Source of the DNA: Escherichia phage vB_Eco_F31
Length of the DNA stretch: 64,000 nt
Sequence record: OP870147.1
Reading direction: 5' to 3' (one strand)
Part shown: positions 1 to 64,000 of the stretch, piece after piece
Layout: each line of letters starts with the position of its first letter
Position numbering within the stretch: the stretch's first letter is position 1
The notes under the pieces: generated by a model
What the model saw: only the letters and a program-made list of their open reading frames with translations
Databases searched by the model: none
What the model was told of the DNA's origin: nothing
Made by a program: the position numbers and the translations under genes

Positions 1-7
1 TGTTTCC

Positions 8-2221
8 TTATTTGGCCGCTTCCACGGCCTTCATGAATTTAACGATTTGAGCGACCTGTTCTTTAGAAAGAGTACCACGTCGTCCCATGTATTCTGACAC
101 AATATGATAATTGGTTTCAAATTCAATAACCATTTTATCATCATTATCGTAAGCATTATCTTTAAGCTTATCGAAAATTTTAGCACACAATTCTAACTTC
201 TTATTCAGGTCTGTATTAGTAGCACCTGCGAATCGATTCCATCCCCAGCGATTATTTACTGTTGAGAGTTTTGCAAAGTCTTTACTGATTTCTTTGTTCT
301 TAGAGCTAAAATACTTACTAAGGAAGTTAAGCTCTTCGTTACGAGTAATATGATTCAAATAAGGCTGTGCTCTACGACTTGGTGATACATACTCATCATA
401 ATCCACTTTATCAATTAGCGTAATATAGTCGTTAATTGATTTTTCGAACAAGCATTCTACTTCACCAAGTTTACGAACTTTCTTAGCAATCTGTGGACGG
501 ACTACAGTGAACTCTTTAATACCTGACAAATCAGCAATACGGGTCAAGAAATTGGAGTCATAGTTCAACCAACCTTTATCTGCGTCAAGACATTCAGCAT
601 TAGAACGATTACGAACTATAGCATAACCTTGGATTTCATCAGCTTCACTCGCTGGAATAAAGAGATCTTCCGATACCCAAACATCGTTTTCATTCTTAAA
701 GAACCGATGAGCACTTGGGGATTTAGGACGAGGCCCATTAGAACGAGTCTTGACTTCAATCCACGGCTTAACGATTTGTAAAAGCTCTGAAGTCTTGTAC
801 ATGTTAATATTGTCGCCATCAAAGATAGCTTTAAGGCGTTCCAGAAGTTTCATTGCATCTTCGTCTGTAGGGTCAACGAATAGTACGCTTTTACCAAAAC
901 CGCGTGGAACTTTACCGGTTAATTTAACCTCGTCTTTAGACATTTCAATTGAATTAAGAGCTCGCATTAATGGAACACGTCCCTTAACATCGTCAATAAC
1001 AATTTCAACGTTTTTAATGTTAATGCCAATCAGGCTGTTAATTGAAATGGTTGTTGATGAGCTACCACTTTCACGAATACGACGAAGACGAGGGGATTCA
1101 ACGATATCGTATACGACGCCAAGATTACACCATTCAGGCCCCATTTTAAAACGTTTGTACAACTCGGAATAAGTTAGTTGTTCTTTAGAGTATTTCAGTG
1201 ATTCAATATTAGACCCAGCCTTTTCCATGTATTTACGAGCTGTATAGCCAAGAGAATCAATTTCACGGAACACATGACGTGGGTATTTACAATCAATCCA
1301 TTTCTTAGAATCTTCAGCAAACAATTTAGCATCGATTTCTGCAACGCGTTTATGGATATTTGCTACTGTACGTTTATCAAATGACAATGCTTCACGAGAC
1401 GGGGCTACATCTAGTTCACCCATAGGGAATTTAATATAAGCTGTAGTGCATCGCGTCATCATCCATGTTTGTTCTTTAATAACACTTCCGATTGGATATA
1501 CAATACCACCATATACAGCCATGATATTACCACGTTCACCCCATGGAGCTTCCTTGGCCAAATATACATCGTCAAATTCAGGAAAGTATTTAATATCTTT
1601 AACACCGCGAACTTCTGCAATATCACCTAGAGGACGCATAACATATGCAATTTCAGATGCGAACTTTTCAAAATCTTCTGGGTTAACCGGTACAACTACT
1701 TCTACACCCGTACGGTCATCAGGGCCCATCTTATCTACGAAGGTTGGCTTAATCTGTGGACCACTGTCATCTTGATAGATTACGTAACCGCGAACTTCAC
1801 CGTTGTGATAAGACGTAAGGTTAAACGTATCGGTATATGCTAGTGGAGCTTTAGAGCCGAGTCCGAATCCACCAATGAAATCGTTACTCGATGTTTTAGT
1901 TGAAGCAAAATATGAGTTATAGATTCCTGGCTCTTCGTCATTACCTCTAATGGTGAAATCGCTCATACCAGGACCAAAGTCTCGAACTACAAAACGTGGG
2001 TCCAAACGACCTGGAGCCTGAACAATAAACTTATCAGTGCAACCATTAAGAATTTGCCCATCGATACAGTTTGTGATTAATTCACGTACACAAGCCAATT
2101 CTTTGTTTGTATAAAGGTCATTAGACAAAATCTTATAAACTTTGCTATTGCCTTGAATAGTAAATGCTGTGCTCTTACCGCCAGAACCAATAATCGTTTC
2201 TTTAGCCGTTTCAATAATCAT
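8..2221 (-). CDS. rIIA: rIIA membrane-associated protein
   Basis: 737-aa ORF with N-terminal GHKL-type ATPase motif (LITNCIDGQ); size and position at the start of a T4-like early region match rIIA. Confidence 0.8.
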   Translation of the reverse strand: MIIETAKETIIGSGGKSTAFTIQGNSKVYKILSNDLYTNKELACVRELITNCIDGQILNGCTDKFIVQAPGRLDPRFVVRDFGPGMSDFTIRGNDEEPGIYNSYFASTKTSSNDFIGGFGLGSKAPLAYTDTFNLTSYHNGEVRGYVIYQDDSGPQIKPTFVDKMGPDDRTGVEVVVPVNPEDFEKFASEIAYVMRPLGDIAEVRGVKDIKYFPEFDDVYLAKEAPWGERGNIMAVYGGIVYPIGSVIKEQTWMMTRCTTAYIKFPMGELDVAPSREALSFDKRTVANIHKRVAEIDAKLFAEDSKKWIDCKYPRHVFREIDSLGYTARKYMEKAGSNIESLKYSKEQLTYSELYKRFKMGPEWCNLGVVYDIVESPRLRRIRESGSSSTTISINSLIGINIKNVEIVIDDVKGRVPLMRALNSIEMSKDEVKLTGKVPRGFGKSVLFVDPTDEDAMKLLERLKAIFDGDNINMYKTSELLQIVKPWIEVKTRSNGPRPKSPSAHRFFKNENDVWVSEDLFIPASEADEIQGYAIVRNRSNAECLDADKGWLNYDSNFLTRIADLSGIKEFTVVRPQIAKKVRKLGEVECLFEKSINDYITLIDKVDYDEYVSPSRRAQPYLNHITRNEELNFLSKYFSSKNKEISKDFAKLSTVNNRWGWNRFAGATNTDLNKKLELCAKIFDKLKDNAYDNDDKMVIEFETNYHIVSEYMGRRGTLSKEQVAQIVKFMKAVEAAK

Positions 2222-2233
2222 ATTTTTCTCTCA

Positions 2234-2434
2234 TCACAAGTTACGTTTAAAAATTTCTGCCACTTCGAGAAGTTCTTCTTTAGTAGCTGTATCGGTTTGT
2301 ATTTTATATCGAATTTCTTTAAAGCGTTCTTTAAAGGACTCTGCTGACTCGATATCAAAAAATCTTTGGATAAGCCGGAATTCCCGGAGCACTGCTTTAT
2401 CAAAAAGTTCCAAGTCCACGTTATATGTTCTCAT
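2234..2434 (-). CDS. small hypothetical protein (rIIA.1 position)
   Basis: 66-aa ORF immediately upstream of rIIA, tightly packed. Confidence 0.45.
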   Translation of the reverse strand: MRTYNVDLELFDKAVLREFRLIQRFFDIESAESFKERFKEIRYKIQTDTATKEELLEVAEIFKRNL

Positions 2435-2526
2435 AATATTCTCTTCAGTAGATTCCTAGGGCACTATTACTAAAGACCATATAATTTATCATCTTATGTG
2501 TAATAGTGCCTCAGGCTATTCAGGAT

Positions 2527-3627
2527 TTACGCTGTGAAGATTTTATCCCACATCGCAACAACTGCATCTCGATTATACTTCTTCCATACTGCTTCAGCAC
2601 GTTTAACTCGAGCTTCGTATGTGTCAGTGAATTCTAATACAGCTTTTGTGTAAAGCGCAACTACTTCTTTCTTAGGAGTAGAGGAATCAATTTCTACACG
2701 CACAGTATCTGGGTCGTATTCGAATGTCGCATGAGGATAATCCTTAAAAACTAACTGGATTACAGGGACACCTTTAGAGATGGCTTCAATAGAACTATTC
2801 TCTACCGTACCTGTGTCAGGACACGTATTAATAAGTGCTTTAGCTGTTTTAAGACATTCCATAATTTCACTGTGTGGAGCATCAATAATAACAGGATATT
2901 TAGCTGGTGGTGCCCATTTGCTTGGACAATAACCAATACCATTTTCGCCTAGTGCTTTAATCGCTTCAAGAGCAACATCAGTACGACGCATTTTAGTGTC
3001 ATAACGTTGTGCACTAATAATCAGATCAGTCGCCGGAAGAACTTCAGGTTTCTCATTCAAACAAATAACCGGATAATCTTCGGCTTCAAACAACGGATTT
3101 GCTCGCCAATAATCATAATCGATTTTGTCAGTCAGACCTGAAGTCATATAACAATATTTGCGTTCAAATTCACGGAAGGCTTTAGTAGGAGCATAACTCT
3201 TACCGCCATTCTTATGAATTTGAATAGTTTGGTCCCAAATTTGAACAATACCACGAGATACCGGTTCAAATGGTGTTGCCATAAAATTCTTGTGAACTTT
3301 AGAGAGACCTGCGTCTTTAATTGCCTGAACGGTTAGTTTAGTCGGTTCCATAGTAACAACAAAATCATATTCATGGATGCCGGCTAGTTCAACAATCTTA
3401 CGAGCCATAGTATAACTCATACCTAGACTGAATTTAGTCAGATGACCAACAGGATGATGATTAACTTTCCAATCACCAAATGTGTCATTATCAAAACCGA
3501 TATAATCAATATCGGCACCAATAGAAACTAAATATTTCAACACATTTAAATGTACTGCTTCAAGACCACCTTGTACACGTTCAGGATTAAATGGGACTGC
3601 ACGAGATGGGATAAACATAACTTTCAT
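2527..3627 (-). CDS. GT-B fold glycosyltransferase, candidate hmC pentosyl(arabinosyl)transferase
   Basis: 366-aa ORF; N-terminal MKVMFIPS...GGLE and C-terminal G-x-VENSSIEAISKGVPVI resemble the GT1/GT4 E-x7-E donor-binding region; lies between rIIA and topoisomerase where T4 has no such gene. Confidence 0.55.
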   Translation of the reverse strand: MKVMFIPSRAVPFNPERVQGGLEAVHLNVLKYLVSIGADIDYIGFDNDTFGDWKVNHHPVGHLTKFSLGMSYTMARKIVELAGIHEYDFVVTMEPTKLTVQAIKDAGLSKVHKNFMATPFEPVSRGIVQIWDQTIQIHKNGGKSYAPTKAFREFERKYCYMTSGLTDKIDYDYWRANPLFEAEDYPVICLNEKPEVLPATDLIISAQRYDTKMRRTDVALEAIKALGENGIGYCPSKWAPPAKYPVIIDAPHSEIMECLKTAKALINTCPDTGTVENSSIEAISKGVPVIQLVFKDYPHATFEYDPDTVRVEIDSSTPKKEVVALYTKAVLEFTDTYEARVKRAEAVWKKYNRDAVVAMWDKIFTA

Positions 3628-3640
3628 AATTAAGCCTTAT

Positions 3641-3671
3641 TAAAATTAAAATGAAGCTCCCGAAGGAGCTT
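3641..3671 (-). terminator. hairpin terminator with UUCG loop downstream of gene 39
   Basis: AAGCTCC-TTCG-GGAGCTT on the minus strand followed by T-rich tract; overlaps the gene 39 stop. Confidence 0.5.
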
Positions 3672-5487
3672 AGGACATCCATTCTTTACGAAGTTCTGAA
3701 TCATCACCCATCAACATTTCAAAGAGTTCTTTCCAATTTTCAGGAAGTTTAACTACGTCGTACACAGGGTTCTGAATCATTTCACGATATTCTGACTTTT
3801 CAAGGGAGCCTAATCCCTTGATGTATCGAATACTATGCTTAGGCAGTGTATCTTTAACTTCTTCATACTCAGCTACAGTATAAAACCATTTTTGAGTTTT
3901 GCCAATTTGTGCAATAATTACAGGCGTTTTAACAAAGCGAATACGTCCTTGTTCAAACAATTCAGGCCAATTACTAAAGAAAGCAAGCAAAGCCGGATAG
4001 ATACTTCCAAGACCGTCATGATCGGCATCGGTCATAATTGCAATATTACGATAGTTCGTATTCTCTGCCTTTTCACCAAGAATAAGACCTGTGATAGCAC
4101 AGATATCAAAGAGCTCTTTGTTCTTCATCATATCAGCATATGACATACCCCAGCTATTCATCACCTTACCACGTAATGGGAATCCGCCGTGTAGTTCACG
4201 GTCACGAACATCAATGAGATAACCAATTGCCGAATCACCTTCTGTTAAGAACAATGTCGTATCTGCATCTTTACCACATTGGTTAGCTTTAATATGCTTA
4301 TGAACCTTAGCTTTAGTTGCCTTTTTAGCTGCTTTAGTTTCTGCAGCCTTTTCTGCTGCCAATTTACGAGCTAATGCTGCTTCAACAATAGGCATAATCA
4401 AGGCTTCGTTTTTAAGAAGTGCCTGAGCAATTTTCTTAGCATCCAATTGGATATGATTACGAATATCACCATACGTTGACGTTAAACGTTCTTTAGTCTG
4501 AGAATCAAAACGCATGTTGCTCATGTCTCTAATAAACATCAACATTGTGAGACATTCTTTAACACGAGCTTTAGTGACTTCAATACCCTTATATTTCTTT
4601 TTAATACCCGGCAAAAGATGTTCGCAGATATCATCCATTACACATTCAACATGATGACCACCATTTTTAGTATGGATATTATTCACATAAGTTAAATGAC
4701 GGAAGCCATCTGGTGATGTTGTGAATGCTATAGAGACTTTATCATTTTCTTGAATGATGTTATCTTCACCAAATTGTTTAGCAAATCGTTTAAAATTACC
4801 ATCAACCTTTTTACCATTAAATGTGAACTTGATATCAGGATAAACGACTGCCAATGTTTGAAGTCTGTCTAAAGTAATATCTAAATAAATTTGAGATAAA
4901 TTATGCTCTTCAAATGAAGAGAAATCAGGAGTGAAGATTACTTTAGTGCCTTTACCTTTAGATTTCTTAGAAGACCATGATTTGTTTTCCATTCCGTTTG
5001 AACAGTTAACAGTGATTTCATTTTCGCCATCTGACGTTATGCCTGTAAACAACGTAGAGAAGATATTAGTTAAACTACTCCCGACGCCGTTCATACCACC
5101 AGTCTTGCGTTCAGAGTCATCACCAAAGTTACCACCGGCCTTTGGAATAGTCCAGGCTGCTACAGGCCCAGGAATTTGTTCACCCGTTTGGTCGGTAACT
5201 AAACCTTGAGGAATACCACGTCCGTTATCTTCCACCGAAACTTGATTATTTTTAATTTGCACATCAATTTTATTTGCAAACTTAAATGATGTACGAATAG
5301 CTTCATCAACCGAGTTGTCAATAATCTCATCGATTAATTTAACCAGACCAGGAACATATTCAACTTGTTGATATTTACCAAACAAAAAACGCTCATGTGC
5401 TTCTTTAGCAGAAGAACCAATATACATACCACTACGTTTCTTAATATGTTCTACATCTGACAATACCTTAATTTCATTTTTAATCAT
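3670..5487 (-). CDS. 39: DNA topoisomerase II large subunit (GyrB-like ATPase + Toprim), single uninterrupted ORF
   Basis: 605-aa ORF with GHKL ATPase and Toprim-like motifs (GGxxGxG-like NGVGSS, DADxDG = TDADHDG); equals T4 gp39+gp60 fused as in several T4 relatives. Confidence 0.85.
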   Translation of the reverse strand: MIKNEIKVLSDVEHIKKRSGMYIGSSAKEAHERFLFGKYQQVEYVPGLVKLIDEIIDNSVDEAIRTSFKFANKIDVQIKNNQVSVEDNGRGIPQGLVTDQTGEQIPGPVAAWTIPKAGGNFGDDSERKTGGMNGVGSSLTNIFSTLFTGITSDGENEITVNCSNGMENKSWSSKKSKGKGTKVIFTPDFSSFEEHNLSQIYLDITLDRLQTLAVVYPDIKFTFNGKKVDGNFKRFAKQFGEDNIIQENDKVSIAFTTSPDGFRHLTYVNNIHTKNGGHHVECVMDDICEHLLPGIKKKYKGIEVTKARVKECLTMLMFIRDMSNMRFDSQTKERLTSTYGDIRNHIQLDAKKIAQALLKNEALIMPIVEAALARKLAAEKAAETKAAKKATKAKVHKHIKANQCGKDADTTLFLTEGDSAIGYLIDVRDRELHGGFPLRGKVMNSWGMSYADMMKNKELFDICAITGLILGEKAENTNYRNIAIMTDADHDGLGSIYPALLAFFSNWPELFEQGRIRFVKTPVIIAQIGKTQKWFYTVAEYEEVKDTLPKHSIRYIKGLGSLEKSEYREMIQNPVYDVVKLPENWKELFEMLMGDDSELRKEWMS

Positions 5488-5499
5488 GTTGTCTCCTCG

Positions 5500-5535
5500 T
5501 TATGAAGGTATTCTATCATCCGAAATCTAAAGCAA
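5500..5535 (-). promoter_or_regulatory. MotA-box middle-type promoter upstream of gene 39
   Basis: Minus strand TTGCTTTAG - 11 nt - TAGAAT directly after the terminator hairpin. Confidence 0.45.
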
Positions 5536-5551
5536 AAAGGGCCGAAGCCCT
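5526..5551 (-). terminator. hairpin terminator with UUCG loop
   Basis: AAGGGC-TTCG-GCCCTT followed by TTTTTGC on the minus strand; directly followed by a MotA-box-like promoter for gene 39. Confidence 0.55.
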
Positions 5552-5976
5552 TATTTAAATTTAATTTTCTGAAGTGTATCAATTGCAGCCAAACGCCCTT
5601 GTTCACTTTTAACTGTAATGACCACATCGCCTGATACGATCACCGAACCATCAACAAATTCTATAGAGCCTTTTTTGAAATCGACAGCTGTATCTGGTTC
5701 CTGAACTTCTTCAAAGAATTTAAATTCTGCACCATAAAGCAGAATATCACCTTGCATACTATGAATAGTTCGGCCATAATCGCCTACGGCTTCTACAGCA
5801 ATAACCGAAACACCGTAACCAATCATCTCTTCCACAATAAAATCTTTGGACAATAAAGTAGTATGCAGATTAGTATTAAGACGTTTACCAGTCGTATTAA
5901 GAATTCTCAAGAAATTATCTTCCTGTCCTTTGATAATACGATATTTCTTACCAACTTCAAAACCTTTAAAAGCCAT
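5551..5976 (-). CDS. hypothetical protein (goF position by synteny)
   Basis: 141-aa ORF downstream of gene 39; same size as T4 goF, not otherwise verified. Confidence 0.45.
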   Translation of the reverse strand: MAFKGFEVGKKYRIIKGQEDNFLRILNTTGKRLNTNLHTTLLSKDFIVEEMIGYGVSVIAVEAVGDYGRTIHSMQGDILLYGAEFKFFEEVQEPDTAVDFKKGSIEFVDGSVIVSGDVVITVKSEQGRLAAIDTLQKIKFK

Positions 5977-5978
5977 AA

Positions 5979-6158
5979 TTAACCCTTCTTAAGTAAGTCG
6001 TAAAAACCACCGTTCACATGTTTAGGAGCAGAAACCCGACGAGTAGACAGACGATGACATTCAGGGCAAACATCGTTTTCTCGTTCAGAAATTCTTTTAA
6101 TTTTTTCATATTCATGACCACAATCTTCAGATTGGCATTTATAGTCATATAACGGCAT
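5979..6158 (-). CDS. small zinc-ribbon protein (CxxC...CxxC)
   Basis: 59-aa ORF (MPLYDYKCQSEDCGHEY...CPECHRL) found by manual translation; start overlaps the upstream stop (TAATAATG); below the ORF-track size cutoff. Confidence 0.4.
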   Translation of the reverse strand: MPLYDYKCQSEDCGHEYEKIKRISERENDVCPECHRLSTRRVSAPKHVNGGFYDLLKKG

Positions 6159-6160
6159 TA

Positions 6161-6571
6161 TTATTCCTTAAAATGTGCTTTCAACATTTGATACAAAGAC
6201 CATGCCTGGTCGTTATTTTCGATAGTAATCGTCATCACCGGAAATTCAGACAATTCATCAAGTTCACCAGAATCTTGCTCTTCGGACGCTTGATACGGAT
6301 TTCCAACTTCGTCAAAGAACTCTGCTTCATTCGTGGAAAGCCAGATAAAGTTTTCATCAAGAATATCACCGCCTGTTGCGTATCCAACCGTGCCAGTAGA
6401 TGTCACAATTTTAGTAGGACGACCAAGATGGTCAACATCTAATACTTTAAACGGTTCCATGCCAAGGCGTCGTGCATAAATCCCATTATCAGTGTGGTCT
6501 TTAATAAACTCTTCTTGGGCACGTTTATCTATGAACCGATACCATTTATTAACTTCAAATTTAATAGCCAT
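6161..6571 (-). CDS. hypothetical protein
   Basis: 136-aa ORF, acidic C-terminal region, tightly packed with neighbours. Confidence 0.5.
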
Positions 6572-6798
6572 TAGTAAGTTTCCTTCCAGTAAGTTGTACC
6601 ATTTTCAGTGATTTCACGGAAGATACCATAGATAGGCATTTCATCACCGAGTTTTTCGTAAACGTAAACCACTTCGGTGTAGCATAAAAATTCGGTCCAG
6701 CTTTTCTGTACAACAACTAAATCAGGATTAAACAGAACATCTTCAAACTCATCGATGTTTGAATCAGTAGTTACGTTTTTAATGATTTGACGTTTCAT
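6571..6798 (-). CDS. hypothetical protein
   Basis: 75-aa ORF with upstream GAGGAG RBS and early-type promoter. Confidence 0.45.
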
Positions 6799-6825
6799 AA
6801 TATTCTCCTCTTGTTTTGATAGGTC

Positions 6826-6857
6826 TATAGTATCATAGACTATAGTTGTTGTACATC
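6826..6857 (-). promoter_or_regulatory. early-type promoter (GTACA -35, TACTAT -10)
   Basis: Minus strand TGTACA-N17-TACTAT-AGACCTATC upstream of the 75-aa ORF. Confidence 0.4.
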
Positions 6858-7380
6858 ATTTTAGCAAAATAAAATCAACTTGTTCTGCCAATGAACGTCT
6901 AAACATTAATTGACAACTTCCGAGGATGAAATCAGGTGCTTCATAGACCGCGATGTAGTATCCTTTAGCTTTCAAGAGTTCAACATCCACCTGGTCATCA
7001 AACCATGCATAAACCGCGTCAACACTTTCAAATCCAAAATAGAACCCTTGAGCCCAATCTTCACTCAATTCAAATGTGTGCTCAATTCTATAGTATCTTA
7101 AGATATTTTGTTCAAGGAGTTTGTCTTCATTTACTGTAGGACGATTAGGGACATTATAGTTGTCGCCGTGATGGTAGAAGTTACCTGAGAGTATTCCATG
7201 CTTATCAAGGAACTCCCATGTTTCTTCAGAGTTGTCGGTGCCCGACCAACCGTATGGCGAACGAGGTTCTTTATTCCAAGAGGTTTCCCAAATTCTGACG
7301 GCTTTACCGTCTTCGATAGCAATTCCTGGTAATGATTCACGTTGAGTACAAAAACTACGTTCTACGCGGTAAACTAACAT
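6856..7380 (-). CDS. hypothetical protein
   Basis: 174 aa counted from the internal ATG (MLVYRVERS) that has an AGGAG RBS; the ORF-track start at 7437 is an alternative codon. Confidence 0.5.
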   Translation of the reverse strand: MLVYRVERSFCTQRESLPGIAIEDGKAVRIWETSWNKEPRSPYGWSGTDNSEETWEFLDKHGILSGNFYHHGDNYNVPNRPTVNEDKLLEQNILRYYRIEHTFELSEDWAQGFYFGFESVDAVYAWFDDQVDVELLKAKGYYIAVYEAPDFILGSCQLMFRRSLAEQVDFILLK

Positions 7381-7406
7381 ATTATTCTCCTCTGGTTGAT
7401 ATGGAT

Positions 7407-7436
7407 ATAATATCAAAACCGGAGGAGAAGTAAACA
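7407..7436 (-). promoter_or_regulatory. early promoter GTTTAC-N17-TATTAT
   Basis: Minus strand GTTTAC + 17 nt + TATTAT upstream of ORF 6856-7380. Confidence 0.5.
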
Positions 7437-7439
7437 ACT

Positions 7440-7859
7440 TTATGCGAAAGCAGCTGGGCTATATTTTTTAATTTGGAATTCAGGAACTACCATGAACTGA
7501 CCAGCGAAAACGATGTTATAAAGCTTAACACCATCTTCTACCCAACGGTCGCTAATAAATCCGGCGATTTGCTTAGTTTTCCACGGTGTTCCATCAGTTG
7601 CCGCAGCAATAGTGAATTCATGGTCTTTTTCAACAGAAACTGATCTGCATAGTCCCCATTTGAACGCTTTTTCTTCTGGCTCAATGAACTGGCTTGAGAC
7701 GTAGCCAATATTACCATTAGCATCACGAACTTTAACTTGGTTACGACCAAAAACCGGATCACTCACAGAAAGAACTTCAACCAACTTCCCGGCAACTTTA
7801 GAGCGAGAAGCAACAGATACATATACGTAATCACCTGTAGAGAGATTTACAATATTCAT
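7440..7859 (-). CDS. hypothetical protein, member 1 of a tandem paralogue trio
   Basis: 139 aa; shares C-terminal motif GFISDRWVEDGVKLYNIVFAGQF with the two upstream ORFs. Confidence 0.55.
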   Translation of the reverse strand: MNIVNLSTGDYVYVSVASRSKVAGKLVEVLSVSDPVFGRNQVKVRDANGNIGYVSSQFIEPEEKAFKWGLCRSVSVEKDHEFTIAAATDGTPWKTKQIAGFISDRWVEDGVKLYNIVFAGQFMVVPEFQIKKYSPAAFA

Positions 7860-7868
7860 AATAATTCC

Positions 7869-8354
7869 TTAAGCTTTACGAGGAGACACATAACGAGTGA
7901 TTTCAGATTCTTTAACAACTCGGAAGTCACCTAAGAATACGATATTGTATAACTTTTCACCATCTTCTACCCATTGGTCACTAATGAAGCCACACATGGT
8001 ATCAGTTGTGCTTGGATAACCATATTCATCGATGAAGTCAAATTCTTTATCAGTCTGGAATTCAACACCTTTACACAAGGCCCATTTGAACTGTACATTA
8101 GGCTCTGTGGATTCAACTTTTTCTCTTGAAGCAAAAGCACTACTCGCAGGAGTTTCCAAGAACTTTGCACGAACATAAGCGAACTGAGTTTCCCTCGACC
8201 CAAGACTAGGAATAATACGAACTTTTACCTCAGAATCTTCATCTTTAACGCCTTCTTTAAGTTGAATACTTACAACTTCGACCAATTTTCCTGCTGCTTT
8301 AGAACGAGATTTTTTAGATACGCGAACGATTTCACCAATAATACCAAGATTCAT
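7869..8354 (-). CDS. hypothetical protein, member 2 of a tandem paralogue trio
   Basis: 161 aa; C-terminal GFISDQWVEDGEKLYNIVFLGDF; own early promoter. Confidence 0.55.
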   Translation of the reverse strand: MNLGIIGEIVRVSKKSRSKAAGKLVEVVSIQLKEGVKDEDSEVKVRIIPSLGSRETQFAYVRAKFLETPASSAFASREKVESTEPNVQFKWALCKGVEFQTDKEFDFIDEYGYPSTTDTMCGFISDQWVEDGEKLYNIVFLGDFRVVKESEITRYVSPRKA

Positions 8355-8383
8355 AATTTTCTCTCTTTGTTTAAGTTGAATTC

Positions 8384-8413
8384 ATTATACTCCATCCGTC
8401 CTTGGATGTACAA
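8384..8413 (-). promoter_or_regulatory. early promoter cassette (variant of the repeated cassette)
   Basis: Minus strand TGTACA-N17-GTATAAT with CCAAGGACGGATGG in the spacer. Confidence 0.45.
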
Positions 8414-8415
8414 CA

Positions 8416-8910
8416 TTAATTAAGGATATTAACCACAGCACTACGTGGAACTACACTAAAATCACCTGCATGAACAACGTTCAGAAGTTCAACACCGTCT
8501 TCAATCCACTGATCAGTCACCCATCCATTTACTGGACCAGCGAATGGGCGTCGAATTGAAACATATTTACACAACAAATCAGTAGGCTCAATAGGCTTAA
8601 TCAGAGTACCGTACATACAAGCGATATCCATATCAATACAGATATCTTTAACGGGTTCTACTTCTTCAATCAACAGTTCAAAGTCGGTGCTTGGAAGGGC
8701 GGTGGTAGAAATTGTACCATATGAATTTTTAATTTCTAAGAATAACCAAGGGCCTTCAACTTGTTTGATGAAGTTAACAATAGTGAAACTATTACCTTGA
8801 GTGGCACCTAAAATTTCACAAAACTTTTCATAAGCTCGCACTGAAGCACCGTACCAGTTGATTTGTTTTTCGTCTTTCAGGATGTAAGTAGCCGTAGTAT
8901 TGATATTCAT
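8416..8910 (-). CDS. hypothetical protein, member 3 of a tandem paralogue trio
   Basis: 164 aa; C-terminal GWVTDQWIEDGVELLNVVHAGDF; own early promoter. Confidence 0.55.
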   Translation of the reverse strand: MNINTTATYILKDEKQINWYGASVRAYEKFCEILGATQGNSFTIVNFIKQVEGPWLFLEIKNSYGTISTTALPSTDFELLIEEVEPVKDICIDMDIACMYGTLIKPIEPTDLLCKYVSIRRPFAGPVNGWVTDQWIEDGVELLNVVHAGDFSVVPRSAVVNILN

Positions 8911-8942
8911 AATGTTTTTTCCTGTTTGGTTAAGATAGAAAG

Positions 8943-8973
8943 ATTATACTCCAACCATCCTTGGTTGTAAACT
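8943..8973 (-). repeat. repeated early promoter cassette (copy 1), PeSL-like
   Basis: attatactccaaccatccttggttgta identical to copies near 50750 and 51770; GTTTAC-N17-GTATAAT on the minus strand. Confidence 0.55.
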
Positions 8974-8977
8974 GATT

Positions 8978-9655
8978 TTATCGCTGTTTTACACTTAACG
9001 GGTCAGGATTCTCAGGGACATCTTCAAGGCCAAGCGCATAACGCTGAGCATATTTTAACATCAAAATATCTTTAGCACAATCATGAATACTATCATGGGC
9101 AACGAATCCTTTTAGCGTACCCATCGGTAATGGACACATACTTAATCCTCGTGTCAACGAGTAAGCTTCGATTGCCGTACGAATATCGCGTTGAGCCCAG
9201 AATTTAACCGGTTCTAATTTATCAGTATCAATATCTGGTTCAAGAACACCTTCATCACGATAGAGGTCACGAATCAAATCGACCAAGATCGGGAAGTCAA
9301 AACTCATACCACGGCACCACATCTGTGATTTCCATTGGTCAACTTTATTAGCTCGACAATAATCTAAAAAGATTTTAATGCCTTCAAGCGTAGTGACATC
9401 GTCTTCAGACGGAGCCAAGTTTTTACGCGCTTCAGCCGATTGTTCTTTCCACCATTTCATAGTGGATTTAGCGAAAACTCGCTTCCCTTTCTGAGAAGCT
9501 AAATTAAATTTAATTCGCTTACCTCGTTGAACAAGTTCTTCAAATGATTCAACAACTTCAGGGTCGGAATTATATGCAATAACCGCAAGGTCAATAACAG
9601 CCGCTTTTGATGTATTGCCGAATGTTTCAAAATCTATAATAACATCAGTGCTCAT
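8978..9655 (-). CDS. dexA: exonuclease A (DEDD-type 3'-5' exonuclease)
   Basis: 225 aa; N-terminal IIDFETFG exonuclease motif; syntenic with T4 dexA next to dda. Confidence 0.75.
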   Translation of the reverse strand: MSTDVIIDFETFGNTSKAAVIDLAVIAYNSDPEVVESFEELVQRGKRIKFNLASQKGKRVFAKSTMKWWKEQSAEARKNLAPSEDDVTTLEGIKIFLDYCRANKVDQWKSQMWCRGMSFDFPILVDLIRDLYRDEGVLEPDIDTDKLEPVKFWAQRDIRTAIEAYSLTRGLSMCPLPMGTLKGFVAHDSIHDCAKDILMLKYAQRYALGLEDVPENPDPLSVKQR

Positions 9656-9664
9656 AATTTTCTC

Positions 9665-10978
9665 TCAAATAAAATGGACGTCAAAACGACCGCGAGTCGT
9701 GCCGACATACAATAACTGTTTAGCTAATTCTGAATCGGCATAATGGATACACGGTGTATAAACAAAGGCCGTGTCAACAGACATACCCTGGGCCTTATGG
9801 AAGGTTGATACAGGTAGTGCCTTCACCTTAGTGAACATACGTTTAGCATCCCAGAACTCGCTCCATGGAGCTTTACCACCTTTATTCCAGAATTTGTATG
9901 TTTCTGCGGTCTTAGCCAAAAACAAATTGAATTTATAAAGCTCTTCTTCAGAAGAAATAACCTTTATATCTTCGCGGATGTATTCTTCATCATCCCCATA
10001 TGTTTCTACTGTAAGATTCCAGTATCGTATCATATATTCGCCTGAAACACCGCGTGCTTTAACGAATGTAGACGTTTCTACAGCATCTCGAATACGAACG
10101 AATTGCCCGTTATTGAAAAGCATTTCGGTCATATTTTTACCATCTAACTTATATGTCTTAGTAAATGGCTCTTGTAGAACAATGACTTCGTCTTTAATAA
10201 ATGGTTTTTCTGTTTCAAGAAGTTTTCGGCGAATAATTGAATTTAACTTGTCCACCGACTTATTTGTGAATGCCATCATTCGATTTTCGAAAAGGTCTTC
10301 AGGAGTTTTAACGACGTTAAAATAGTTCATCATATACGATTTAAGGTCTGTATATCCATGAACACCGTGTCCATCAACTACTTTATCGTAAATCCATTTG
10401 CCATTACGAATATCAGTCGCAACATCAATAATTGGTGCATTGCTACGTTTAACTTCTGTAAGGTTGCATTGCACGAAGTCTTTGTGAGTGAAGAAAGGAC
10501 TTAGATACGCAGTTGATTCGCCTGGGTCTACCGGACGAATCTGGCATCGGTCGCCGATTCCAATTACTGTACACCATTTAGGGATACTAGCTAACATTAT
10601 TTTAAACAGAGAACGGTCGCACATTGACGCTTCATCAAATAACAGTACACGACACAAGGCTAAGTCGGGAACCTTTTTCTGTTCAAACAATACGTTTTCT
10701 TCGTATGTAGTTGGGTTGATTTTAAGAATGCTATGAATAGTCGATGCTTCTTGACCCGCAAGTTTGCTTAGAACTTTTTTAGCAGCATGTGTAGGAGCTG
10801 CTAAAATAATACCTGATTCTCCAGAAGAAATAAGGGCTTCAACGATGAATCTAGTAAGGGTTGTTTTACCTGTACCAGCAGGTCCATTAATAGTTACATG
10901 ATGTTTCTTTTCTTTAATAGCTTCCATAACAACGTTGAAGGCATTTTTCTGGCCTTCAGTCAAATCATCAAATGTCAT
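9665..10978 (-). CDS. dda: Dda DNA helicase (SF1B)
   Basis: 437 aa; Walker A GPAGTGKTT; near-colinear with the T4 Dda sequence as I recall it. Confidence 0.9.
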   Translation of the reverse strand: MTFDDLTEGQKNAFNVVMEAIKEKKHHVTINGPAGTGKTTLTRFIVEALISSGESGIILAAPTHAAKKVLSKLAGQEASTIHSILKINPTTYEENVLFEQKKVPDLALCRVLLFDEASMCDRSLFKIMLASIPKWCTVIGIGDRCQIRPVDPGESTAYLSPFFTHKDFVQCNLTEVKRSNAPIIDVATDIRNGKWIYDKVVDGHGVHGYTDLKSYMMNYFNVVKTPEDLFENRMMAFTNKSVDKLNSIIRRKLLETEKPFIKDEVIVLQEPFTKTYKLDGKNMTEMLFNNGQFVRIRDAVETSTFVKARGVSGEYMIRYWNLTVETYGDDEEYIREDIKVISSEEELYKFNLFLAKTAETYKFWNKGGKAPWSEFWDAKRMFTKVKALPVSTFHKAQGMSVDTAFVYTPCIHYADSELAKQLLYVGTTRGRFDVHFI

Positions 10979-11286
10979 CGTAAAGTCCCTGCAATTGGAA
11001 TACTAACAATACGGCCTGTGTCCAGGATTCGTTGATACAATCTTTGCGTCTCCGCATCTAGTTTAACGTGTTTCATTTCAAGCTTATTAAACCAGAACTT
11101 ACGCGGAGTTTCGACCATTCTTAGAACTCCCATTTTTAAATCTGTTTTATACTGTGTTTTCAAAGTATCGAAAACTTTATCTGCAATATCCTTTCTAAAA
11201 AATACTGCAGGACGATGCTCATCAAGTGGAACCGGGACAGTAAATCCTTCCATATCTCGATAAACTATTGCATATACATAAACCAT
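10975..11286 (-). CDS. hypothetical protein (dda.1 position)
   Basis: 103-aa ORF overlapping the dda start by 4 nt. Confidence 0.5.
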   Translation of the reverse strand: MVYVYAIVYRDMEGFTVPVPLDEHRPAVFFRKDIADKVFDTLKTQYKTDLKMGVLRMVETPRKFWFNKLEMKHVKLDAETQRLYQRILDTGRIVSIPIAGTLR

Positions 11287-11288
11287 AA

Positions 11289-12035
11289 TTAACCTTTAAT
11301 CAGTTGGAATAATGATGCGCTAAGTGGTAAGCCACGTTTCAATTTTAATTTACCAATGAAACCAATCTTTTCAAAACGTTGCAGACCTTGGATAACTTTA
11401 TCATATGTGTCGAAAAGCGATTCAGCATCAGTTAATTTAGTTTTAGTTTTCCAGTCAGAGCCTTTAAGAAGAACATTGAGTTTAGTAAGTTCATGGCCTT
11501 CTGCTTGATGTGAGCCATTAATGCGTGCTTTCAAAGCAACAATTCTAAGTTTAGATTCGTTAGATAAAGGTTGATTTTTCATCATGTTCGCCATATGCTT
11601 AACACGATTTTCACGTTTTGCTCGGATTTTTAAAATAGTACAATAAACCTTTTTAATTTGGGCCCATTTCTTCTCGTCGAGATTAAGTTTCTCTACTTTA
11701 CGGGCAGAAGGATTAGCGATACGTCTTGCAATGGCATCACGTTTCTCAATAAGTTCTTCTAATGTCAAATCAGAACGAGCCGTGTTATATTTTTTCTTAA
11801 CTGGGATAACATTACCTTTAATGTAGCCGATATCATTATTAAAACGTTCTAAGGATAATTTCTCACCTTCAACAGAGTTATTGAAAGATTCGCCTGAGTA
11901 AGCGCAGACCTTTTGATCAAGAATGTTTTTAAGGTAATTAAAGTCTAAGTTAAAATCCTTAGAGCGTCTCTTCGCAGAAGCTCTGGTGTGGTCAAGACGA
12001 CGATTGATTTTGTTAATTTTATTATTTGATAACAT
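11289..12035 (-). CDS. srd: Srd-like protein (sigma-70-related, syntenic)
   Basis: 248 aa, basic; between dda.1 and modA as in T4 (T4 Srd 251 aa). Confidence 0.5.
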   Translation of the reverse strand: MLSNNKINKINRRLDHTRASAKRRSKDFNLDFNYLKNILDQKVCAYSGESFNNSVEGEKLSLERFNNDIGYIKGNVIPVKKKYNTARSDLTLEELIEKRDAIARRIANPSARKVEKLNLDEKKWAQIKKVYCTILKIRAKRENRVKHMANMMKNQPLSNESKLRIVALKARINGSHQAEGHELTKLNVLLKGSDWKTKTKLTDAESLFDTYDKVIQGLQRFEKIGFIGKLKLKRGLPLSASLFQLIKG

Positions 12036-12084
12036 AATATTTTCCTCTGTCTTACGGACGTTAAGGTCATTTAGCTGATAAGTC

Positions 12085-12114
12085 TATAATATCATGCCCT
12101 CAGGTAGTGTACAC
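12085..12114 (-). promoter_or_regulatory. early promoter upstream of srd
   Basis: Minus strand GTGTAC-N17-ATTATA-GAC. Confidence 0.4.
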
Positions 12115-12188
12115 TCTTTTTTCGTAAAATGCTTTAATTTTTTATGTGTTATAATGGTTCTGAGTTCCATCCGGTTATTCCAATTCAG

Positions 12189-12797
12189 TCAGTAACTGAC
12201 AATAGACAGATTCCAGATTGTATAACGTCTATCTTGAATAATAGAATCTACACGCAGTGTAGTCCCTATAGGGAGCATAAATTCACATTCGTCGGATATA
12301 AGTCTAGCATTAGACCGTCTTGTCGCTTCAGGGAAAGCTCCATTGAACTCACAAGATGGCGCAGCCAGAATCATGTTAAGCATATGTTCACGGAAGTTGA
12401 AAGCAAATGGTGCATCTTTGATGCAGAACATATTAAATGTTCCGTAAAAATTATACGAAGCAAAGTTACGTGCTACACCGAACACTGGGCTGAAGCTCAT
12501 TACTCTGTCAAATTTAATAATACTACCAATGCCTTTATCATCAAGTGCGGCCATAGTTTTCTTAGAGATTCCACGATACATTGTCTCAGGAACAGAAGAC
12601 GTCCAATTTCTACGAACGATTGAACTTAACTCCTGTTGAATACAGTCTGGCTTGTTTTCCATACACTGCCAAAGGATGCTTTGTTCATTATCGTTGAATT
12701 GACTATCAATTTCGTACTGCAATACATCTTGATATTCGGGGTTTTGAGCACGACGAACCATTTCTTCAATTTCACACTCGTTATACGGCATAAACAT
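12189..12797 (-). CDS. modA: ADP-ribosyltransferase ModA-like
   Basis: 202 aa; paralogous to the next ORF (shared NILWxC, TSxVP..YRG motifs); order srd-modA-modB as in T4. Confidence 0.6.
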   Translation of the reverse strand: MFMPYNECEIEEMVRRAQNPEYQDVLQYEIDSQFNDNEQSILWQCMENKPDCIQQELSSIVRRNWTSSVPETMYRGISKKTMAALDDKGIGSIIKFDRVMSFSPVFGVARNFASYNFYGTFNMFCIKDAPFAFNFREHMLNMILAAPSCEFNGAFPEATRRSNARLISDECEFMLPIGTTLRVDSIIQDRRYTIWNLSIVSY

Positions 12798-12823
12798 TTA
12801 GGTTTCTCCTGTGGTTGATAAAG

Positions 12824-12853
12824 GTATAGTATCATCGGAAGAGTTTGTACACT
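12824..12853 (-). promoter_or_regulatory. early promoter upstream of modA
   Basis: Minus strand TGTACA-N17-ACTATA. Confidence 0.4.
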
Positions 12854-13433
12854 AAAAATTCAACATTTTCAAATGAATGATTTTGTATAACCGAGATAAA
12901 GGGTCATATTCTAAGTCTTCAATTTCCACAATCTCAAATCTAGAGATACCTGAGACCATGTACTCTTGTTCAGATTCAATCATATCTAGGACGTCAACAC
13001 GCTTTTCTTCCATAACATGCTTAGGGTTCTTTCCGGCGAGTACAATGTTAATCATGTTTTGGTAGTAATCAAAAATGAATGGAGCATTCCTGAGACTAAG
13101 AATAGTGTACGTCTGATATTCCCATCTCCCAGAGAATTGACGAGCTGTACTGAAATCAGTTGTGAATGATGTTACTCGTCCAGGAGACCAATGGCATCCA
13201 ACAGAAAGAAGTGAAAGACGTTCTACTTCTTCTGGAGTTACACCACGGTAGAGTTCTACTGGTACTGTAGAAGTCATATGCTTACGAACAAGATGGTCTA
13301 ATTCATAGTGGAAATCCGGGTCTTCCTTAGAATCGGTGCAAGCCCAGAGAATGTTTTGTTCTTGGCGGGTGAATTTGCTATCAATCAGATTTGTTAGGTA
13401 TTCACGTTCTTGAAGTTCAGATTGACATGTCAT
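12852..13433 (-). CDS. modB: ADP-ribosyltransferase ModB-like
   Basis: 193 aa; paralogue of the preceding ORF; GGAGG RBS and early promoter upstream. Confidence 0.6.
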   Translation of the reverse strand: MTCQSELQEREYLTNLIDSKFTRQEQNILWACTDSKEDPDFHYELDHLVRKHMTSTVPVELYRGVTPEEVERLSLLSVGCHWSPGRVTSFTTDFSTARQFSGRWEYQTYTILSLRNAPFIFDYYQNMINIVLAGKNPKHVMEEKRVDVLDMIESEQEYMVSGISRFEIVEIEDLEYDPLSRLYKIIHLKMLNF

Positions 13434-13460
13434 GATAGACCTCCATTTAAAGATAAGCCT

Positions 13461-13490
13461 ATCATAACACGAGAGGAGGGAATGTAAACT
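13461..13490 (-). promoter_or_regulatory. early promoter upstream of modB
   Basis: Minus strand GTTTAC-N17-TATGAT, then GGAGG RBS. Confidence 0.5.
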
Positions 13491-13653
13491 ACTTTTTAAG
13501 CTTTCCTACTAAAGGACCATCAGGACCAGGTTGTTCTAACATGAATAAGGATGCTTTAAAAAGCAATGTCAACCCTTTCACCATTCGATACCATGTCTCA
13601 AAGTCTTTTTCCTTGATTTCTAGTAAGAATTTCTCTTTCAATTTCTCTTTCAT
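13489..13653 (-). CDS. small hypothetical protein
   Basis: 54-aa ORF by manual translation; its ATG overlaps the upstream stop (ATGA coupling). Confidence 0.3.
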   Translation of the reverse strand: MKEKLKEKFLLEIKEKDFETWYRMVKGLTLLFKASLFMLEQPGPDGPLVGKLKK

Positions 13654-13838
13654 TTCCAAGGACTCCACGGTGGAGGGTCGTCATAATAAGACGCTAGGTC
13701 TTTCAGGACTTCTAACGGTAAACTAAACCCATGACGTTGTATAATATTACCAATTTCATTGACAAGTTCACCACGTTGTTCTTTAGGAGCCTCAACTTCA
13801 GGCTCGTCAAACATACTCATAAGGTCCATATTATTCAC
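13650..13838 (-). CDS. hypothetical protein
   Basis: 62-aa acidic ORF. Confidence 0.4.
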   Translation of the reverse strand: MNNMDLMSMFDEPEVEAPKEQRGELVNEIGNIIQRHGFSLPLEVLKDLASYYDDPPPWSPWK

Positions 13839-14295
13839 CGAGATAAAAACTAGCCGGTTCAGAGAATGTTTCTAGTGCTACACCTTTTGTCTTAAAAAAT
13901 TTCCAAATAGCTCGTTGCAAATGGATTAAATCTGCTAATGATGTAATAAAGTATTTTTTGGCAAAATACTTATGGTCTCGCTTTTCAAACAAGTCTAAAC
14001 GCTTTTCAGGATTCACATAAACTGCATTTTCCGTAGATTCATAACCTAAGTCCTTTATGCCTTCTTCAAGACTAAACGGAGAATTTTTAGAACGAGTAAT
14101 AGCTCCAACTCGCTCTACACGAATTTTGTAACCTTTAGGAATCTGCAATTTGCAGAATTCTTCTACGATATATTGCGGATTATTTAGACTTTTGTTAATG
14201 AGAATAGCTATTTCTAGTGGAGTCTTATCTTCTACTGGTATATGTTTAAACGACTTGGCTTCAAGCAAGTACATTTTAAATAACATAGCATCCAT
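13831..14295 (-). CDS. hypothetical protein (mrh position)
   Basis: 154-aa ORF between modB and soc as T4 mrh; assignment by position only. Confidence 0.4.
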   Translation of the reverse strand: MDAMLFKMYLLEAKSFKHIPVEDKTPLEIAILINKSLNNPQYIVEEFCKLQIPKGYKIRVERVGAITRSKNSPFSLEEGIKDLGYESTENAVYVNPEKRLDLFEKRDHKYFAKKYFITSLADLIHLQRAIWKFFKTKGVALETFSEPASFYLGE

Positions 14296-14474
14296 TATAA
14301 TTTCCTCGATGGTTCACCCATATAAAGTTTTACAATACGTTCGCCTTCATCTTCGACGAGCTTTTCTTCATGTTTCTGGAATTCTTTAGCCATATTCTCT
14401 TCAAGAACATCCAGCCAATCTTCTGGACCGACACCATCGTCACAGCTTTTAAACCATTTAACTATCTTGTTCAT
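14295..14474 (-). CDS. small hypothetical protein
   Basis: 59 aa counted from MNKIVKWF; ATGA overlap with the upstream ORF. Confidence 0.4.
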   Translation of the reverse strand: MNKIVKWFKSCDDGVGPEDWLDVLEENMAKEFQKHEEKLVEDEGERIVKLYMGEPSRKL

Positions 14475-14671
14475 TCGCAGCTCCCTGAGCTTGAACCACA
14501 ATCAGAATAACTTGACCCAGAATCACCAGGCCAAGACGATACGTATGAATGATTATAACTTGAAGAGCTTGAAGCATTAACCTGTTTTGTTTTTGGACGA
14601 ACAACTTCTTCCATCATTCCGTCACCGATATATTCCCAACTTTTTTCGTGTGTATCAGGAATAGGCATCAT
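14471..14671 (-). CDS. small Ser-rich hypothetical protein
   Basis: about 66 aa from MMPIPD...; C-terminal SSSSSYNHSYVSSWPGDSGSSYSDCGSSSGSCE; start chosen to avoid overlap with the upstream ORF. Confidence 0.3.
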   Translation of the reverse strand: MMPIPDTHEKSWEYIGDGMMEEVVRPKTKQVNASSSSSYNHSYVSSWPGDSGSSYSDCGSSSGSCE

Positions 14672-14684
14672 ACCTTCGCCTGGT

Positions 14685-14912
14685 TTAACAGCAAACAACT
14701 TCTTCAGCATCGTAAGCATTAATTGTTCCTCGAACAAAACGAACACCGCCGTCATCCCAACGGATTTCGGCATTAAATTTGACGTCTTCACCATCCATCA
14801 TGAATGAGTGTACGACTACATCATCGTAATATCCAAGACCGTACTTTAATGAAACTTCTTGAGCAATCAAAGCACCTAATGTGTTATTAGGTTTAATCCA
14901 ACGATTTAACAT
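14685..14912 (-). CDS. small hypothetical protein
   Basis: 75 aa from the ATG (MLNRWIKP) preceded by AGGAG; early-type promoter upstream. Confidence 0.4.
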   Translation of the reverse strand: MLNRWIKPNNTLGALIAQEVSLKYGLGYYDDVVVHSFMMDGEDVKFNAEIRWDDGGVRFVRGTINAYDAEEVVCC

Positions 14913-14941
14913 ATTGTTCTCCTCTTGAGTAAGTAAGAATA

Positions 14942-14971
14942 TCTTAACACAGTTTTTAGCGGTTGTAAACT
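14942..14971 (-). promoter_or_regulatory. early promoter (GTTTAC-N17-TAAGAT)
   Basis: Minus strand GTTTAC + 17 + TTAAGAT upstream of ORF 14685-14912. Confidence 0.4.
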
Positions 14972-14978
14972 GTAGAAA

Positions 14979-15006
14979 CAAAAAAAAAGGAATCCCGAAG
15001 GATTCC
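14979..15006 (-). terminator. rho-independent terminator downstream of soc
   Basis: GGAATCC-TTCG-GGATTCC followed by a T9 run on the minus strand. Confidence 0.75.
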
Positions 15007-15015
15007 TTAAATTAT

Positions 15016-15252
15016 TTAACCACTTACTGGTGTAGGGGTAAACATTGCAGCGTTCTTAGTTTTCCAAGTTGCTGCATCAGAAACGACATCAGAATAAGCT
15101 GCCTTTTCTGATGGAAAGATTTGGTAATGAGAATCTGCAATCCGATGTTCGTTTGAATAAATCTCAAACGGCACAGAAACTTCCATACCTTTAACTTCTT
15201 TACCTTCACCAGCAGGATGCGTAAAGGTTTTGATGTTTACATAACCACCCAT
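15016..15252 (-). CDS. soc: small outer capsid protein Soc
   Basis: 78 aa; GYVNIKTF...HYQIFPSEKAAYS matches T4 Soc as recalled; exact late-promoter box TATAAATA upstream; terminator downstream. Confidence 0.8.
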   Translation of the reverse strand: MGGYVNIKTFTHPAGEGKEVKGMEVSVPFEIYSNEHRIADSHYQIFPSEKAAYSDVVSDAATWKTKNAAMFTPTPVSG

Positions 15253-15283
15253 AATTAACTCCTTTGTTGTTTAATTACAGGTG

Positions 15284-15291
15284 TATTTATA
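15284..15291 (-). promoter_or_regulatory. late promoter box TATAAATA upstream of soc
   Basis: Exact TATAAATA on the minus strand about 30 nt upstream of the soc ATG. Confidence 0.65.
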
Positions 15292-15297
15292 ACTTAA

Positions 15298-15819
15298 TCA
15301 GTAACCATTATCCTGGCGTTCAAAGTTGTGTTGGTTTTTCAGGTAGTAAAGTTTAAAGATTTCTTCAGCGGAAAGACCCAGACCTTGGAACATATTCAGA
15401 ACAAAGTGGAGGATATCAATCATCTCAAATTTAATTTCAAGCTGGTCTTCAGGAGACAGTTCATCGATACGACGATTTCGATATTCAGCATGTTGTGCTT
15501 TCCATGGCTTCCATACACTGCTGGCAGCTTTTTCGCCATTGGACATACCACCAAGTGAAGTCAGCAGTTCACGGAATTCATCATCAATATAATCTTTCTG
15601 ATTACGCAGCCAATCAACAACATCGCCAGCAGTGGCCAATTCATCAGGATGTTTGTTATGTTCAGGCTTGTCATTTGCCAGACGAACCTGTAAAGATTTC
15701 TGCATATCAAGCATTACCTGCAATGGGTCTTTATCTTCGTGAATCAGAGCATTAAAATAAGCTTCTTCTGCTTTATCAACACCAGAAATAAGCTGTGAAC
15801 ATTCGTTAAAGTGTGCCAT
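15298..15819 (-). CDS. 56: dCTP pyrophosphatase (MazG-like), gp56
   Basis: 173 aa; size and synteny next to soc and the primase. Confidence 0.65.
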   Translation of the reverse strand: MAHFNECSQLISGVDKAEEAYFNALIHEDKDPLQVMLDMQKSLQVRLANDKPEHNKHPDELATAGDVVDWLRNQKDYIDDEFRELLTSLGGMSNGEKAASSVWKPWKAQHAEYRNRRIDELSPEDQLEIKFEMIDILHFVLNMFQGLGLSAEEIFKLYYLKNQHNFERQDNGY

Positions 15820-15909
15820 TATTTTTTCCTTTCAATTCAGTATAAGAGAGTTAATTCTAACATTAATTTTATAAAGCGTAATAAATAATAAGGTAACTAA
15901 GGAGATATT

Positions 15910-16107
15910 ATGTTTAAACTTCCATCGTTAATCAACGCTATTAAAGGCAATAAAAAGAAAACTGCTATCGCTGCAATAGTTGTAGGTGGCATTATTTCAT
16001 GGAACTTCGGGATTGCACCATTGTTAGTTGCCCATGGTGTTATAGTTCCTTCTGTTCCGTTGGATACTGTGGTTGATTTGGCCTTTGCTATTGTAGGACT
16101 GGTTTAA
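15910..16107 (+). CDS. small hydrophobic membrane protein (plus strand)
   Basis: 65-aa ORF with strong RBS (AAGGAG-N7-ATG); two predicted TM segments; the only convincing plus-strand ORF in the window. Confidence 0.45.
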   Translation: MFKLPSLINAIKGNKKKTAIAAIVVGGIISWNFGIAPLLVAHGVIVPSVPLDTVVDLAFAIVGLV

Positions 16108-17126
16108 ATCTTCGAATAACGAGATAATCTCATTTTAGCATGCAACCCACTTGAAATATTCTGTTTCATATATTCTAAAATTTCTTGTGGTGTTGCATTT
16201 TCTTTCATTACCATATCATTCACATCCTTTGAACTCCATGGAGCTCGGTCCCAGAACATGACACGTTCGCCTGCATCAACTAATCGCTTCATGCGAGCTA
16301 TAGTATCCGGATGCCTAGGTTCATTATCCATTACCCATACCCGACGTTCTTTAAATGGTACCACATCTAAATCTATTGAGCCGCCTGTAATAGCGATTGC
16401 ATTGGGTATGAATAAACTATCAATAGGGCCTTCCATTACCCAGACGTCTCCTTCCTTAACACGTTCAACACCATAAATTTTTGTTGCAGACTCAAACGCT
16501 TTAATAGTGATATATTTCTGAGGAGCATCTTTACGAAGTGCACGTCCTTGGAATGACTCGGCCTTCCCATCTTTATTAAAAATAGGAATAACTAAACGTG
16601 GTTCGGGAATCTCTTTCTTATACGTACCAGGTTGAATCTTGTTGACCAATTTGGGCCATTCTAATGTGAACCATAATCTGTTCCACGATTCTTTAGGAAT
16701 ACACCGAGACTTAACATATTTCACAATAGGATGCTCTTCAGGCAACTTGTCCAGACGAGAACAAGACGGCAAAGAATTTATAGTCTTTTTCTCTGGCTCC
16801 GGCTTAGCTTCAGGAACCTTTTCAATCTTTGGTTCCATTCTAGCTTTTTCTTTACGAACTTCCATTAGATATTCGCGATAAAGCTCTTCATCATACTCTT
16901 TTAAGTATCCTGAAATTGTATTGTGGTATTGACAGTTATAGCAATGTACATTACCAGGAGTACCACCATAATACCATCCGCGAGCTTTCATTGCATCTGT
17001 CTGGGAGTCGCCACAAACTGGACATCGAAATGTTAATTTAAATGTGCTTGAATTATTGATTTGTCTAAAACGAGGTAGGTGAGAAAACGCACGATAAGCA
17101 AATTCATTATCTATCCATTCAGCCAT
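16104..17126 (-). CDS. 61: DNA primase gp61 (zinc ribbon + Toprim)
   Basis: 340 aa; CPVCGDS...CYNC zinc ribbon; T4 gp61 is 342 aa; syntenic. Confidence 0.8.
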   Translation of the reverse strand: MAEWIDNEFAYRAFSHLPRFRQINNSSTFKLTFRCPVCGDSQTDAMKARGWYYGGTPGNVHCYNCQYHNTISGYLKEYDEELYREYLMEVRKEKARMEPKIEKVPEAKPEPEKKTINSLPSCSRLDKLPEEHPIVKYVKSRCIPKESWNRLWFTLEWPKLVNKIQPGTYKKEIPEPRLVIPIFNKDGKAESFQGRALRKDAPQKYITIKAFESATKIYGVERVKEGDVWVMEGPIDSLFIPNAIAITGGSIDLDVVPFKERRVWVMDNEPRHPDTIARMKRLVDAGERVMFWDRAPWSSKDVNDMVMKENATPQEILEYMKQNISSGLHAKMRLSRYSKI

Positions 17127-17165
17127 AGTATTCTCCAGAGGCCTTAAATTAATAAGGCCATCATA

Positions 17166-17633
17166 TCACAACTTATTAATATTTACTTTAATTCGCTTTC
17201 TTTTCTTGGAAGGAATTTGTTCTGGACCTTTATTTACGACTGCACCTGTAGTAGTTCCTGATGCAATAGCTTGAGGACTGCCACCTGAATCACCAGCAAC
17301 CATATCCTCAAATAAAGGGAGTTCTTTAAATATTTCTTTCTGCTGTTCTTCAGTAATGTTATAGCGTGAAGCTACAGCACTCCAAGCAGACATCATTGAG
17401 GCCATTCCATTAAGACCTGGAACAGTGCTCATCATTCGCTTCATTGAACGAACTGAAGCATGAAAAGGTGTATAAGCCGCTTTCTCTTCAGGAGTAGAAG
17501 GACGTTTAAGAACACTTCCACGTTCATCGATGATTTTGGCTTCGTATGCTTTCCATTCGGTAAAAGGTTTTTGCATTAGTCGAATAAACTTATATGCGTA
17601 AACAGAATCTATTGCAGTGTTAATAATACCCAT
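17166..17633 (-). CDS. hypothetical protein (61.1 position)
   Basis: about 155 aa from MGIINTAIDS, which has an AGGAGG RBS. Confidence 0.45.
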   Translation of the reverse strand: MGIINTAIDSVYAYKFIRLMQKPFTEWKAYEAKIIDERGSVLKRPSTPEEKAAYTPFHASVRSMKRMMSTVPGLNGMASMMSAWSAVASRYNITEEQQKEIFKELPLFEDMVAGDSGGSPQAIASGTTTGAVVNKGPEQIPSKKRKRIKVNINKL

Positions 17634-17652
17634 AGGTACCTCCTGAGTATAT

Positions 17653-17850
17653 TTAATCAATTACAAAGATTGCTTTGTCACCATTTATATCTGTGACTTC
17701 ATATGTAGTGCCTTCATACTGTGGAATATTCCAAATTACACCATCATTAGCTTTTACGCTAATATGGCATTGGTGTTTTGAAACAACTTCATAATCTTCA
17801 AAACTTGTAAAAACACTAATTTTAGAACCAGTGCAAATTGCAGTAGTCAT
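17653..17850 (-). CDS. small hypothetical protein
   Basis: 65-aa ORF, tightly packed. Confidence 0.35.
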   Translation of the reverse strand: MTTAICTGSKISVFTSFEDYEVVSKHQCHISVKANDGVIWNIPQYEGTTYEVTDINGDKAIFVID

Positions 17851-17851
17851 T

Positions 17852-18511
17852 TTAACCTCGATTCATAAATGCATTAAATATTTGGTCATCAACAGAAATT
17901 TCTAATTCGACTTCAATTGCTTCAGCCTTTTCTTCAGGTGGTAATTCGTATCCACACACTACAATTTTTTCATCGATATCAAAATATACAGAAGCAATAC
18001 GATTAATGTTATTTTCAGTTAAGTCTAAATCAACATCAACATCTTTTTGACCTACACTTAAAGGATAACTAATACGGGTTATTTTATTATCTTTAACAAA
18101 GAGTCCACCAACATACTCTGTACTACGTTTGAAGTTTACACGTTTCCGAAATGAAAGATATGATGCATCTTTACCATGAGCTCGGCTCATAGGACATAAT
18201 GAATAGCTAGAATAAGAGATGTCAAATCCTACACCTTCAATATGAGCCAACGTGTCATGATTAAACCAATTATAATCATACGCCAAATCCATTATATTGT
18301 AATATGTGAAAGGCACAGGATTAACATCATATGTTGTACCTTTAAAATCTGCCCAGGCAACGATTTCGTTATCTTTAACAATTACAAAAATTACACCAAT
18401 ATGGTATCCGTTATTATTTTCATTCGGCGTTATATTATAACATTGTGCATTAGGAAATTTACCATATTTAAATGGTGCGTTTTTGTGCATATAATAAATC
18501 ATATTATTCAC
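17852..18511 (-). CDS. hypothetical protein (61.2 position)
   Basis: 219-aa ORF. Confidence 0.5.
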   Translation of the reverse strand: MNNMIYYMHKNAPFKYGKFPNAQCYNITPNENNNGYHIGVIFVIVKDNEIVAWADFKGTTYDVNPVPFTYYNIMDLAYDYNWFNHDTLAHIEGVGFDISYSSYSLCPMSRAHGKDASYLSFRKRVNFKRSTEYVGGLFVKDNKITRISYPLSVGQKDVDVDLDLTENNINRIASVYFDIDEKIVVCGYELPPEEKAEAIEVELEISVDDQIFNAFMNRG

Positions 18512-18797
18512 CTGTGATTTCGGTTACGATATCTTTGTTATCGAAATTAGGGTCACAATACAAAACATAGTTGTACTGCATGATACCGCCAGACTTAAGT
18601 TGTTCAACAACTTTATTAACCATATTAGGACGGTCTCGTTTAGTGATGTTCATAATATCAGAGAAGATTTGTTGTTCAACATCTTCTTGATTTGCAGTCA
18701 TTGACCACTCACAGAGGTCTTTATCATAACCTGCCGTAACTGGAGCCGGTGCACATGATACTGCAAGTAAGATTGCTGCCAATGATAACTTTTTCAT
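18504..18797 (-). CDS. sp: periplasmic protein with signal peptide, Sp (spackle)-like
   Basis: 97 aa; N-terminal signal peptide (MKKLSLAAILLAVSCAPA); size and position match T4 sp. Confidence 0.5.
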   Translation of the reverse strand: MKKLSLAAILLAVSCAPAPVTAGYDKDLCEWSMTANQEDVEQQIFSDIMNITKRDRPNMVNKVVEQLKSGGIMQYNYVLYCDPNFDNKDIVTEITGE

Positions 18798-18827
18798 TTT
18801 AACTCCTTAGTTGATTTGATAGGACTA

Positions 18828-18857
18828 CTATACTATAGTCCATCTATAATGTAAACA
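18828..18857 (-). promoter_or_regulatory. early promoter upstream of sp
   Basis: Minus strand GTTTAC-N17-TATAGT-AGTCCTATC. Confidence 0.5.
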
Positions 18858-18860
18858 AGT

Positions 18861-19109
18861 TTATTCTTTTTCGCGAATAATAATTACTTGTTGAGGCTGC
18901 TGAGCCGATTTCTTTTCGGCAACGATAGACCAAATTAAAGTTCCAATCCAACCAACCATCGTCCAGTTAAAGAGTAAAGATACAAAGAAGATTGCTGTTG
19001 TGCTTTTTGTGCCACGAATAAGTGCGATTACCCAAGGCAACATGTAAATGATGATTGAACCAATACCTGCGATTAAAACTGCTACTGAACTAGCTACGAA
19101 TAATTCCAT
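18861..19109 (-). CDS. small membrane protein (2 TM)
   Basis: 82 aa, two hydrophobic helices; 61.4 position. Confidence 0.45.
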   Translation of the reverse strand: MELFVASSVAVLIAGIGSIIIYMLPWVIALIRGTKSTTAIFFVSLLFNWTMVGWIGTLIWSIVAEKKSAQQPQQVIIIREKE

Positions 19110-19170
19110 GTTAATTTCCTCTTGATTTGTTATGTTTATAGTATCTTATTTTAACTTTGGTGTAAACCAA

Positions 19171-19539
19171 TTAATTAAATTTGTTTAAACGTTCAATACA
19201 CTGGACGTAGTTATTCGCGATTTGTTTCTGGGTAGGCTCTTTACCAGTTGTTTCAACATAGCGAATGAATGCAATTTCAGTAGCCTGTAGACAATGTTCT
19301 TTAACGCGTTGTTCTTTTGACAATGCTACAGTATCAGAATCACGATAACGTTGAGCATGAGCATCAGCTTGAATCATTCGATTACCTACAGTAACCGGGT
19401 CTTCCACTTCAACTTTAGGTTGGTCGTACTGTTTAACATTCGGATTGTAAATCAGTTGGCCAACGTTATTAGGGATAAAGCCATGGGCACCACATCCGGT
19501 TAATCCAAATACCATTGCTAAAGCGATTAATTTTTTCAT
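19171..19539 (-). CDS. putative lipoprotein
   Basis: 122 aa; signal peptide with lipobox LTGC; no T4 counterpart that I recall. Confidence 0.5.
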   Translation of the reverse strand: MKKLIALAMVFGLTGCGAHGFIPNNVGQLIYNPNVKQYDQPKVEVEDPVTVGNRMIQADAHAQRYRDSDTVALSKEQRVKEHCLQATEIAFIRYVETTGKEPTQKQIANNYVQCIERLNKFN

Positions 19540-19568
19540 TTCAATTTCCTCTGTAGTTGATAGAAAGA

Positions 19569-19598
19569 TAGTAACACAGTATGTGGTGCTTGTAAACA
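19569..19598 (-). promoter_or_regulatory. early promoter upstream of the lipoprotein gene
   Basis: Minus strand GTTTAC-N17-TTACTA. Confidence 0.4.
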
Positions 19599-19610
19599 GT
19601 TATTTTAAAA

Positions 19611-19799
19611 TTATCGAAAATCTGCTTCAAAAACTTTCTCGTCATTAACAAATGCTTTAACTAATGCGTTGTTCACTTCAGCAAGTTGTACCGCAACCCA
19701 CTCGATTTCTTCACGGTCACCTGATAACATGATATCTTTAGTGAACATATTATCATTTTTAAACCAGCCAATAAAAGTAACTTTAGTTAATTTGCTCAT
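19611..19799 (-). CDS. dmd: Dmd antitoxin (discriminator of mRNA degradation)
   Basis: about 62 aa from MSKLTKVTFIGWFKNDNMFTK, matching T4 Dmd as recalled; ATGA-coupled to the upstream ORF. Confidence 0.7.
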   Translation of the reverse strand: MSKLTKVTFIGWFKNDNMFTKDIMLSGDREEIEWVAVQLAEVNNALVKAFVNDEKVFEADFR

Positions 19800-20113
19800 A
19801 TTTCCTCGCAAAATGCCCATTCAGCATGATATACTGTAGCACCTTTAGTATCATTCATTTGAACTACATCTACCGGAGAAATTACTCGATAGAGACGTGG
19901 TTCACCTCCATAAGAGCGTGCTGCTCGTCCTGCATAAATCTTTGCTAAACCGATATCTTCAGTAAAGAATACACGATCCAAGTTTTTCTTACGTCCTGTT
20001 TCAGACAGAACTCCTGTTTCCTCAGGAGGACAAAGCATGTTTTCGATGTTAGCTGAACTACTTGAACCGTGATAAAAAATCTTAAATTCTGCTTTACAAT
20101 CGATGGTTTTCAT
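19796..20113 (-). CDS. hypothetical protein (HGS...Y...Y...E arrangement)
   Basis: 105-aa ORF translationally coupled to dmd; own early promoter. Confidence 0.5.
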   Translation of the reverse strand: MKTIDCKAEFKIFYHGSSSSANIENMLCPPEETGVLSETGRKKNLDRVFFTEDIGLAKIYAGRAARSYGGEPRLYRVISPVDVVQMNDTKGATVYHAEWAFCEEI

Positions 20114-20139
20114 TTTGTTCTCCAGTAGTTGATAGGTCT

Positions 20140-20169
20140 ATAATAACACAACTACTGGAGAAGTAAACT
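20140..20169 (-). promoter_or_regulatory. early promoter upstream of the 105-aa ORF and dmd
   Basis: Minus strand GTTTAC-N17-TATTAT-AGACCTATCAAC; inverted repeat CCAGTAGTT/AACTACTGG around the -10. Confidence 0.55.
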
Positions 20170-20543
20170 TAAAAATGTAATTTAGATACATCTGCGTTGA
20201 TTTCGGTTTGGTTTGCGTCATATGCAATTAAACGAACCGCTTTAGATGGGTCATTCAATGCATAGAAATGATGGAACATTGCTCGAACGATATCACCATT
20301 TACGAGTTCTACCTGGATAGGAGAACCTTTTTCGAGTTGGAAATGTTCATAAGCTTTGATGGTTCGTAGATAATCAAGTTTTTGATTTCCAGCTCCAACA
20401 ATTTGTACGATACGTTTGCCCATGTTTTCCATACGAGATACAATAGTTTTAGGAGCAAGAATAACGTAGGTTGCCAGCGGAGAAACTACTTCAACAGTTG
20501 TGTTTTCGGTGATTGCAGTAAAAATTGCTTGAGACATATTCAT
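20169..20543 (-). CDS. hypothetical protein
   Basis: 124-aa ORF between gene 41 and dmd. Confidence 0.5.
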   Translation of the reverse strand: MNMSQAIFTAITENTTVEVVSPLATYVILAPKTIVSRMENMGKRIVQIVGAGNQKLDYLRTIKAYEHFQLEKGSPIQVELVNGDIVRAMFHHFYALNDPSKAVRLIAYDANQTEINADVSKLHF

Positions 20544-20573
20544 AATGTTTTCCTCTTGGTTGGTGTAAGTACA

Positions 20574-20603
20574 TCATATCATGCCTAGAGGAAGATGTAA
20601 ACC
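20574..20603 (-). promoter_or_regulatory. early promoter downstream of gene 41
   Basis: Minus strand GTTTAC-N17-ATATGA immediately after the UUCG hairpin. Confidence 0.35.
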
Positions 20604-20606
20604 CCT

Positions 20607-20628
20607 AAAGGAGACCGAAGTCTCCTTT
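20607..20628 (-). terminator. stable UUCG hairpin downstream of gene 41 (terminator or RNA stability element)
   Basis: AAAGGAGAC-TTCG-GTCTCCTTT; no U-run on the minus strand, so function uncertain. Confidence 0.35.
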
Positions 20629-20630
20629 CA

Positions 20631-22073
20631 TTAAAATTTTAACTCGTTGGCTAAGCTATCTAGGTCAGCACGTGTTGCTTTGGCTTTACCTACGCGTTCC
20701 GTACGATTCACCTCTGCCTGACGCATCTGAGCACCTGCGTTTTCATTTACTGTGTTAGGTGTGTTCATGCCTTCTTGCTCAATCTCAATCCATTTCTGGT
20801 TGCCTTTACGTACACCCATCAGGAATTTATTCCACTTATTCTTATCACCATATCGTGATTTGATTTGTTTGATAAGTTGTTGTTCAGCTTGTGCAAGTTC
20901 TTCGGTTTCAATTACAGCCAACATGAAATCTGCCGTTGCTGGTAAACCTGCTGATTCTGCAATATCGCTCATGTTCATATCCGAAGCATCCCATGCTGCA
21001 CGTCCTACTTGAGCTGCAGTCCATAGAACTGTTTCAGATTCTACTGCTAATGCACGAAGTTCTTCTGCGATAGCTTTAACTAATGTGTAGCTATTTTCAG
21101 TGTAAACTCTGATACGACAAGACCCACAAATACCTAAGTAATCAACCATGATTACAGATGGAACAAAGTTCTTCTTAAGTTTTAACTCATTAAGCAATGC
21201 ACGGAATGTATTAGCATTAGCTCCGCCAGTAGGATACTGCTTAACTACTAAACGTCCTAATGTTGTTTTTGAACGCCATTTTTCCATCTTGGCTTTATAT
21301 TCAGCATAAGATACGTTACCATCATCAATATCATCGAGTGATACGTCAAGCATGTTTGCATCTATACGCTTAGCACAAACTTCTTCAGCCATTTCCATGG
21401 AAATATAAAGAACATTATGACCTGTTTGAAGATAATCTGCAGCAAGTGAACAAAGGCCTAAAGATTTACCGACGTTAACACCAGCCATTAAAACGTTTAG
21501 TGTACCTGTTTCAGCACCACCTTTAGTGATTTTATTCAAAATGTTTAATTTGAACGGGACCTTACGTGCTTTATTTAGATAAGAAAGCCAGCGTGCTTCG
21601 TAGTCTTCCATCCAGTCATGTCCAACATAACTATCGAACGAAATTGAAAGTGCTTGACGCATAATATCAGGAATAGCTCCTACGTCAGGCATTTTCTTGT
21701 TACGTTGTTCTGGAGGTAGTTCAGCATTAGACTGAATCTCAATGATTTTGGACGTAGCATTATACATCGCTTTTTGCTGGACATATTTCTCAGTTTCTTT
21801 AACCAACCATTCGTGGTCTTCAGGAGTATCAGCCAATTTTTCAATTAGGTCTGAAGTTCCTTTATATTCGGCTTCAGTTAAAGAACTGTTATCTAAAGCC
21901 ACCTTTAACGCATTGATAGATGGCATTGCATTATATTCGTTAACGTGGCTCTTTATAATTTTAAAGACATTTTTTGCCGGTCCACGCTCAAAATACTCAG
22001 AATCCATATAAGGCCAGACCTTAGAAAAATAAGCCTGGTCATATACTAGATGAGACAAAATAATTTCTACCAC
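20631..22073 (-). CDS. 41: replicative DNA helicase gp41 (DnaB-like)
   Basis: 480 aa; Walker A GVNVGKS; near-colinear with T4 gp41 as recalled. Confidence 0.9.
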   Translation of the reverse strand: MVEIILSHLVYDQAYFSKVWPYMDSEYFERGPAKNVFKIIKSHVNEYNAMPSINALKVALDNSSLTEAEYKGTSDLIEKLADTPEDHEWLVKETEKYVQQKAMYNATSKIIEIQSNAELPPEQRNKKMPDVGAIPDIMRQALSISFDSYVGHDWMEDYEARWLSYLNKARKVPFKLNILNKITKGGAETGTLNVLMAGVNVGKSLGLCSLAADYLQTGHNVLYISMEMAEEVCAKRIDANMLDVSLDDIDDGNVSYAEYKAKMEKWRSKTTLGRLVVKQYPTGGANANTFRALLNELKLKKNFVPSVIMVDYLGICGSCRIRVYTENSYTLVKAIAEELRALAVESETVLWTAAQVGRAAWDASDMNMSDIAESAGLPATADFMLAVIETEELAQAEQQLIKQIKSRYGDKNKWNKFLMGVRKGNQKWIEIEQEGMNTPNTVNENAGAQMRQAEVNRTERVGKAKATRADLDSLANELKF

Positions 22074-22082
22074 GATAACTCC

Positions 22083-22424
22083 TTAAAAGAATTTAAATTT
22101 TTTCTTGGTCCGTTCATTAAAAGCTTGTTGTACTTGCATTGTAACACATTTTTCAACATGTGGTGCAAGTTCTGCTTTTCTGTCCTGGTCAAGAACTGCA
22201 AAGTCCATTACGATTTTACCATCAACCCAGTCTAGTTTTGTAATATAGACTATATGATGGGAACCGTCTTCAAGTGTAATCAGAATCTCTTGAATGACAT
22301 TTTCCATTGCTGAACGGACAATTTTAAGAGATTCATTAAACACTCGTTCTTTGCGAATGTCTTCCCCTTCCGAAGAAGGGGATTCATCAACGATTTCTAG
22401 ATTTAAATCATCGAGATTATTCAT
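22083..22424 (-). CDS. 40: gp40-like head assembly protein
   Basis: about 113 aa from MNNLDDLNLEIV; between 41 and uvsX as in T4. Confidence 0.5.
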   Translation of the reverse strand: MNNLDDLNLEIVDESPSSEGEDIRKERVFNESLKIVRSAMENVIQEILITLEDGSHHIVYITKLDWVDGKIVMDFAVLDQDRKAELAPHVEKCVTMQVQQAFNERTKKKFKFF

Positions 22425-23589
22425 CGAAATCTTCCATTTCGTCAAGGTCGTTTTCTATATCTGCTGCAGACGGAGCATCAGAAGTTTTAACCGGAACTTT
22501 AGTTGTTGCTTTGCAATTAATAAGGTCGTTAACAGCGTCATCAACTTCTTTAATAGAAGAGATAGCACCTAGTTTATATTTAGTTTCAATTGCATCTCGG
22601 AAAGGTTTGTGTTTAAACAACGGTCCCCAGAATTCTACACAATCAGTAGCTTTAGCACGCCATGATTTTTCTTCACGAATCATTTCGCCTGTTTCTTCGT
22701 CAAGGAATTCGCGAGCATACCACCCGGCTTTAGGCTTAACTACAAAACCAATTTCAGTTGCCATTTCTAACAAGCCACTGAACGGGTCGATACCACCATC
22801 GAAATTAACCGTGATCGGGAAAGTAGATTTCTCTTTAACCGTGCGAGATTTTTCTGCTTTCAACGTGAAGTCATAACCGGTCAATTCTGTACCTTCTTTA
22901 ACCTGACGTTTAGAGATAAAGAATACAGTGTTAGCAGAGTAAAGAATACCTGTACCACCACCCATAATCTCTTTAGGATATAGTCCGCCGATTTCCATTG
23001 CTGTATGGTTGATTGCAACACACGGAATATCTTTAATAGTCAGATAAGGAGTCACAATACGGAACAGAGATTTAAGTGCCTTAGCACGAGACATATCACC
23101 TACGACTTTCTCGTTCAATGCATCTTCGGTTTCTTTCTTAGATGCAGTATTACCGATTGAATCGATAAAGATAATAACTTTATCACCCCGTTCAATCGCG
23201 TCAAGCTGATTAGTCATATCAACTTTAAGTTGTTCGACGGATTGAATCGGAGTATGAACTACACGGTCTAAATCAACACCCATTGAACGAAAATAAGATT
23301 CTGAAGCACCGAATTCCGAATCATAGAACAAACAGATTGCATCTTTATATTTCTTCATATATGCTGCAACCATGGTCAGTCCAAACAATGTTTTAAAATG
23401 TTTAGAAGGTGCAGCAAAAATAGTCAAGCCTGATTGCAATCCTGCATTCAGAGCACCACCTAGTGCGATATTCAACATCGGAATACGAGTAGGGACTTCA
23501 TCACGATTATTAAACAGCTTAGACTTAGTCAAGTCTGCAGTCATTTTAGAAGTAGAAGCTTTAATCAGACGAGATTTTAAATCAGACAT
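22417..23589 (-). CDS. uvsX: UvsX recombinase (RecA-like)
   Basis: 390 aa; RecA fold motifs; acidic C-terminus; T4 UvsX is 391 aa. Confidence 0.85.
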   Translation of the reverse strand: MSDLKSRLIKASTSKMTADLTKSKLFNNRDEVPTRIPMLNIALGGALNAGLQSGLTIFAAPSKHFKTLFGLTMVAAYMKKYKDAICLFYDSEFGASESYFRSMGVDLDRVVHTPIQSVEQLKVDMTNQLDAIERGDKVIIFIDSIGNTASKKETEDALNEKVVGDMSRAKALKSLFRIVTPYLTIKDIPCVAINHTAMEIGGLYPKEIMGGGTGILYSANTVFFISKRQVKEGTELTGYDFTLKAEKSRTVKEKSTFPITVNFDGGIDPFSGLLEMATEIGFVVKPKAGWYAREFLDEETGEMIREEKSWRAKATDCVEFWGPLFKHKPFRDAIETKYKLGAISSIKEVDDAVNDLINCKATTKVPVKTSDAPSAADIENDLDEMEDFDE

Positions 23590-23599
23590 TGTATTTTTC

Positions 23600-23650
23600 C
23601 ATAGGCATCATTATATTTTACTCATGTTTAAAAGATAAGACGATTATATA
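23600..23650 (-). promoter_or_regulatory. putative middle promoter upstream of uvsX
   Basis: ATGCTGTAT (MotA-box-like) about 11 nt upstream of TATATAAT on the minus strand. Confidence 0.3.
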
Positions 23651-23687
23651 CTAAGGGTTATACAGCATTTAAAACTTTAAATGGCTC

Positions 23688-24236
23688 TTAACGAGCCCAT
23701 TTGATGATTTCTGTAATCAAACCATTACGTTCGCTTGCATTAAATCCTATAACTTTGTTAGCACCATCATGATTAAGTAATTGATACGTTTGGATTTTGT
23801 TATGAATTGCAAACTCTTCAAAATGTGAAATGACTGTATTAAAACCGAATGAAGACAAAGTAATAAGGTCGTCTTCAAAACTTTCAGTCATTTCGTTACG
23901 TGTTAAAATAATTGTGAACACATCATGGTTTTGGCAAAGACGAACATAATCCTGCTCATAAACATCAAGAACAGAGGCCGCATCTTGTCGAATACGTCCA
24001 TAAACCCAGTTACTAATATATCCACGGTCTAACAGATAAATCTTAGTAGGGTCTAAATAATTCAACATCGTTTCGAAACAACCAACTTCATTTCGAGACT
24101 TAACATCGAAACGTCCATCAACTGTTCGTTTAGGGAAATCAATCTTTACATATCTTTCACTAATTTCCATTATGTCATTAATGAAAGTTGTTTTACCGGC
24201 ATTATCCGGGCCATCTACTAAAATAATTTTAGCCAT
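23688..24236 (-). CDS. P-loop kinase (NMP-kinase-like fold), substrate unknown
   Basis: 182 aa; N-terminal Walker A ILVDGPDNAGKTT; occupies the T4 beta-gt locus. Confidence 0.55.
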   Translation of the reverse strand: MAKIILVDGPDNAGKTTFINDIMEISERYVKIDFPKRTVDGRFDVKSRNEVGCFETMLNYLDPTKIYLLDRGYISNWVYGRIRQDAASVLDVYEQDYVRLCQNHDVFTIILTRNEMTESFEDDLITLSSFGFNTVISHFEEFAIHNKIQTYQLLNHDGANKVIGFNASERNGLITEIIKWAR

Positions 24237-24237
24237 T

Positions 24238-25137
24238 TTATTCCTCGATTACGACATCTTCGTATTTAGGTATATTATACGGCGAAGAAATTAAAGCATT
24301 AAAGTAGATGAACTCACCAAGACCTGGATGGAATACTTCTTCAGGATTTTCGAAATATTGAATCTTCGGACGTCCTTTAAGAATTTGATAGTACTCAGTT
24401 TTAGTTGGTTTAAAAATTCTAATCAACGCTTCTTCAGGATACTTATTTCTGTCAAAGCTACTATTTGGATCAGTTATATAAAGCGGTTGACCTAATTGAA
24501 TTGCACATTCAACCACTTGTTCAAAACGATAGCACGGGTCACTAATTCGAAATGGATGAAAAATACCATCTAGATGAATAGGAGCCAAATCACCTACAAG
24601 ACGCTGCATGATGGAAGGACGTATAACTTTCTGAGTTACGATAATCTTATTACCATCTGCACCTGCGTTAACCAGCACTTCTTTTTGACGTTCATTCAAC
24701 ACAGTAGTTTGAAGTGAACGATTAACTGACAACATATCGGTTTTTAAGAATTCGTCAATATAAAAACGTGGTTTATTAGGGTCTGCCGTGATATTGAAAT
24801 TGAATTCTACATCAAAAGCGCCGTCATATCCAGTGATATCTGTTATTAGAAAATCACAATCATAATAAGCAATTAATGAATCAACCACAAATTCATTTTC
24901 AGACCAGAAATATTTACGAGTGTTATACGCGTTATCTTTATACCATAATGGAACAAACTTAAATTCCGGGAAAAGACGTTCACATTCTTTAATATCAGAT
25001 GCATTACGTGGATATGTAATCACATCACCTGGATTAGCACGGTGCAAATGAAGTTGGAAGTTGCCATCCTTAAGGATAGCATACTGTCCAGTTTCATAAG
25101 ACCGCATACTCAAAATAGGTACGCGGAAAATAGCCAT
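24238..25137 (-). CDS. hypothetical protein at the beta-glucosyltransferase syntenic position
   Basis: 299 aa; no motif I can assign; 1-nt gap to the kinase and 1-nt overlap with gene 42. Confidence 0.5.
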   Translation of the reverse strand: MAIFRVPILSMRSYETGQYAILKDGNFQLHLHRANPGDVITYPRNASDIKECERLFPEFKFVPLWYKDNAYNTRKYFWSENEFVVDSLIAYYDCDFLITDITGYDGAFDVEFNFNITADPNKPRFYIDEFLKTDMLSVNRSLQTTVLNERQKEVLVNAGADGNKIIVTQKVIRPSIMQRLVGDLAPIHLDGIFHPFRISDPCYRFEQVVECAIQLGQPLYITDPNSSFDRNKYPEEALIRIFKPTKTEYYQILKGRPKIQYFENPEEVFHPGLGEFIYFNALISSPYNIPKYEDVVIEE

Positions 25138-25853
25138 TAGTCAAGGAATCCTTTAACATAATCAAAATCACGTTCAAACACATGGGCACTTACCATGGTA
25201 TGAGTATAATCACCAACTTCTACACCGCATTCGTTAGCGATATAATGAAGTAATTTTCCTTGGAGATAAAAATCCAACTGCATAACAACAGCACAGTTCT
25301 GAGAACGCATATGACAGTGGGTATAAAGCTTACCATCACGAATATAATAAGTCACTGAGTCAGTACATGGATATTCAAGCGTTTCGTCTGAATCAAGCAA
25401 AGCCTGATCAGAACTTTCTAGAATTTGGAACACAACTCTTCGGGAGTTAGGCTTCTCTTTAAGTTCTTTTAGAAGAGCTGGTAATTGGGCCACAATGCGA
25501 GGACCGTAGAAAGTGTTGAAGTTTGCAGGCAAAGCGTCTGATTTAGGTTTAGAAATAAATTTAGCGACATTAGGATATGCCTTAAACGCTTCTTCTGCAT
25601 CAGTACCACCAGAAATCATAAACTTCCAGAAGTCTTCGGCATATTCATAAGAGATGCGGTTAATACGTGGGTCGGTCATTTTGAATGTTGACGGAGTGTC
25701 AACAACTACTGTCATAGACCCAATTTCATTACAACGTCCAATACGAGAATCAGTTACGAATTCCGGGTTTTCTAAAATTTCACGATTGACTGCTTTAAAT
25801 GCGGCTTGAAAATCTGCGGCTTTGATATATTTCATTGTGTTATGTTTTCCCAT
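25137..25853 (-). CDS. 42: dCMP hydroxymethylase (thymidylate-synthase fold), gp42-like
   Basis: 238 aa; YPCTDSVTYYI (catalytic Cys) and RSQN motifs parallel T4 gp42. Confidence 0.65.
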   Translation of the reverse strand: MGKHNTMKYIKAADFQAAFKAVNREILENPEFVTDSRIGRCNEIGSMTVVVDTPSTFKMTDPRINRISYEYAEDFWKFMISGGTDAEEAFKAYPNVAKFISKPKSDALPANFNTFYGPRIVAQLPALLKELKEKPNSRRVVFQILESSDQALLDSDETLEYPCTDSVTYYIRDGKLYTHCHMRSQNCAVVMQLDFYLQGKLLHYIANECGVEVGDYTHTMVSAHVFERDFDYVKGFLD

Positions 25854-25895
25854 GTTTACCTCAATACAATTTATTATATACTCGATTCGTAAAGC

Positions 25896-26135
25896 TTATT
25901 TGAATTTCTTGGCAGTGTTGATATACCGTAAAGCTTCAGCATCGATACTTCCAAGAACACTATGAAGAAATGCATCAGCGTAGTATTCCAATTGAACAGG
26001 TTCTTTAATCACTTTAGCCGCTTTGGTTTCAAACAGGCCCATAAGGGCCTTTTTAAGAATTTGTTCGTTAGTGTTCAGTTTAATAGTCAAAATCTCTTCG
26101 TTAAGTTTATAATTAAAACTTTTTCTAGAAATCAT
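25896..26135 (-). CDS. hypothetical protein
   Basis: 79-aa ORF. Confidence 0.4.
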   Translation of the reverse strand: MISRKSFNYKLNEEILTIKLNTNEQILKKALMGLFETKAAKVIKEPVQLEYYADAFLHSVLGSIDAEALRYINTAKKFK

Positions 26136-27292
26136 TCCGGGTACCTCAAAGCGTCATCAGAGTTAGTTATATCAATAATAGATATAGAGTTTTCTGCTAA
26201 CCCGTTTTTAGATAATTGACGTTTATAATACCTTTCACAATATGTACACGTTGACCCACAGATTTCATTAGCACAATCAAAATCTGGATGTCTGAACCAC
26301 CTTTTTTCTAAAAAGCCATCTAACAAAGAGGTTTCAATATTTACTGTATGTGAAAACTCAGTTTCATTTTCAAGAGTGAAAATAGTCTCTAAAGGCTTCC
26401 ACAGTTCTAACAAATTACCTTCAAACTTTTCAGAAGCGTATGCTTCAAGAACTTTCAAAATGTAGTCTGTGCTACCTGTACGTCCTGAAACTTTGAATTG
26501 AGTGATACCGATATCATTATAAAGTTTCAAATCTTGAGGACGAACAAAACGAGTTCTCAACCAGTTAAATGGGTCTGTATCACGAGCTTTAATGCAGTGT
26601 TGCATTGGATACCCGTTTAAGGATTTAGCATCATCAGCTGTAACATCAGTACTATGGAAAATATAGCAAGAGTCACGATAGCTACAATGTGTTGTATACC
26701 CTTTACCAGCATTAGAACAGAACTCATTTACAAGAACTTCAAATATTATATTGTTCTTATTGCAAAACTCTGCTGCACGCTTCAGGAAAGAAACTGAACG
26801 GTTCTTATGAATTCCACAGCAGACCTTTTTGATATTGTATTGGTCATGTAAGTATTTGATTTGAGTTACAGCATCGACATGTAGAATTGTTGAAACTTCA
26901 ATCTCAATGTCTTTATTGACTTCACGAACAATTTCCATAACAACAGGGTTAGCGATAGTAATACGCCATACGCCTATTGACCAAAGATACTGAACATAAT
27001 CCTGAATAGCTTTCTTCTTCCACTCGACTAGTTCTCTTTTTGAACCAGGATTTATCGTGTTGAGTGTATAGTTAAAGCAAATACCTAATTCGTTACAACG
27101 TTTAACGTAATCTTCTAACATCTTTTTGTCAACGTCAGGAAGCCTAAAATCAGGTCTGGCTGCTACAAAAGCCATTTCTCTTGTAGAGCCGTATACTTCG
27201 TTTATCAAGCTATTAGGATAAGTTTTATTGAGCTCTACGATTTTATCAAGAAGAGCTAAATCAAAATTCGTTCCGATTTTAAAAGTATTCAT
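26132..27292 (-). CDS. Cys-rich putative Fe-S enzyme (possible U32-peptidase-like TIM-barrel family)
   Basis: 386 aa; central NEFCSNAGKGYTTHCSY and C-terminal CANEICGSTCTYC (CX3CX3CX2C) clusters. Confidence 0.4.
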   Translation of the reverse strand: MNTFKIGTNFDLALLDKIVELNKTYPNSLINEVYGSTREMAFVAARPDFRLPDVDKKMLEDYVKRCNELGICFNYTLNTINPGSKRELVEWKKKAIQDYVQYLWSIGVWRITIANPVVMEIVREVNKDIEIEVSTILHVDAVTQIKYLHDQYNIKKVCCGIHKNRSVSFLKRAAEFCNKNNIIFEVLVNEFCSNAGKGYTTHCSYRDSCYIFHSTDVTADDAKSLNGYPMQHCIKARDTDPFNWLRTRFVRPQDLKLYNDIGITQFKVSGRTGSTDYILKVLEAYASEKFEGNLLELWKPLETIFTLENETEFSHTVNIETSLLDGFLEKRWFRHPDFDCANEICGSTCTYCERYYKRQLSKNGLAENSISIIDITNSDDALRYPE

Positions 27293-27351
27293 TTTTTTTG
27301 CATCTCGCGTTAATTGATGCGATGGTTTTTTTGCAGGTCTTACTTAAATTA

Positions 27352-27738
27352 TTATAGGTTCGGTTTATATGATTTAAATGTTTCGAATTCGCCTTTATTC
27401 ATAAGAGCTTTGAATTCGTCAGGACGCATAGCTTTGTCGTCGATAATCCAATCATATACTGGTTTATGTGTTAGCAAATTATGGTACTTCAAGCCAATGT
27501 TTGCCAAGTTCTGAATCAGACTTGGGAGAATGTCAATTGCTATACGACCAGGACCTACTGACTTCATACCGCGCGCAGTGTAAAGCGTTATGGTATGCCC
27601 TGCATCATACAGGGCATTAATGGCAGACACCATTTCGACGTCCGGTTTGAAGTTCACGTAATCACGATTGTTATTCCACTCTGTTATACAATCATCGACA
27701 TCAAAACAAAGATTAAGCATGTTTTCTACACGATGCAT
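27352..27738 (-). CDS. HAD-superfamily phosphatase
   Basis: about 128 aa; HAD motif I FDVDDCIT near the N-terminus; start overlaps the upstream stop (TAATG). Confidence 0.55.
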   Translation of the reverse strand: MHRVENMLNLCFDVDDCITEWNNNRDYVNFKPDVEMVSAINALYDAGHTITLYTARGMKSVGPGRIAIDILPSLIQNLANIGLKYHNLLTHKPVYDWIIDDKAMRPDEFKALMNKGEFETFKSYKPNL

Positions 27739-29423
27739 TAGATTCGTTCCCATTGATGAGTGATATCGCCACCGATTGGACGATAGGAAACACCAGTTTC
27801 TTTATCAGTTAGTACCCATTTACCAGGATTTTTTGTAATCAGAGTAGCCGTTACAGGTTCTGCTACGTCATAACTAATAGAGCCGTCTTGAAGTACACGG
27901 CCCATGTTACGTAATTGCTTAGTCAGAAGTTCCATACCTTTATAATATGCGGCTACCGCTTTAAGTGGATTATTCTTGAAATAACCACCTAATGCAATCC
28001 AGATAATTGCCACTGCCAAATGATGATACTCGTTAAACGAACTCATCTTTCCATATTTGTAAACTAATGGATTGATGTTAATAGTCACATTACAAGTTGT
28101 TTCATCAATAGTAAACTGTCCCCAGGTCGGATTAGCGTTGAATTCATCATAACCTGAAACAGCGTAAAGCACTTTAGCTTCATCGTACAATTTTGGCCCG
28201 TAAATCTTAGTTTCACCAAAATATCCACGAGGGTCGATAAACTTGACTTCGCCATTATCAGTAATCATAGTATTACTGAAGTTCGGGTCACCATGAATAA
28301 CAGAGTACTGTCCCTGAGAACGGTTATGATAACGAATAAGGTGTTCTAAAGCTTGTTTCAGCATTGGCTTCAGACGTCCAATCTTAGTGTAGTTCACGTG
28401 TGTGATTTTACCAAATGAATCAATCAATGGTTGAATGCTTTCACAACGATCAATAACTTTCGTATAGAATTCTTTAGTGAAATCACGACGGACAGTTTCA
28501 GGACTTACAAAATAAGTGTCTGTGCTGAATTTCAGTGCATCTAAAATTGCATCAACAATTTGTGGACGAGCAAGACTTGATTTGGATTTAATATATTCAA
28601 ATGCCGGCTTACCTTTAATGCGTTCCATTTCAAAGTTATTTTCATTAACAGAAACTAACTGAGGAACTGAATCTGATTTCACTTTAAGATACCATGAAAT
28701 CTCATCTTTCTGAAGAGCTCGACCCTGTTCGGTTAATGCGAATTTAGTTACAGTTTCTTCACCAATTTCAACTGCATTAAAACTACGATTAAGTTCACGA
28801 ACTTCATGAGCTTTTTCAAGTTTAGGCATATCACCTAAATCAATTAGATTCATAAGCTCTGATTTATTGAATGCGCTGCCGTAAAGGAATTCTACGAAAT
28901 CACGTCCTTTGCAGTATTCATGAATTTCCTCATCAGTAGAACCCATGTAGAATTCCCAGTCTTTAAACTGATAAATTCCTACAACATTACCGCCTGTTTC
29001 ACCTACATTAGTGATATTTTCACCATCGAAATTATACCGACATTCATCACCCTTAACATAGATTGCGTTAACATTCCAAGACCATGAACCAAAATCGGGA
29101 ATAATATCACACCAGTTAACAATTACGTTATGGCCGTCTAAATCTTTGTGTAATTTAGCAAGAGCATAAGCAGAACCATACGCTTCATCAACTGTACGAA
29201 TAGTCACATTGAACCCTTCTTGCTCACAATAAGCTCGAACAGTTTCAGCAAATTTTGAATGAACTACTACAATAATTTCATCTGCGCCAAGGTCAGAATA
29301 AATTGTATACAAATTGCTCAGAATAGTGTCTTGTTTATAGTTAACAAGCACCTTAGGAATATGATGCGTTATTGGATACAAACGAGTTGCCAGTCCAGCA
29401 CCAAGAATAACAGCTTTTTTCAT
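27738..29423 (-). CDS. bifunctional sugar-1-phosphate nucleotidyltransferase (RmlA-like, N-terminal) / anomeric sugar kinase (ChoK/APH-like, C-terminal)
   Basis: 561 aa; N-terminal MKKAVILGAGLATRLYPIT (G-x-G-x-R, cf. RmlA ILAGGSGTRLYP); C-terminal VIHGDPNFSNTMI (Brenner HGDxxxxN) and FIDPRG. Confidence 0.6.
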   Translation of the reverse strand: MKKAVILGAGLATRLYPITHHIPKVLVNYKQDTILSNLYTIYSDLGADEIIVVVHSKFAETVRAYCEQEGFNVTIRTVDEAYGSAYALAKLHKDLDGHNVIVNWCDIIPDFGSWSWNVNAIYVKGDECRYNFDGENITNVGETGGNVVGIYQFKDWEFYMGSTDEEIHEYCKGRDFVEFLYGSAFNKSELMNLIDLGDMPKLEKAHEVRELNRSFNAVEIGEETVTKFALTEQGRALQKDEISWYLKVKSDSVPQLVSVNENNFEMERIKGKPAFEYIKSKSSLARPQIVDAILDALKFSTDTYFVSPETVRRDFTKEFYTKVIDRCESIQPLIDSFGKITHVNYTKIGRLKPMLKQALEHLIRYHNRSQGQYSVIHGDPNFSNTMITDNGEVKFIDPRGYFGETKIYGPKLYDEAKVLYAVSGYDEFNANPTWGQFTIDETTCNVTININPLVYKYGKMSSFNEYHHLAVAIIWIALGGYFKNNPLKAVAAYYKGMELLTKQLRNMGRVLQDGSISYDVAEPVTATLITKNPGKWVLTDKETGVSYRPIGGDITHQWERI

Positions 29424-29464
29424 GTTGAAGTCCTCATTGGTAAGTAGGAGTATTGTACACTATT

Positions 29465-29608
29465 CTAGTTAAAGCATTCATACTTTGCTTGTAGTCCAAT
29501 CATAATCCATCCAATTACAAGTGTTGGAATCATTACTGGAGCCGTTAAGCTCCAGTAGATAGTCATGACAAGCATCAATAGTAAAAGTCCTATTGTTATT
29601 GCTTTCAT
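29465..29608 (-). CDS. small hydrophobic peptide
   Basis: 47-aa ORF (MKAITIGLLLLMLVMTIYW...), ATGA-coupled to the SIS gene stop. Confidence 0.3.
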   Translation of the reverse strand: MKAITIGLLLLMLVMTIYWSLTAPVMIPTLVIGWIMIGLQAKYECFN

Positions 29609-30240
29609 TGTTCGCCTCGTAACATGGCACCTAGTGCACCGCCTGGATGGAACTTAAGGAAATCATTAGAGGTAAATCCACGTTCAGACGAAAGGTTGAT
29701 AGCGAACGTATCGATAAGCGCTAACAACAATGTAGTAGACATTGTCGGAGCTAAAGAGTTCTCGTCAACTTCTACCGCGATACCGGTACAGAACGTATAA
29801 TCAAAAAGAGCTTCGTATTCTTGTGGAATGTCAGGGTTACAATGTAACAGAATCTGTTTAACCTGAGGACGAATCATACGAAGATGTTTAGCAACACCTA
29901 TCATTTCTTCAGTCTTACCAGAACGACTGATGTGAACTAATACATCATTAGGTGCAATAAATCCTGCGTCACCATGAGAATAATGCCCAGTGTTCAAATA
30001 CATGCTAGGAATACCTAGTGAAGCAAAAGTCTCGGAAGCTTTAGTTGCGATATTAGCATTCTTACCAACACCTGTAATAATTACCCGGCTTTCATAATTA
30101 CTAAGTCCAGGGCGTCGAAGAGTTTCTAGAATAGCATTATATCGGGCAGGGTTTTGACTAATTACTTTAGCCATAGTGGCAAGAGATGAAGCTTGTTTTA
30201 CGATTGCGTCAATAGCGATAGTAATAGGAGTAGTTTTCAT
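29605..30240 (-). CDS. SIS-domain sugar-phosphate isomerase, KdsD/GutQ (arabinose-5-phosphate isomerase)-like
   Basis: 211 aa; ITGVGKNANIATKASETFASLGIPSMYLNTGHYSHGDAGF parallels the KdsD SIS motif [38 protein letters not shown]; no CBS domains. Confidence 0.65.
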   Translation of the reverse strand: MKTTPITIAIDAIVKQASSLATMAKVISQNPARYNAILETLRRPGLSNYESRVIITGVGKNANIATKASETFASLGIPSMYLNTGHYSHGDAGFIAPNDVLVHISRSGKTEEMIGVAKHLRMIRPQVKQILLHCNPDIPQEYEALFDYTFCTGIAVEVDENSLAPTMSTTLLLALIDTFAINLSSERGFTSNDFLKFHPGGALGAMLRGEQ

Positions 30241-30280
30241 ATTTCTCTCATTTAATTAGTTGGCCATCCTTGGCATTATA

Positions 30281-32992
30281 TCAAAAATCAAACATATCGA
30301 ACAGAGATGCTTTCTTCTCGTAATCGAGTTTAGCTGCTGATGTGAATCCTTCAAGTGGTTTAATAAATGTCTTCTCAAGGAGAACAGTGTAGTCCATCCA
30401 ATGAAGTACATCATCTTTGATTAAATCAGTGATTTCCGTACCAGAAGGCCATGCGATACATTTATCACCGAACGGGTTTCCATCACGTAAAGGCAGAACG
30501 TATACCTTTTCGCCTTCTACAACTTGTGGAGCATCAATATTACCTTTGATAGCTCGGTTATATGTCAGAATTCCACGAATATGGAACGGGCATTTAGGTC
30601 CTGGATATCCACCTACATCATATTTAGCAATGTTATTCGCAGAAGATACCGACGCGATGCTAATATAATTCAATTGACGGAATTCTTTTTCAAACTCTTT
30701 AAAATATTCTTGTAATGATTCTTCACCTTCTTGAAGCATACGACGAATACATTCTTTAAGAGCTTTCTGTACTGCTTTAGGGGTCGAAGATTTCTGAGTT
30801 TCTAGACCCATGATTTTGAGTTTAGGCTCAGCGTAACGAGTACCTTCCATATCCCACACGTTTAATGCATAACGTTTCTTACCAGTCCAGAATCCACCAA
30901 TACCTTTAGAACCGAGCGGAGGACCCGCGATAGCTTCTCGGTCCATGAACATTAAGTGTTGTTTATTGTTCATGTATTCACACATTTCACGGAAACCTTT
31001 ATCAATAGCTGGTTCCATACGTTCACGTGCAAACTTATCTAAGAAGTCTACCCAATGGTTGGTATCACGGAATTTAGATTCACCAACCTTATCAATAATT
31101 TTATCTGCAGATACGTAAATGGAGTCTGTATCACCATATAGAACGAAAGCTTCACCTTCTGTACCACAAACTTCATTCAGATATTCATTAACTTTACGTT
31201 CAATCCACTGTAAAGCCATTTGCCCGAATGTTGTGATTGCAGTAGCATTACGCAAATCATAATAACGGAACCAAACGTTGCCAAGTGCACCATAAAGTGA
31301 GTTGATGAGCAATTTACGGTTAATTTGTGCAGTCATACCTGCAACTTCAGTACGTTGAGCTCTAAACAACATTTCGTTAAGAGATTTAGCAGACAACTTT
31401 TTAATCTTTTCTTTAATCTCATCACTGAAGTCGAAACGATAATCAACATCTAATGGTTCGTCAACAGAAAGATTAGGATTATGCAATGCCTCTTTAATTA
31501 TTTCACCATTACGTTGAGCTGCAAGCATGTAACCTTTATGTTCTTTACGTTGATTAAAGACTTTAGTGATTTCAGTTGGAACTACACCATCACGGTCTTT
31601 ATAATACATCATGCCGTTAGGAGAACAACTGTACACATCTGAAGGACGTTCAGCGATTGCGTTAATATAATCATGCAATGGAGCTACTTTAAACGTTCCT
31701 GCTATTGTTTCTGGGCTAATATTCACTTGGCGAATAATACTTGGATACAGAGATGTAAGGTCGAAACTCATTACATATTTGTATCGATTTGGAATAGGTT
31801 CCTTAACAAAAGCGCCAGGATAAGGTTGAACCGGGTGAGAACGACCTTGTGGAATCACCTTGTTCTGCTCTTTAAGGCTATTAAAAATAATAGCATCCCA
31901 TGTTTTAATTGGGCTAAACACAGATTGAATCTGTATCTTAGCATAATAACCCATGTCCAAACTCAAGTTGATGAACTGACGCTTAGCATCAATTTGCAAT
32001 ACACGATACACGTCGATAATGTTATAAGAAATATATCGTTGGTGATTGCTTTCACGAAGCTTAGAAATAGGGCCGTCATATTTCAGTTTACCAACGTTCA
32101 ATTCAAATTCTGAAATGTAATCCAGAGAATACGACGGTTGATTGGTAAAAGAGAATTTTTTGTAAAGGTCAATGTAATCAAGAACAGAGATACCGAACAA
32201 TGTAATGATTTCACGAGAACCATACATGTTTTCGATAACTTTAACACGAGTTTTACGATGTGGTGATAAACGTTTCGCAGTAGATTCGCCAAAAATATTC
32301 TTGATTCGGTTATACACATACGGAATATCAAATGACTCAACGTTCCATCCAGTCAAAATGACAGGAGTTTTCTGTTGCCAGAAGTTGAGATATTCCATCA
32401 ATAATTCTTTTTCATTATCAAACGGCATATAAACGATTTTGTCGATAATTTCGGATGGAACTTCATCACCACCTTGTTCTTGAAGCTTAGCAGCGATTTC
32501 AATAGACCATTCTTCCACATTACCATATGGAGAATTCAATAGATCAAATACGTAGAACCTGTCGTCAATTGAGTCATAATGGGTGATAGCATCAATCGGA
32601 TGTTTTGCTTGTGACGGCTCAGGGAACCCGTCCGGAGATGTTACTTCGATGTCGAAGTTAGCCACACGAATTTTTGTATGGTCGTATTTGATTTCATAGT
32701 TATAAGTGTCAGACAAATACGCCAATTTGAAATCGTCCATGCCAAGTGCTTCAAGCCCGATATCTTCCATGCGTTTAATCCATTGGGAGGCATCACGCAT
32801 ATTAGCGAACAACTTACGAGTACACGGTTTACCGTAGATATCGAAATATTTCGTAGCCTGACTTTCTGGACAATGAGCAAACAGTGATGGTTTATATTCT
32901 ACTTCACGAGTACGTTCACGGCCATTAGAATCGATGTAACGTTCAAAAATTGAATCACCAATCTGTTCAACCGTTAAGTAAAATTCTTTCAT
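30281..32992 (-). CDS. 43: DNA polymerase (family B), gp43
   Basis: 903 aa; exonuclease and polymerase motifs (FDIE, YGDTDS); N-terminus matches the RB69 gp43 sequence as I remember it. Confidence 0.95.
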   Translation of the reverse strand: MKEFYLTVEQIGDSIFERYIDSNGRERTREVEYKPSLFAHCPESQATKYFDIYGKPCTRKLFANMRDASQWIKRMEDIGLEALGMDDFKLAYLSDTYNYEIKYDHTKIRVANFDIEVTSPDGFPEPSQAKHPIDAITHYDSIDDRFYVFDLLNSPYGNVEEWSIEIAAKLQEQGGDEVPSEIIDKIVYMPFDNEKELLMEYLNFWQQKTPVILTGWNVESFDIPYVYNRIKNIFGESTAKRLSPHRKTRVKVIENMYGSREIITLFGISVLDYIDLYKKFSFTNQPSYSLDYISEFELNVGKLKYDGPISKLRESNHQRYISYNIIDVYRVLQIDAKRQFINLSLDMGYYAKIQIQSVFSPIKTWDAIIFNSLKEQNKVIPQGRSHPVQPYPGAFVKEPIPNRYKYVMSFDLTSLYPSIIRQVNISPETIAGTFKVAPLHDYINAIAERPSDVYSCSPNGMMYYKDRDGVVPTEITKVFNQRKEHKGYMLAAQRNGEIIKEALHNPNLSVDEPLDVDYRFDFSDEIKEKIKKLSAKSLNEMLFRAQRTEVAGMTAQINRKLLINSLYGALGNVWFRYYDLRNATAITTFGQMALQWIERKVNEYLNEVCGTEGEAFVLYGDTDSIYVSADKIIDKVGESKFRDTNHWVDFLDKFARERMEPAIDKGFREMCEYMNNKQHLMFMDREAIAGPPLGSKGIGGFWTGKKRYALNVWDMEGTRYAEPKLKIMGLETQKSSTPKAVQKALKECIRRMLQEGEESLQEYFKEFEKEFRQLNYISIASVSSANNIAKYDVGGYPGPKCPFHIRGILTYNRAIKGNIDAPQVVEGEKVYVLPLRDGNPFGDKCIAWPSGTEITDLIKDDVLHWMDYTVLLEKTFIKPLEGFTSAAKLDYEKKASLFDMFDF

Positions 32993-33051
32993 TTAATTTC
33001 CTTTAGACGAGTTATTGTCTTTTGTTTGTTGATGAACTTATTATACTCCAA

Positions 33052-33069
33052 ATGGGACCGAAGTCCCAT
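33052..33069 (-). terminator. UUCG hairpin downstream of regA, upstream of gene 43
   Basis: ATGGGAC-TTCG-GTCCCAT immediately after the regA stop, followed by TTTGGAGTATAAT. Confidence 0.4.
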
Positions 33070-33073
33070 TGCT

Positions 33074-33442
33074 TTAATTACCAATTGTATATTTTGCTTT
33101 CAAAGTCCAGTCATCTTTCTGTTTAAAAGAGATAACACGGAAGTTATTAGTCAGGCCAAACAGATCTTCACGAGCAGAGTCTTCAATAACAATCAATCCC
33201 CAGTCTTCAAGCAACTGAGCAATCGAATCACGTCGTTGATAGTCTTCACCATCAATATCAACTTGACGCCCGTCCATACGCAACATTTCTTTAAAGTGGA
33301 CGATGTAATATTTACCTTGCTTTTGGAGGATATGACAGGACTGATAAAGAACTTTATCCTTGTTATTAGCGATGCCCATACGGGTCAGAGTCTCTTTGAC
33401 TTTAAGAAAATCTTCAGGGTTCTTCAATTTAATTTCGATCAT
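33074..33442 (-). CDS. regA: translational repressor RegA
   Basis: 122 aa from MIEIKLKNPEDFLKVKETLTRMGIANNKDKVLYQSCHILQK, nearly colinear with T4 RegA. Confidence 0.85.
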   Translation of the reverse strand: MIEIKLKNPEDFLKVKETLTRMGIANNKDKVLYQSCHILQKQGKYYIVHFKEMLRMDGRQVDIDGEDYQRRDSIAQLLEDWGLIVIEDSAREDLFGLTNNFRVISFKQKDDWTLKAKYTIGN

Positions 33443-33444
33443 TT

Positions 33445-34008
33445 TTACCATTCCAATGCTAATTTTTTAAATTGTTTTTGTTCTTTCACATTTTTTGTAA
33501 CTTCTTTGAGAAACTCATCAGTGACCATGGCCTTCAGTTCTTTAAGGACTATTGGCAGCTTGTTATTTTTTTCAAGGAGCCGCTTATACTCGGTAGCATC
33601 ATTCATGTTGATTGTGTAATGTTTCATCAACAATTTGATAACTAGTAACTCTGAAGTGTCTTCAACCAGTTTAGCCCATTTAGAGAATCGTCGGCCACGC
33701 GGAATGGCGGCCATCATGTAGTTGAAGTGTGCTTCATCACTTAATTCAGAACCGACTAAGTTCATCATGTAAACAGCTGGCATACATTCCGGGAACTGTG
33801 ATAATGAGTTCTCAACCATAAATTTTGAGTAGTCAACCTGAGCAATTGACATAGATTTCTTTTCATTAATAGCATTAATGATTTTAAAGAATTCATTCTC
33901 AGGTTTTTCTTTAAACATGTCAGCACATTTTTGAATCGCATCAGCGTCGTTAGACTTCCATGCAATTTGGTGCTCGTTAAGTTGGACGTCATCATCAAAT
34001 AAGTTCAT
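33445..34008 (-). CDS. 62: clamp loader small subunit gp62
   Basis: 187 aa; synteny regA-62-44-45. Confidence 0.75.
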
Positions 34009-34009
34009 A

Positions 34010-34972
34010 TTATTTCCAAGTCAGTTCGCAGGTCAGTTGAAGAAGCATATACATAACATGTAATTCAATATTACTTGCTAATCCATGAAACTTATTATTT
34101 TCGCCTGCAATTTCATAAAGCGAAATAATACTTTTACCAGGTGCAACTTGGTCATAACATTCTGAAACTAATTTATCGATGAACCATGAATAATCTGCGG
34201 CATATTTTGGAGCTAATGCACGAAGCTGTTTGATATCTTTGTTCTTCATTGCTTCGATAACATCAGAGACTGTGCCACGGTCATTAGTTACGATAGACAG
34301 AATACCTGCATCAAGAACACCTTTAGACGAGTACTGGTCTAATTGGCCAATTGTACGACGAAAGTCCGGGAAGTTCTTTTTAACCAGAGCTGCAACAACT
34401 TTCATATCAGCGATTTCGATATTTTCATTCTTACAGATTTCAACCATACGATGAATCATTTTCTTCATCATCGAGATTTTATCTTCTTCGGTTGGACGTC
34501 CGAATTCGATAACTCGACAACGACTACGTAACGGTTCGATAATTCCATCGATGTTGTTAGCAGTAATAACAATAGAGCAGTTACTAGAGAATTCTTCCAT
34601 AAACGTACGAAGGTGACGTTGTGATTCGGCGAGGCCACTACGGTCAAATTCATCAATAACAATAACTTTCGGCTTGCCTTCCATTGAGACTGAACGAGCA
34701 AATGCAGTTAACGGACCGCGTACAAAATCAATTTTACAATCAGAACCGTTGACGAACATCATTTCGGCGTTGATATCGTTACATAATGCTTTTGCCACGG
34801 TTGTTTTACCGGTGCCAGGAGAAGGAGAGTGCAAAATAATATGAGGAAGTTTTCCTTTAGATACTAAAGACTTGAATGTTTCATGGTCATACGCAGGCAG
34901 AATACATTCGTCAATGGAAGAAGGACGATATTTCTGTTCTAGAATGTGTTCTTTGGAATTGATAGTAATCAT
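34010..34972 (-). CDS. 44: clamp loader large subunit gp44 (AAA+)
   Basis: 320 aa; Walker [11 protein letters not shown]; Walker B VIVIDEFD. Confidence 0.85.
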
Positions 34973-35047
34973 GTAATTTTCCTCATTATCATTAAACTGG
35001 AGGATTTCTCCTCCATAATCGTACTACATTAAACGTAAAGCTTTGAC

Positions 35048-35734
35048 TTAGAAGTCGTGAGTAGAATCGGCTTCCATCGCAATAACATAACTTACTTGAG
35101 AGCTTTCAAACTTAGCTGCAACTTTATCACCAGCTCCCCACAACATTACTTTATAGTTACCTGGCTGAATTTTCATATTAGCCATATTGATTACGAAGTT
35201 AAAGTTGTTAGAACCATCATAATCGGTAAGAGTCAAAGAATACTTAGGACGAGTCAAGCCAGAATCTTCAACTTTATTGTAACCGTTGATAACAATTTTA
35301 CCATCTTTATTTGTAATAGCAATTGTATCAATCTGAAGACCACGTGAAACTCGAAGCAATTGTTGAAGGTCTTCAGCTTTAATTTCAGTAATCACAGAAG
35401 CCACTGGGAATTGAATTGGCTTATTAGGAAAAACAATGGTGCTCTTGTCAGCGGCAGGCCAATAAACTGTGGAACGTGTATCTGCAATTTTAATGTTGCC
35501 ATCAGTGTGCATTGAAATTTCAGCATCATCAGACACTAGACTCAAAATGCTTAAGAAGCTATTCAAATCATAAAGTGCTACGTCAAAATCAATTTCATCA
35601 GAGATATTTGCTTCCGCATAAGTGGTGCCATTAACTGCACGAGTCATAATAAATTTACCTTGACTCAGCAGAATGCCGGAGTTAATAGAGGCAAAGTTTT
35701 TCAGAATAGCGATAGTATCTTTAGACAGTTTCAT
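35048..35734 (-). CDS. 45: sliding clamp gp45
   Basis: 228 aa from MKLSKDTIAILKNF, colinear with T4 gp45. Confidence 0.85.
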   Translation of the reverse strand: MKLSKDTIAILKNFASINSGILLSQGKFIMTRAVNGTTYAEANISDEIDFDVALYDLNSFLSILSLVSDDAEISMHTDGNIKIADTRSTVYWPAADKSTIVFPNKPIQFPVASVITEIKAEDLQQLLRVSRGLQIDTIAITNKDGKIVINGYNKVEDSGLTRPKYSLTLTDYDGSNNFNFVINMANMKIQPGNYKVMLWGAGDKVAAKFESSQVSYVIAMEADSTHDF

Positions 35735-35776
35735 TTTATTTCCTTTCAAGACAATTCAAAGTTTATAACAAATTTA

Positions 35777-36193
35777 TTATGCAGCAACCATCTGCTTTTT
35801 AATAGCTTCAGGCAGTGATTCAATATATTCTGGAATTTTAGAAGCAACAATTTCACCAGCTGCAATTAGTTGTTCGTCGGCATCAACACAGTAGAAATCT
35901 TCCAGACGCTCAGAACCGTCTTTATCAAGAACGATTTTTCCGCCAGCTTCAATAGAATCTTTATAGTGCTTACGCATCAGATGAATCCACATATCAGATA
36001 CATCGTTATCAATAAAACCATAAATCATAAAACGAGTTTCTTGTGGAAGAGATTGAAGCTTTTTAGCACTTGCGTCATCACAATGCAGGACCCATGCTTT
36101 ACGAACACGATTATGGTTATGTGGGTTAGCGTCAGTACGGATAGAAGTAACTTTCAGATCAGCAGCAGTGAAACCTTTAGCAGTAGTAAACAT
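35777..36193 (-). CDS. rpbA: RNA polymerase-binding protein RpbA-like
   Basis: 138-aa ORF between 45 and 46 as in T4. Confidence 0.45.
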   Translation of the reverse strand: MFTTAKGFTAADLKVTSIRTDANPHNHNRVRKAWVLHCDDASAKKLQSLPQETRFMIYGFIDNDVSDMWIHLMRKHYKDSIEAGGKIVLDKDGSERLEDFYCVDADEQLIAAGEIVASKIPEYIESLPEAIKKQMVAA

Positions 36194-36205
36194 ATTATTT
36201 CTCTC

Positions 36206-36406
36206 TTATTCGTAGAAGTCGGTAACTGTCCATGCGGAATTGCGATTAGACATTATTTTATTATACTCATCTTTAAAAGCAGATTTGAGCATTTGTTCAG
36301 TAACAATATGTTCTTCACCTGAAAACGTATTGGTCAAAACATATTTTTTAATTTCAGGGACAACGAGAAGATGTTGACCAGTTGAATACTCCATGTTGTT
36401 CTCCAT
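36206..36406 (-). CDS. small hypothetical protein
   Basis: 66-aa ORF. Confidence 0.4.
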   Translation of the reverse strand: MENNMEYSTGQHLLVVPEIKKYVLTNTFSGEEHIVTEQMLKSAFKDEYNKIMSNRNSAWTVTDFYE

Positions 36407-36448
36407 TTAATTTGATGTGGTCATTATAACCACATCGTGTTAAAGCGT

Positions 36449-38137
36449 TTATGAAACAGTCATTACCGTAAATCGTCCAACTTTGCTCATCTGAAGATGT
36501 TGTCCATAACGTTGAGGGTCATGGTCTCGATGAGAGATAATGAACACATTAGTATTTTGTAAACTTCCAAGAATGGTATCTATAGCCTTAACAGCTTCAG
36601 AATCTACAGCGCCGTCAAAAACCTCATCAAGAATCAGAGTGTTGATTTTAACACCAGAGACCTTTTCAGCAATATCTCGCCATGTAAACAACAATGCGAT
36701 ATCGATACGTGCCTTTTCACCTTGACTAAATGAAGCATAACTAAAATCTTCACGACCACGTGATTTTATAGATTCATTGAATTCTTCATCAATAGAAAAC
36801 ACGTAATCAGCTTCCATGATTTTAAGATAATGGTTAATCTGCTTATTGAACAAAGGCACGTATTTTTTAATGATAGCACCTTTAATACCAGAATCTTTTA
36901 ACATATCTGTGATAATACCACGATGGTATTTTTCAAGAACGATATCCGATTTTGTTTTAATGATTTTATCAAGTTCTTTTTGAAGCAAAGCTATCTCATC
37001 GGCATGGTCGATAAATTCCGCCGAGGCTTGTTCTATTGCAGCTTTAACTTTCTTAGCTTTATCAATAGTGGCAATCATTGCTTGTTTCTTGGTACGAATA
37101 TCAGATGCAAGGTCCTGTTTAGTCTTAACATTAGCTCTATATTCGTCCACTAGGACACTCAGATTATCTCTGTGACAGGTAAGTTGCTCGAATGAGTGAT
37201 TACATTCATGAAGCTTATCGGTAATCTTAGAGACAATAGGATCACCCTGGTGCAACTGTGATGCACAAGTAGGACATGTACCACCATCATGATACATCTT
37301 AATAACTTTGTTATATGAGTCGATTTTAGATTTAATCAAGAATGCTTCTTGTCCGATCTTGTTGAATGCCTCAGTAGGGTCTTCATCAAGAACGATATTA
37401 AGTAGTCGCTCATTAGCTTCTTCGATTTCTGCTTTTAATGAACGAGCTTCTTTGGCTAGGTCGTCATACATATTCTGTAGACGCGCTACATTATCACCAG
37501 ATAATTTCTTTTGACGTTCGATATTCTCGTTATAAATCTTAATTTGTTGGATAACACCATCTTTCTTGGCATCGAGAACTTGTCCCTGGGAATTAAGTTC
37601 TCGAACTTGAGACTTATTGATTTTATCCATTTCGGCGAGTGTGCCGACTTCTAAAAGGTCTTCGACAAGTTTTCTACGAGCAGGGGTGCTAAGAGCCATG
37701 AAAGGGGTATACCCTGCCGTCCCAAGCACAACGATTTGTTTAAAAGACGCGTATGACATTCCGATGCTACGTTCAAATTCTTCTTGGAAGTCACGACTGC
37801 TGGCAGATTCATCGAGACGAACACCGTCAACGGAGATTTCGAAAATATTGGGCTTTTGGCCGCGTCTAATGAAGTATTTTTTATCATCGAATTCCATCCA
37901 AAGCTCAACTAAGAGCTCTTTCTTGTTCGTGCTATTAATGATTTGTCCTTTCTTAACATCACGAAATGGTTTACCGAAAAGTCCGAAAGTAATGGCTTCT
38001 AACATCGTAGATTTACCACCACCATTTTTACCAGTGATTAATGTCTTTTGGACTTTATCTAATTGGATATCAATAGGATTCCCACCTACCGACATGATGT
38101 TTTGATAACGAACACGATTTAATTTAAATGATTTCAT
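36449..38137 (-). CDS. 46: recombination endonuclease subunit gp46 (Rad50/SbcC-like ATPase)
   Basis: 562 aa; Walker A GKNGGGKST; coiled-coil middle; Walker B LILDEVFDG. Confidence 0.85.
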   Translation of the reverse strand: MKSFKLNRVRYQNIMSVGGNPIDIQLDKVQKTLITGKNGGGKSTMLEAITFGLFGKPFRDVKKGQIINSTNKKELLVELWMEFDDKKYFIRRGQKPNIFEISVDGVRLDESASSRDFQEEFERSIGMSYASFKQIVVLGTAGYTPFMALSTPARRKLVEDLLEVGTLAEMDKINKSQVRELNSQGQVLDAKKDGVIQQIKIYNENIERQKKLSGDNVARLQNMYDDLAKEARSLKAEIEEANERLLNIVLDEDPTEAFNKIGQEAFLIKSKIDSYNKVIKMYHDGGTCPTCASQLHQGDPIVSKITDKLHECNHSFEQLTCHRDNLSVLVDEYRANVKTKQDLASDIRTKKQAMIATIDKAKKVKAAIEQASAEFIDHADEIALLQKELDKIIKTKSDIVLEKYHRGIITDMLKDSGIKGAIIKKYVPLFNKQINHYLKIMEADYVFSIDEEFNESIKSRGREDFSYASFSQGEKARIDIALLFTWRDIAEKVSGVKINTLILDEVFDGAVDSEAVKAIDTILGSLQNTNVFIISHRDHDPQRYGQHLQMSKVGRFTVMTVS

Positions 38138-38382
38138 ATGTATTCTCTTCGAATGAAGTCCTCTACATATTTTAACATGTCATCCCTATCAGCAAAATAT
38201 TCATCTAGTTCTGCATACATAACAACACCTGGCGCGTACTCACAGGTAACATACATTGTTCCAAAGAAACGAGGAGTTGATTCCTCGTAATTCTCAGTCC
38301 ATTCAACGATACCAATATAACCGTCACCAATACTAAATTCATGACGATGGATTTCATAATCAGTCTTCGTCATTATACGCAT
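38134..38382 (-). CDS. small hypothetical protein
   Basis: 82-aa ORF between 46 and 47. Confidence 0.4.
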   Translation of the reverse strand: MRIMTKTDYEIHRHEFSIGDGYIGIVEWTENYEESTPRFFGTMYVTCEYAPGVVMYAELDEYFADRDDMLKYVEDFIRREYI

Positions 38383-38617
38383 CCTTGATACATGCTTCAG
38401 CCATTTTAAGAATAGAACCAGGAGTATCGTTGTCCATTATATTAAAGCTAAATTCAATAGCCCAGTCAGTGCAGACATGAACTGCTTTAACTTCATTGCC
38501 TTCAACGCGTAATGGCTCAATCCAATACTTGATAGTGTTCTCGAATCCATCGTCATCTTTAACGTCCATTTCAACTTCAAGCCTGAGACCAGCATTGTTA
38601 AATTCATCTAAAGTCAT
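38360..38617 (-). CDS. small hypothetical protein
   Basis: 85-aa acidic ORF. Confidence 0.4.
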   Translation of the reverse strand: MTLDEFNNAGLRLEVEMDVKDDDGFENTIKYWIEPLRVEGNEVKAVHVCTDWAIEFSFNIMDNDTPGSILKMAEACIKDAYNDED

Positions 38618-39633
38618 TGTGTTGCCTCAATATAAAGTTCGTTGGAATATTTGACCAGCGCTTCTCTGTCTTCGTCTGAGATATCTGGAATAGCGTCAAT
38701 ATATTCTTTAATGATATCTTGAAGTGATTTAATCTCGATTTCCTGGTCGTCATCAGATTCAACACTGTTATCAACTTTAGAAACCATACGAAGAGAGTGA
38801 ACTACTTTTTCAAGTTCAGATTCAAACTTAGTCAACTCAGAATCGATTTCTGATACTATAACACGTACGGCTAGATTAGTATAATCAGAATAATTGATTT
38901 TGCCTTTAAACGGATAAGTGATTCGTCGATGCCATGTTGTTTCATTAGGAATAAATTCCATACGTTCAACATCAGTGTCAAATACCCAGAATCCTCGAGG
39001 GTCGTTCTCATCGCCTGCAGTAAGGGTCCATGGTGTCCCAATATATTTGACGTTAGCAGCTTCAGAGATTGTGTGGAAGTGGCCGGACCAGACTTGTTTA
39101 TAAGTCTTTAAGAAATCAGGTTCAAGCCCATGAGACTTCATTCCTTTATAGAAATAAAAGCCGTTCAGTTCCCAGTGCCCAACACAATACGCTGCAGAAG
39201 AAGTCTTGATGTGCTCTAAGATTTCACCTGTATTTTCTTCACACATCCATGGAACGATATCAATCAGACATCCGTCAAAATCTACAGTAGTCGGATGCTC
39301 GTAAATAGTAAAGTTTTCAAATTGAGTTAACAATTCAGAAACAGTGTTAGGTGTTATTGTATTCTTAAACGCCATGTCATGGTTTCCTATCGTGACATGA
39401 ACGTGAATACCTGCTTTAGAAATCATATCAACGATTTCACGATTGAATTCCATTGTACGATGTGTTATTGCTTTACGAACGTCGAACCAATCACCGTACT
39501 GAATCCAAGTTTTAATCCCGTGTTTCTTAGAGTATTCAATTGCTTGTTGAATACCATCACGTTGAATATCTTGAACCCATGGGTCGTCTTGTTTGACTCC
39601 GATATGGAAGTCGCCTAAGTGCAAAATTTTCAT
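38614..39633 (-). CDS. 47: recombination endonuclease subunit gp47 (Mre11/SbcD-like phosphoesterase)
   Basis: 339 aa; N-terminal MKILHLGDFHIG metallophosphatase motif. Confidence 0.85.
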   Translation of the reverse strand: MKILHLGDFHIGVKQDDPWVQDIQRDGIQQAIEYSKKHGIKTWIQYGDWFDVRKAITHRTMEFNREIVDMISKAGIHVHVTIGNHDMAFKNTITPNTVSELLTQFENFTIYEHPTTVDFDGCLIDIVPWMCEENTGEILEHIKTSSAAYCVGHWELNGFYFYKGMKSHGLEPDFLKTYKQVWSGHFHTISEAANVKYIGTPWTLTAGDENDPRGFWVFDTDVERMEFIPNETTWHRRITYPFKGKINYSDYTNLAVRVIVSEIDSELTKFESELEKVVHSLRMVSKVDNSVESDDDQEIEIKSLQDIIKEYIDAIPDISDEDREALVKYSNELYIEATQ

Positions 39634-39649
39634 ATTATTTCCTCATTAG

Positions 39650-39682
39650 TTAATTCATTCTATCATCCGTTTATAAAGCAAA
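39650..39682 (-). promoter_or_regulatory. MotA-box middle-type promoter upstream of gene 47
   Basis: Minus strand TTGCTTTAT - 11 nt - TAGAAT; shares CGGATGATAGAAT with the gene 39 promoter. Confidence 0.45.
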
Positions 39683-39704
39683 AAAGGAACTCCGAAGAGT
39701 TCCT
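39675..39704 (-). terminator. rho-independent terminator with UUCG loop upstream of gene 47
   Basis: AGGAACTC-TTCG-GAGTTCCT followed by TTTTTTGCTTT on the minus strand. Confidence 0.65.
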
Positions 39705-39876
39705 ATCCACATAGTACACCGTACAGAGGCTCATTTGAACTTTTAAATCGAATGGGCTTGTACGTAATAGTTCCTTCGGCTTTAGCTTTATCATAAGACT
39801 CTTTAAAACGTCTCATTCTTTCTGCTTTGCCTTTACGGATTTTATCGAAATTTTCAGAAGTCGGGATGTTCGTCAT
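39703..39876 (-). CDS. small basic hypothetical protein
   Basis: 57-aa ORF by manual translation with GAGGTG RBS; lies where T4 has alpha-gt. Confidence 0.3.
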   Translation of the reverse strand: MTNIPTSENFDKIRKGKAERMRRFKESYDKAKAEGTITYKPIRFKSSNEPLYGVLCG

Positions 39877-39915
39877 GCATAAGCACCTCTCAGAAAATAC
39901 CTAAATCGATTTCTC

Positions 39916-40137
39916 TCATCGTTTCCACCATTTCTTAACTTGAAATGAATCGACCCACACGAGTTGTTTTGGGTCTGCCTTTACAATAGGCGGACAAATT
40001 TCTGTAATAGAACCGTCGTGATATTCCTTTTCAGAAATTTTAACACAAAGAGGACCTCCCAATTTAAGGGTGAACCCTGCGTTCAGCTTCAGACGTTTAA
40101 ACTTTGTTTGAACTAGCGCCATTAATGATGTCCTCAA
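39916..40137 (-). CDS. small hypothetical protein
   Basis: 73-aa ORF. Confidence 0.35.
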   Translation of the reverse strand: MRTSLMALVQTKFKRLKLNAGFTLKLGGPLCVKISEKEYHDGSITEICPPIVKADPKQLVWVDSFQVKKWWKR

Positions 40138-40420
40138 TAGCCTGACGAGTAGTAACCCACTGGATTTTAATTAACTTGTCATTGTATGGTTGTCGTAGAA
40201 TATCCCGAGATTTCTTAATAGCATATTCGTAAGCTTCGAAGTTGTTTTGAATTGCTGCTTCTTGAGCATGAGCATAAAGACGGTTTAGTTCAAAACGATT
40301 CTTTTTAAGAATCTTTTCGGATTTTTTACGTGCTTCAGCTTCATTTTTCTTTTGGATTTCTTGTAGCATTTTAGCTACTGCATCTTCTGCTTCTTTATTT
40401 TCAATAATCTCGGTAGTCAT
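40097..40420 (-). CDS. hypothetical protein
   Basis: 107-aa ORF, helical/charged. Confidence 0.4.
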   Translation of the reverse strand: MTTEIIENKEAEDAVAKMLQEIQKKNEAEARKKSEKILKKNRFELNRLYAHAQEAAIQNNFEAYEYAIKKSRDILRQPYNDKLIKIQWVTTRQAIEDIINGASSNKV

Positions 40421-40421
40421 A

Positions 40422-40631
40422 TTATCTCATTAAATTAAAATAAAAACGTCCATCCTCTTCAATACAGAACTCATATTCAACTGGAGTCCCGTTTATCGAA
40501 AATGACACGTCATGTGGGTTCAAAGGGTCGATGTCAAAATTAATTTTAAATTCACGACCCAACAGTTTTACCAAATAAGGGATTGCTTCGTCAAAAGGTT
40601 CTTCTAAGTAGTTAGAGATGTCAATTGTCAT
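40422..40631 (-). CDS. small hypothetical protein
   Basis: about 69 aa from MTIDISNY; start chosen just downstream of the gp55 stop. Confidence 0.35.
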
Positions 40632-41178
40632 CCTCATATAAAAAATCCAAACTAGGCGAATCGCTAACAACTTCCTTCTTTTCAGCCCCAGGAGCTTTAT
40701 AAGCGGATTCTTCATAATGCGTCATTTTATCGTAGATGTCTTGAATAAACGTTTCATCTACCAACGCTACCATATCATCGTCATGACTGTCGTAGACATT
40801 ATGAACGAAGTAACTATATTTCTTTGCAACTTCCTTACGTTCTTTTTTGATACGTTGGACAAAAGCATTAAAACAAGCTCGAGTTATGTATGCATGTGGG
40901 TTATTGTACTTAGTTTCGTCGAAATTATGAAGTCCCTTAATAGAGGCTTCAATCCCATCTGCAATCATCTCCTGCTTCCAAGACTGGGTATATCCTGAAA
41001 AGTTGAAACGTTTGGACAGGCCTTCGGCGATAAGCATAATTGCTAAACCGATGGTATCATTCTGACGAATAATTTTGTTTGGGTCTTTATTATTTAAGAG
41101 CTCCTTTTTCCACTCGATTATAGCAGCGAGAAGCTCTTTGTTATTCACATAGTTATTTTTAGGTTTTTGTTCAGTCAT
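40621..41178 (-). CDS. 55: late-transcription sigma factor gp55
   Basis: 185 aa from [17 protein letters not shown], near-colinear with T4 gp55 as recalled. Confidence 0.85.
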
Positions 41179-41204
41179 AAGTACCTCTTGGCTCAATTCA
41201 TAGG

Positions 41205-41245
41205 TCTATTATATCATAATATTTAGAGACCTATCTTAAAGCACG
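41205..41245 (-). promoter_or_regulatory. promoter upstream of gene 55 (MotA-box-like TGCTTTAAG plus TATTAT/TATAAT)
   Basis: Minus strand cgTGCTTTAAG - 13 nt - TATTAT, then TATAATAGACCTAT; inverted repeat TAGGTCT/AGACCTA. Confidence 0.4.
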
Positions 41246-41250
41246 AGATA

Positions 41251-41520
41251 CTATCGGAGCAAACAATAAGCCTGAAACACTTTTTCCATTAAACGTTTGA
41301 ACTCATGGATATCGATATAAAGCTCAGTAAGACCGGCATTATAAAGAAAATCTAAAAAGTTCTCATGTGTTTCGTTATAGTCGCCTTCGTTTAATTGAGA
41401 TACATGAGTTTCCCAAAAACCAACACCTTTAACGAATGGAAAATACGTGACTTTCATGTATTCGTCAACATAAAATTCGCCCAGCTTTTCTTCAGTTATA
41501 CTGATTCGAGTTAATTTCAT
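41251..41520 (-). CDS. hypothetical protein
   Basis: 89-aa ORF. Confidence 0.4.
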   Translation of the reverse strand: MKLTRISITEEKLGEFYVDEYMKVTYFPFVKGVGFWETHVSQLNEGDYNETHENFLDFLYNAGLTELYIDIHEFKRLMEKVFQAYCLLR

Positions 41521-41744
41521 TCTAGTTCCTTTGCTGCTTCAAGAGCAGCATCCAACGAATCAAATTGGTCAACGAAATCAATATTCAACGCATCGTCAAC
41601 CGTAGCATATAACCACCATTGTTTGAATTCGTATTCTAGGATAAATCCAGGCCCTTCAATCTGAGGAAGACCTAGACTATTTGTACCAACTTCGTAACCA
41701 GCTAGACGCAGGTCATTAATCAAAGTTTCTGTTAATACGCTCAT
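41517..41744 (-). CDS. small acidic hypothetical protein
   Basis: 75-aa ORF. Confidence 0.4.
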   Translation of the reverse strand: MSVLTETLINDLRLAGYEVGTNSLGLPQIEGPGFILEYEFKQWWLYATVDDALNIDFVDQFDSLDAALEAAKELE

Positions 41745-42073
41745 TTTACCGCCTTAACAATTTTAAGGTCAACGAATTTTTTCTTACGTTGATTTTTCAT
41801 ACGACGGATAGTCTTTTCAGAGATTTCATGTTTCTGATAAGCTTTAGATTCAACACCAAATGCAGCAACGTCAAATTCAGAAAGAATATATTGTACTAGA
41901 ATTTCACGAATAGAATTACGTCCAATTTTCTGGTCGTGTTTTTGCATGATTTCATAAAGACGGAATTCCCACGCATCAAGAACTTGAGGAGTAACAATAT
42001 TGCCAGATTCCAGAAGAGCAACAACTTTATCGAAAGCGAAAGAATTAACTACGTTTTTGATTTTAGTAGACAT
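41741..42073 (-). CDS. hypothetical protein
   Basis: about 110 aa from MSTKIKNV with GAGGAAA RBS. Confidence 0.4.
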   Translation of the reverse strand: MSTKIKNVVNSFAFDKVVALLESGNIVTPQVLDAWEFRLYEIMQKHDQKIGRNSIREILVQYILSEFDVAAFGVESKAYQKHEISEKTIRRMKNQRKKKFVDLKIVKAVK

Positions 42074-42139
42074 ATTATTTTCCTCGGTTATTTTATTATC
42101 CAACGAGAGAATTATACTCATCTCTCAAGAGTTTGTATA

Positions 42140-42379
42140 CTATTTTTTAAGCATGAAAAGTAAGTAATTTGTATCACGTGGAGTAATATCAACACCCATA
42201 TCAAAGATGCCTTTATAGATTGGGTATTTGTTTTCGGTTGTATCGAAGCTGAAACTATTTCCATCACAACTAACAGTAATAGCATCTGTTAAAATGTCAT
42301 ACTCAATCCTAACAATTGAATCCCCAATTTTAACGTCGAGGTGTTTTTTGAATTTGATAAAATCTAATTCTTGGGCCAT
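42140..42379 (-). CDS. small hypothetical protein
   Basis: 79-aa ORF. Confidence 0.4.
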   Translation of the reverse strand: MAQELDFIKFKKHLDVKIGDSIVRIEYDILTDAITVSCDGNSFSFDTTENKYPIYKGIFDMGVDITPRDTNYLLFMLKK

Positions 42380-42442
42380 GATATTTTCCTCATTTTAAGA
42401 CGATAGGAAGATAATAACATGTCTTCCTATCGTTGTACATTA

Positions 42443-42655
42443 TTAACCGAACTTTTTAGCGCCTTTCCAGCCTTCGTACATAACTGCACAAGTCAGTAGT
42501 ACAGCGTGCTGGCATTCTTTGTATTTGTAAATCCAGAACCAGCGTAAAAAGTCTTCATCCTCGACACCATTGAGTTTCATGTTGGCAAAGAATTCGGCCC
42601 GTTCTTCACGAAGCTTTTGCGATAACATAGATTCAGGATTCATTTTATATTCCAT
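42443..42655 (-). CDS. small hypothetical protein
   Basis: 70-aa ORF. Confidence 0.35.
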   Translation of the reverse strand: MEYKMNPESMLSQKLREERAEFFANMKLNGVEDEDFLRWFWIYKYKECQHAVLLTCAVMYEGWKGAKKFG

Positions 42656-42867
42656 GCCCCATTTTCATCGATGAACTTAATCCAGTCATTTACAGACCAT
42701 TTAGTTGTATCACCCTTTGGATTAACATTTAAAGTATATAATCCCTGCTTAAAAAGCATTCGTTTGATATTCATAATTTCCTCAACTGTAACGATAACAT
42801 TCGTTAGCTTTACGTTTGGCTTCAGTATGAGAAGTATTATAATCATACTCTTCTTTACTGTAAACAT
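42640..42867 (-). CDS. small hypothetical protein
   Basis: 75-aa ORF. Confidence 0.35.
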   Translation of the reverse strand: MFTVKKSMIIILLILKPNVKLTNVIVTVEEIMNIKRMLFKQGLYTLNVNPKGDTTKWSVNDWIKFIDENGAWNIK

Positions 42868-43075
42868 CTTTTTTCAACTTACGAACTTCTTTGCGGAGTT
42901 GTCGATTCATTTCGTTCTTGACTTCAGAATCAACGCCTTTCATACGTTTCCATTTATCTGAGCGGAAGATGTTTTCAACCATGTCTTTGTGGCTAACACC
43001 GTCAGGAGCTTTACGCTTACCAAAATAGTCGTAATCGCGAACTTTCAAATCTTTACGACGATATGTTTTACCCAT
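42782..43075 (-). CDS. small basic hypothetical protein
   Basis: about 97 aa from MGKTYRRKDLK with GAGGT RBS. Confidence 0.4.
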   Translation of the reverse strand: MGKTYRRKDLKVRDYDYFGKRKAPDGVSHKDMVENIFRSDKWKRMKGVDSEVKNEMNRQLRKEVRKLKKDVYSKEEYDYNTSHTEAKRKANECYRYS

Positions 43076-43082
43076 AAGTACC

Positions 43083-43331
43083 TCAGAGGTTGATTGATAC
43101 AACGCGTTTGATAAAATTCACTTCACTTACTGAAAGGTCTTTAAGACCGATTGATTCTAAACGCTGATTAAGCGTCAACATCGGGATATAATCCCAATGA
43201 GTTTTATTTGCTTGATAAGTACGAACGCCATTAGCAATTTCAACATGCAAATCGGAAATGGTAACGAATACCGGTCGCTCGTCATTAACTTTAAGGGTTA
43301 GAACAACTTTCTTTGAATCTAAACTAATCAT
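43083..43331 (-). CDS. small hypothetical protein
   Basis: 82-aa ORF. Confidence 0.4.
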   Translation of the reverse strand: MISLDSKKVVLTLKVNDERPVFVTISDLHVEIANGVRTYQANKTHWDYIPMLTLNQRLESIGLKDLSVSEVNFIKRVVSINL

Positions 43332-43510
43332 GGCTTAATTTCCTTCGCAATTGAACAGAAGATACTACGGTCACAAAGCATTTCACCAATTTCTGGATAT
43401 TTGATTGAACGGTACCAAACATCCAGGCTTGAAACTCTGGTTATCTGTACGGCATTACCATTGACAGAATAGTACTGGTCAACCTTAATTTCTTTATCTT
43501 CAATTGTCAT
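43328..43510 (-). CDS. small hypothetical protein
   Basis: 60 aa from MTIEDKEIK with AGAGGAAAAC RBS; early-type promoter upstream. Confidence 0.4.
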   Translation of the reverse strand: MTIEDKEIKVDQYYSVNGNAVQITRVSSLDVWYRSIKYPEIGEMLCDRSIFCSIAKEIKP

Positions 43511-43538
43511 TTTGTTTTCCTCTATAGCAGATGGTTTA

Positions 43539-43567
43539 ATCTTAACATATCTATCGAGGATGTAAAC
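43539..43567 (-). promoter_or_regulatory. early promoter (GTTTAC-N17-TAAGAT)
   Basis: Minus strand GTTTAC + 17 + TAAGAT upstream of ORF 43328-43510. Confidence 0.4.
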
Positions 43568-43654
43568 TGTTTTATGAAAAATATTTTTGATTTGAGAGGG
43601 GCACAAGGAGATAGTGAAGTGAAGATTCCAATGGATTATATTAGAAATGAGATA

Positions 43655-43679
43655 AAGAAGACCAGGCGGCACCTGGTCA
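43655..43679 (-). terminator. rho-independent terminator downstream of nrdH-like gene
   Basis: GACCAGG-TGCCG-CCTGGTC followed by TCTTCTTTATCTCATTT on the minus strand. Confidence 0.55.
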
Positions 43680-44000
43680 ATCTTCTATGATATCAGAGTC
43701 ATATCCTAATGAAATCAAGGACTTTTTAAACTCTGCAATATTCTTTTGTTTCTTATCATTTAAAAATATGACAGGATAACGAATATTAAGTGAAGTGAAT
43801 CCTGCACGTTTAGCAAGAGATACGATTAAAGGACGGTCATATTCAATCTTACCATTATTAGTGAGGACTTTATAAAATGTATAAGGAGCATTGAGCTCCT
43901 TTAAAAGTTTTGTAACAGCATAACATCCTGGACAACGTCCTACTTCTTCAGGGATGCCATAGATTTCAATCTTGTTCTTTAAGTTCGAGTTTTGTTCCAC
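43677..44000 (-). CDS. nrdH: glutaredoxin-like protein NrdH
   Basis: CPGC redox motif in a thioredoxin-fold-sized ORF; probable GTG start with AAGGA RBS; terminator hairpin downstream. Confidence 0.5.
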   Translation of the reverse strand: MEQNSNLKNKIEIYGIPEEVGRCPGCYAVTKLLKELNAPYTFYKVLTNNGKIEYDRPLIVSLAKRAGFTSLNIRYPVIFLNDKKQKNIAEFKKSLISLGYDSDIIED

Positions 44001-44283
44001 GAGAAATAATTCCTTGGTAAGCCCAATAAGGAGGATTAACAGAATCCTCACCAGAGTTTTCTTCAGGAAAATAAACCTGGATAACAAATCCAGACTCATC
44101 AAAGGTAAAATAAACCGTAGGCAGTTCACCTAACAAATCGGCACGAGCGTTGATTTCTTCGAGGTCTTGTTCACGTCCAGCCCAAAAACTAGGATTTAGA
44201 TTACATTCGTAAAAATAATAGTCATTACCGAACATATCAAACCCCTTCCAACTCTCTACCACATACCGCTCAAAACTAATCAT
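43966..44283 (-). CDS. hypothetical protein
   Basis: 105-aa ORF. Confidence 0.4.
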   Translation of the reverse strand: MISFERYVVESWKGFDMFGNDYYFYECNLNPSFWAGREQDLEEINARADLLGELPTVYFTFDESGFVIQVYFPEENSGEDSVNPPYWAYQGIISRGTKLELKEQD

Positions 44284-44285
44284 AA

Positions 44286-44501
44286 TTAAGCCTTTTTATC
44301 AAGAACAGAATTCAGTTTATTAGTAATTTTGTCCAAACGTTCATTGAATTCGCTGGAGGATAAACCCTTTTCTGGAGAAATTAAACTAATCACGAAAAAT
44401 ACACCAGTAAAAGGAATAAGAAAAATAGCTCCAACTGCCATAAACAAAAAGAACGTTACAGTTGTAAGAAAATCAGCTAAACCTTTACGAAATTTGTACA
44501 T
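44286..44501 (-). CDS. small membrane protein
   Basis: 71 aa with one long hydrophobic segment. Confidence 0.4.
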   Translation of the reverse strand: MYKFRKGLADFLTTVTFFLFMAVGAIFLIPFTGVFFVISLISPEKGLSSSEFNERLDKITNKLNSVLDKKA

Positions 44502-44611
44502 ATTTACCCTTAATTAACTAAGCATTGATAATCATTAAACTATATTGCGAATAAAATTCTGGACCAAAACGAAAAATCATATCATTTATAGTATCCATAA
44601 TGTAATTCAAT

Positions 44612-45082
44612 TTAATCATGTTTCCACACCCCATCGGTATTTGACCAAAGTCGCTGATTATCTGATCCTCGCCACAGCTTTTTAGTCGGAAGATTTTTCT
44701 CATACTTCCCATCAATAATAACATCAACATATTTAAGCATTTCTAGTTGTTTAATATCTTCAAACTTATATCCTGTCCACAACCAAATGCTTTTATTGGG
44801 ATAAAGATTTTTTACTGTTTGAGCAATGCAATGAATAACATCTCGGTTATCAGGATAGAGAGGGTCACCTCCGGTTATAGTTAATCCTTCTATATAATCA
44901 TTATTCAAACATTCAATTAATTGTTCTAGTGTTTCACCAGTGAATGGAACACCATTTCTAGCATTCCATGTTGATTTATTATAACACCCTTCGCATTTAT
45001 GCAAACAACCCGTAACGAAAAGAACGACCCTGCATCCGGGGCCGTTCACAAAATCGCAAGGATAAAATCTATCATAATTCAT
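44612..45082 (-). CDS. nrdG: anaerobic ribonucleotide reductase activating protein NrdG (radical SAM)
   Basis: 156 aa; CLHKCEGC radical-SAM cluster motif; adjacent to nrdD. Confidence 0.85.
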   Translation of the reverse strand: MNYDRFYPCDFVNGPGCRVVLFVTGCLHKCEGCYNKSTWNARNGVPFTGETLEQLIECLNNDYIEGLTITGGDPLYPDNRDVIHCIAQTVKNLYPNKSIWLWTGYKFEDIKQLEMLKYVDVIIDGKYEKNLPTKKLWRGSDNQRLWSNTDGVWKHD

Positions 45083-46896
45083 TGGTGTTTAACCCTATGC
45101 ATGATTTCTTTATTTTTACCGAGATTAAATCCGCGTTCGTTCGGATTTCCCAAATAACCGCATGTTCTTCTTATGGTGTTCATCTTTTTAGGATCAGTTT
45201 CTCCGCAAACTGAACAAACAAATCCGTTTTCAGTAGGAGTCATTTCATGGGTACTTCCACATGTAAAACATTTATCTACTGGCATATTAACACCAAAATA
45301 ATCTAAATGTTGTGCAGCATAATCCCAGACGGCCTCAAGTCCCTTTAAATTGTTTTTCATATCTGGAAGTTCAACATAAGAAATGTGACCACCTGTCGCA
45401 ATGAAATGATATGGCGCTTCACGAGAAATCTTTTCAAACGGAGTAATATTTTCTTCTACTGAAACGTGGAAACTGTTAGTGTACCAGCCTTTATCGGTAA
45501 CATCCTTTACACTTCCATATTTTTCTGTATCGAGTTTACAGAAGCGATAACAAAGGTTTTCAGCAGGAGTCGAATATAAACTAAAAGCAAATCCAGTTCT
45601 TTCAGACCACTGTTTAAGATGAGCATTCATTTTAGTTAAAATTTCTTGCCCAATATCACGACCAACAAGAATATTCAATTCGTGAATACCAATGTATCCT
45701 AAAGACACTGAACTTCTACCGTTTTTAAATAACTCAATTATGTCGTCATCAGGTTTAAGACGAACCCCGAATGCACCTTCTTGGTAAAGAATAGGAGCAA
45801 CAGTCGCTTTAACTCCTTTTAAGGAACTAATTCTACACATCAAAGCTTCAAAACACAGGTCCATTCGTTCGTTAAATAGCTCAACAAATTTCTGTTCATT
45901 GAACTGTGTTCCAATATAAGAATCTAACGCAATACGAGGAAGATTCAGTGTTACAACACCAAGATTATTACGTCCATCAAGAATTTCATTACCAGTCGAA
46001 TCTTTCCATACGCTCAAGAAACTACGGCAACCCATTGGAGAAACTGGAACTGAAGAACCGGTAATAGCTTTATTATTCTTAACCGAAATAATGTCAGGAT
46101 ACATTCTTTTGCTTGCACATTCTAACGCAAGTTGTTTAATATCATAGTTTGGATCATCTTTATAAAGATTAACACCTTCTTCAACAAACATAACAAGTTT
46201 AGGAAAAATAGGAGTTATTCCATCACGACCAAGACCTTTAATGCGGTTTTTAAGAATTGCCTTCTGAATCATTCGTTCAGTCCAGTCAGTTCCCGTACCA
46301 AATGTAATTGTTACAAAAGGCGTTTGTCCGTTTGAACTAAAGAGAGTATTTACTTCGTATTCATAAGCTTGGAATGCGTCATAGACATCTTTTTCTGTTT
46401 TAGATTGAGCATAATTCAACGCATCAGCGATTTGCCATTTTTCTGCATCTTCAACATGTTTAGCGTATGTGCGTTTAACATAAGGAGAAAGAACTTTATC
46501 TACATTCGCAAATGTAGTTCCGCCATACTGGTGTGAAGCAACTTGTGCGGTAATTTGTGCCATAATTGCAGTAGCAACACCAATAGATTTAGGCGTTTCA
46601 ATTTGAGCATTGCCTAATTTAAATCCATTCTCAAGCATCCCCTTTAAATCGACTAAACAGCAATTGGTAAACGGAAGAGCAGGAGAATAATCAATATCAT
46701 GCATGTGAATGATTCCGCTTTCATGCGCATTCATAATAAAAGACGGGACCATATTTTTGGCAATGTGCTTAGACACAATACCAGCCATAAGGTCCCGTTG
46801 AGTTGGAAAAACACGAGAATCTTTATTAGCATTCTCGTTCAAAAGATCTTTATTAGTTTTATAAATTAATCCTTCAATTTCTTTTTCAATTTTCAT
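45079..46896 (-). CDS. nrdD: anaerobic ribonucleoside-triphosphate reductase NrdD
   Basis: 605 aa; C-terminal glycyl-radical motif RRTCGYLG; zinc-ribbon cysteines; no intron interruption. Confidence 0.9.
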   Translation of the reverse strand: MKIEKEIEGLIYKTNKDLLNENANKDSRVFPTQRDLMAGIVSKHIAKNMVPSFIMNAHESGIIHMHDIDYSPALPFTNCCLVDLKGMLENGFKLGNAQIETPKSIGVATAIMAQITAQVASHQYGGTTFANVDKVLSPYVKRTYAKHVEDAEKWQIADALNYAQSKTEKDVYDAFQAYEYEVNTLFSSNGQTPFVTITFGTGTDWTERMIQKAILKNRIKGLGRDGITPIFPKLVMFVEEGVNLYKDDPNYDIKQLALECASKRMYPDIISVKNNKAITGSSVPVSPMGCRSFLSVWKDSTGNEILDGRNNLGVVTLNLPRIALDSYIGTQFNEQKFVELFNERMDLCFEALMCRISSLKGVKATVAPILYQEGAFGVRLKPDDDIIELFKNGRSSVSLGYIGIHELNILVGRDIGQEILTKMNAHLKQWSERTGFAFSLYSTPAENLCYRFCKLDTEKYGSVKDVTDKGWYTNSFHVSVEENITPFEKISREAPYHFIATGGHISYVELPDMKNNLKGLEAVWDYAAQHLDYFGVNMPVDKCFTCGSTHEMTPTENGFVCSVCGETDPKKMNTIRRTCGYLGNPNERGFNLGKNKEIMHRVKHQ

Positions 46897-47366
46897 TTTA
46901 AACTCTTTCTAAGCTGCTTTTTGAATGAAGCTATTAATTGTGTTTTAGTATCAGATTCATTATATTCAAATCCTCTTTGAAGCATCTCGGACATCATTTC
47001 CTCTTTACCTAGTCTTGAGAACTCTTTAGTTTTGTCTGGAACAAAATTAGGATGGATATTATTATCAGAATAATCTTGTTTCAAATAAGCAAGAAGAGAT
47101 TCAAGCCATTCGAGGTAATCAACGTTTTGACCTTTAAGACCAGAACGGTTGAACTTATGCTTCATTTGGCCTTCTGCTGCGTTGCACAGATTACAGAGTA
47201 ACCCACGAACTTTACCGGCTTTTGGCCCGCTTAATTCGTGGTCGTGGTCAAGATGGTTACCTTGAACATCAGGGTCTAATTCACGGTGGCAAATTGGACA
47301 CTTACCATTCTGTGCATCATAAAATTTTTGTTTTTCTTCTTTATATTTTGCGCCTGATAATAACAT
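46893..47366 (-). CDS. 49: endonuclease VII (Holliday junction resolvase), gp49
   Basis: 157 aa; CPICHREL...HLDHDH motif; near-identical to T4 endo VII as recalled. Confidence 0.85.
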   Translation of the reverse strand: MLLSGAKYKEEKQKFYDAQNGKCPICHRELDPDVQGNHLDHDHELSGPKAGKVRGLLCNLCNAAEGQMKHKFNRSGLKGQNVDYLEWLESLLAYLKQDYSDNNIHPNFVPDKTKEFSRLGKEEMMSEMLQRGFEYNESDTKTQLIASFKKQLRKSLK

Positions 47367-47401
47367 GATAAACCCTTACCTTAAATAGATAAGGGTATTT
47401 A

Positions 47402-47827
47402 TTAACTTAAACGTCTTTCTAAATATTCAATGTATTCTGCGGCTGCTTGCATCAGGTTACCTTCATAGCCGTCGTTATTTTCTTGTCCGGCTAATTTAGC
47501 TAATGCATAAGAAATTCGTTCACCTTCGAATTCACCAAGTTTACTACCTAGCACATCTGCAATATCAGCCGAATCAATTTCTTCGAGTTCATCTATTGAA
47601 TGTGATTCCCAGAAGCACCAAAGAGAAGTATCACGGTCATAGATGCAAAGTTTCTCACCAGTGTTCAACATCACTTCAATAATGCCATGGTCGCCATAAC
47701 CATCTTCGGTCGTAGTACCAATTACCTTGATGATTGTATCTTTCTTTAATTCAGGAAACTTAACTTGCAGTTCTTCGTCGTCTTTAACAATCTTGAACCA
47801 CTTACCACGTGTGTCGGAAATATTCAT
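47402..47827 (-). CDS. hypothetical protein (pin position)
   Basis: about 141 aa from MNISDTRGKWF; syntenic with T4 pin, unverified. Confidence 0.4.
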   Translation of the reverse strand: MNISDTRGKWFKIVKDDEELQVKFPELKKDTIIKVIGTTTEDGYGDHGIIEVMLNTGEKLCIYDRDTSLWCFWESHSIDELEEIDSADIADVLGSKLGEFEGERISYALAKLAGQENNDGYEGNLMQAAAEYIEYLERRLS

Positions 47828-47828
47828 A

Positions 47829-47999
47829 TCAATATTCTCTATAAAAGTTACGATGAGAACGTTTAGCTTTGCGAAGCTGACGTTTAGTAGGACGAACTGT
47901 AAATGGTTGTCCAGAGAAAAAAATCGGATCGGTTTTAATAAGCAAATACCAATCATGCTTGCCATTTTTTAATAAACGGTACAATAATTTAACTTGCAT
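47829..47999 (-). CDS. small basic hypothetical protein
   Basis: 56 aa from MQVKLLYRLL with GGGAAGAGA RBS. Confidence 0.35.
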   Translation of the reverse strand: MQVKLLYRLLKNGKHDWYLLIKTDPIFFSGQPFTVRPTKRQLRKAKRSHRNFYREY

Positions 48000-48127
48000 A
48001 ATAATCTCTTCCCATCTCCATATCAATTAATTCATTTATTGAAGGTTCATCATAACACGTTTCTTCGTCGTTGTAAACTGTTTCGACGTCTGGCTCGACT
48101 GTCTCCCATCGAGCCGAATACCATGGC

Positions 48128-48484
48128 TTAACCCCGGAGTTTATTGAGCTCTTCATAATCAATCCAGGATTCTAGCCCTGACGGCAGGTCACATTCAATG
48201 TTCCACAGAAGCTCTTCAATGGCTTGCAGGCGATTATATTCTTCAACGGTAATGGTAACCATTGGTGCAACCGGTTCTGCCTTTTTAACCATCATGTCGT
48301 TCATCAGGACGTAAAGGTCATCACGAACGACAGTGTCGTTCCATCCCCATGATTTGGCTTCGTAAGCTAATGATGAAGGGAGCACATTTAAAACTTCAAT
48401 AATAGTTGGAGCATCAGGACCAAGTTCATTGGCACAAACTTCGTATACATCTTGGAAATCTTTAAGATTTAATGAATATGTCAT
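48128..48484 (-). CDS. hypothetical protein
   Basis: 118-aa acidic ORF. Confidence 0.45.
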   Translation of the reverse strand: MTYSLNLKDFQDVYEVCANELGPDAPTIIEVLNVLPSSLAYEAKSWGWNDTVVRDDLYVLMNDMMVKKAEPVAPMVTITVEEYNRLQAIEELLWNIECDLPSGLESWIDYEELNKLRG

Positions 48485-48502
48485 TTAAAATTTTCTCGCA
48501 GG

Positions 48503-48799
48503 TTATTGTTCTACCCATGAACAAGAGACTTCAAAATCAGGACCACCGTATTCCCAGTGATATTCACCAACAGGAATCCAGTCACCGTGCTCGTTTTCTT
48601 CATAGTCCTCAGGCTCAAGGCCAACGAATCGCCATTGGACACCGATGATTCGATTACCCATCATTACTCGAAATTCGCCCCATGGATTATCGATAGCATA
48701 CTGAATATCGTTCTTGGCACGAGAGCACATTTCTTGATATAATAAAGCTTCTAATTCACCCTGGTCATAAGGGCCAGGGAAAGTTAAATCAATACTCAT
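48503..48799 (-). CDS. hypothetical protein
   Basis: 98-aa acidic, Trp-rich ORF. Confidence 0.45.
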   Translation of the reverse strand: MSIDLTFPGPYDQGELEALLYQEMCSRAKNDIQYAIDNPWGEFRVMMGNRIIGVQWRFVGLEPEDYEENEHGDWIPVGEYHWEYGGPDFEVSCSWVEQ

Positions 48800-49059
48800 T
48801 TAAAATATTCTCGTAGTTGGTCAAATCCACCAATGTGACTTCCGTCAGGAGCAAACACCTGAGGCATAGTCAATCCAACTTGTGATTCACGTCCAAGCTT
48901 AACCAGAAGCTCAGCAATTTTCTCATCATCAAAAACACCTTTTTCTGGCATAACGTTAATGAATTCGAATGGTTGTTTCTTAACAGTCAGCAATCGTTTC
49001 GCATTATCACAATAAATGCATTTATGAATAGTAGAGTCATACCCGTACACTTTAAACAT
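48796..49059 (-). CDS. nrdC: thioredoxin/glutaredoxin NrdC
   Basis: 87 aa from MFKVYGYDSTIHKCIYCDNAKRLL; CxYC redox motif; near-colinear with T4 NrdC. Confidence 0.85.
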   Translation of the reverse strand: MFKVYGYDSTIHKCIYCDNAKRLLTVKKQPFEFINVMPEKGVFDDEKIAELLVKLGRESQVGLTMPQVFAPDGSHIGGFDQLREYFK

Positions 49060-49465
49060 TATTTTTCCTTTCATCGATTAAATATGCAATGCCAAATACA
49101 ATACATGTAATAAAACCTGTGATACAGATAGAAACCAACAATACTGTACCAAAGAACCAAATCAAGTTATCTTTGGTAGTTTGTTTGATATCCATCTCAC
49201 GAATTTCTATAGCTATCGTATCACCTTTATTCAGAAGCGTATAAAACGATGGCGATACACGCCTGTCAAAAACTCGTCCTTGCTCATCTTTATAGACTGC
49301 AATAAATTCTAATTTAGAATATTTTCCTGTAGATTGGCCTGAGATTAATTCCACTACCTCCACAGGAATTACTTTAGTTTCCATGTAAGTATTCTGGCTG
49401 TTCCAAATGAATGGAATAATAGCAAAAACTAAAGCTGTGATAAAACAACGAAGGCTATATCTCAT
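49052..49465 (-). CDS. membrane protein
   Basis: 137 aa with N- and C-terminal hydrophobic helices. Confidence 0.45.
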   Translation of the reverse strand: MRYSLRCFITALVFAIIPFIWNSQNTYMETKVIPVEVVELISGQSTGKYSKLEFIAVYKDEQGRVFDRRVSPSFYTLLNKGDTIAIEIREMDIKQTTKDNLIWFFGTVLLVSICITGFITCIVFGIAYLIDERKNNV

Positions 49466-49770
49466 TATAATGTTCTCTCAAATTTGTGGAAGCATTTACG
49501 GCATTTCAATTTCAAGTTATCAGTTGTCCAGTTAACCAGTTGGACTTGGATAGTTCCACATTCCGGGCATGGATGTTTTGCTGCCGATTTGGCAGCATTT
49601 TCACGTCGTTCAACCATTTTCATTATTTCGTTCCATGCCGGAGGAACAAACTCTTCTTCACCGTGGATTTTATCTCGCTGAACAAATTCAATCTTTGAAC
49701 TATCGTCAATAAACTTAACCAAGCCATGATTAGTGCTCATATCAATATCCTCTAAAAGACGTAGTTTCAT
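49465..49770 (-). CDS. zinc-ribbon protein
   Basis: 101 aa; CPECG...CRKC. Confidence 0.45.
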   Translation of the reverse strand: MKLRLLEDIDMSTNHGLVKFIDDSSKIEFVQRDKIHGEEEFVPPAWNEIMKMVERRENAAKSAAKHPCPECGTIQVQLVNWTTDNLKLKCRKCFHKFERTL

Positions 49771-50720
49771 TATAACACCTCAATGGCATTTCGTAAACCA
49801 TCCGCTTTCGCATTCAGAGCTTTTAACGATTTAGTTTGTTCTGCAATCTGGGCTTCGACTTCTTTCAGACGAGATTTGAGATATTCGCGTTCTTCTCTTA
49901 AGTTATCAACCTTTTCTGCTTTAGGCTCTTTAATAGGCTTAGGCTTATACTCGTTAGGGTTCTTCAACTTAATTTGAATGCGAGAACTGTATAACATTGA
50001 ACCATTATCTTCGGTTTCATCATACATTTCTACCACGTCCATGATTCTTAACATCATGCGAAGTTTATAAGACAGCGAACGAATGGTTTTATTGTGCTTC
50101 TTAATTTCTTCAGCTTTCATGGTGCCGAGATTACGTGAGTAATAATAAGGAACCTGAATATCAATTGATAATGATGCGGTACCATTACCGGTTGGTTTGA
50201 ACACTGCAGTAACCCAATCTTTAGCATGAACTGTATTTGTACGATCATCGCCGCCTGTGAATAATTTACGAGAATGTTTAAAAAGCATATTCACTTGGTT
50301 ATTGAATTCACAAGCAAATTTATCAGCAAATTTAGTTTCAGGAATGGTAGTTAACCAATCAGCCAAATGAGTCTTTTTAACATCATTAACAATAGTGAAT
50401 TCAACCAAATCGGTTTTAGATGTCACAGTTTTAATAAAGCTCGGCTTCATAAAGTTTTTAATGTTATCGCGAGCTACAGTAGAAGATAATAAACGAGAAC
50501 GTTTGAACCATTGAAGCAGTGTCCCTAATGAATGAGAATATGCATTTTGAGTATCTTTACAGATATGATTTTCTTGGCCTATGTATGTACCAAAATCTCG
50601 AAGAATACCACTTACTACATCTCGGTGTGGAACATCAAATCCTAGTGCACCAGAAGCACGTTGGGCATGAACGTTAGCGATAAGACCTGCAAAGTATTCA
50701 ATGTAATGTGAACGTGTCAT
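49770..50720 (-). CDS. hypothetical protein with C-terminal coiled coil
   Basis: 316 aa; preceded by a repeated promoter cassette. Confidence 0.5.
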   Translation of the reverse strand: MTRSHYIEYFAGLIANVHAQRASGALGFDVPHRDVVSGILRDFGTYIGQENHICKDTQNAYSHSLGTLLQWFKRSRLLSSTVARDNIKNFMKPSFIKTVTSKTDLVEFTIVNDVKKTHLADWLTTIPETKFADKFACEFNNQVNMLFKHSRKLFTGGDDRTNTVHAKDWVTAVFKPTGNGTASLSIDIQVPYYYSRNLGTMKAEEIKKHNKTIRSLSYKLRMMLRIMDVVEMYDETEDNGSMLYSSRIQIKLKNPNEYKPKPIKEPKAEKVDNLREEREYLKSRLKEVEAQIAEQTKSLKALNAKADGLRNAIEVL

Positions 50721-50749
50721 AATATTTTCCTCTCGTTAAGATAAATTCA

Positions 50750-50778
50750 TTATACTCCAACCATCCTTGGTTGTAAAC
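50750..50778 (-). repeat. repeated early promoter cassette (copy 2), PeSL-like
   Basis: attatactccaaccatccttggttgtaaac; GTTTAC-N17-GTATAAT on the minus strand upstream of ORF 49770-50720. Confidence 0.55.
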
Positions 50779-50782
50779 TATT

Positions 50783-51742
50783 TTATGATTTTAATGCATT
50801 CATTGCGTTAAAAAGTTTAGAATACTGCAACTGGAGATTCGTTACAACACTTTGAGCATCACGAAGCTTAGCTTGTGCTTTGTCAAGTTCAACAGACAGT
50901 TGGTCCATAGTGGCCTTGATTTGATTGTAATGGTAATCTTCGGCCGGAAGAAGGTCATTAGAAACATTTAGTTTTACTGCAGACAGTTTGCACACATTTG
51001 GCAAACCTTTAAACATTGATTTAGCCGAAGTAGAATAAGCACTTAGGACTTCGGCTTGTTCAATTGGGGTCCCAGTAAGCGATGCTTCAAACAATGCATT
51101 TTCCTTTTTAAGATTTTGATAGTATTCAGAGTCTTTGTGCCACCATGGCGCAGGAACCTTTTTACCAATAGATACACGAGCCTGGATAGCGATATTGCCC
51201 TTATTCTTGATAGGGTCGATAATATTAAGCTCACGAGAATAAATTGCTTTAATCTGGTGAATATTATCACCTAACACTTCCAACGCTTGGTGGAATACAC
51301 GAGCAACGTTATCATTCTTAGGTTTATACGTGAGAGTGAACTCGTTCTCACTGATAACCATGATTTCCAACTTATCGTAAGTATATTTCAAATGTTTCAT
51401 GTTAATTGCTTGAGGACGAATACGAGAAGCAATGGCCATCAGATTGTTAAGGTTATTCCGGAACTGCTTAGCGAAATATTGTCCTTCACCGCCAATACAA
51501 AAATTACGAAGTTTCTGTTTGGCCAATAAACGGCTGAACTCACCATTTTTAATGAACTCTTTAACGGGTGTGTTAGTAACGCATTCAAATTTAGTAAACT
51601 TACGAGAATTAATCCCATAATACGAACAGATTTCCTCAATCTCTTCAGGAGTCTTTACAGGCATACGGATAGGATTAGGTCCTGGAGTATATGCGTTCGA
51701 GGTAAATTCTTTGATAAGTTCTTTACGTGTAATAAAAGCCAT
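50783..51742 (-). CDS. hypothetical protein with C-terminal coiled coil
   Basis: 319 aa; preceded by an identical promoter cassette. Confidence 0.5.
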   Translation of the reverse strand: MAFITRKELIKEFTSNAYTPGPNPIRMPVKTPEEIEEICSYYGINSRKFTKFECVTNTPVKEFIKNGEFSRLLAKQKLRNFCIGGEGQYFAKQFRNNLNNLMAIASRIRPQAINMKHLKYTYDKLEIMVISENEFTLTYKPKNDNVARVFHQALEVLGDNIHQIKAIYSRELNIIDPIKNKGNIAIQARVSIGKKVPAPWWHKDSEYYQNLKKENALFEASLTGTPIEQAEVLSAYSTSAKSMFKGLPNVCKLSAVKLNVSNDLLPAEDYHYNQIKATMDQLSVELDKAQAKLRDAQSVVTNLQLQYSKLFNAMNALKS

Positions 51743-51769
51743 TTTATATTCCTCATGTTGAAAAATTTA

Positions 51770-51797
51770 TTATACTCCAACCATCCTTGGTTGTACA
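51770..51797 (-). repeat. repeated early promoter cassette (copy 3), PeSL-like
   Basis: attatactccaaccatccttggttgtaca upstream of ORF 50783-51742. Confidence 0.55.
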
Positions 51798-52793
51798 TCA
51801 TTCCTTAAGAAGTTTTACTACCTGAATAAGATTAGCTCGTTCTGTTTTATTTTTACCGTTTAAGCCTGCTAATCGTGAGATTTCATCGTCAGTCTGTTGA
51901 ATAGTTACATTAAGTTCGTTAATCAAAGCTTCAAAGTATTTGATTTGCTCAGCATGTTTTGATTCAAATTTCTGAACCGGAATAACGTCTTGGTTTAGTT
52001 CATCAATAAGGTCTTTAAGAGCATCTTCTTGGTTGATATCATATTCAACTTCTTTTATTTCTTCAATGAGCTCGTCTTTATATCTAACGTCTTTTAGTCC
52101 TGGTGCTGGTCCTGAAATCTCTTCTTTAAGAGTACAAACATATCCAATACGGTATCCAATGCCGTCTCGCTTGATATCAACTTCGTCGATAAATCCACAA
52201 TGTTTAAGCCCGGAGCCGATTATGTCAAAATATCCTTGACGTCGTCCTTCAAACGTTACACGAACTACTAAGACAGTTTTACCTGCAACCTTTTGAAGCT
52301 CACATTTATAAAAGTCAGTTGAACCTGAATAACGTGGATGAGTTTTAAAGTTCATCTGACGATCTAGGCCCATTTGTAAGCGTGCTGTTACGGCCATAAA
52401 ACGTGTTTGGTTCTCGTTAAGATGAGCAACAATCCATTTCAAAGGCATTTTACACTGTTCACGACCGAACAAATCAGTACGTCCTAGATTACGCAGGATG
52501 TTGTTAGAGTTAATCATCGACAGAACGTTAAGTTTATTCAGCGCGCTGAAGATTCCATCAGCCATTGATTTTCCATAACCTTTACACGCTTTAATAAGTG
52601 CTCGCGGCAGATTAGTATAGATTTCAGACGGCATATGAAAATCAAATTTACTAGTCAGTAATTGATGAACTTGGATAGCAATTTGCTCATAATTAAGTGC
52701 TCTGCGATCGTTATGGTCTTTAAACCACACTTTAATCTGTGAAGCACATAAACCGTTAATTTCATGTTTTACCGCATCAGATGTAATGCTCAT
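51798..52793 (-). CDS. hypothetical protein with C-terminal coiled coil
   Basis: 331-aa ORF. Confidence 0.5.
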   Translation of the reverse strand: MSITSDAVKHEINGLCASQIKVWFKDHNDRRALNYEQIAIQVHQLLTSKFDFHMPSEIYTNLPRALIKACKGYGKSMADGIFSALNKLNVLSMINSNNILRNLGRTDLFGREQCKMPLKWIVAHLNENQTRFMAVTARLQMGLDRQMNFKTHPRYSGSTDFYKCELQKVAGKTVLVVRVTFEGRRQGYFDIIGSGLKHCGFIDEVDIKRDGIGYRIGYVCTLKEEISGPAPGLKDVRYKDELIEEIKEVEYDINQEDALKDLIDELNQDVIPVQKFESKHAEQIKYFEALINELNVTIQQTDDEISRLAGLNGKNKTERANLIQVVKLLKE

Positions 52794-52855
52794 AACTATT
52801 TCCTCAGATTGAATTGGAACTCAAAACCATTATAACCCGTCCTTGGGTAAAGCGT

Positions 52856-53383
52856 TTATGCGTGAACCGTCTTTAAACGTTCTTCAAATTTCCGAAGAGT
52901 ACTAATACGTTCTGCTTTCTGTTTTGTATAGTTTGCAATACGTTCTGAAGTGAGAGCGTATCGTTCGTTTACTGTTTCTTTCATGAAGTCAGGGATTTCA
53001 CGAGAAGCTTTAATTTCATCAAACTTATCGAGTACTGCCTGGTCTTCAGCAATTAAATTTTCGTACATCTCGATATCTTTCTTGATGAAGTCGATATCTT
53101 CCTGGGTTACTTTGGATAAACGAGATGCTTTATCCTTTTTGTACTGCTCGTTAGTTTCACGAGACCAGAATAATGTACGTTTTTTGTTAGTGTTTTTGTA
53201 GACTTCCACAATTCCAACTGAATCGATGATAACAATCCAATTCCAGCGAGATTTGAAAATCTGACCTCCGTCCACGGTAATCTCGTTACCATAAGCAACG
53301 TCATTAAAGAACTTGCTTTGTGCTTCAGATTTAAATTTACCGTCGTTATAATTTACCAGGTTGAAAATATCTTTAGCGTTCAT
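52856..53383 (-). CDS. hypothetical protein
   Basis: 175-aa ORF with early promoter upstream. Confidence 0.45.
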   Translation of the reverse strand: MNAKDIFNLVNYNDGKFKSEAQSKFFNDVAYGNEITVDGGQIFKSRWNWIVIIDSVGIVEVYKNTNKKRTLFWSRETNEQYKKDKASRLSKVTQEDIDFIKKDIEMYENLIAEDQAVLDKFDEIKASREIPDFMKETVNERYALTSERIANYTKQKAERISTLRKFEERLKTVHA

Positions 53384-53410
53384 GTTTTACCTCCAGTAGT
53401 TGATAGGTCT

Positions 53411-53439
53411 ATAATAACATAACCATAGACCTTGTAAAC
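53411..53439 (-). promoter_or_regulatory. early promoter GTTTAC-N17-TATTAT-AGACCTATC
   Basis: Inverted repeat AGGTCTAT/ATAGACCT flanks the -10; upstream of ORF 52856-53383. Confidence 0.55.
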
Positions 53440-53441
53440 AA

Positions 53442-53729
53442 CTAAAAGAAACTTTTTTCGGTATTTTTTCCACTGAACCAAACAGACTTCGGGATTTTTT
53501 GTAATTTTTCAGATTTAAGTTTCTCTTCTTGTTCTTTCTTATATACACCCTTGTCGTACTGGAGCATCTCTATGGCATTCTTTTGCAAACGATCTAAGGT
53601 AATTAAGGCTTTAGTTTTTCCTTTCAAGGAAGAGTCCTGGCGAACCTCCTCACTATATTGCATCGTAGAACTAACCATACGATGAGCATACAGTTCGACT
53701 GCGGCTTTAATTTTTTGCATAAAATCCAT
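53442..53729 (-). CDS. small hypothetical protein
   Basis: 95-aa ORF. Confidence 0.4.
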   Translation of the reverse strand: MDFMQKIKAAVELYAHRMVSSTMQYSEEVRQDSSLKGKTKALITLDRLQKNAIEMLQYDKGVYKKEQEEKLKSEKLQKIPKSVWFSGKNTEKSFF

Positions 53730-53866
53730 AACATATCCTCTTTGATTTGTACATCATTATTTTAAATATTTCTATGCCCTCAGTAGGTTCCTGGTGTCCT
53801 TCTTTGAGTTAAGCCATATGATTATTCATCTTTATGGCTTTTGTTACCTCAGAACTTCCTATAAGC

Positions 53867-54868
53867 TTATTTCAGTAAAGTTACTTCAGAGATTTCTTCC
53901 CAACCATCTTTATCAGTTGAAATAAAATCTGCTACATAAAGAGCCGTACGTAATGATACATTGCGAAGACGAGATACATTAGCCTTCATCCAGGACAATG
54001 CTTTGTACGTTTCTGCATCCGTCAGGCCACGTTTCTGCATCATGTCAGTAGATAATATTACATCTTCAACTCGAACCATAATCTCTTCATTAGAGTGTAC
54101 TCCAAGGTCGAGATACACTGAACGAGATACTAAAGCTTGAAGGTGTGGAGCAAGTTTCGAACCCCGTTCTAACTCTTTATCGATATCAACGTTTGTAATG
54201 AAAACGATAGTACCTTCAAACTCAAATTCTTTATCAATACCCTTATCCTCGAGATAAGATGACGCAGTGCTCCAACAAACTTTGCGTTTATCGCCGGTAT
54301 CTAATGCTGCTTTAAGAAGGTTCAAGATGTCCATATCTGAGAATACGTCAACGTCGTCGATTAAGAGAACGCTGTCTGCGTCACGGTTGAGCCAAAGTTG
54401 TTCGTAAAGGCCAATACCAGAGATTTTACCATTAATGCTTTTGTATTTGATGAAACCATTATCATTAGCGTTATTAAGTGCTTTATCCAGAGAATACGTC
54501 TTACCAATACCGGCTGCACCTGAAATAATGAGTGAACGAATTTTGCCATCGATAATGCCATTCGTCATCATGTTCATTACTTTAAAGCGTTTGTTGATAC
54601 GAGTTTTCATATTTTCAGTGCTTTCAACAACTGCAACTGGCGATGTCTCAACTCCTTCCATTACGATGTCTGATTTGAAGACCCATACTCCACGTTCAGA
54701 GCCATCAATCATAACGAAAATTTTACCATCACCTAAGTGGGAACATTCAGGATTAAGCTTTGCCGGGAACCAGGTCTTTGTGGCAACATAAGAACCAGAG
54801 ATTTCGTTATTACGATAGATACCTTTTTTGATTTGAACGTTGAACATTTTATTCTCCAATTTACTCAT
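53867..54868 (-). CDS. P-loop ATPase (AAA-like)
   Basis: 333 aa; Walker A ISGAAGIGKTY; Walker B VLLIDDVD. Confidence 0.5.
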   Translation of the reverse strand: MSKLENKMFNVQIKKGIYRNNEISGSYVATKTWFPAKLNPECSHLGDGKIFVMIDGSERGVWVFKSDIVMEGVETSPVAVVESTENMKTRINKRFKVMNMMTNGIIDGKIRSLIISGAAGIGKTYSLDKALNNANDNGFIKYKSINGKISGIGLYEQLWLNRDADSVLLIDDVDVFSDMDILNLLKAALDTGDKRKVCWSTASSYLEDKGIDKEFEFEGTIVFITNVDIDKELERGSKLAPHLQALVSRSVYLDLGVHSNEEIMVRVEDVILSTDMMQKRGLTDAETYKALSWMKANVSRLRNVSLRTALYVADFISTDKDGWEEISEVTLLK

Positions 54869-54885
54869 TTCGTTTCGATAGGTCT

Positions 54886-54914
54886 ATAATAACATATCCT
54901 AAAAGCATGTACAC
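54886..54914 (-). promoter_or_regulatory. early promoter GTGTAC-N17-TATTAT-AGACCTATC
   Basis: Upstream of the P-loop ATPase gene. Confidence 0.5.
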
Positions 54915-54945
54915 TACTTTTTTAAAAATATTTTAACCCCCTAAA

Positions 54946-54961
54946 GGGACCCGAAGGTCCC
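54946..54961 (-). terminator. UUCG hairpin downstream of the secreted-protein gene
   Basis: GGGACC-TTCG-GGTCCC; weak U tract. Confidence 0.35.
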
Positions 54962-54966
54962 CGCAT

Positions 54967-55233
54967 TTACTTATCGCACTTAGCAACATAATTAGGCATA
55001 TCACAGAATACAGAGCGAGTAACTACTCGTCCCTTTGACCATGCTTCAGTTGCTTGTCCGGCCGTGCTATTAATATAGCTTGATTTGATATTCTCAATAC
55101 CCTGAGAATGCGATGCATTTACCGAACCGTTGGAAGGTGCAGAAGACTGGTTACCACCAGCTCCTGCACCTGTGGTAGCACCAACAGAGAATGCCATCAT
55201 TACTGCGAATAAACCAATTACTAATTTTTTCAT
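54967..55233 (-). CDS. small secreted protein
   Basis: 88 aa; signal peptide; Gly/Ser/Asn-rich. Confidence 0.45.
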   Translation of the reverse strand: MKKLVIGLFAVMMAFSVGATTGAGAGGNQSSAPSNGSVNASHSQGIENIKSSYINSTAGQATEAWSKGRVVTRSVFCDMPNYVAKCDK

Positions 55234-55264
55234 ATTTACCTCAAGTTAAGAGTTATTTATCTAC

Positions 55265-56254
55265 TTATTTATAGTAAGAATTATGATTTTCGAGATAGAC
55301 TTGCTCAAGGAAATCATCCCAGAAACTCATATCTACTTTTTGTTGCATACCGTTCTTAGCGGCTTGTTCTGATGCTTGTTCTACCTGGTCAACAATGTCT
55401 TCCAGGAATTCTTGTACAGTTTTAAACGTATGTTTACCAAGCTTAACATCGAGAATAAATGGAGCATCCTGAAGTGGGTAAACCAGGTCGCCGGTTTTGT
55501 AAATTTCCAATAATTGAAGTCCACCGCGACATGCATGACTCAATGCTTTCCAGTCAATACCTTCGTTAGCTTCTGCCTTACGAGCACGTTCGCCATAGTT
55601 CTCTTCCAGTTTAACCAGGATGGCATTGAACTCTTTATTGGTTAACGTATCTTGGAATTTACGGTCTAACAGATTATAGAATGTTTGCTTACCTGTTTTC
55701 TCGTTTTCGGTTTCAACCCACGAAGCAAATTCACCTACAGGCAGAACATTCTTCATATGTGATAAACGAATTACTGCACCATTATCAAAGTATTGTCCCC
55801 ATTCATTAGAACGTTTAAGGGCTTGACGAAGAACAGCCAGTCGAGAACCCTTGACACCGTATTTAGAAGCTTGCTTACGGACATACCCCAAATAAGATTT
55901 CATGTTAGTGGTATAGAAACGAGACCTGTTATCTTGAATATACTTCCACACGTCAGGCAAATCAGATTTAACCACTAGACTTGGTGGAGTGTGAAGCATA
56001 TCTAATGCGACAGTTTCACCATCCGCAGCTAGTTTAAAGAAATATTTGAGACTGTACAACTCATGATCCACATCGTCTTTTGTGTTCTTAGAAGATGTGT
56101 TATTCGTGTTCTTGCTCATGTGTTCTTTAACGTTACCGGTCAAGATATCACGAGCATGAGGGACATAAATTTCTTTAAAATCGACGTCAGATTCAGGAGT
56201 AGACGTTCCATAAAGGTGGCTACCAAAGTAGCCTTTCATAATTGTTTTCATCAT
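55265..56254 (-). CDS. Pol-beta superfamily nucleotidyltransferase (NTP_transf_2-like)
   Basis: 329 aa; N-terminal GSHLYGTSTPESDVDF fits GS-x9-13-[DE]h[DE]h; C-terminal helical region. Confidence 0.5.
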   Translation of the reverse strand: MMKTIMKGYFGSHLYGTSTPESDVDFKEIYVPHARDILTGNVKEHMSKNTNNTSSKNTKDDVDHELYSLKYFFKLAADGETVALDMLHTPPSLVVKSDLPDVWKYIQDNRSRFYTTNMKSYLGYVRKQASKYGVKGSRLAVLRQALKRSNEWGQYFDNGAVIRLSHMKNVLPVGEFASWVETENEKTGKQTFYNLLDRKFQDTLTNKEFNAILVKLEENYGERARKAEANEGIDWKALSHACRGGLQLLEIYKTGDLVYPLQDAPFILDVKLGKHTFKTVQEFLEDIVDQVEQASEQAAKNGMQQKVDMSFWDDFLEQVYLENHNSYYK

Positions 56255-56724
56255 TTAGCCTTATATTCAAGAGTAGGACAGATTTTTTCTTTACGAGCTT
56301 TAAGGTATTCGCCTATTAATGATTTCTTACGTTCAATAGGCTCAAGTCCATTTTTAATTCGTTCTTGGTTTTGCGCAATGAGCTCAATTTCTTTATAATA
56401 TTTTCTGTCGTTATATTTGTCTAACAACCAAGACGGACCAATTACCAACCCGGTAGCAATAAAAGCCATGACTGCTACAATTAAAATGCCTACACCAATT
56501 GAGGCCGGAACTAATGTCCATAGACTGTTAAAAACAAAGAATTTAGTTAAAATTTCCTGGCCAATGATTGTGACTGCTGCTAAAATCGCAAATCCAATAA
56601 TTGAAACAGCCAATACCGGGATTAACGTTTTCCAAAAATAAGCACACAACGTTTTCGGACGATTCCATGTACTATTGAACGCGGCATAAATTTTAAAGTG
56701 CCAAGAGTTTTCATTGATAATCAT
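56251..56724 (-). CDS. membrane protein
   Basis: 157 aa with two long TM segments. Confidence 0.45.
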   Translation of the reverse strand: MIINENSWHFKIYAAFNSTWNRPKTLCAYFWKTLIPVLAVSIIGFAILAAVTIIGQEILTKFFVFNSLWTLVPASIGVGILIVAVMAFIATGLVIGPSWLLDKYNDRKYYKEIELIAQNQERIKNGLEPIERKKSLIGEYLKARKEKICPTLEYKAK

Positions 56725-56733
56725 AATAATTCC

Positions 56734-57264
56734 TTATTTCAAAGTTGGGATAATAGAATCGAGATAAGCTTTAAGAGCAACTGTTTCATCTTTGTCTAAT
56801 GTAATGATATGTTGACGAAGGTCATCAATTTGGCGAATAACTACGACATCACCGTCTTCATAAGAAGGATTAACGCCTAGGACTGTTGTATAGTCAGGGC
56901 GGTCCTGATTTGTAATAAAAGCATTACGGCATTTAGCCCATTGAAGTTTGGCCTTTTTGGCAGTTTCAGATTCTATGAATTCTTTCACCTTAGTGACGAA
57001 TGTTTTCCAATTATTGATAGAAAGGCATTCATCTTCTGTTTCGATATTAACCCCACTATAAAGACCGTGATAAAAACGAACTTGAAGGTCTTCATCAATG
57101 TTAATTACAGATGCATGGCCGGGCGGATTGAGTTTCAAAATCTTGTCCAGTTCCATAGGAAGAATAGTAACAGCATCATCTTCTTGTGTCAGAACGTAAG
57201 CATAACCACGTTTTTCGATACATAAATCGCCAAACAACTCGGTTGTTTCAATTACAGTTTTCAT
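56734..57264 (-). CDS. hypothetical protein
   Basis: 176 aa from the ATG MKTVIETT; the ORF-track start at 57276 is a TTG. Confidence 0.45.
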   Translation of the reverse strand: MKTVIETTELFGDLCIEKRGYAYVLTQEDDAVTILPMELDKILKLNPPGHASVINIDEDLQVRFYHGLYSGVNIETEDECLSINNWKTFVTKVKEFIESETAKKAKLQWAKCRNAFITNQDRPDYTTVLGVNPSYEDGDVVVIRQIDDLRQHIITLDKDETVALKAYLDSIIPTLK

Positions 57265-57265
57265 A

Positions 57266-57445
57266 TTATTCACCAATTAAAGTTTCAACAAAATTCACCA
57301 AATCATTCAGACAAGCATCAACCTGATTTTCATAAAAGTCTTCGTTATCATTTACTGCATGATAAGCTACATCATTCAAATCTGAATCGGCTTCACGTAA
57401 GTTACGGATAAGTTCCATCAATTTATTAGCTTGTTCACGGGTCAT
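57266..57445 (-). CDS. small acidic hypothetical protein
   Basis: 59-aa ORF by careful reverse-complement translation (MTREQANKLMELIRNL...); stop adjoins the next ATG. Confidence 0.35.
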   Translation of the reverse strand: MTREQANKLMELIRNLREADSDLNDVAYHAVNDNEDFYENQVDACLNDLVNFVETLIGE

Positions 57446-57581
57446 TTTACCATACTCGTTTCAATAAGATTCACTATGCCGTTTACCATGTTATAAGTAA
57501 ACATCGGATAATTGTATTGTACTACAACATAAGCGATAAGCAAAAGTTTCATTTTGTTCTCCGTTTGTTTTGATAGGACTA

Positions 57582-57610
57582 CTATAACATAGTCCTACCA
57601 AGATGTAAAC
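57582..57610 (-). promoter_or_regulatory. early promoter GTTTAC-N17-TTATAG-AGTCCTATC
   Basis: Perfect 8-bp inverted repeat TAGGACTA/TAGTCCTA around the -10. Confidence 0.5.
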
Positions 57611-57816
57611 TACCGATTGTGTTTTAAATGTTGATAAAGTTCTTCAACTTGTTTTGGGTCCAAAACAATTAAGTCATTTTCTTGACGAAGATAAATCCAT
57701 CCCTTATCCCCAGGGCCATTTTTACAAAACATCACCACCGTATCATCATCTTCAGCGCTTTCAGGTAAAAGTTCAAGTACACCGTCTTCAGATTTTCCAG
57801 TATAATCGTAAAGCAT
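57610..57816 (-). CDS. small hypothetical protein
   Basis: 68 aa from MLYDYTGKSEDG with GAGGA RBS. Confidence 0.4.
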   Translation of the reverse strand: MLYDYTGKSEDGVLELLPESAEDDDTVVMFCKNGPGDKGWIYLRQENDLIVLDPKQVEELYQHLKHNR

Positions 57817-57823
57817 AATATCC

Positions 57824-58003
57824 TCACATAATCTCGTTAACATACATTTGCAATTCGGTGTGGGCTTCGGCCATCTTTTTCATAGCTCTGTTAATGTCGA
57901 TGTCTCCATCTTCGCAACCATGAGCATTTTCCCAATCAGATACCGCATTAGCGTACTCTTCAATCAAAAACATTAACTTAGAAATTTTTTCTTTACGTGT
58001 CAT
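57824..58003 (-). CDS. small hypothetical protein
   Basis: 59 aa from MTRKEKISKL with AGGAG RBS. Confidence 0.4.
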   Translation of the reverse strand: MTRKEKISKLMFLIEEYANAVSDWENAHGCEDGDIDINRAMKKMAEAHTELQMYVNEIM

Positions 58004-58030
58004 AACGTTCTCCTCTAGTAAGTAAGGACT

Positions 58031-58059
58031 ACTATAACACAACCTGAGGAGAAGTAAAC
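58031..58059 (-). promoter_or_regulatory. early promoter GTTTAC-N17-TATAGT
   Basis: Upstream of ORF 57824-58003; followed by AGGAG RBS. Confidence 0.5.
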
Positions 58060-58065
58060 TGATAG

Positions 58066-58100
58066 ATGCCAAAAAAAGCCCCAACCATAAGGAAGGGGCT
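58066..58100 (-). terminator. rho-independent terminator downstream of rI
   Basis: AGCCCC-(12-nt loop)-GGGGCT followed by a T7 run on the minus strand. Confidence 0.6.
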
Positions 58101-58106
58101 AGTAAA

Positions 58107-58409
58107 TTAGATAGATGTAGGCTCTAATTTTATTTTCATGAACTCGGCAAATTGTCTGGCAGTTTTTATGCCTTGTTCATGACATTCAAATGCATCATCA
58201 CAGGGGCTATTTTTGTAATGCTTTGCCATATACTTATAGAATTTTTCAGAATTCTCGACATTTTGAATTTCAAACAAAGTATATACATTTTTAATCCCTG
58301 ATTCCATAAAGTTATCAAAATATGGGTCGATATATGCAGTGCCAACAATAGGAGTTGTTACTGCAAAAAACCCCAGCATCACCATGACGGCTATCGCTCT
58401 TAAGGCCAT
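58107..58409 (-). CDS. rI: lysis-inhibition regulator RI-like membrane protein
   Basis: 100 aa; N-terminal signal anchor; DPYFDNFMESGIKNVYTLFE...CDDAFEC resembles T4 RI as recalled; adjacent to tk. Confidence 0.55.
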   Translation of the reverse strand: MALRAIAVMVMLGFFAVTTPIVGTAYIDPYFDNFMESGIKNVYTLFEIQNVENSEKFYKYMAKHYKNSPCDDAFECHEQGIKTARQFAEFMKIKLEPTSI

Positions 58410-58421
58410 ATAGGCCTCCTG

Positions 58422-58634
58422 TTAATTTTGGCCAGTATTTATTTTTCGCCTTTGGACGGCCTTAACATCTGCGAGGTATTTTTCCAGCTTGCGCTTGCGT
58501 GTATAATCAGCTTTAGAACCAGTTTGACGGATATCCTCGTTTAAATGAGAAATAGAATGTCCTAATTCTCTTCGGATTTCATCCAATTGGGTTACAGTAA
58601 GATTACGAAGTTGTCTTTCGTTTAATTGCTGCAT
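58422..58634 (-). CDS. small basic hypothetical protein
   Basis: 70-aa ORF between rI and tk. Confidence 0.4.
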
Positions 58635-58661
58635 ATATACCTCTTGGTTAGATATTAGTAT

Positions 58662-59243
58662 TTATAACAACCCTGTCAAATCGTTCCAATGCTTCCGGCA
58701 TAATGACACATATCTATCGGTATCACCAATTTCAATTTGACTGCCATCTGTAATTGGAAGTCCGTCTTCCGTGACTCTAGCTACCATTGTGGCCTTTTTA
58801 CCACAATGACAGACACCTTTAAGTTCAACAAGCTTATCGGCAATAGCCATTAATGCTTGAGAACCTTCAAATAGATTACCTTTAAAATCTGTTCGTAGTC
58901 CATATGCCATTACCGGCACATTGTATACGTCAACAATACGACTAAGTTGATACACCTTTTCAGTAGTTAAGAACTGAGCTTCATCAACAAATACACAGTG
59001 AATATCCTTTTGTGCTGCAGCCCATTTATAGAATTCAAAGATATCCATGTCTTTTGTAATTATATTGGCGTCCTGTCGAATACCAATACGAGAGACTATT
59101 TCACCTTTTGAATCGCGAGTATCAATAGCCGGTTTAAGAACTAATACACCCATGCCACGTTCTTTATAGTTATGTGCGGCAGTAAGTAATGAAGCAGACT
59201 TACCAGCGTTCATAGCGGCATAGGTAAAAATTAAACTAGCCAT
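58662..59243 (-). CDS. tk: thymidine kinase
   Basis: 193 aa; Walker A AAMNAGKS; C-terminal zinc-site cysteines (CHCGKKA...CRKH); T4 tk is 193 aa. Confidence 0.85.
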   Translation of the reverse strand: MASLIFTYAAMNAGKSASLLTAAHNYKERGMGVLVLKPAIDTRDSKGEIVSRIGIRQDANIITKDMDIFEFYKWAAAQKDIHCVFVDEAQFLTTEKVYQLSRIVDVYNVPVMAYGLRTDFKGNLFEGSQALMAIADKLVELKGVCHCGKKATMVARVTEDGLPITDGSQIEIGDTDRYVSLCRKHWNDLTGLL

Positions 59244-59252
59244 AAGAGTCCC

Positions 59253-59435
59253 TTATAGTGAATTCACGTAGTCAATGAGTTCTTGTTCTTTCCTGTCAAA
59301 TGATTCCAACAATGCTTGATATTCTTCGTCCGTCAAAGGAGCATATTCATCATACGCATTGGTGGCTGCTTGCTCATCCAATAGGTCATGGATAAGTTCA
59401 AACAGTTTAGTTTTCTCTTCTTTAGTCAATTTCAT
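59253..59435 (-). CDS. small acidic hypothetical protein
   Basis: 60-aa ORF. Confidence 0.4.
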   Translation of the reverse strand: MKLTKEEKTKLFELIHDLLDEQAATNAYDEYAPLTDEEYQALLESFDRKEQELIDYVNSL

Positions 59436-59659
59436 TTAGGTTCACCTTCTTTAACGAAATCTGGGTAAGGGTAAAATCCTGAGTAAAACCCTTCACCTTT
59501 ATGATTGCTACAACCTTTGTTCGAACAGTAACACCAATAATCAAAATCACAAGCCATTTCGTCATTGCATAAAGCAAAAACTACAGGCCATTCGCATTTT
59601 TCGCATTTAGCACCTGTAAGAATTTTTGTTTGACTCATAGCCATGTCACCTTTAAGCAA
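59432..59659 (-). CDS. small Cys-rich hypothetical protein
   Basis: 75 aa, multiple Cys pairs (CEKCEW...CYCSNKGC). Confidence 0.4.
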   Translation of the reverse strand: MLKGDMAMSQTKILTGAKCEKCEWPVVFALCNDEMACDFDYWCYCSNKGCSNHKGEGFYSGFYPYPDFVKEGEPK

Positions 59660-59862
59660 TATTCTTCTACATGTTGTTTACGGCCTTTCTTATCAATAAA
59701 GGTATATTCAACGAATGTTCCGATGTAGTCTTTATCTACATCATGTGGACTATTAATTGGACATTTAGTACGACAAATGCGTTCCCATTGACGAATAATT
59801 ACTGCCTTATTCTTTGGATCGTATGGATGTGGATAATGTGTATTCATAATAACGGTTCCCAA
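59635..59862 (-). CDS. small hypothetical protein
   Basis: 75-aa ORF. Confidence 0.4.
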   Translation of the reverse strand: MGTVIMNTHYPHPYDPKNKAVIIRQWERICRTKCPINSPHDVDKDYIGTFVEYTFIDKKGRKQHVEEYCLKVTWL

Positions 59863-60341
59863 TCAACAATCACAATTTCTAGTTTAGTAGAATACGTATC
59901 TAAAATCTCTTCGATGACATCCCAGTTTCCACCACCAATACCTGCACCAATTCTTGGCATATAAATTACAGGCTTTATTATCTTATTCTTTCCGAATTCA
60001 TTTAATTCTATTATACAATTCATTAAAGCAGAGTACTCAAAATTAGGTCCCGGCTCAAACTGTGTATAAAGATTAAAGCAATAAGCTTTATGGGTCTTAA
60101 AATATTTTTCATAAACCGAATAAGTCCCGAGTTTAGACTTGTCTCCGAATTCGGTTTGAAGTTTATCGGCTTCTAAAATTTTTGGATAAGCCTTTGCTAA
60201 TTGGCCTGCTACACCGGCGCCCATTGTATGAAAACAATTACACCCATGAGCAATATTATTACCTTTAGAAAACAGGGCGACAATATCGCCCTTGATATAG
60301 TTTTTAATCACTTGCTGCAAGTCCTCTATTATAAGAGTCAA
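59844..60341 (-). CDS. macro-domain protein (ADP-ribose binding/hydrolase fold)
   Basis: 165 aa; GNNIAHGCNCFHTMGAGVAGQL and IGAGIGGG match macro-domain signature regions. Confidence 0.55.
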   Translation of the reverse strand: MTLIIEDLQQVIKNYIKGDIVALFSKGNNIAHGCNCFHTMGAGVAGQLAKAYPKILEADKLQTEFGDKSKLGTYSVYEKYFKTHKAYCFNLYTQFEPGPNFEYSALMNCIIELNEFGKNKIIKPVIYMPRIGAGIGGGNWDVIEEILDTYSTKLEIVIVDWEPLL

Positions 60342-60651
60342 CTAGACGGTCTACCATAGAATTGCATGCTGCCTTATCTTTAGGTTCCGCCACCGAGCAT
60401 TCTAATATTTGCCATTTTTTATAGTATCTTTTAATTAAGGTAGACGCCTTGAACCTACTAGACGCCCCATCTTTTTCTCCGTCTTTATACGCATATAACA
60501 ATTTTTGTGAAAAATCTACTTTACACTCTTGACTTTTACCACAGTAATCAGACGCCGTTCTGTTTGTATACTCCGTTACATCAGTATATGTAGTATTAGC
60601 AAGAGCGTTAAATGAAACCAAGCTAACTATTAAAGCCAACATTTTGGTCAT
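60304..60651 (-). CDS. small secreted protein
   Basis: 115 aa with signal peptide; several Cys. Confidence 0.45.
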   Translation of the reverse strand: MTKMLALIVSLVSFNALANTTYTDVTEYTNRTASDYCGKSQECKVDFSQKLLYAYKDGEKDGASSRFKASTLIKRYYKKWQILECSVAEPKDKAACNSMVDRLVDSYNRGLAASD

Positions 60652-61190
60652 TCTTTTATTTCCAGTAGTTTATTTGATTTAAGGTAATTAGCCTTTTCTA
60701 GGACTTCAGAAGCATATTTACTTCCAGCACTTGTCTTCCATCCCGCATTATATGAGGATATAGCTTTTCTTATATCCCCGTTATGTATATTTAACCAATA
60801 AGAAAATTCGATATAAGCCCATCTGGCTGAATTAGACCGCTTAGATAGCATTTTCTTAATTTGGGCATCAGTCATATTATAACCAAGCTGGTTAATTCTT
60901 GCCCTCATTGTTGGTAGATAATTTTGGAACATTCCATACGCATGGTGACCTTTCTTATCTTTAAGATTAATACCGGCAGATGATTCCTGCCATAGTATTG
61001 CGGCCATTATGTATCCAAGTCCTTTCTTATGCATATTTTCATGCGTTTTAAATTTTCCGTCCTTAGAAAACTGTTCCCCAAACTGATAAGCATAATTCAA
61101 GTTATCGAGTTGGACATTACTAAAAGTATGCTCGGAGCTATGTGCTGATAACGAAAGAGCAAATAGACCAGCGAGTAGTGCTTTTCTCAT
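60648..61190 (-). CDS. secreted lytic transglycosylase (SLT domain)
   Basis: 180 aa; signal peptide; SLT motifs ILWQESSAG, AYGMFQ, YNAG. Confidence 0.6.
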   Translation of the reverse strand: MRKALLAGLFALSLSAHSSEHTFSNVQLDNLNYAYQFGEQFSKDGKFKTHENMHKKGLGYIMAAILWQESSAGINLKDKKGHHAYGMFQNYLPTMRARINQLGYNMTDAQIKKMLSKRSNSARWAYIEFSYWLNIHNGDIRKAISSYNAGWKTSAGSKYASEVLEKANYLKSNKLLEIKE

Positions 61191-61198
61191 GTTTACCT

Positions 61199-61657
61199 CT
61201 AGATTTTAATCACTGCTTTAGAAGCTTTTCCTGGTAGTCGTTTACTGTTAATAATAGCCATTCTACATTGAAGAGTCTTCATTTTGAATGCCGGATTTTC
61301 GCGACAAACTGTAAGTCCTAACCAAAGATTTCCGTCAGTTATTTCTAAACGGCCTGGACGATACTCGACACCTTCGACAAAATCTTCATCAACATCTGGA
61401 CGTGCCGGCATTGATAAAAATTCTGCAACTTCTTTAACGTGATTTTTTACTTTATGAAATAATTCAAAAACGTAATTCTCATCTATTTCTCTCTGGATGG
61501 CACGATCTAAGAGATGTTGAGAATACTTGATATGAAAGCCTGGTAGTCCAAGAGACTTTGCAGCATCTTTTATACCGGCATTTATTTTGCGGAACTCCGT
61601 TTCAAAGATTCGACGGAGTTTATTACGGCGGATAAAAACTTCCGAATTGATAGTCAT
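61199..61657 (-). CDS. regB: RegB site-specific endoribonuclease
   Basis: 152 aa; MTINSEVFIRRNKLRR...QCRMAIINSKRLPGKASKAVIKI near-colinear with T4 RegB as recalled. Confidence 0.85.
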   Translation of the reverse strand: MTINSEVFIRRNKLRRIFETEFRKINAGIKDAAKSLGLPGFHIKYSQHLLDRAIQREIDENYVFELFHKVKNHVKEVAEFLSMPARPDVDEDFVEGVEYRPGRLEITDGNLWLGLTVCRENPAFKMKTLQCRMAIINSKRLPGKASKAVIKI

Positions 61658-61685
61658 TTTGATTTCTCCTCTAGTTGACAGGTCT

Positions 61686-61714
61686 ATAGTAACACAACTA
61701 GAGGAGAAGTAAAC
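61686..61714 (-). promoter_or_regulatory. early promoter upstream of regB
   Basis: Minus strand GTTTAC-N17-TACTAT-AGACCTGTCAACTAGAGGAG; inverted repeat CTCTAGTTG/CAACTAGAG. Confidence 0.55.
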
Positions 61715-61718
61715 TACT

Positions 61719-61934
61719 TTATTGATAAAATGGAGTTAAAGCCCAAGATTCTTTAGATACCATATTGGCGAAATGCCTCATCTCTTCGATTTGGCGACGA
61801 CGCTGGTCAGCATAGTCTTCTTCGCCTTCTTCCTTACAATCTTCAAGGTCTTCTTCAAGATACTTTAAGTATTCACTACAAATTTTGTTGACCTTTTCTT
61901 GAAAGTCCAATAACCCAGTAATAGTAGAAGCCAT
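61719..61934 (-). CDS. small acidic hypothetical protein
   Basis: 71-aa ORF. Confidence 0.4.
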   Translation of the reverse strand: MASTITGLLDFQEKVNKICSEYLKYLEEDLEDCKEEGEEDYADQRRRQIEEMRHFANMVSKESWALTPFYQ

Positions 61935-62200
61935 TAGTATTTTTCCTCAGGTCGAAATACTGCACGACATGCCCACATGCTGGCTTCTTTTAGATGTTGC
62001 TTAGCATACTTAAGAGCCTGTACTGCATCCATATCTTCTTTGGTTTGTTGCTCTGTTTCATTTTCTTTCAAGATATATGCTTCTTCAATCAGAGCATCAA
62101 ACAACAATCCAAGACGGACTTCTGCATCTTTAATAGCGTTCACTTTACCGATTTTATCGTCGGTATGTGGCTTGTAGCCTTTGATGTCTTCAATCGACAT
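61934..62200 (-). CDS. hypothetical protein
   Basis: 88 aa from MSIEDIKGYK with GAGGAAA RBS. Confidence 0.4.
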   Translation of the reverse strand: MSIEDIKGYKPHTDDKIGKVNAIKDAEVRLGLLFDALIEEAYILKENETEQQTKEDMDAVQALKYAKQHLKEASMWACRAVFRPEEKY

Positions 62201-62414
62201 AAGGAATTTCCTCATCGGTGGCAAGGTCATATTCGACCAATTGGATAGGCTCATTAATACCATATCCACGTACAGTGATATCAGTTGTCGGATAGTTTCC
62301 AGTAATATCACCCATTCTAAATGCTTCAGTGAATGATTGCTCGCCTGAGCAACTAAACCAGGCGGCAAAACATTTTAAAACACCTTCAGACCCTTCTATA
62401 ATCAATTTAGCCAT
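62190..62414 (-). CDS. small hypothetical protein
   Basis: 74-aa ORF, TAATG-coupled to the grcA-like ORF. Confidence 0.4.
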   Translation of the reverse strand: MAKLIIEGSEGVLKCFAAWFSCSGEQSFTEAFRMGDITGNYPTTDITVRGYGINEPIQLVEYDLATDEEIPYVD

Positions 62415-62641
62415 TATAGACTCTCAGTAAAGGTACGAGCGATAACGTCGCGCTGCTGTTCCGGAGTCAGAGAGTTAAAGCGAACTGCATAACCGGATAC
62501 ACGGATGGTCAACTGCGGATATTTTTCTGGATGCTTAACTGCATCTTCCAGAGTTTCACGACGCAGAACATTAACGTTCAGGTGTTGACCACCTTCAATT
62601 TTAACTTTAGGGTTGATGTTCAATTTCAATTTCACGGGCAT
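62414..62641 (-). CDS. grcA: GrcA/YfiD-like autonomous glycyl-radical cofactor, C-terminal domain only
   Basis: 75 aa; glycyl-radical motif RVSGYAVRF; residues from [11 protein letters not shown] to the C-terminus match enterobacterial GrcA as I recall it; higher GC and host-like codons. Confidence 0.6.
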
Positions 62642-62777
62642 TCAAACCGTAGAAAATTTCCGGGTCTACAATAGCGTCTTCTTTAAAAGTCTTAGAGACA
62701 ATAATCCGGGCTTGAGTACCGTCTTCAAAATAAATAGTGCCTTTGTGTGTGCCTTCAAGAATTTGATATGCTTTCAT
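62607..62777 (-). CDS. GrcA-like N-terminal fragment (different frame from the C-terminal domain)
   Basis: 56-aa ORF by manual translation; [18 protein letters not shown] resembles GrcA GEARCIVAKAGYAEDEVV; overlaps the C-domain ORF by 35 nt. Confidence 0.4.
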
Positions 62778-62783
62778 ATAACC

Positions 62784-63092
62784 TCAATTAGAAAATAAAT
62801 TTATCCAAGTTTTTTCTTTAATCAAAAATGGGTCGGAATTAAACGCCATTAAACTTTGAGTGATTAATCCCTTAAATGGCCCATCAATAAATTCCATTTT
62901 GAAATGTGGAATACTAGTCATCAACCGTGCATTAGGAGCAGTACAAAGAACCTGCTGCCCTGCGAACGGACCTTTAGTCAAACGGTATCGTTTAGGTTTA
63001 AAATGGTAAATCTCGTAATTTTCTACAAGGGCCCTTTTATTGCATACTAGGCTGTTATAACAATATTCAAAAACTTCAATATTGGTCATCAT
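62784..63092 (-). CDS. hypothetical protein
   Basis: 102-aa ORF. Confidence 0.4.
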   Translation of the reverse strand: MMTNIEVFEYCYNSLVCNKRALVENYEIYHFKPKRYRLTKGPFAGQQVLCTAPNARLMTSIPHFKMEFIDGPFKGLITQSLMAFNSDPFLIKEKTWINLFSN

Positions 63093-63627
63093 TGCATTCC
63101 AATCACAAAAAATTGAGGACGAGCATTACCGCCAATGCAATATTTGCTTTTGCAACAGTGTTGGACTGTTTTAATATGTACATTGTAAATCTTATCCATA
63201 TCAGGAGCTTTAATAGGCTCGTCAATTATATACAGAATACGAGAAAGCGTTAATCCACGGAATTTAGAACCTTCATTGCCAATAAAACTACGAACAGAAT
63301 CAGTAAATAAACGGAATCGAATATCGTCGCTAGAATAACGAGAAAATTCTTTTTCAATGTTGCCAGCAGAAATTTTAGCATAAGCTGAAGTATTAGAAAG
63401 AACAATAACCGTTCCACCATCATACAGCCAATTAGCAGCAAAGTTAGTCACAGCAATTGATTTACCTGATTGTCGGCCACCGTCTAAACGAAGTGTACAG
63501 TACTGCTTGAGTACGTCTTCAAATGGTGGGACATAACCGTTCTTACAAATTTCTTCTACTCTAGCATCAGAATGGTGTGTAAAAGCATTCATCAGGGATA
63601 GATAAGGTCCAGTTAAAAATGTTCTCA
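63089..63627 (-). CDS. small P-loop NTPase
   Basis: about 179 aa from MRTFLTGP; Walker A GGRQSGKS; Walker B ILYIIDEP. Confidence 0.45.
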
Positions 63628-63801
63628 TATTATTTCTCTTAAGGTTTGGGCCATTCCGTGGCACATGTTAGGTCCTTCGACTCGCTATGTAAACCCATTA
63701 CCGCACTTGGGCTCGACCTTATTACAGGTTGGAAAAGGTACATCACTCAGAGGACTCGACGTTCATGAGGAGAGGTTGCGTTTCCCTTTATTAGGCAAGA
63801 A

Positions 63802-64000
63802 TTATACTCTAGGCTTTTGAGCTTGTTTGGTATTGGATTCCCATGCGGCTTTGGTAATTTTGTTAGCGGCATAACCAAAGGCATTAGATAGAACACCTTT
63901 AGAGTTGAATACATCCAATCCAATAAGTACACCGGCTGTGTTAAATTTAGGAGCAAAGTACGCATTAGTTTTAGAAAGAGCTTTTTTCAATTCAGGGTCT
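63802..64000 (-). CDS. C-terminal end of a gene continuing beyond the window
   Basis: ORF runs off the 3' edge of the window; only the last ~62 codons are visible. Confidence 0.35.
   Translation of the reverse strand, partial: DPELKKALSKTNAYFAPKFNTAGVLIGLDVFNSKGVLSNAFGYAANKITKAAWESNTKQAQKPRV

What the first reader, a model, noticed from the sequence alone, without database searches (positions are those of the whole stretch)
30241..30280. CCATCCTTGG palindrome-like motif recurs outside promoters, between the polymerase gene and the isomerase gene
The core of the repeated promoter cassette (ccatccttgg) reappears at about 30263-30272 in the 40-bp gap between the gene 43 stop and the SIS isomerase start, next to a TATAAT-like element. 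It may be a protein-binding site shared by several early transcription units or a remnant of cassette-mediated insertion of the sugar island.
Basis: seen in the sequence. Interest (0 to 1): 0.35.

Follow-up and report, generated by a model that had tools for sequence, protein, structure and literature searches.

The report
Promoter hairpin look-alike after polymerase gene
The 10-base motif is real and is the tip of a small hairpin built into several early promoters of this RB69-like phage, but the extra copy after the DNA polymerase gene is almost unique to this phage's lineage, so it is most likely an incidental look-alike.

Summary
The window comes from a Mosigvirus, an RB69-like T4-type coliphage. 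CCATCCTTGG lies at 30264-30273, one base off the reported position. It sits in the 40-nt gap between the gene 43 stop and the start of the SIS (arabinose-5-P isomerase) gene, beside TGATATAAT. On the coding (-) strand it forms a weak hairpin, GCCA-AGGA-UGGC. The motif occurs four times in the window against 0.03 expected. Three copies are paralogous sigma-70 early promoters (TTTACA-A-CCAAGGATGG-TTGGAG-TATAAT) with the hairpin in the spacer. This matches the published PeSL (promoter-early stem-loop) architecture.

The promoter copies are kept in RB69, Dhakavirus and T4, and their stems covary. The junction copy is not kept. Of 153 Mosigvirus records, one has the identical junction, about 32 read CCAAGGACGG, and about 120 read xCATGGACGGTA, whose predicted hairpin is near zero. 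The flanks are invariant in the fifteen junction sequences read, apart from changes in two divergent records. No -35 element, MotA box or terminator is present.

My verdict is a lineage-specific look-alike in a freely varying patch. It is not a shared protein-binding site or a demonstrable insertion scar.

One side result: hairpins with GGA in the loop are strongly enriched in early-promoter spacers (9 observed, 0.09 expected). They resemble the E. coli CsrA binding consensus. This is untested.

The parts
30264..30273 (-). The 10-mer of the finding: CCAAGGATGG on the coding (-) strand, CCATCCTTGG on +
   Evidence: Exact match; sequence read.
30263..30274 (-). Weak stem-loop GCCA-AGGA-UGGC (4 bp, 4-nt loop, about -4.3 kcal/mol)
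   Evidence: Folds. The z-score of the 71-nt region is only -0.46. In relatives the same position gives -3.6 to 0 kcal/mol.
30275..30283 (-). TGATATAAT: the gene 43 stop codon TGA (30281-30283) fused to a TATAAT (30275-30280), formally an extended -10 (TGnTATAAT). Identical in all fifteen Mosigvirus junction sequences read.
   Evidence: No -35 element or MotA box lies upstream (and inspection). Not among the RB69 early or middle promoters predicted by Nolan et al. 2006.
30241..30262 (-). CAACTAATTAAATGAGAGAAAT: ribosome-binding region of the SIS gene (GAGAG at 30245-30249). From 30260 down to the ATG it is invariant in the twelve genomes; two more divergent records carry a base change or a short insertion.
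30281..32992 (-). Gene 43, family-B DNA polymerase, ending KKASLFDMFDF*
   Evidence: ORF; Pfam DNA_pol_B_exo1 and DNA_pol_B; annotation of relatives.
29605..30240 (-). SIS-domain arabinose-5-phosphate isomerase, first gene of the arabinosyl-hmC gene cluster
   Evidence: ORF; Pfam SIS 8e-10; annotation of relatives.
8943..8971 (-). Early-promoter cassette TTTACA-A-CCAAGGATGG-TTGGAG-TATAAT, with hairpin CAACCA-AGGA-TGGTTG in the 17-nt spacer
   Evidence: Conserved in RB69 and listed there as Pe:8947.
50749..50777 (-). Second copy of the same cassette, upstream of the nrdC.3-like gene
   Evidence: RB69 Pe:51019. The T4 counterpart at 49904 keeps CCAAGGATGG with a flanking G:C pair instead of A:T.
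51769..51797 (-). Third copy, with TGTACA as the -35 element
   Evidence: RB69 Pe:52042.
8384..8412 (-). Variant cassette TGTACA-T-CCAAGGACGG-ATGGAG-TATAAT (stem CATCC/GGATG, loop AAGGAC)
   Evidence: (family D4). RB69 Pe:8387. The same variant occurs in Dhakavirus contigs.
52829..52853 (-). GCTTTAC-CCAAGGACGG-GT-TATAAT: middle-promoter-like site (GCTTTA box, 13 nt, TATAAT) with hairpin ACCC-AAGGAC-GGGT
   Evidence: The reading as a MotA-type promoter is my inference from the published consensus.

Best explanation
The 10-mer is the apex of a small stem-loop, N-CCA-AGGA-UGG-N'. This stem-loop is a conserved built-in part of a family of sigma-70 early-promoter cassettes in T4-type phages. [quoted passage not shown]

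The copy at the gene 43 / SIS junction is not one of these cassettes. It lies in a 12-nt patch that varies freely among Mosigvirus genomes, between two conserved elements: TGATATAAT, and the ribosome-binding region of the SIS gene. In the lineage of this window the patch has drifted to CCAAGGATGGCC. That sequence happens to recreate the cassette core and a weak 4-bp hairpin.

On this reading the SIS gene is expressed mainly by read-through from gene 43 transcripts. The junction hairpin has no conserved role. At most it slightly structures the polycistronic RNA just 5' of the SIS ribosome-binding site.

Shown here: the location, the repeat family, the conservation pattern, and the absence of promoter or terminator signatures. 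Inferred: neutrality of the patch, and read-through expression.
For: Identity and context:
- The window is a Mosigvirus (98.6% identical to phage ChristianSchoenbein).
- The motif lies between family-B polymerase and SIS genes on the - strand.

Cassettes:
- Three exact copies and two CCAAGGACGG variants sit inside -35/-10 promoters.
- In the complete genome of the closest relative, CCAAGGA[TC]GG occurs 7 times, all on the early strand, and 6 of these are in promoters.
- Four of the five copies coincide with published RB69 early-promoter predictions; the fifth is the middle-promoter-like site.
- They are conserved in RB69, Dhakavirus and T4. Covarying flanking pairs were counted: three pairs are 100% paired, with 4-7 double changes each.

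Junction:
- All 12 genomes have a 40-nt gap with invariant flanks, but 5 of 12 core positions vary.
- Among 153 records, 1 is identical, 32 differ by one base, and 118 differ by 4-5 bases.
- Seven alleles were read in all. Of the five folded, predicted stability runs from -4.3 down to 0 kcal/mol. The commonest types, RB69-type and DCP548-type, are essentially unstructured.
- RB69 keeps all five promoter copies but reads TCATGGACGG at the junction.
- There is no -35 element and no terminator, no Rfam family, and the local fold is not better than shuffles.
- About 2.9 chance 10-mer matches to the cassette are expected per window.
Against: - The extra copy is on the same strand as the others and lies in one of the few intergenic gaps. 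For the core 10-mer alone, the chance expectation is only 0.05 per window.
- All alleles keep CA-W-GGA-Y-GG.
- The junction as a whole (stop codon, TATAAT, 1-3 nt, CA-NGGA-YG, RBS) resembles the nrdA/nrdB junction. There a GGA-loop hairpin is conserved with compensatory changes in four genera.
- That nrdB leader is the best non-self match of the RB69-type junction among 193 gene leaders (score 32, next best 25).
- The genomes compared are close (93-98% identical), so the power to show constraint or neutrality on single bases is limited.
Confidence: 0.55

Rival explanations
1. The junction carries a functional GGA-presenting RNA element of the same kind as the promoter-spacer hairpins and the nrdA/nrdB junction hairpin. 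In read-through mRNA, the CA-(A/U)-GGA-(U/C)-G string, in or near a hairpin loop, would be recognised by a GGA-specific factor. Two candidates exist. One is host CsrA, whose SELEX consensus is RUACARGGAUGU with GGA in a hairpin loop. The other is the phage endoribonuclease RegB, which needs an unpaired GGA with the fourth base constrained. Either would tune translation or stability of the downstream cistron. Transcripts starting at the adjacent TATAAT would lack the element.
For: - GGA-loop hairpins are strongly enriched in early-promoter spacers: 9 of 57 against 0.09 expected, and 9 of the 10 spacer hairpins with stems of 5 bp or more have GGA in the loop.
- C, A, GGA and G are invariant in 13 such hairpins.
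- T4 position 2457 reads ACAAGGAUGU, an exact match to the CsrA consensus as quoted in PMC4347634.
- RegB requirements are quoted in PMC3014915.
- The nrdA/nrdB junction hairpin is conserved with compensatory changes in Mosigvirus, T2, Dhakavirus and Karamvirus. It is the closest relative of the gp43/SIS junction among 193 leaders.
- All junction alleles keep CAWGGAYGG.
Against: - The hairpin is not maintained at the junction: 0 to -0.7 kcal/mol in the commonest alleles.
- Most alleles read GGAC, which is not a RegB GGAG/U site.
- The SIS Shine-Dalgarno sequence (GAGAG) has no second GGA for a bridging CsrA dimer.
- CA.GGA[CT]G also occurs 11 times in coding sequence on the same strand and 12 times on the other strand.
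- No paper linking CsrA to T4-type phage mRNAs was found.
- The covariation set was picked by a hairpin scan, so it is partly circular.
Confidence: 0.25
2. The junction is a decayed relic of a regulatory cassette that came in when the SIS module replaced the T4-type terminator / early promoter / imm.1 / imm segment downstream of gene 43. The source could have been a PeSL-type promoter cassette or a copy of an nrdA/nrdB-like intercistronic element. The stem has since eroded, leaving TATAAT and the loop region.
For: - The junction is a genuine module boundary. The small ORF after SIS (29465-29608) is homologous to the T4 imm-42 intercistronic stretch, so SIS occupies the place of T4 imm.1-imm.
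- In other genera the SIS gene has a different upstream neighbour.
- PeSLs are documented as recombination points, and degraded 'half' PeSLs are described (PMC2839356, PMC4122927).
- The full-length similarity of the RB69-type junction to nrdA/nrdB junctions is P <= 0.0013 for three of the four compared, against shuffles. It ranks 1 of 192 among leaders.
Against: - Similarity to the promoter cassette is confined to the 10-mer and vanishes for the majority allele.
- No partner cassette lies at the other end of the island: no early promoter by my pattern scan between window positions 20167 and 42836.
- The leader similarity is modest (32 against 25 for the next best). AT-rich ribosome-binding regions resemble each other in any case.
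- Allele polarity was not determined.
Confidence: 0.13
3. TGATATAAT is an active -35-independent (extended -10) promoter for the arabinosyl-hmC genes. [quoted passage not shown]
For: - There is a perfect TGnTATAAT, identical in all fifteen junction sequences read.
- That PeSL subclass is described in PMC2839356.
- The nrdA/nrdB junction has the same TATAAT-then-hairpin order in four genera.
Against: - There is no -35 element, UP-like A-tract or MotA box (and inspection).
- The TGA is the gene 43 stop codon, and the upstream bases are fixed by the conserved clamp-binding C-terminus KKASLFDMFDF. Conservation therefore need not reflect promoter function.
- It was not predicted as an early or middle promoter in RB69.
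- TATAAT-like hexamers followed by small hairpins occur at chance frequency on both strands (21/189 against 22/165).
Confidence: 0.05
4. The motif is a double-stranded DNA operator for a phage early protein, shared by several early promoters and the junction.
For: It is an inverted repeat with a fixed strand and location in promoter spacers.
Against: - Stem sequences differ completely between promoters while the loop is kept: CAACCA, CATCC, CACCA, ACACC, ACACA, CCACA, TATAG.
- Its position in the spacer shifts by 3 nt.
- The junction copy is not conserved.
Confidence: 0.02

Closest known systems
PeSL (promoter-early stem-loop) cassettes of T4-type phages (Arbiol et al. 2010, PMC2839356; Comeau et al. 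2014, PMC4122927)
   Same: [quoted passage not shown] They are intergenic, lying between the upstream stop codon and the downstream SD/ATG. They are repeated in the early, plastic regions of the genome. Degraded copies occur near module boundaries.
   Different: The published RB49/phi1 stem-loops are G-run/C-run stems. The T4/PST ones are described as AGNA-loop-TCNT, lying just upstream of the promoter. Here the stems are short (4-6 bp), and the loop is a conserved (A/U)GGA with a CA...UG closing region kept from T4 to RB69. No U-tract follows, so terminator activity is doubtful. The junction copy lacks the promoter half altogether.
CsrA/RsmA binding sites (SELEX consensus RUACARGGAUGU, GGA in a hairpin loop; the CsrB/CsrC sponge RNAs carry 18 and 9 such sites; PMC4347634)
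   Same: The core CA-(A/U)-GGA-U-G presented in the loop of a 4-6 bp hairpin matches the consensus. One T4 copy (ACAAGGAUGU) matches exactly. Most sites lie 20-50 nt upstream of a Shine-Dalgarno sequence that itself often contains GGA.
   Different: No binding was tested. The first A of ACA is C in the main cassette. The element lies in promoter spacers, so it is RNA only in read-through transcripts. The SIS leader has no second GGA. No literature link between CsrA and T4-type phage mRNAs was found.
RegB endoribonuclease target sites of T4 (GG*AG/U in early intergenic RNA; PMC3014915)
   Same: The sites are on early-strand intergenic RNA, and the GGA is unpaired with the fourth base held in the stem. 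GGAU is present in this window's allele. A GGAG follows the hairpin in the main cassette. A regB gene is present in the genus.
   Different: The strong-site consensus GGAGRAYARAA is not matched. Many copies read GGAC or GGAA. Most junction alleles read GGAC.
Translational occlusion hairpins of T4 gene e, described in PMC3014915 (soc, 49 and I-TevI added from memory), in which read-through RNA hides the RBS and promoter-initiated RNA does not
   Same: A structure that exists only in read-through transcripts, because the internal promoter starts inside or after it. Many other early promoters in this window follow this logic: their spacer is complementary to the downstream SD.
   Different: The CCAAGGATGG hairpin is local and does not pair with the Shine-Dalgarno sequence. 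At the junction it ends 13 nt upstream of the SD.

Membership tests
PeSL cassette | Sigma-70-like early promoter (-35 near TTGACA/TTTACA, 17-nt spacer, -10 TATAAT) | tested here: not met
   At the junction only TGATATAAT is present, with no -35 element at 16-18 nt (inspection). The feature is met by the copies at 8943-8971, 50749-50777, 51769-51797 and 8384-8412.
PeSL cassette | Stem-loop within or next to the promoter (between -35 and -10, across -10, upstream, or just downstream of -10) | tested here: met
   The junction has GCCA-AGGA-TGGC starting 1 nt after the TATAAT. The cassettes have a 5-6 bp stem in the spacer. The definition is quoted.
PeSL cassette | [quoted passage not shown] | tested here: met
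   The 40-nt gap lies between the gene 43 stop and the SIS ATG.
PeSL cassette | Association with insertions, deletions or replacements between close relatives | tested here: inconclusive
   The junction is a module boundary relative to T4 and to other genera. Within Mosigvirus, however, the gene order is fixed in 153 records, and no partner cassette flanks the island.
PeSL cassette | Terminator/attenuator and promoter activity; mini-circle formation | not testable with these tools
   These need reporter assays and inverse PCR. The sequence shows no U-tract after the stem.
CsrA binding site | GGA in the loop of a short hairpin, with CA upstream and UG downstream (RUACARGGAUGU) | tested here: met
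   The window allele reads GCCA-AGGA-UGGC, that is CAAGGAUG. In most relatives the hairpin is lost but CAUGGACG remains.
CsrA binding site | Second GGA site at or near the Shine-Dalgarno sequence, for a bridging dimer (feature recalled from memory, not checked in a paper here) | tested here: not met
   The SIS leader is AAAUGAGAGAAAUAUG and contains no GGA.
CsrA binding site | Binding by CsrA and a CsrA-dependent effect on expression | not testable with these tools
No literature was found.
RegB cleavage site | GGAG (rarely GGAU) in early intergenic RNA, with GGA unpaired | tested here: inconclusive
   The window allele has GGAU in a loop. About 150 of 153 relatives have GGAC. The requirement is quoted.
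RegB cleavage site | A-rich 3' context GGAGRAYARAA | tested here: not met
   The junction reads GGAUGGCCAAC.
Intrinsic terminator | G+C-rich stem of at least 5 bp followed by a U-run | tested here: not met
   The scan of 29000-34000 finds none at the junction. The stem is 4 bp and is followed by CAACUAAUU.
T4 middle (MotA-dependent) promoter | MotA box (a/t)(a/t)(a/t)TGCTTtA 11-13 nt upstream of TAnnnT | tested here: not met
   The sequence upstream of TATAAT is GATATGTTTGATTTTTGA, which has no GCTT box. It is not in the RB69 Pm list.

The most novel reading that the evidence does not exclude
T4-type phages may carry a conserved class of small RNA hairpins that display CA-(A/U)-GGA-(U/C)-G in the loop. 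These hairpins are embedded in the spacers of a subset of early promoters and in a few intercistronic junctions (nrdA/nrdB, and in this lineage gp43/SIS), so they exist only in read-through transcripts. They would act as binding sites for the host global regulator CsrA, or for another GGA reader such as RegB. The effect would be either to silence the downstream cistron on read-through RNA or to titrate CsrA in the manner of CsrB. On this reading the junction copy in this window would be a newly gained member of that class.
Probability: 0.15. Interest if true: 0.65.

Novelty: new member of a known kind. Interest (0 to 1): 0.2.

Why it matters
As stated, the finding matters little. The copy after gene 43 is nearly private to one lineage and shows no sign of selection, so it tells us nothing firm about regulation of the arabosyl-hmC genes or about how the island arrived.

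It does point to something more general. PeSL-type promoter/stem-loop cassettes were described for RB49/phi1, T4/PST and KVP40/nt-1. They also exist in the RB69 group, where the stem-loop has a conserved GGA loop and covarying stems retained from T4 to RB69.

If that loop is read by CsrA or RegB, it would connect phage early transcription units to a host or phage post-transcriptional regulator in a way not yet described. It would also explain why spacer sequences, which are normally free to vary, are conserved in these promoters.

Tried and rejected
- **Intrinsic terminator after gene 43.** Rejected: 4-bp stem and no U-run. T4 has a real terminator-like hairpin there, but this phage does not.
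- **Full sigma-70 or MotA promoter at the junction.** Rejected: no -35 element and no GCTT box. It is absent from the published RB69 promoter lists.
- **Known RNA family.** Rfam gave nothing at gathering score in the whole window and only noise at the junction.
- **Exceptional RNA stability.** Folds of the junction and of the cassettes are within the range of shuffles (z -0.5 to -1.6).
- **Conservation outside Mosigvirus.** The SIS gene in ten other viral contigs has a different upstream gene, so the junction cannot be compared across genera.
- **Gene conversion from a cassette as the origin of the junction allele.** Not needed. The alleles form a mosaic series connected by single substitutions.
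- **'TATAAT followed by a hairpin' as a general class.** Its frequency is the same on both strands. Only two intercistronic cases carry a GGA loop.
- **Genome-wide excess of GGA-loop hairpins.** This is only modest overall: 34 against 21 on the opposite strand at stems of 5 bp or more. The excess is concentrated in promoter spacers.
- **The Tseng et al. 1990 paper on the nrdB promoter.** It could not be read because it is not held.

Full report
**What is at the coordinates**

The window is from a Mosigvirus, an RB69-like T4-type coliphage. The region 29500-31000 is 98.6% identical to Escherichia phage ChristianSchoenbein and 94-98% identical to about 150 other Mosigvirus records. Genes here run on the - strand.

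A 903-aa ORF (30281-32992) is a family-B DNA polymerase. A 211-aa ORF (29605-30240) has a SIS domain. Relatives annotate them as gene 43 and arabinose-5-phosphate isomerase.

The 40-nt gap reads, on the coding strand: TGA TATAAT G CCAAGGATGG CCAACTAATTAAATGAGAGAAAT ATG. It forms GCCA-AGGA-UGGC, a 4-bp stem with a 4-nt loop of about -4.3 kcal/mol. The 71-nt region folds no better than shuffled sequence (z -0.46).

**Is it more than chance?**

The exact 10-mer occurs four times in the window, all in the same orientation, against 0.03 expected. Three of the four copies are parts of one repeated 30-50-nt element, so they count as one event.

For the single additional copy, the core alone has an expectation of 0.05. 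A reader looking for any 10-mer of the cassette would expect about 2.9 chance matches per window. Three extra loci were in fact found: this site, another promoter's -35 region at 14970, and the -10 region upstream of gene 43. With one or two mismatches allowed there is no enrichment.

**What the repeated element is**

On the coding strand the three copies read (G)TTTACA-A-CCAAGGATGG-TTGGAG-TATAAT. That is a near-consensus -35 box, a 17-nt spacer and a perfect -10 box, each followed 25-40 nt later by an SD and ATG. One copy has TGTACA as its -35 box. The spacer contains the hairpin CAACCA-AGGA-TGGTTG. A fourth promoter (8384-8412) has TGTACA-T-CCAAGGACGG-ATGGAG-TATAAT, and a fifth site (52829-52853) has GCTTTAC-CCAAGGACGG-GT-TATAAT.

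In the complete genome of the closest relative, CCAAGGA[TC]GG occurs seven times. All are on the early-gene strand. Six lie in promoters and the seventh is the junction.

Four of the five sites coincide with RB69 early promoters predicted by Nolan et al. 2006: Pe:8387, 8947, 51019 and 52042. The architecture is the one published as PeSL, promoter-early stem-loop. [quoted passage not shown]

**The promoter hairpin is conserved and covaries**

- RB69 keeps all five copies.
- Dhakavirus contigs carry GTTTACA-T-CCAAGGA[CT]GG-A-TGGAGTATAAT upstream of a homologous gene, although the surrounding sequence has diverged.
- T4 has the exact 10-mer at the nrdC.4/nrdC.3 junction, with a G:C flanking pair in place of A:T. 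T4 also has TTTACT-tta-CCACA-AGGA-TGTGG-TATAAT upstream of rIIA.1.

Across 13 such elements, the three pairs outside the CA/UG closing region are paired in every sequence, with 4, 7 and 5 double changes (covariation score 0.63 against 0.18 in shuffles). This set was partly chosen by a hairpin scan, so the count is not independent.

An unbiased test is the following. Of 57 candidate early-strand promoters in the relative's genome, 9 have a perfect hairpin of at least 5 bp with GGA in the loop inside the spacer. The expectation is 0.09 from shuffled spacers and 0.08 from random genomic windows. Nine of the ten spacer hairpins with stems of 5 bp or more have GGA in the loop.

Stems differ completely (CAACC, CATCC, CACCA, ACACC, ACACA, CCACA, TATAG), and the element's offset in the spacer differs by 3 nt. 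This argues for a stem-loop read as single-stranded nucleic acid. It argues against a duplex operator for a sequence-specific protein.

**The junction copy is not conserved**

In twelve Mosigvirus genomes the gap is always 40 nt, and TGATATAATG and AACTAATTAAATGAGAGAAATATG are invariant. Five of the twelve positions between them vary.

Over all 153 records that hold the junction:
- one (ChristianSchoenbein) is identical over 55 nt;
- 32 differ by one base; those inspected read CCAAGGACGG;
- 118 differ by four or five bases, reading CCATGGACGGTA, TCATGGACGGTA or ACATGGACGGTA.

Three further records add mosaic alleles. Predicted hairpin stability falls from -4.3 kcal/mol in this window to -0.7 for the RB69 type and 0 for the DCP548 type, which are the commonest classes. 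RB69 thus keeps every promoter copy but not the junction copy.

The variable fraction of the patch (5 of 12) is what one would expect of unconstrained sites, given that about 8-10% of all flanking coding positions vary. The 28 flanking intergenic bases did not vary in those twelve genomes. The simplest reading is a neutral patch between two constrained elements. In this lineage the patch reached the cassette core by one or a few substitutions from CCAAGGACGG.

**What the junction is not**

- It is not a full promoter. It has no -35 element and no MotA box, and it is absent from the RB69 early and middle promoter lists.
- TGATATAAT is formally an extended -10. However, its TGA is the gene 43 stop codon, and the bases upstream encode the conserved C-terminus KKASLFDMFDF.
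- It is not a terminator.
- It matches no Rfam family.
- Small hairpins directly after TATAAT-like hexamers occur equally often on both strands.

**Island boundary**

The 47-aa ORF just after SIS (29465-29608) is homologous to the unannotated T4 imm-42 intercistronic stretch. In this phage group SIS therefore occupies the position of T4's terminator, early promoter, imm.1 and imm. The remaining arabinose genes lie between that small ORF and gene 42. In ten other viral contigs the SIS gene follows a different gene.

The junction is thus a real module boundary, and the PeSL literature describes degraded cassettes at such places. Three points count against a cassette relic:
- similarity to the cassette is limited to the 10-mer;
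- it is not significant for the majority allele (P 0.23-0.75);
- no partner cassette lies at the far end, with no early promoter found by my pattern scan between window positions 20167 and 42836.

**An unexpected relative**

The nrdA/nrdB junction of the relative's genome has the same layout: stop codon, TATAAT, 2-3 nt, hairpin ACUCA-UGGA-UGAGU, then the RBS. That hairpin is conserved in Mosigvirus, T2, Dhakavirus VR5 and Karamvirus EnC07. EnC07 reads GGACCA-CGGA-UGGUCC, with three compensatory pairs.

The RB69-type gp43/SIS junction aligns with it over its full length: TGATATAA..TG..TCATGGACG.GT.AACTA. Among 193 gene leaders of that genome, the nrdB leader is its best non-self match, with a score of 32 against 25 for the next best and a median of 14. 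This is suggestive but not conclusive. It leaves room for two rivals: that the junction is a decayed copy of such an element, or a weak working member of the same class.

**How the hairpin class might work (inference)**

The invariant part, CA-(A/U)-GGA-(U/C)-G in a loop closed by a short stem, matches the SELEX consensus of E. coli CsrA. That consensus is RUACARGGAUGU, with ACA and GGA invariant and GGA in a hairpin loop (PMC4347634). The T4 copy ACAAGGAUGU matches it exactly.

The motif also fits what is reported for the phage nuclease RegB acting without S1: GGA unpaired and the fourth base constrained (PMC3014915). The many GGAC and GGAA copies fit RegB less well.

Because the hairpins lie in promoter spacers or just after a -10 box, they would exist only in read-through RNA. 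The same logic applies to the many other early promoters in this window whose spacer is complementary to the downstream Shine-Dalgarno sequence, and to the gene e case described for T4 (PMC3014915). The published PeSL view is a terminator or attenuator role. The absence of a U-tract makes that doubtful for these short stems.

I found no paper connecting CsrA with T4-type phage mRNAs. None of this was or could be tested here.

**Verdict**

The best explanation is a lineage-specific look-alike of a PeSL-type stem-loop in a freely varying patch (confidence 0.55). The main rival is a weak functional GGA-presenting RNA element related to the nrdA/nrdB junction hairpin (0.25).

Interest in the finding itself is low. 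The GGA-loop hairpin class that it led to is the part worth following up.

Noticed in passing
window 33040-33070 (- strand): A hairpin AAUGGGAC-UUCG-GUCCCAUU lies between regA and gene 43. It is followed one base later by GGAGTATAAT, the counterpart of the T4 P43 middle-promoter region (T4 29947; mapped start 29933). UUCG is by far the commonest tetraloop on the early strand of the relative's genome: 19 hairpins with stems of at least 5 bp, against 6 for the next most common loop.
   Followed up: partly
window 61686-61713, 20140-20167, 7407-7434, 53411-53438 (- strand): In several early promoters the spacer is complementary to a stretch just downstream of the -10. In three of them that stretch is the downstream Shine-Dalgarno region, for example TTTACT-TCTCCTCTAGTTG-tgt-TACTAT-...-CAACTAGAGGAGA. 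The result is a hairpin of about 13 bp across the -10 that would hide the SD only in read-through RNA. At 53411-53438 the pairing is shorter (AGGTCTAT/ATAGACCT) and does not reach the SD.
   Followed up: partly
window 29465-29608 (- strand): A 47-aa hydrophobic ORF overlaps the SIS stop codon. It is homologous to the unannotated stretch between imm and gene 42 in T4, so a small conserved membrane peptide appears to be missing from the T4 annotation. It also marks where the SIS module was joined.
   Followed up: partly
L024 42935-42990 (ChristianSchoenbein nrdA/nrdB junction, outside the window); L040-L044: An element made of stop codon, TATAAT, 2-3 nt and a GGA-loop hairpin is conserved across Mosigvirus, T2, Dhakavirus and Karamvirus with compensatory stem changes. 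It is the closest relative of the gp43/SIS junction among 193 gene leaders.
   Followed up: partly
window 52829-52853 (- strand): GCTTTAC-CCAAGGACGG-GT-TATAAT looks like a MotA-type middle promoter (GCTTTA box, 13 nt, TATAAT). It carries the same GGA-loop hairpin (ACCC-AAGGAC-GGGT), so the hairpin is not restricted to -35-type early promoters.
   Followed up: no
window 7471-7562 and 7900-7991: A 92-nt direct repeat at 71% identity lies inside two adjacent genes that RB69 annotates as MotB-like. It suggests a tandem gene duplication.
   Followed up: no
L039 27013-27197 (T4, gene 43 to imm.1): T4 has a GGACC-UCCA-GGUCC hairpin (GGACCTCCAGGTCC) followed by a T-run directly after gene 43, and then an early promoter for imm.1. 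Both are absent in this phage, where SIS starts 40 nt after the gene 43 stop.
   Followed up: no

Follow-up and report, generated by a model that had tools for sequence, protein, structure and literature searches.

No gene for alpha-glucosyltransferase (a-gt) is present between genes 47 and 55 in the 64-kb stretch of phage F31 DNA analysed here (the window), and this absence is confirmed as a real, ordinary and already known property of RB69-like phages. With high probability, F31 is a Mosigvirus with arabinosyl-5-hydroxycytosine chemistry that has no hydroxymethylcytosine (hmC) acceptor, and its a-gt slot is correspondingly empty.

Judging from its sequence, the window is the first part of the genome of a Mosigvirus, i.e. 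of an RB69-like T-even phage. Mosigvirus records are 97-98 % identical to positions 1-25000 and 99.3 % identical at the DNA level to positions 38600-41300; over the latter positions, identity is 98.8-98.9 % for Bas46 and Bas47. The rest of the genome (~105 kb beyond the window) was represented by the colinear Mosigvirus MM02, a 97-99 % identical relative that is 98-99 % identical to the last 5 kb of the window; the composite genome searched below consists of the window and MM02 60001-169201 (109 kb).

The interval between gene 47 and gene 55

Genes 47 and 55 both lie on the minus strand and are separated by 987 bp (39634-40620), between the start of gene 47 at 39633 and the gene 55 stop codon at 40621-40623. 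The interval and its boundaries are made up as follows (aa identities in brackets).

38614-39633, minus strand: gene 47 (SbcD/Mre11-like recombination nuclease subunit), 339-aa ORF, Pfam Metallophos; downstream boundary of the interval (RB69 99.7 %, T4 76 %)
39634-39702, minus strand: 69-nt spacer, a terminator-hairpin/middle-promoter-like cassette (PmSL type), read directly from the sequence
39703-39876, minus strand: a-gt.2 orthologue, 57 aa, Pfam DUF5486 (E 4.5e-28), phrog_2140 (RB69 94.7 %, T4 76 %)
39916-40122, minus strand: a-gt.3 orthologue, 68 aa (73 aa from an upstream TTG), phrog_1648, no Pfam match (RB69 100 %, T4 71 %)
40097-40420, minus strand: a-gt.4 orthologue, 107 aa, Pfam DUF2654 (E 1e-27), phrog_951 (RB69 100 %, T4 60 %)
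40422-40637, minus strand: a-gt.5 orthologue, 69-71 aa, Pfam DUF5491 (E 1.4e-12), phrog_1169 (RB69 100 %, T4 48 %)
40621-41178, minus strand: gene 55 (late-transcription sigma factor), bounding the interval upstream (RB69 99.5 %, T4 89 %)

Thus, the interval contains the orthologues of a-gt.2, a-gt.3, a-gt.4 and a-gt.5 and the hairpin/promoter-like spacer only. The initial annotation, which had described four small ORFs of 57-107 aa in place of a-gt, was exact in this respect, coordinates included. The first 11-17 nt of a-gt.5 lie within the 3' end of gene 55. The DUF5491 match covers residues 29-94 of a longer, 97-aa ORF extending to 40715; this reading was rejected, as it overlaps gene 55 and its start is not the conserved one. 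Similarly, the conserved start of gene 55 is the ATG at 41178, while the mechanically called ORF starts at a TTG at 41196. A tRNA scan of 39634-40620 detected no tRNA, and an Rfam scan of the interval gave a sub-threshold chance match only (SCARNA18, 18.6 bits versus a gathering score of 40, E 0.48). For the functions of a-gt.2 to a-gt.5, a literature search gave only one mention, in a comparative-genomics study from 2006.

Alignment with RB69 (Mosigvirus RB69, NC_004928) and T4 (Tequatrovirus) bears out the empty slot. In RB69, the gene order 47/a-gt.2-a-gt.5/55 is identical, the 987-bp interval is 98.2 % identical, gap-free and colinear, and the four small proteins share 95-100 % identity. 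In T4, the locus reads 47/47.1/a-gt/mobB/a-gt.2-a-gt.5/55; the flanking genes and the four small genes are alike in order and orientation, and a-gt.2 is followed by a hairpin and GCTTTATA cassette, as in the window. However, the 69 nt of the window correspond to 2283 nt in T4, which comprise mobB, a-gt (encoding 400 aa), 47.1 and a second hairpin/promoter cassette; in the window, a single cassette takes the place of 47.1, a-gt and mobB.

This cassette starts with a hairpin, AGGAACTC-TTCG-GAGTTCCT, at 39704-39685, which overlaps the a-gt.2 stop codon; its stem has 8 bp, its loop is UUCG, and a T6 run follows. A Mot-box-like TGCTTTA (39680-39674) and, after an 11-nt spacing, a -10-like TAGAAT (39662-39657) follow, and GAGG at 39644-39641 precedes the gene 47 ATG at 39633. 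Thus, 39634-39702 has the stem-loop, the TGCTT Mot-box and the suitably spaced -10-like box by which PmSL elements are recognized. The spacer was scored as terminator-like, and the hairpin is present in the MFE and centroid folds alike; the RNA fold of the whole spacer is no better than that of shuffles (z = -1.1), with only the local 8-bp hairpin standing out. The strict pattern of hairpin, Mot-box and -10 box occurs in three copies in the window and is not a large repeat family. Moreover, the spacer can be aligned to the one cassette present in Dhakavirus WG01 as well as to that which follows a-gt.2 in T4. Its motifs suggest that it may act as a promoter leading straight into gene 47.

PmSL/PeSL cassettes of T4-like phages have been described as shuffling sites (Arbiol et al. 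2010, PMC2839356; Comeau et al. 2014, PMC4122927). As in those cases, a stem-loop terminator is followed here by a promoter or promoter-like element, the cassette lies at a boundary where related phages differ in gene content, and a direct repeat flanks the variable gene. Unlike those cases, the locus lies within a conserved replication/recombination block rather than in a classical hyperplastic region, and the promoter and recombination activities of its cassette are putative.

Searches for glucosyltransferases

The window has no counterpart of 47.1, a-gt or mobB (tblastn E of at least 0.23), in agreement with the absence of a-gt claimed in the initial annotation. The lowest E values against the window were 2.5 (T4 a-gt), 0.31 (47.1) and 0.23 (mobB). 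The window encodes no ~400-aa protein of the AGT family (PF11440), a profile on which T4 a-gt scored 862 bits as a positive control, and there is no gene between a-gt.2 and 47, the site of a-gt in T4, Jiaodavirus and Roskildevirus, where the spacing is just 69 nt. T4 beta-gt (PF09198) had no match at E <= 1 in the composite of window and MM02, and the beta-alpha-gt of RB14 (TAGT type; the T2/T6 enzyme) gave a best E of 0.6, which does not indicate homology.

An a-gt homologue elsewhere in the genome was likewise not detected in the window or the MM02 proxy by tblastn or HMM. In the composite genome, a-gt gave a best tblastn E of 0.043 over 69 aa, and a profile HMM of a-gt sequences from three genera (T4/Jiaodavirus/Roskildevirus) gave a best E of 0.17 against 1586 ORF segments of >= 40 aa. 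The former match is to a 200-aa protein at MM02 71830-72432; it covers a-gt residues 18-86, and a pairwise BLASTP aligned residues 24-86 with 19/63 identities. It is highly improbable that this protein, or one of the a-gt.2-5 proteins, is a diverged equivalent of a-gt. The match spans 16 % of a-gt, is interrupted by a gap of 9 residues and does not reach the catalytic region, and the protein is grouped in a PHROG that is unrelated and of unknown function, has no Pfam AGT match at E <= 1 and is not among the matches of the a-gt HMM; with no AGT domain, no HMM match and another PHROG, this candidate is effectively refuted as a chance match. The a-gt.2-5 ORFs encode 57-107 aa, compared with the ~300-400 aa required for a GT-B enzyme. 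Moreover, according to the published chemistry, the sugar on RB69-type DNA is arabinose and not glucose.

No a-gt remnant was detected in empty-slot genomes, whose small ORFs (STML-198 o5, TG1 o4 and others) gave a best E of 0.037 over 26 aa, dismissed as noise. hhalign of the a-gt profile against both arabinosyltransferases described below gave no signal, the three-sequence profile being too shallow for fold-level relatedness. The published record agrees with these searches: RB69 has no homologue of a-gt, b-gt or ba-gt (PMC6024577, by BlastP; PMC13326640), and that RB69-like phages lack glucosyltransferases is already known (Thomas 2018; Lee 2026).

Arabinosylation genes and base chemistry

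The whole RB69 arabinosylation gene set lies within the window, at 90-99.7 % aa identity and with the expected domains. The roles of the first arabinosyltransferase and the donor block are those given in PMC13326640.

2527-3627, minus strand: second arabinosyltransferase (RB69 ORF003c/gp3 orthologue), 366 aa, 98.9 % aa identity to RB69 p003
23688-24236: nucleotide kinase, just upstream of the donor block
24238-25137, minus strand: putative first DNA arabinosyltransferase (RB69 gp46:47 orthologue), 299 aa, phrog_3891
25137-25853, minus strand: thymidylate-synthase-family 5-hydroxy-dCMP synthase (RB69 gp48 orthologue; T4 gene 42 counterpart), Pfam Thymidylat_synt
26132-30240, minus strand: predicted arabinose-donor block, 96.7-99.7 % aa identity to RB69 p050-p055, with the following four genes
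26132-27292, minus strand: U32-like protein, Pfam Peptidase_U32
27352-27753, minus strand: HAD phosphatase
27738-29423, minus strand: bifunctional nucleotidyltransferase/kinase, one 561-aa ORF, Pfam NTP_transferase and kinase-like
29605-30240, minus strand: arabinose-5-phosphate isomerase, Pfam SIS

The product of 24238-25137 is 99 % identical to RB69 p046 and p047 and has no Pfam or PDB sequence match. Its gene is syntenic with the beta-gt slot of T4, beside the gene-42 homologue, and is not in the a-gt slot; T4 has beta-gt whereas the window does not. The product of 2527-3627 is nearly identical to PDB 9IQZ/9IR0 (E 1e-248), which is named 'glycosyltransferase subfamily 4-like N-terminal domain-containing protein'. 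The RB69 record differs from the window in that p046/p047 and p052/p053 are split where the window has single ORFs of 299 and 561 aa, and these splits have been attributed to sequencing errors in RB69 (PMC13326640); the orthologue of p049 is only 90 % identical. Other arabinosyl-5-hydroxycytosine systems (RB69, DLP3, HY126, Bas46/Bas47 and NP) have the same gene set and order between uvsX and gene 43 as the window and share with it the rIIA-proximal second transferase, with no substantive difference.

The product of 25137-25853 is 98.7 % identical to RB69 gp48 over 238 aa and just 25 % identical to T4 gp42, which makes hmC. RB69 gp48 has been shown to produce 5-hydroxy-dCMP and not 5-hydroxymethyl-dCMP (PMC13326640), and the DNA of RB69 and of Mosigvirus NP contains mono- and di-arabinosyl-5-hydroxycytosine (PMC13326640; PMC13390438). 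With enzymes ~98 % identical to those studied in these phages, the DNA of F31 probably contains arabinosyl-5-hydroxycytosine as well. The initial annotation had regarded the interval as consistent with a replacement of glucosylation by pentosylation. This holds in that a complete arabinose system is present, but the change is not a swap of sugars on the same base: according to literature from 2026, the modified base is 5-hydroxycytosine and not hydroxymethylcytosine (PMC13326640).

In the mechanism that we propose, the gene-42-like enzyme would produce 5-hydroxy-dCMP for incorporation into DNA, with no glucosyl-hydroxymethylcytosine being formed, and the two GT-B-type arabinosyltransferases (24238-25137 and 2527-3627) would add one or two arabinoses from a donor supplied by the adjoining isomerase, kinase/uridylyltransferase and phosphatase genes. 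Since the RB69 gp48 orthologue would make 5-hydroxy-dCMP, the acceptor of a-gt is expected to be missing from this phage; without a 5-hydroxymethyl acceptor, a-gt would have nothing to act on, and the facultative a-gt slot would be left empty. The link between the two absences is a correlation, and Gelderlandvirus, with hmC-type chemistry yet an empty a-gt slot, counts against the absence of the acceptor being the cause.

Gain or loss of a-gt

We surveyed the slot in 10 phages from 9 genera. It is filled in T4 (Tequatrovirus), Jiaodavirus Wolf_ER13 and KPV15, and Roskildevirus Cronus. It is empty in five genera of the 5-hydroxycytosine (5hoC) type, i.e. Mosigvirus, Dhakavirus, Tegunavirus, Kanagawavirus and the outgroup Lazarusvirus, and, with Gelderlandvirus, in 6/9 genera altogether. 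Three slot states had been predicted beforehand, and all three predictions held. Collection-wide, 657 phage records have a-gt and 773 have T4-type gp42, and the a-gt/gp42 counts coincide by host name (348/348 for Escherichia, 136/137 for Klebsiella, 62/62 for Shigella and 35/35 for Enterobacteria); ~150 Mosigvirus records carry the 5hodCMP-synthase type instead of T4-type gp42. A homing endonuclease gene sometimes lies beside a-gt (mobB in T4, HNH in KPV15).

The slot has a conserved arrangement of 55, a-gt.5, a-gt.4, a-gt.3 and a-gt.2, then one cassette, then gene 47, and in phages with a-gt this gene is a self-contained unit between two hairpin cassettes. The two bracketing cassettes make recombination between them a likely route for removal or insertion of a-gt. 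On a neighbour-joining tree of gp47 and gp55, with weak bootstraps of 51-82 %, the slot states correspond to three gains or to one gain and three losses, and gain and loss thus appear about equally parsimonious. With the slot also empty in most genera, the 'loss' of glucosylation spoken of in the initial annotation is an assumption.

We give roughly even chances to a lineage-specific deletion, in which a-gt lay between a-gt.2 and 47 in the ancestor common to Tequatrovirus and Mosigvirus, and Mosigvirus lost it together with 47.1 after gaining the arabinosyl-5hoC module. In support, a-gt occupies exactly one and the same slot in three divergent genera, and its divergence (67/57/59 %) tracks that of gp47 (70/66/69 %) and gp55 (78/73/71 %), which is what vertical descent predicts. 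Moreover, Mosigvirus is the sister of T4 on gp47 and gp55 (82 % bootstrap), and 47.1 is common to T4 and Dhakavirus WG01 (78 % aa identity) but missing in the window, which implies that this junction underwent at least one deletion in the lineage of Mosigvirus; the direct-repeat cassettes on either side offer a route. However, neither the 69-nt spacer nor the small ORFs of any empty-slot genome contain an a-gt remnant, the outgroup is among the empty genera, parsimony does not favour loss, and the 5hoC synthase is itself old, with ~80 % identity in Dhaka-, Teguna- and Kanagawavirus and ~70 % in Acinetobacter phages.

A plausible reading, to which we assign somewhat under an even chance, is that a-gt was never present: the empty slot and 5hoC would be ancestral, and Tequatrovirus, Jiaodavirus and Roskildevirus would have taken up an a-gt cassette, with the hairpin/promoter as the site of recombination. 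An empty slot and the 5hoC type are seen in the outgroup Lazarusvirus and in most genera, and a-gt is self-contained between hairpin cassettes with homing endonucleases alongside in T4 and KPV15. A cassette-bracketed gene with a homing endonuclease neighbour is typical of mobile or optional DNA. The documented role of PmSL/PeSL cassettes as shuffling sites (PMC4122927, PMC2839356) points the same way. However, three insertions at one site are required, the two-gene tree is weakly supported, and between genera, a-gt is at least as divergent as the core genes, giving no sign of recent transfer.

More tentatively, and as a case that is less likely than not, a-gt could be a plug-in between direct-repeat hairpin/Mot-box cassettes that is cleanly excised and inserted when T-even relatives recombine in co-infection; 39634-39702 would then be an empty attachment scar, and glucosyl-hmC and arabinosyl-5hoC would be swapped between lineages as modules rather than inherited vertically.

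Our analysis adds modestly to what is known, namely the slot-occupancy table for ten phages from nine genera and the repeated hairpin cassettes bracketing a-gt. The sugar on the cytosine of T-even phages decides attack by type IV restriction enzymes, GmrSD/BrxU, CRISPR-Cas and the Brig1 glycosylase, the last of which is specific for alpha-glucosyl-hmC, and also decides whether phages can exchange genes. A missing a-gt serves as a quick genomic marker, placing a T4-like phage in the arabinosyl-5-hydroxycytosine and not the glucosyl-hmC group, and is of use when phages are selected for therapy cocktails or engineering.

Genes in the interval between 47 and 55

In a sequence search, 153 records matched window positions 38600-41300 at 90% identity or more; of the best 40, all RB69-like Mosigvirus, Escherichia phage vB_EcoM_G53 shares 99.3% identity and the remaining 39 share 98.7-99.3%. 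Positions 1-25000 share 97-98% identity with Mosigvirus genomes, and the colinear complete Mosigvirus genome MM02 has its position 1 at window position 8. These matches identify the window as the rIIA-proximal 64 kb of a T-even phage of the RB69 type, and the locus is a typical RB69/Mosigvirus one.

Genes 47 to 55 in the window
38614-39633, minus: gene 47 (339 aa, Metallophos domain)
39703-39876, minus: a-gt.2 (57 aa, DUF5486; 76% identity to T4 a-gt.2)
39916-40122, minus: a-gt.3 (68 aa, no Pfam family; 71% to T4 a-gt.3)
40097-40420, minus: a-gt.4 (107 aa, DUF2654; 60% to T4 a-gt.4)
40422-40637, minus: a-gt.5 (71 aa, DUF5491; 48% to T4 a-gt.5)
40621-41178, minus: gene 55 (conserved ATG at 41178; mechanical ORF opens at TTG 41196)

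The initial annotation held that the interval lacks the alpha-glucosyltransferase gene (a-gt) and contains four small ORFs of 57-107 aa. Both statements were borne out: the 987 bp contain only a-gt.2 to a-gt.5 (57, 68, 107 and 71 aa), with 69 nt between a-gt.2 and gene 47. The interval aligns colinearly and without gaps with RB69 39992-40978 (98.2% identity, 987 bp in both); by contrast, T4 has 2283 nt between 47 and a-gt.2 that encode 47.1, the 400-aa a-gt product and mobB, an HNH homing endonuclease, none with a counterpart here.

Near-identical records annotate the four ORFs as a-gt.2 to a-gt.5, each belongs to a PHROG of unknown function, and the four families keep this order in Dhakavirus, Jiaodavirus, Roskildevirus, Gelderlandvirus, Tegunavirus and Kanagawavirus. 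Judged from sequence, they are real conserved genes and not chance ORFs. The a-gt.5 start overlaps the gene 55 end by 11-17 nt (40621-40637), and a-gt.3 and a-gt.4 share 26 nt; mechanical ORF calling makes a-gt.5 (97 aa), a-gt.3 (73 aa) and gene 55 (from TTG 41196) too long. A tRNA scan of the 987-bp interval detected none, and the sole Rfam match there, SCARNA18, was sub-threshold (E 0.48) and attributed to chance.

Searches for glucosyltransferases

In tblastn searches of the whole 64-kb window, T4 a-gt, mobB and 47.1 found no homologue (best E 2.5, 0.23 and 0.31, respectively). We also searched a composite genome of the window and MM02 60001-169201, MM02 being 98-99% identical where the two overlap. 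Here, tblastn with T4 a-gt, beta-gt, mobB and 47.1 detected nothing beyond one marginal a-gt match (E 0.043, 69 aa) on a 200-aa hypothetical MM02 protein, which was dismissed as chance because the protein lacks a Pfam AGT match, did not appear in the profile search and falls in an unrelated PHROG. This protein (phrog_2607) is encoded outside the window at genome positions 71830-72432 (11830-12432 of the MM02 segment L010), and the pairwise match covers residues 24-86 in the N-terminal part of T4 a-gt.

An a-gt HMM built from T4, Jiaodavirus and Roskildevirus and applied, with filters switched off, to every ORF segment of 40 aa or longer in the composite genome (1586 in total) detected no homologue (best E 0.17). 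The top, non-significant match is a 338-aa ORF at 53870-54883 on the minus strand (phrog_1250, function unknown) with weak similarity to clamp-loader/AAA-type proteins (E 2.8e-4). The T2-type beta-alpha-glucosyltransferase (RB14 query) was not found in the composite genome (best E 0.6). Thus, neither tblastn nor the HMM placed an a-gt homologue elsewhere in the window plus MM02 60001-169201. RB69 was reported to have no BlastP homologue of a-gt, beta-gt or beta-alpha-gt (Thomas et al. 2018, PMC6024577), with which Lee et al. is cited as agreeing; that the RB69/Mosigvirus group lacks T-even glucosyltransferases and has an arabinosylation system is already published (2018, 2025, 2026).

The arabinosylation system and the two gene-42 types

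The window carries the arabinosylation genes in RB69 order between uvsX (22417-23589) and gene 43 (30281-32992), together with an ORF003c-type transferase; all their proteins are 90-99.7% identical to RB69 proteins.

Arabinosylation genes in the window
2527-3627: ORF003c-type transferase
23688-24236: nucleotide kinase
24238-25137, minus: putative arabinosyltransferase, 299 aa
25137-25853, minus: thymidylate-synthase-family enzyme (gene-42 counterpart)
25896-26135, minus: small ORF, orthologue of RB69 p049, function unknown
26132-27292: U32-like protein
27352-27753: HAD phosphatase
27738-29423, minus: nucleotidyltransferase/kinase fusion, 561 aa
29605-30240: SIS-domain arabinose-5-phosphate isomerase

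The ORF003c orthologue matches in sequence the protein crystallised as PDB 9IQZ/9IR0, a GT4-like glycosyltransferase. The p049 orthologue is the least conserved of the cluster (90% versus 97-99.7% for its neighbours). The 299-aa and 561-aa genes are intact here and split in the RB69 reference (p046/p047 and p052/p053), which lends independent support to the published view that the splits are sequencing errors.

The gene-42 counterpart is 25% identical to T4 gp42, while the adjacent UvsX is 68% and neighbouring core genes are 68-89% identical to T4. Enzymes of its type are ~80% identical in Dhaka-, Teguna- and Kanagawavirus and ~70% in Acinetobacter phages, pointing to two old alternative gene-42 types segregating among T4-like genera. 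The low identity fits a 2026 study in which RB69 gp48 proved to be a flavin-dependent 5-hydroxy-dCMP synthase and the DNA of RB69 to contain mono- and di-arabinosyl-5-hydroxycytosine, formerly assumed to be arabinosyl-hydroxymethylcytosine (PMC13326640). The 5-hydroxycytosine (5hoC) chemistry was confirmed in Mosigvirus NP (PMC13390438); the genetics of Bas46 are credited to Mahler et al. 2025 in PMC13216743. The pentosylation system proposed as a replacement for glucosylation is therefore real and complete, but the exchange is not of the sugar alone: the base changes too, and because 5hoC DNA has no 5-hydroxymethyl group, a-gt would be without an acceptor.

By position, the first arabinosyltransferase, adjacent to the gene-42 homologue, takes the slot of T4 beta-gt; the slot of a-gt is a different site. 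Remote homology between a-gt and the two arabinosyltransferases gave no signal with shallow profiles; their common GT-B fold is taken from the literature alone. An imm homologue (superinfection immunity; 18864-19109, minus, 64% identity to T4 Imm) adjoins sp/61.x, whereas T4 imm lies beside gene 42. The gene-42 neighbourhood is rearranged relative to T4.

In the phage collection, a-gt occurs in 657 records and T4-type gp42 in 773, with nearly matching numbers when records are grouped by host name (Escherichia 348/348, Klebsiella 136/137, Shigella 62/62 and Enterobacteria 35/35); ~150 Mosigvirus records belong instead to the set with the other gene-42 type. Across ten phages of nine genera, the 55-to-47 slot is filled in Tequatrovirus (T4), Jiaodavirus (Wolf_ER13, KPV15) and Roskildevirus (Cronus), and empty in Mosigvirus, Dhakavirus (WG01), Tegunavirus (TG1), Kanagawavirus (PEi20), Gelderlandvirus (STML-198) and the outgroup Lazarusvirus (Konradin). 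Predicted beforehand from gene-42 type, the slot state was correct in 3/3 phages.

Origin of the empty slot and its hairpin/promoter-like cassette

The absence of a-gt stands, and loss is one of two readings of it: on the slot table and the tree, deletion in the Mosigvirus lineage and absence ever since the split from a 5hoC-type ancestor are about equally likely. Inter-genus identities of a-gt (67/57/59%) track those of gp47 (70/66/69%) and gp55 (78/73/71%), suggesting long vertical residence. Moreover, T4 and WG01 both encode 47.1, a predicted membrane protein of 46 aa (78% aa identity between the two), which is absent from the window, and therefore at least one deletion occurred at this junction in the Mosigvirus lineage. 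However, the conservation of the 5hoC synthase makes that module equally old; on a neighbour-joining tree of gp47+gp55 (506 columns; Mosigvirus with T4 at 82% bootstrap), the competing histories are three gains or one gain and three losses; and no a-gt remnant was found by tblastn of the window or among the small ORFs of empty-slot genomes.

In the window, the leader of gene 47 with its ribosome-binding site is homologous to the 47.1 leader of WG01 (39634-39702 versus 6010-6208 of the WG01 segment L005, and T4), as though a deletion from one start codon to the next had taken out the 47.1 ORF. Klebsiella phage KPV15 has an HNH homing endonuclease between a-gt and 47 (L015 6576-7286), whereas in T4 mobB is found on the opposite side of a-gt; Yersinia phage TG1 has a GIY-YIG homing endonuclease and a duplicated gene-47 fragment at the gene-47 boundary (L007 6100-6881). 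The gene-47 junction is repeatedly targeted by mobile endonucleases.

On the minus strand, the 69-nt spacer reads a-gt.2 stop, hairpin, T6, TGCTTTA, 11 nt, TAGAAT, GAGG and the gene 47 ATG, the architecture of PmSL (stem-loop, Mot-box and -10), described as a shuffling site in T4-like genomes (Comeau et al. 2014, PMC4122927).

Predicted elements of the spacer
39704-39685, minus: hairpin, 8 bp, UUCG loop
39680-39674, minus: TGCTTTA (Mot-box-like)
39662-39657, minus: TAGAAT (-10-like)

In T4, this hairpin + GCTTTATA element occurs twice, after a-gt.2 and after a-gt, bracketing mobB and a-gt. Wolf_ER13 has this element on each side of a-gt, and Cronus a full cassette upstream and a hairpin with a T-run downstream. 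WG01, without a-gt, has one copy that matches the window copy base for base through the ribosome-binding site, which serves 47.1 in WG01 and 47 in the window. With two copies bracketing a-gt and a single copy where it is missing, recombination between flanking cassettes would cleanly delete or insert a-gt and leave one copy, exactly the observed layout, as inferred from anatomy.

The strict hairpin, Mot-box and -10 motif has only three copies in the window. The copy upstream of gene 39 (~5490-5550, minus) reads AAGGGCTTCGGCCCTT TTT GCTTTAGATTTCGGATGATAGAAT and has the 13-mer CGGATGATAGAAT in common with the gene 47 copy; the gene directly after 39 is that of the ORF003c-type arabinosyltransferase. 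The a-gt gene may be a plug-in cassette exchanged via flanking hairpin/promoter-like repeats, which, if true, would modestly extend the published PeSL/PmSL concept of stem-loop and promoter cassettes in T4-like phages.

What the first reader, a model, noticed from the sequence alone, without database searches (positions are those of the whole stretch)
39650..39704. Recurring terminator-plus-MotA-box promoter cassette upstream of gene 39 and gene 47
At both 5500-5551 and 39650-39704 a UUCG-loop hairpin terminator is followed immediately by TTGCTTTA(G/T) and, 11 nt later, TAGAAT. The shared core CGGATGATAGAAT is identical at the two sites. This looks like a duplicated regulatory module that insulates upstream transcripts and restarts MotA-dependent middle transcription.
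Basis: partly seen in the sequence, partly recalled or inferred. Interest (0 to 1): 0.45.

Follow-up and report, generated by a model that had tools for sequence, protein, structure and literature searches.

The report
Known terminator plus MotA promoter cassettes
Two short intergenic stretches of this RB69-like T4-type phage each pack a stop-transcription hairpin against a phage-specific "middle" promoter in front of DNA-metabolism genes 39 and 47; the pattern is real, but it matches mapped T4 promoters and published RB69 predictions, so it is ordinary.

Summary
At 5552-5510 and 39704-39657 a perfect C(UUCG)G hairpin starts inside the upstream stop codon. A T-run follows and runs straight into TTTTGCTTTA (a consensus MotA box), then TGA-TAGAAT (extended -10), a predicted start, a Shine-Dalgarno site and the ATG of gene 39 (60plus39) or gene 47. 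The box-to-hexamer spacing is 12 nt at gene 39 and 11 nt at gene 47, not the same at both.

The window is a Mosigvirus about 99% identical to RB69. Nolan et al. 2006 already list both promoters (Pm:5538, Pm:40046) and both terminators for RB69. In T4 the positional orthologues P39, PmobB and P47 are experimentally identified middle promoters. They are the only 3 of the 30 promoters listed for the first 50 kb with a hairpin abutting the MotA box. Cassettes at the same two loci occur in eight or more genera, and their stems change in a compensatory way. Comeau et al. 2014 named this composite type PmSL.

A duplicated module is not supported. The stems are unrelated and the identity is confined to consensus elements. 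GATGATARAAT also occurs in a third middle promoter, and RB69 itself shares only 12 of the 13 bases. The verdict is a compact terminator/attenuator plus MotA/AsiA-dependent promoter: already known, low interest.

The parts
39685..39704 (-). Site 2 hairpin AGGAACUC-UUCG-GAGUUCCU: 8 bp with a C(UUCG)G tetraloop. It starts inside the TAG stop codon of a-gt.2 (39705-39703).
   Evidence: -11.2 kcal/mol. TransTerm terminator '47<--a-gt.2' in RB69. Annotated as a terminator in OL960576.
39674..39684 (-). Site 2 T-run that merges into the MotA box (TTTTTGCTTTA). The terminator U-tract doubles as the A/T-rich 5' part of the wwwTGCTTtA consensus.
   Evidence: Consensus from PMC2988021.
39657..39665 (-). 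Site 2 extended -10: TGA + TAGAAT. The hexamer lies 11 nt after TGCTTTA.
   Evidence: RB69 Pm:40046, score 22, '1 bp del'.
39650..39650 (-). Site 2 predicted transcription start: an A, 7 nt after the -10 hexamer. Inferred by analogy with T4 P39 spacing.
   Evidence: Inference (in T4 P39 the start at 5349 is 7 nt after TATAAT).
38614..39644 (-). Shine-Dalgarno GAGGA (39644-39640) and gene 47 (339 aa, SbcD-like recombination nuclease subunit; ATG at 39633).
39703..39876 (-). Upstream gene a-gt.2, whose transcript the site 2 hairpin would end.
5537..5552 (-). Site 1 hairpin AAGGGC-UUCG-GCCCUU: 6 bp with a C(UUCG)G tetraloop. It starts inside the TAA stop codon (5553-5551) of the RB69 ORF005c homologue.
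   Evidence: -8.8 kcal/mol. TransTerm terminator '60plus39<--RB69ORF005c'.
5528..5538 (-). Site 1 T-run that merges into the MotA box (TTTTTGCTTTA).
5510..5518 (-). Site 1 extended -10: TGA + TAGAAT. The hexamer lies 12 nt after TGCTTTA.
   Evidence: RB69 Pm:5538, score 16.8.
5503..5503 (-). Site 1 predicted transcription start: an A, 7 nt after the -10 hexamer. Inferred.
   Evidence: Inference from T4 P39.
3670..5498 (-). Shine-Dalgarno GAGGAG (5498-5493) and gene 39 (fused 60plus39 topoisomerase II large subunit, 605 aa; ATG at 5487).
5551..5976 (-). Upstream ORF (RB69 ORF005c homologue), whose transcript the site 1 hairpin would end.

Best explanation
Each site is a compact transcription-unit boundary of the T4 type, 63 nt long before gene 39 and 69 nt long before gene 47. 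It has two working parts.

1. Terminator or attenuator. RNA made from upstream early promoters folds into a very stable C(UUCG)G hairpin that begins within the upstream stop codon. A U-tract follows, so the structure acts as an intrinsic terminator or attenuator and leaves a 3'-protecting hairpin on the upstream message.

2. Middle promoter. On the DNA, the same T-run is the A/T-rich 5' part of a consensus MotA box (TTTTGCTTTA, centred near -30). The box sits 11-12 bp upstream of an extended -10 element (TGA-TAGAAT), and there is no usable -35 hexamer. After infection, AsiA remodels sigma-70 region 4 and MotA binds the box (sigma appropriation). Host RNA polymerase then starts about 7 nt after the -10, at about 5503 and about 39650. 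The resulting leaders are 16-17 nt long and carry a strong Shine-Dalgarno site.

The expected result is that genes 39 and 47-46 are uncoupled from early read-through and switched on in the middle period.

What is shown: the sequence anatomy, its enrichment, its conservation and stem covariation, its positional orthology to mapped T4 promoters, and the presence of motA and asiA in RB69.

What is inferred: that termination and MotA-dependent initiation actually occur in this phage, and where exactly transcription starts.
For: - Sequence anatomy.
- Motif enrichment.
- Hairpins pass the terminator scan and fold at -8.8 and -11.2 kcal/mol.
- The window is about 99% identical to RB69-type Mosigvirus genomes.
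- RB69 Pm:5538 and Pm:40046, plus terminators at 5535-5546 and 40044-40061, are in the supplements of PMC1524935.
- The middle-promoter consensus, and the statement that about half of T4 middle promoters carry TGn, come from PMC2988021.
- That review's Table 1 lists T4 P39 (start 5349), P47 (36576) and PmobB (38682) as identified middle promoters.
- In T4 these three are the only ones of the 30 promoters listed for the first 50 kb with a C(UUCG)G hairpin ending at -31 to -33 (sequences).
- The cassette before gene 39 is conserved in Tequatro-, Mosig-, Gapriver-, Dhaka-, Marfa-, Kagamiyama-, Winkler- and Kanagawavirus. The cassette before 47/47.1 is conserved in Mosig-, Gapriver-, Dhaka-, Kanagawa- and Tequatrovirus.
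- Stems stay perfectly paired although they differ in sequence: GGGC/GCCC, GGCC/GGCC, GGAGCC/GGCUCC, GGAACUC/GAGUUCC, GGAAGC/GCUUCC and GGGAC/GUCCC.
- RB69 encodes motA and asiA.
Against: - No transcript 5' or 3' ends are available for this phage or for RB69. Two literature searches found none.
- motA and asiA lie outside the 64-kb window, so their presence in this exact genome is inferred from relatives.
- The T4 orthologues have weaker U-tracts (UUUAGCUUU and UAUAUUGCUUU). In T4 the hairpins may therefore attenuate or stabilise RNA rather than terminate efficiently, and termination efficiency here is unknown.
- With a TGn extended -10, some MotA-independent initiation by unmodified sigma-70 holoenzyme is possible.
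Confidence: 0.85

Rival explanations
1. A recently duplicated or mobile regulatory module. On this view one cassette was copied to the other locus, which is the first reader's 'duplicated module'.
For: - The two sites share the 13-mer CGGATGATAGAAT and an 11-mer TTTTTGCTTTA in the same order.
- The pair is the outlier among the 66 promoter pairs.
Against: - The stems are unrelated in sequence and length, and the spacers differ in length and in their first 4-5 nt.
- Everything shared is a consensus element.
- GATGATARAAT is also in a third middle promoter at 142-132.
- RB69 shares only 12 of the 13 bases.
- Each cassette has its own orthologue at its own locus in many genera.
Confidence: 0.05
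2. Concerted evolution. On this view the gene 39 and gene 47 cassettes are old and separate but occasionally exchange short tracts by ectopic gene conversion. That would explain why they share lineage-specific details.
For: - In Mosigvirus the pair shares CGGATGATAGAAT.
- In T4 the same pair shares a different 13-mer, CCTTTAGCTTTAT, which includes the unusual A in aGCTT. Only 3 of the 30 listed T4 promoters have that A.
- Recombination between similar stem-loop/promoter cassettes is documented in T4-type phages (PMC2839356).
Against: - The shared tracts are only 11-13 nt long and largely consensus-driven.
- RB69 has G at P39 but A at P47 in the -10 hexamer, so the two copies are not kept identical.
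- In Dhaka- and Gaprivervirus the two promoters do not share a spacer.
- A purine-rich stretch just upstream of the -10 is general among T4 middle promoters.
Confidence: 0.1
3. The hairpins are mainly RNA-stability or processing elements, protecting the 3' ends of upstream messages or acting as barriers. On this view they do not terminate transcription, and most polymerases read through.
For: - The T4 orthologues keep the hairpin but have poor U-tracts.
- Stem covariation shows selection on the structure, not on termination as such.
- Middle genes in T4 are also expressed by extension of early transcripts (PMC2988021).
Against: - In this phage both hairpins are followed by 5-6 consecutive U residues and satisfy terminator rules.
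- TransTerm gave both a score of 100 in RB69.
- This reading is not exclusive of the main explanation.
Confidence: 0.2
4. The promoters are MotA-independent sigma-70 promoters of the extended -10 class, and the GCTTTA match is incidental.
For: Both sites carry TGn plus a good -10 hexamer. Extended -10 promoters need no -35 element (PMC2988021).
Against: - The MotA box is a full 10/10 consensus match at the correct distance at both sites.
- The GCTT core is kept in the gene 39 cassettes of all eight genera compared, and in the Mosig-, Dhaka-, Gapriver- and Tequatrovirus cassettes before 47/47.1. The Kanagawavirus versions read TGCTAT.
- The T4 orthologues are listed among identified middle promoters.
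Confidence: 0.07

Closest known systems
T4 middle promoter P39 (start 5349; Hinton 2010 review, Table 1, PMC2988021)
   Same: - Same locus, directly upstream of gene 39.
- Same order of parts: stop codon, C(UUCG)G hairpin, T-run, GCTTTA box, 12-nt spacer, -10, SD, ATG.
- The spacer also contains CGGA.
   Different: - T4 has aGCTTTA instead of TGCTTTA and TATAAT instead of TAGAAT.
- It has no TGn and a shorter U-tract.
- Its stem is GGCC/GGCC.
- The upstream gene is 39.1 rather than the ORF005c homologue.
T4 middle promoters PmobB (P-alpha-gt.1, start 38682) and P47 (start 36576)
   Same: - PmobB follows a-gt.2 with the same architecture. It is clearly homologous to the left part of site 2, from the end of a-gt.2 through the hairpin to TTGCTTTATAAA.
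- P47 has a hairpin identical to the site 1 hairpin (AAGGGCTTCGGCCCTT) abutting a MotA box, and it drives gene 47.
   Different: - T4 has mobB and a-gt (and 47.1) inserted between the two cassettes, whereas this phage has a single cassette driving 47 directly.
- Homology to T4 stops right after the MotA box, at about 39670.
- Homology of the right part of site 2 to T4 P47 cannot be shown beyond consensus elements.
RB69 predicted middle promoters Pm:5538 and Pm:40046, with TransTerm terminators 5535-5546 and 40044-40061 (Nolan et al. 2006, PMC1524935, Additional files 4 and 6)
   Same: - These are the same elements in a genome about 99% identical to the window.
- Promoter and terminator coordinates abut or overlap by 3-4 nt, as they do here.
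- The one-base-shorter spacing at P47 is noted as '1 bp del'.
   Different: - RB69 P47 has TAAAAT rather than TAGAAT.
- The paper lists the elements separately and does not discuss them as a composite.
PeSL / PmSL composite cassettes (Arbiol et al. 2010, PMC2839356; Comeau et al. 2014, PMC4122927)
   Same: - A stem-loop terminator sits immediately upstream of a promoter, SD and ATG in a short intergenic region.
- PmSLs are the variant with a TGCTT Mot-box and a -10 element.
- Both cassettes here sit at boundaries where gene content differs between related phages.
   Different: - PeSLs are many-copy repeats conserved over about 100 bp in hyperplastic regions, and they flank ORFans.
- Here there are only two abutting copies in 64 kb, with unrelated stems, in front of conserved core genes.
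- PmSLs were described in vibriophage nt-1, not in the T-even group.
C(UUCG)G tetraloop hairpins of T4 intercistronic regions (Tuerk et al. 1988, PNAS; cited from my own knowledge, not retrieved here)
   Same: Both hairpins close with C-UUCG-G. The window has 8 hairpins of this kind with stems of at least 6 bp on the transcribed strand.
   Different: None of substance. These are ordinary members of that class.

Membership tests
T4-type MotA/AsiA-dependent middle promoter | MotA box (a/t)(a/t)(a/t)TGCTTtA centred near -30 | tested here: met
   TTTTGCTTTA at both sites. Consensus quoted from PMC2988021.
T4-type MotA/AsiA-dependent middle promoter | Sigma-70 -10 element TAtaaT 12 +/- 1 bp downstream of the box | tested here: met
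   TAGAAT lies 12 nt (site 1) and 11 nt (site 2) after TGCTTTA. Both are preceded by TGn.
T4-type MotA/AsiA-dependent middle promoter | No functional -35 hexamer | tested here: met
   Read directly: hexamers 16-18 nt upstream of TAGAAT match TTGACA at no more than 2 of 6 positions. Neither site appears among the rows shown by the sigma-70 scans, each of which leaves 16-17 weaker hits unlisted.
T4-type MotA/AsiA-dependent middle promoter | The phage encodes MotA and AsiA | tested here: inconclusive
   Neither gene lies within the 64-kb window. RB69, about 99% identical across the regions compared, has asiA (159866-160138) and motA (162001-162633).
T4-type MotA/AsiA-dependent middle promoter | Positional orthology to experimentally identified T4 middle promoters | tested here: met
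   P39, PmobB and P47.
T4-type MotA/AsiA-dependent middle promoter | MotA/AsiA-dependent transcription start about 7 nt after the -10 | not testable with these tools
   Requires transcript mapping or in vitro transcription.
Intrinsic (Rho-independent) terminator | Stable GC-rich stem-loop directly followed by a U-tract, co-directional with and just after a stop codon | tested here: met
   Stems of 6 and 8 bp (4 G-C pairs each) fold at -8.8 and -11.2 kcal/mol. A run of 5-6 T follows, counting the T(s) that pair in the stem. The stop codons overlap the stems.
Intrinsic (Rho-independent) terminator | Structure conserved through compensatory changes in relatives | tested here: met
   At least six different stem sequences, all perfectly paired, at the two loci across genera. 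This was tabulated by hand, because the MAFFT alignments were not in register for the stems.
Intrinsic (Rho-independent) terminator | RNA 3' ends at the U-tract in vivo or in vitro | not testable with these tools
   Requires Term-seq or a termination assay.
PeSL/PmSL composite regulatory cassette | Stem-loop immediately upstream of a promoter (Mot-box type for PmSL), SD and start codon in one intergenic region | tested here: met
   Definition from PMC4122927.
PeSL/PmSL composite regulatory cassette | Multi-copy repeat family with sequence conservation over roughly 100 bp | tested here: not met
   Only 2 of the 12 minus-strand MotA-box candidates have an abutting hairpin. Identity between the two is limited to 11 nt and 13 nt, and the stems are unrelated.
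PeSL/PmSL composite regulatory cassette | Located at indel or replacement boundaries between related phages | tested here: met
   - Site 2: Tequatroviruses carry mobB/a-gt/47.1 where this phage has one cassette, and homology breaks just after the MotA box.
- Site 1: homology with other genera starts 4-10 nt before the hairpin, and the upstream gene differs (39.1, ORF005c or hoc).
PeSL/PmSL composite regulatory cassette | Recombination between copies (for example mini-circles) | not testable with these tools
   Requires inverse PCR or long-read data from infected cells.

The most novel reading that the evidence does not exclude
The hairpin/MotA-box cassettes of the T-even group are more than passive regulatory signals: they also act as recombination joints. 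Two observations fit this reading.
- The mobB/a-gt module of T4 is bracketed by two such cassettes. RB69-, JS98- and SP18-type phages have one cassette at that place, whose homology to T4 breaks just after the MotA box.
- The gene 39 and gene 47 cassettes share lineage-specific tracts in both T4 (CCTTTAGCTTTAT) and Mosigvirus (CGGATGATAGAAT). Occasional ectopic gene conversion between them would produce that.

If true, this would extend the PeSL/PmSL modular-shuffling model to middle promoters in front of core replication and recombination genes.
Probability: 0.15. Interest if true: 0.4.

Novelty: already known. Interest (0 to 1): 0.15.

Why it matters
It matters little beyond correct annotation.
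- It confirms that this RB69-like phage keeps the T4 scheme in which a terminator hairpin and a MotA-dependent promoter share a 60-70 nt intergenic region. The terminator's T-run serves as the A/T-rich part of the MotA box.
- It gives precise coordinates for the two transcription-unit boundaries, before gene 39 and before the 47-46 operon.
- The one slightly wider point is that these cassettes coincide with breakpoints of gene-content differences between T-even genera. This fits the published PeSL/PmSL model and could be tested across the hundreds of genomes now available.

Tried and rejected
- Rfam scan of the whole window at gathering thresholds: no family matched.
- Literature searches for genome-wide 5'-end or terminator maps of T4 or RB69: nothing usable found.
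- The 2003 T4 genome review (PMC150520) is not held.
- MAFFT alignments of the cassettes from different genera put indels inside the stems. I therefore did not run the count of structure pairs and tabulated the stems by hand, folding each one.
- I tested whether the right half of site 2 (spacer to 5'UTR) derives from T4 P47. Local alignment gives only a 15-nt, consensus-dominated match (score 10), against 21 for JS98. A 'chimeric cassette' cannot therefore be demonstrated; only the left-half homology to T4 PmobB is solid (score 37).
- I tried to test co-variation of the two -10 hexamers across many genomes with an IMG/VR pattern scan. Only 2 contigs matched, too few to use.
- The uvsX-proximal MotA-box candidate at 24298-24274 was checked as a possible third cassette. 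It has no abutting hairpin in this window.
- Chance was rejected as an explanation. Recent duplication was rejected for the reasons given under the rival explanations.

Full report
**What is in the sequence**

The feature lies on the minus strand, which is the coding strand for this whole region.

Site 1, read 5'->3':
- the TAA stop (5553-5551) of a 141-aa ORF;
- hairpin AAGGGC-TTCG-GCCCTT (5552-5537);
- a T-run running into TGCTTTA (5534-5528);
- the 12-nt spacer GATTTCGGATGA;
- TAGAAT (5515-5510);
- GAGGAG (5498-5493);
- the ATG (5487) of a 605-aa ORF.

Site 2, read 5'->3':
- the TAG stop (39705-39703) of a 57-aa ORF;
- hairpin AGGAACTC-TTCG-GAGTTCCT (39704-39685);
- TTTTT, then TGCTTTA (39680-39674);
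- the 11-nt spacer TAAACGGATGA;
- TAGAAT (39662-39657);
- GAGGA (39644-39640);
- the ATG (39633) of a 339-aa ORF.

The 13-mer CGGATGATAGAAT is shared exactly and occurs nowhere else in the window. The distance from the box to the -10 hexamer differs by one base between the sites. The intergenic regions are only 63 and 69 nt long.

**Is it more than chance?**

- The composite pattern (TTCG, 4-10 nt, TTTGCTTTA, 10-13 nt, TANNNT) occurs twice, against 0.00 in shuffles.
- The MotA-box/-10 pattern occurs 18 times against 3.4 +/- 1.8, with 12 matches on the minus strand.
- Of those 12, only these two have a GC-rich hairpin within 12 nt upstream.
- Both hairpins pass the terminator scan. They fold at -8.8 and -11.2 kcal/mol and dominate the local fold.
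- A repeated 13-mer is not unusual in itself. There are 315 repeated 13-mer pairs in the window, against about 69 in shuffles.
- Anchored at the -10 hexamer, however, this pair shares a run of 13 identical bases, against 7 for the next best of 66 pairs.

**What genome this is**

The window is about 99% identical to RB69-type phages of the genus Mosigvirus, and its coordinates nearly coincide with genome coordinates. In RB69 the downstream genes are 39 (the fused '60plus39' topoisomerase II large subunit) and 47 (the SbcD-like nuclease subunit, followed by 46.2, 46.1 and 46). The upstream genes are ORF005c and a-gt.2. RB69 encodes both asiA and motA. They lie outside this window.

**Already in the literature**

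- Nolan et al. 2006 (PMC1524935) searched RB69 with the T4 middle-promoter consensus and with TransTerm. Their Additional file 4 lists Pm:5538 (score 16.8) and Pm:40046 (score 22, '1 bp del').
- Their Additional file 6 lists terminators at 5535-5546 ('60plus39<--RB69ORF005c') and 40044-40061 ('47<--a-gt.2'), both with score 100.
- These are the two sites studied here, and the promoter and terminator coordinates overlap by a few bases.
- The review by Hinton (PMC2988021) gives the consensus: (a/t)(a/t)(a/t)TGCTTtA placed 12 +/- 1 bp from TAtaaT. [quoted passage not shown]
- Its Table 1 of identified T4 middle promoters includes P39 (start 5349), P47 (36576) and PmobB/P-alpha-gt.1 (38682).

**Comparison with T4**

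I extracted the 75 nt upstream of each of the 30 start sites that Table 1 places in the first 50 kb of T4.
- Exactly three have a C(UUCG)G hairpin ending at -31 to -33, abutting the MotA box: P39, P47 and PmobB.
- These are the positional orthologues of the two sites here.
- T4 P39 reads AAAGGCC-TTCG-GGCCTTT-AGCTTTA-N12-TATAAT, with the start 7 nt after the hexamer. By analogy I place the starts here at about 5503 and about 39650.

**Conservation and covariation**

Before gene 39, the same order of hairpin, T-run, GCTTT, spacer, -10, SD and ATG is present in:
- T4;
- SP18 (Gaprivervirus);
- dhabil (Dhakavirus);
- a Klebsiella Marfavirus;
- EcS1 (Kagamiyamavirus);
- LC53 (Winklervirus);
- PEi26 (Kanagawavirus).

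Only the Citrobacter phage Moon lacks the hairpin.

Before 47 or 47.1 the cassette is present in RB69, ST0, SP18, JS98, ZX14 and PEi20, and it occurs twice in T4 and AR1.

The stems differ in sequence but always pair perfectly. The versions seen are:
- GGGC/GCCC;
- GGCC/GGCC;
- GGAGCC/GGCUCC;
- GGAACUC/GAGUUCC;
- GGAAGC/GCUUCC;
- GGAGC/GCUCC;
- GGGAC/GUCCC.

The loops are UUCG, UUAG, UACG or CUAGU. This is good comparative evidence that the structure itself is under selection.

**Is it a duplicated module?**

The evidence is against a recent duplication.
- The two stems share nothing beyond being G+C-rich.
- What is shared is what the functional consensus predicts: the C(UUCG)G loop, of which there are eight examples with stems of at least 6 bp on this strand; a T-run plus GCTTTA; TGn; and the -10 hexamer.
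- The module GATGATARAAT also occurs in a third predicted middle promoter at 142-132, which is RB69 Pm:156, the rIIB-proximal promoter. Beyond that module, the pair-specific identity shrinks to about 3 bases.
- RB69 has TAGAAT at P39 but TAAAAT at P47.
- A purine-rich stretch just upstream of the -10 hexamer is common among T4 middle promoters.
- Each cassette has its own orthologue at its own locus in other genera, so both predate the divergence of those genera.

One oddity remains. In T4 the same two promoters share a different 13-mer, CCTTTAGCTTTAT, which includes the unusual aGCTT. Occasional gene conversion between the two cassettes therefore cannot be excluded, and I give it about 10%.

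**Boundaries of gene-content variation**

- For site 2, homology with Tequatroviruses runs from a-gt.2 through the hairpin and the MotA box. For T4 it ends just after GCTTTATAAA, at about 39670.
- There T4 carries mobB and a-gt, followed by a second hairpin/MotA cassette (P47) and then 47.1. AR1 and N2 carry a-gt without mobB.
- JS98 and SP18, like this phage, have a single cassette, though theirs drives 47.1-47.
- The left half of site 2 aligns to T4 PmobB with score 37, against 10 for T4 P47. The right half aligns best to JS98 (21), and to either T4 cassette only at consensus level (10).
- For site 1, homology with other genera begins 4-10 nt before the hairpin. The upstream gene varies between 39.1, ORF005c-like, hoc and others.
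- This matches the published picture of stem-loop/promoter cassettes (PeSLs) as joints for modular exchange (PMC2839356). It also matches the Mot-box variant that Comeau et al. 2014 named PmSL (PMC4122927).
- The cassettes here do not form a multi-copy repeat family, however.

**Mechanism**

The best-supported reading has three steps.
1. Transcripts from upstream early promoters end or are attenuated at the hairpin plus U-tract, which also leaves a protective 3' hairpin.
2. After AsiA and MotA accumulate, sigma-appropriated RNA polymerase initiates at the abutting middle promoter, where the T-run is the www part of the MotA box.
3. The short leader, with its strong SD, drives translation of gp39 or gp47.

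The anatomy, the conservation and the orthology to mapped promoters are shown. Actual termination and MotA-dependent initiation in this phage are inferred.

The main uncertainties are two. Termination efficiency is unknown, since the T4 orthologues have poor U-tracts. The TGn element may also allow some MotA-independent activity.

**Verdict**

The elements are already known, so interest is low.

Noticed in passing
window 33070-33040 (-): Just after the regA-like ORF and before gene 43 lies the hairpin AATGGGAC-TTCG-GTCCCATT, followed 5 nt later by TATAAT. In T4 the mapped middle promoter P43 (start 29933) has AGGGGC-TTCG-GCCCCT over its -30 region. The hairpin's (G/A)CTT(CG) loop edge therefore sits where the MotA-box core GCTT should be. 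A C(UUCG)G hairpin may itself supply the Mot-box core. The region is also where the gp43 translational operator is expected.
   Followed up: partly
window 45047-44978 (-): A third arrangement of terminator-like hairpin then middle promoter, with a 15-nt gap: GAACGGCCCCGGATGCAGGGTCGTTC, TTTTCGTTACGGGTT, then GTTTGCATAAA-N-TG-TTATAAT. It is the orthologue of T4 P55.8 (start 42805), which has a deviant MotA box.
   Followed up: partly
window 20628-20570 (-) and 15008-14941 (-): C(UUCG)G hairpins (9-bp stems) followed at once by T4-early-type promoters: GTTTACA-N17-TGA-TATGAT, and TTTACA-N17-TAAGAT with TG. These are stem-loop plus early-promoter composites of the PeSL type.
   Followed up: no
window, whole (-) strand: Eight TTCG-loop hairpins with stems of at least 6 bp and C...G closure lie on the minus strand (54962, 39704, 33070, 22382, 20628, 15008, 5552, 3671). 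The plus strand has one weak one. This is a strong strand bias towards the transcribed strand.
   Followed up: no
window 142-132 (-): GATGATAAAAT, the same extended -10 module as at the two sites, occurs in the rIIB-proximal predicted middle promoter (RB69 Pm:156). There are 3 occurrences of GATGATARAAT in the window against 0.32 expected, all in predicted middle promoters.
   Followed up: partly
L021 (T4) 5380-5355 and 36610-36585 (-): T4 P39 and T4 P47 share the 13-mer CCTTTAGCTTTAT, which includes the unusual aGCTT box variant. The internal P-alpha-gt also has CTTTAGCT. This is a different shared tract from the one shared by the same two promoters in Mosigvirus.
   Followed up: partly
window 5496-5493 (-): The Shine-Dalgarno region of gene 39 (GAGGAG) contains GGAG, the motif cut by the T4 RegB endoribonuclease in some early mRNAs (from my own knowledge). 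T4 gene 39 (GAGGAT) and gene 47 here (GAGGAA) lack it.
   Followed up: no
window 39634-39702, compared with L005/L004: This phage lacks a-gt, mobB and 47.1 between a-gt.2 and 47. That fits RB69-type phages using arabinosylation rather than glucosylation of hydroxymethylcytosine. RB69 annotates an arabinose 5-phosphate isomerase and, in CDS notes, similarity to a mannose-1-P guanyltransferase at 28-30.6 kb, a region this window also covers.
   Followed up: no
L005 (T4) 3281-3300 (-): The mapped T4 PmobB start (38682) is only 3 nt upstream of the mobB ATG (38679). The mobB message from this promoter would therefore be almost leaderless, with no Shine-Dalgarno site.
   Followed up: no
window, whole: There are 315 pairs of exactly repeated 13-mers on one strand, against about 69 in mononucleotide shuffles. 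This is more short repeated words than composition explains. The control did not preserve dinucleotides.
   Followed up: no
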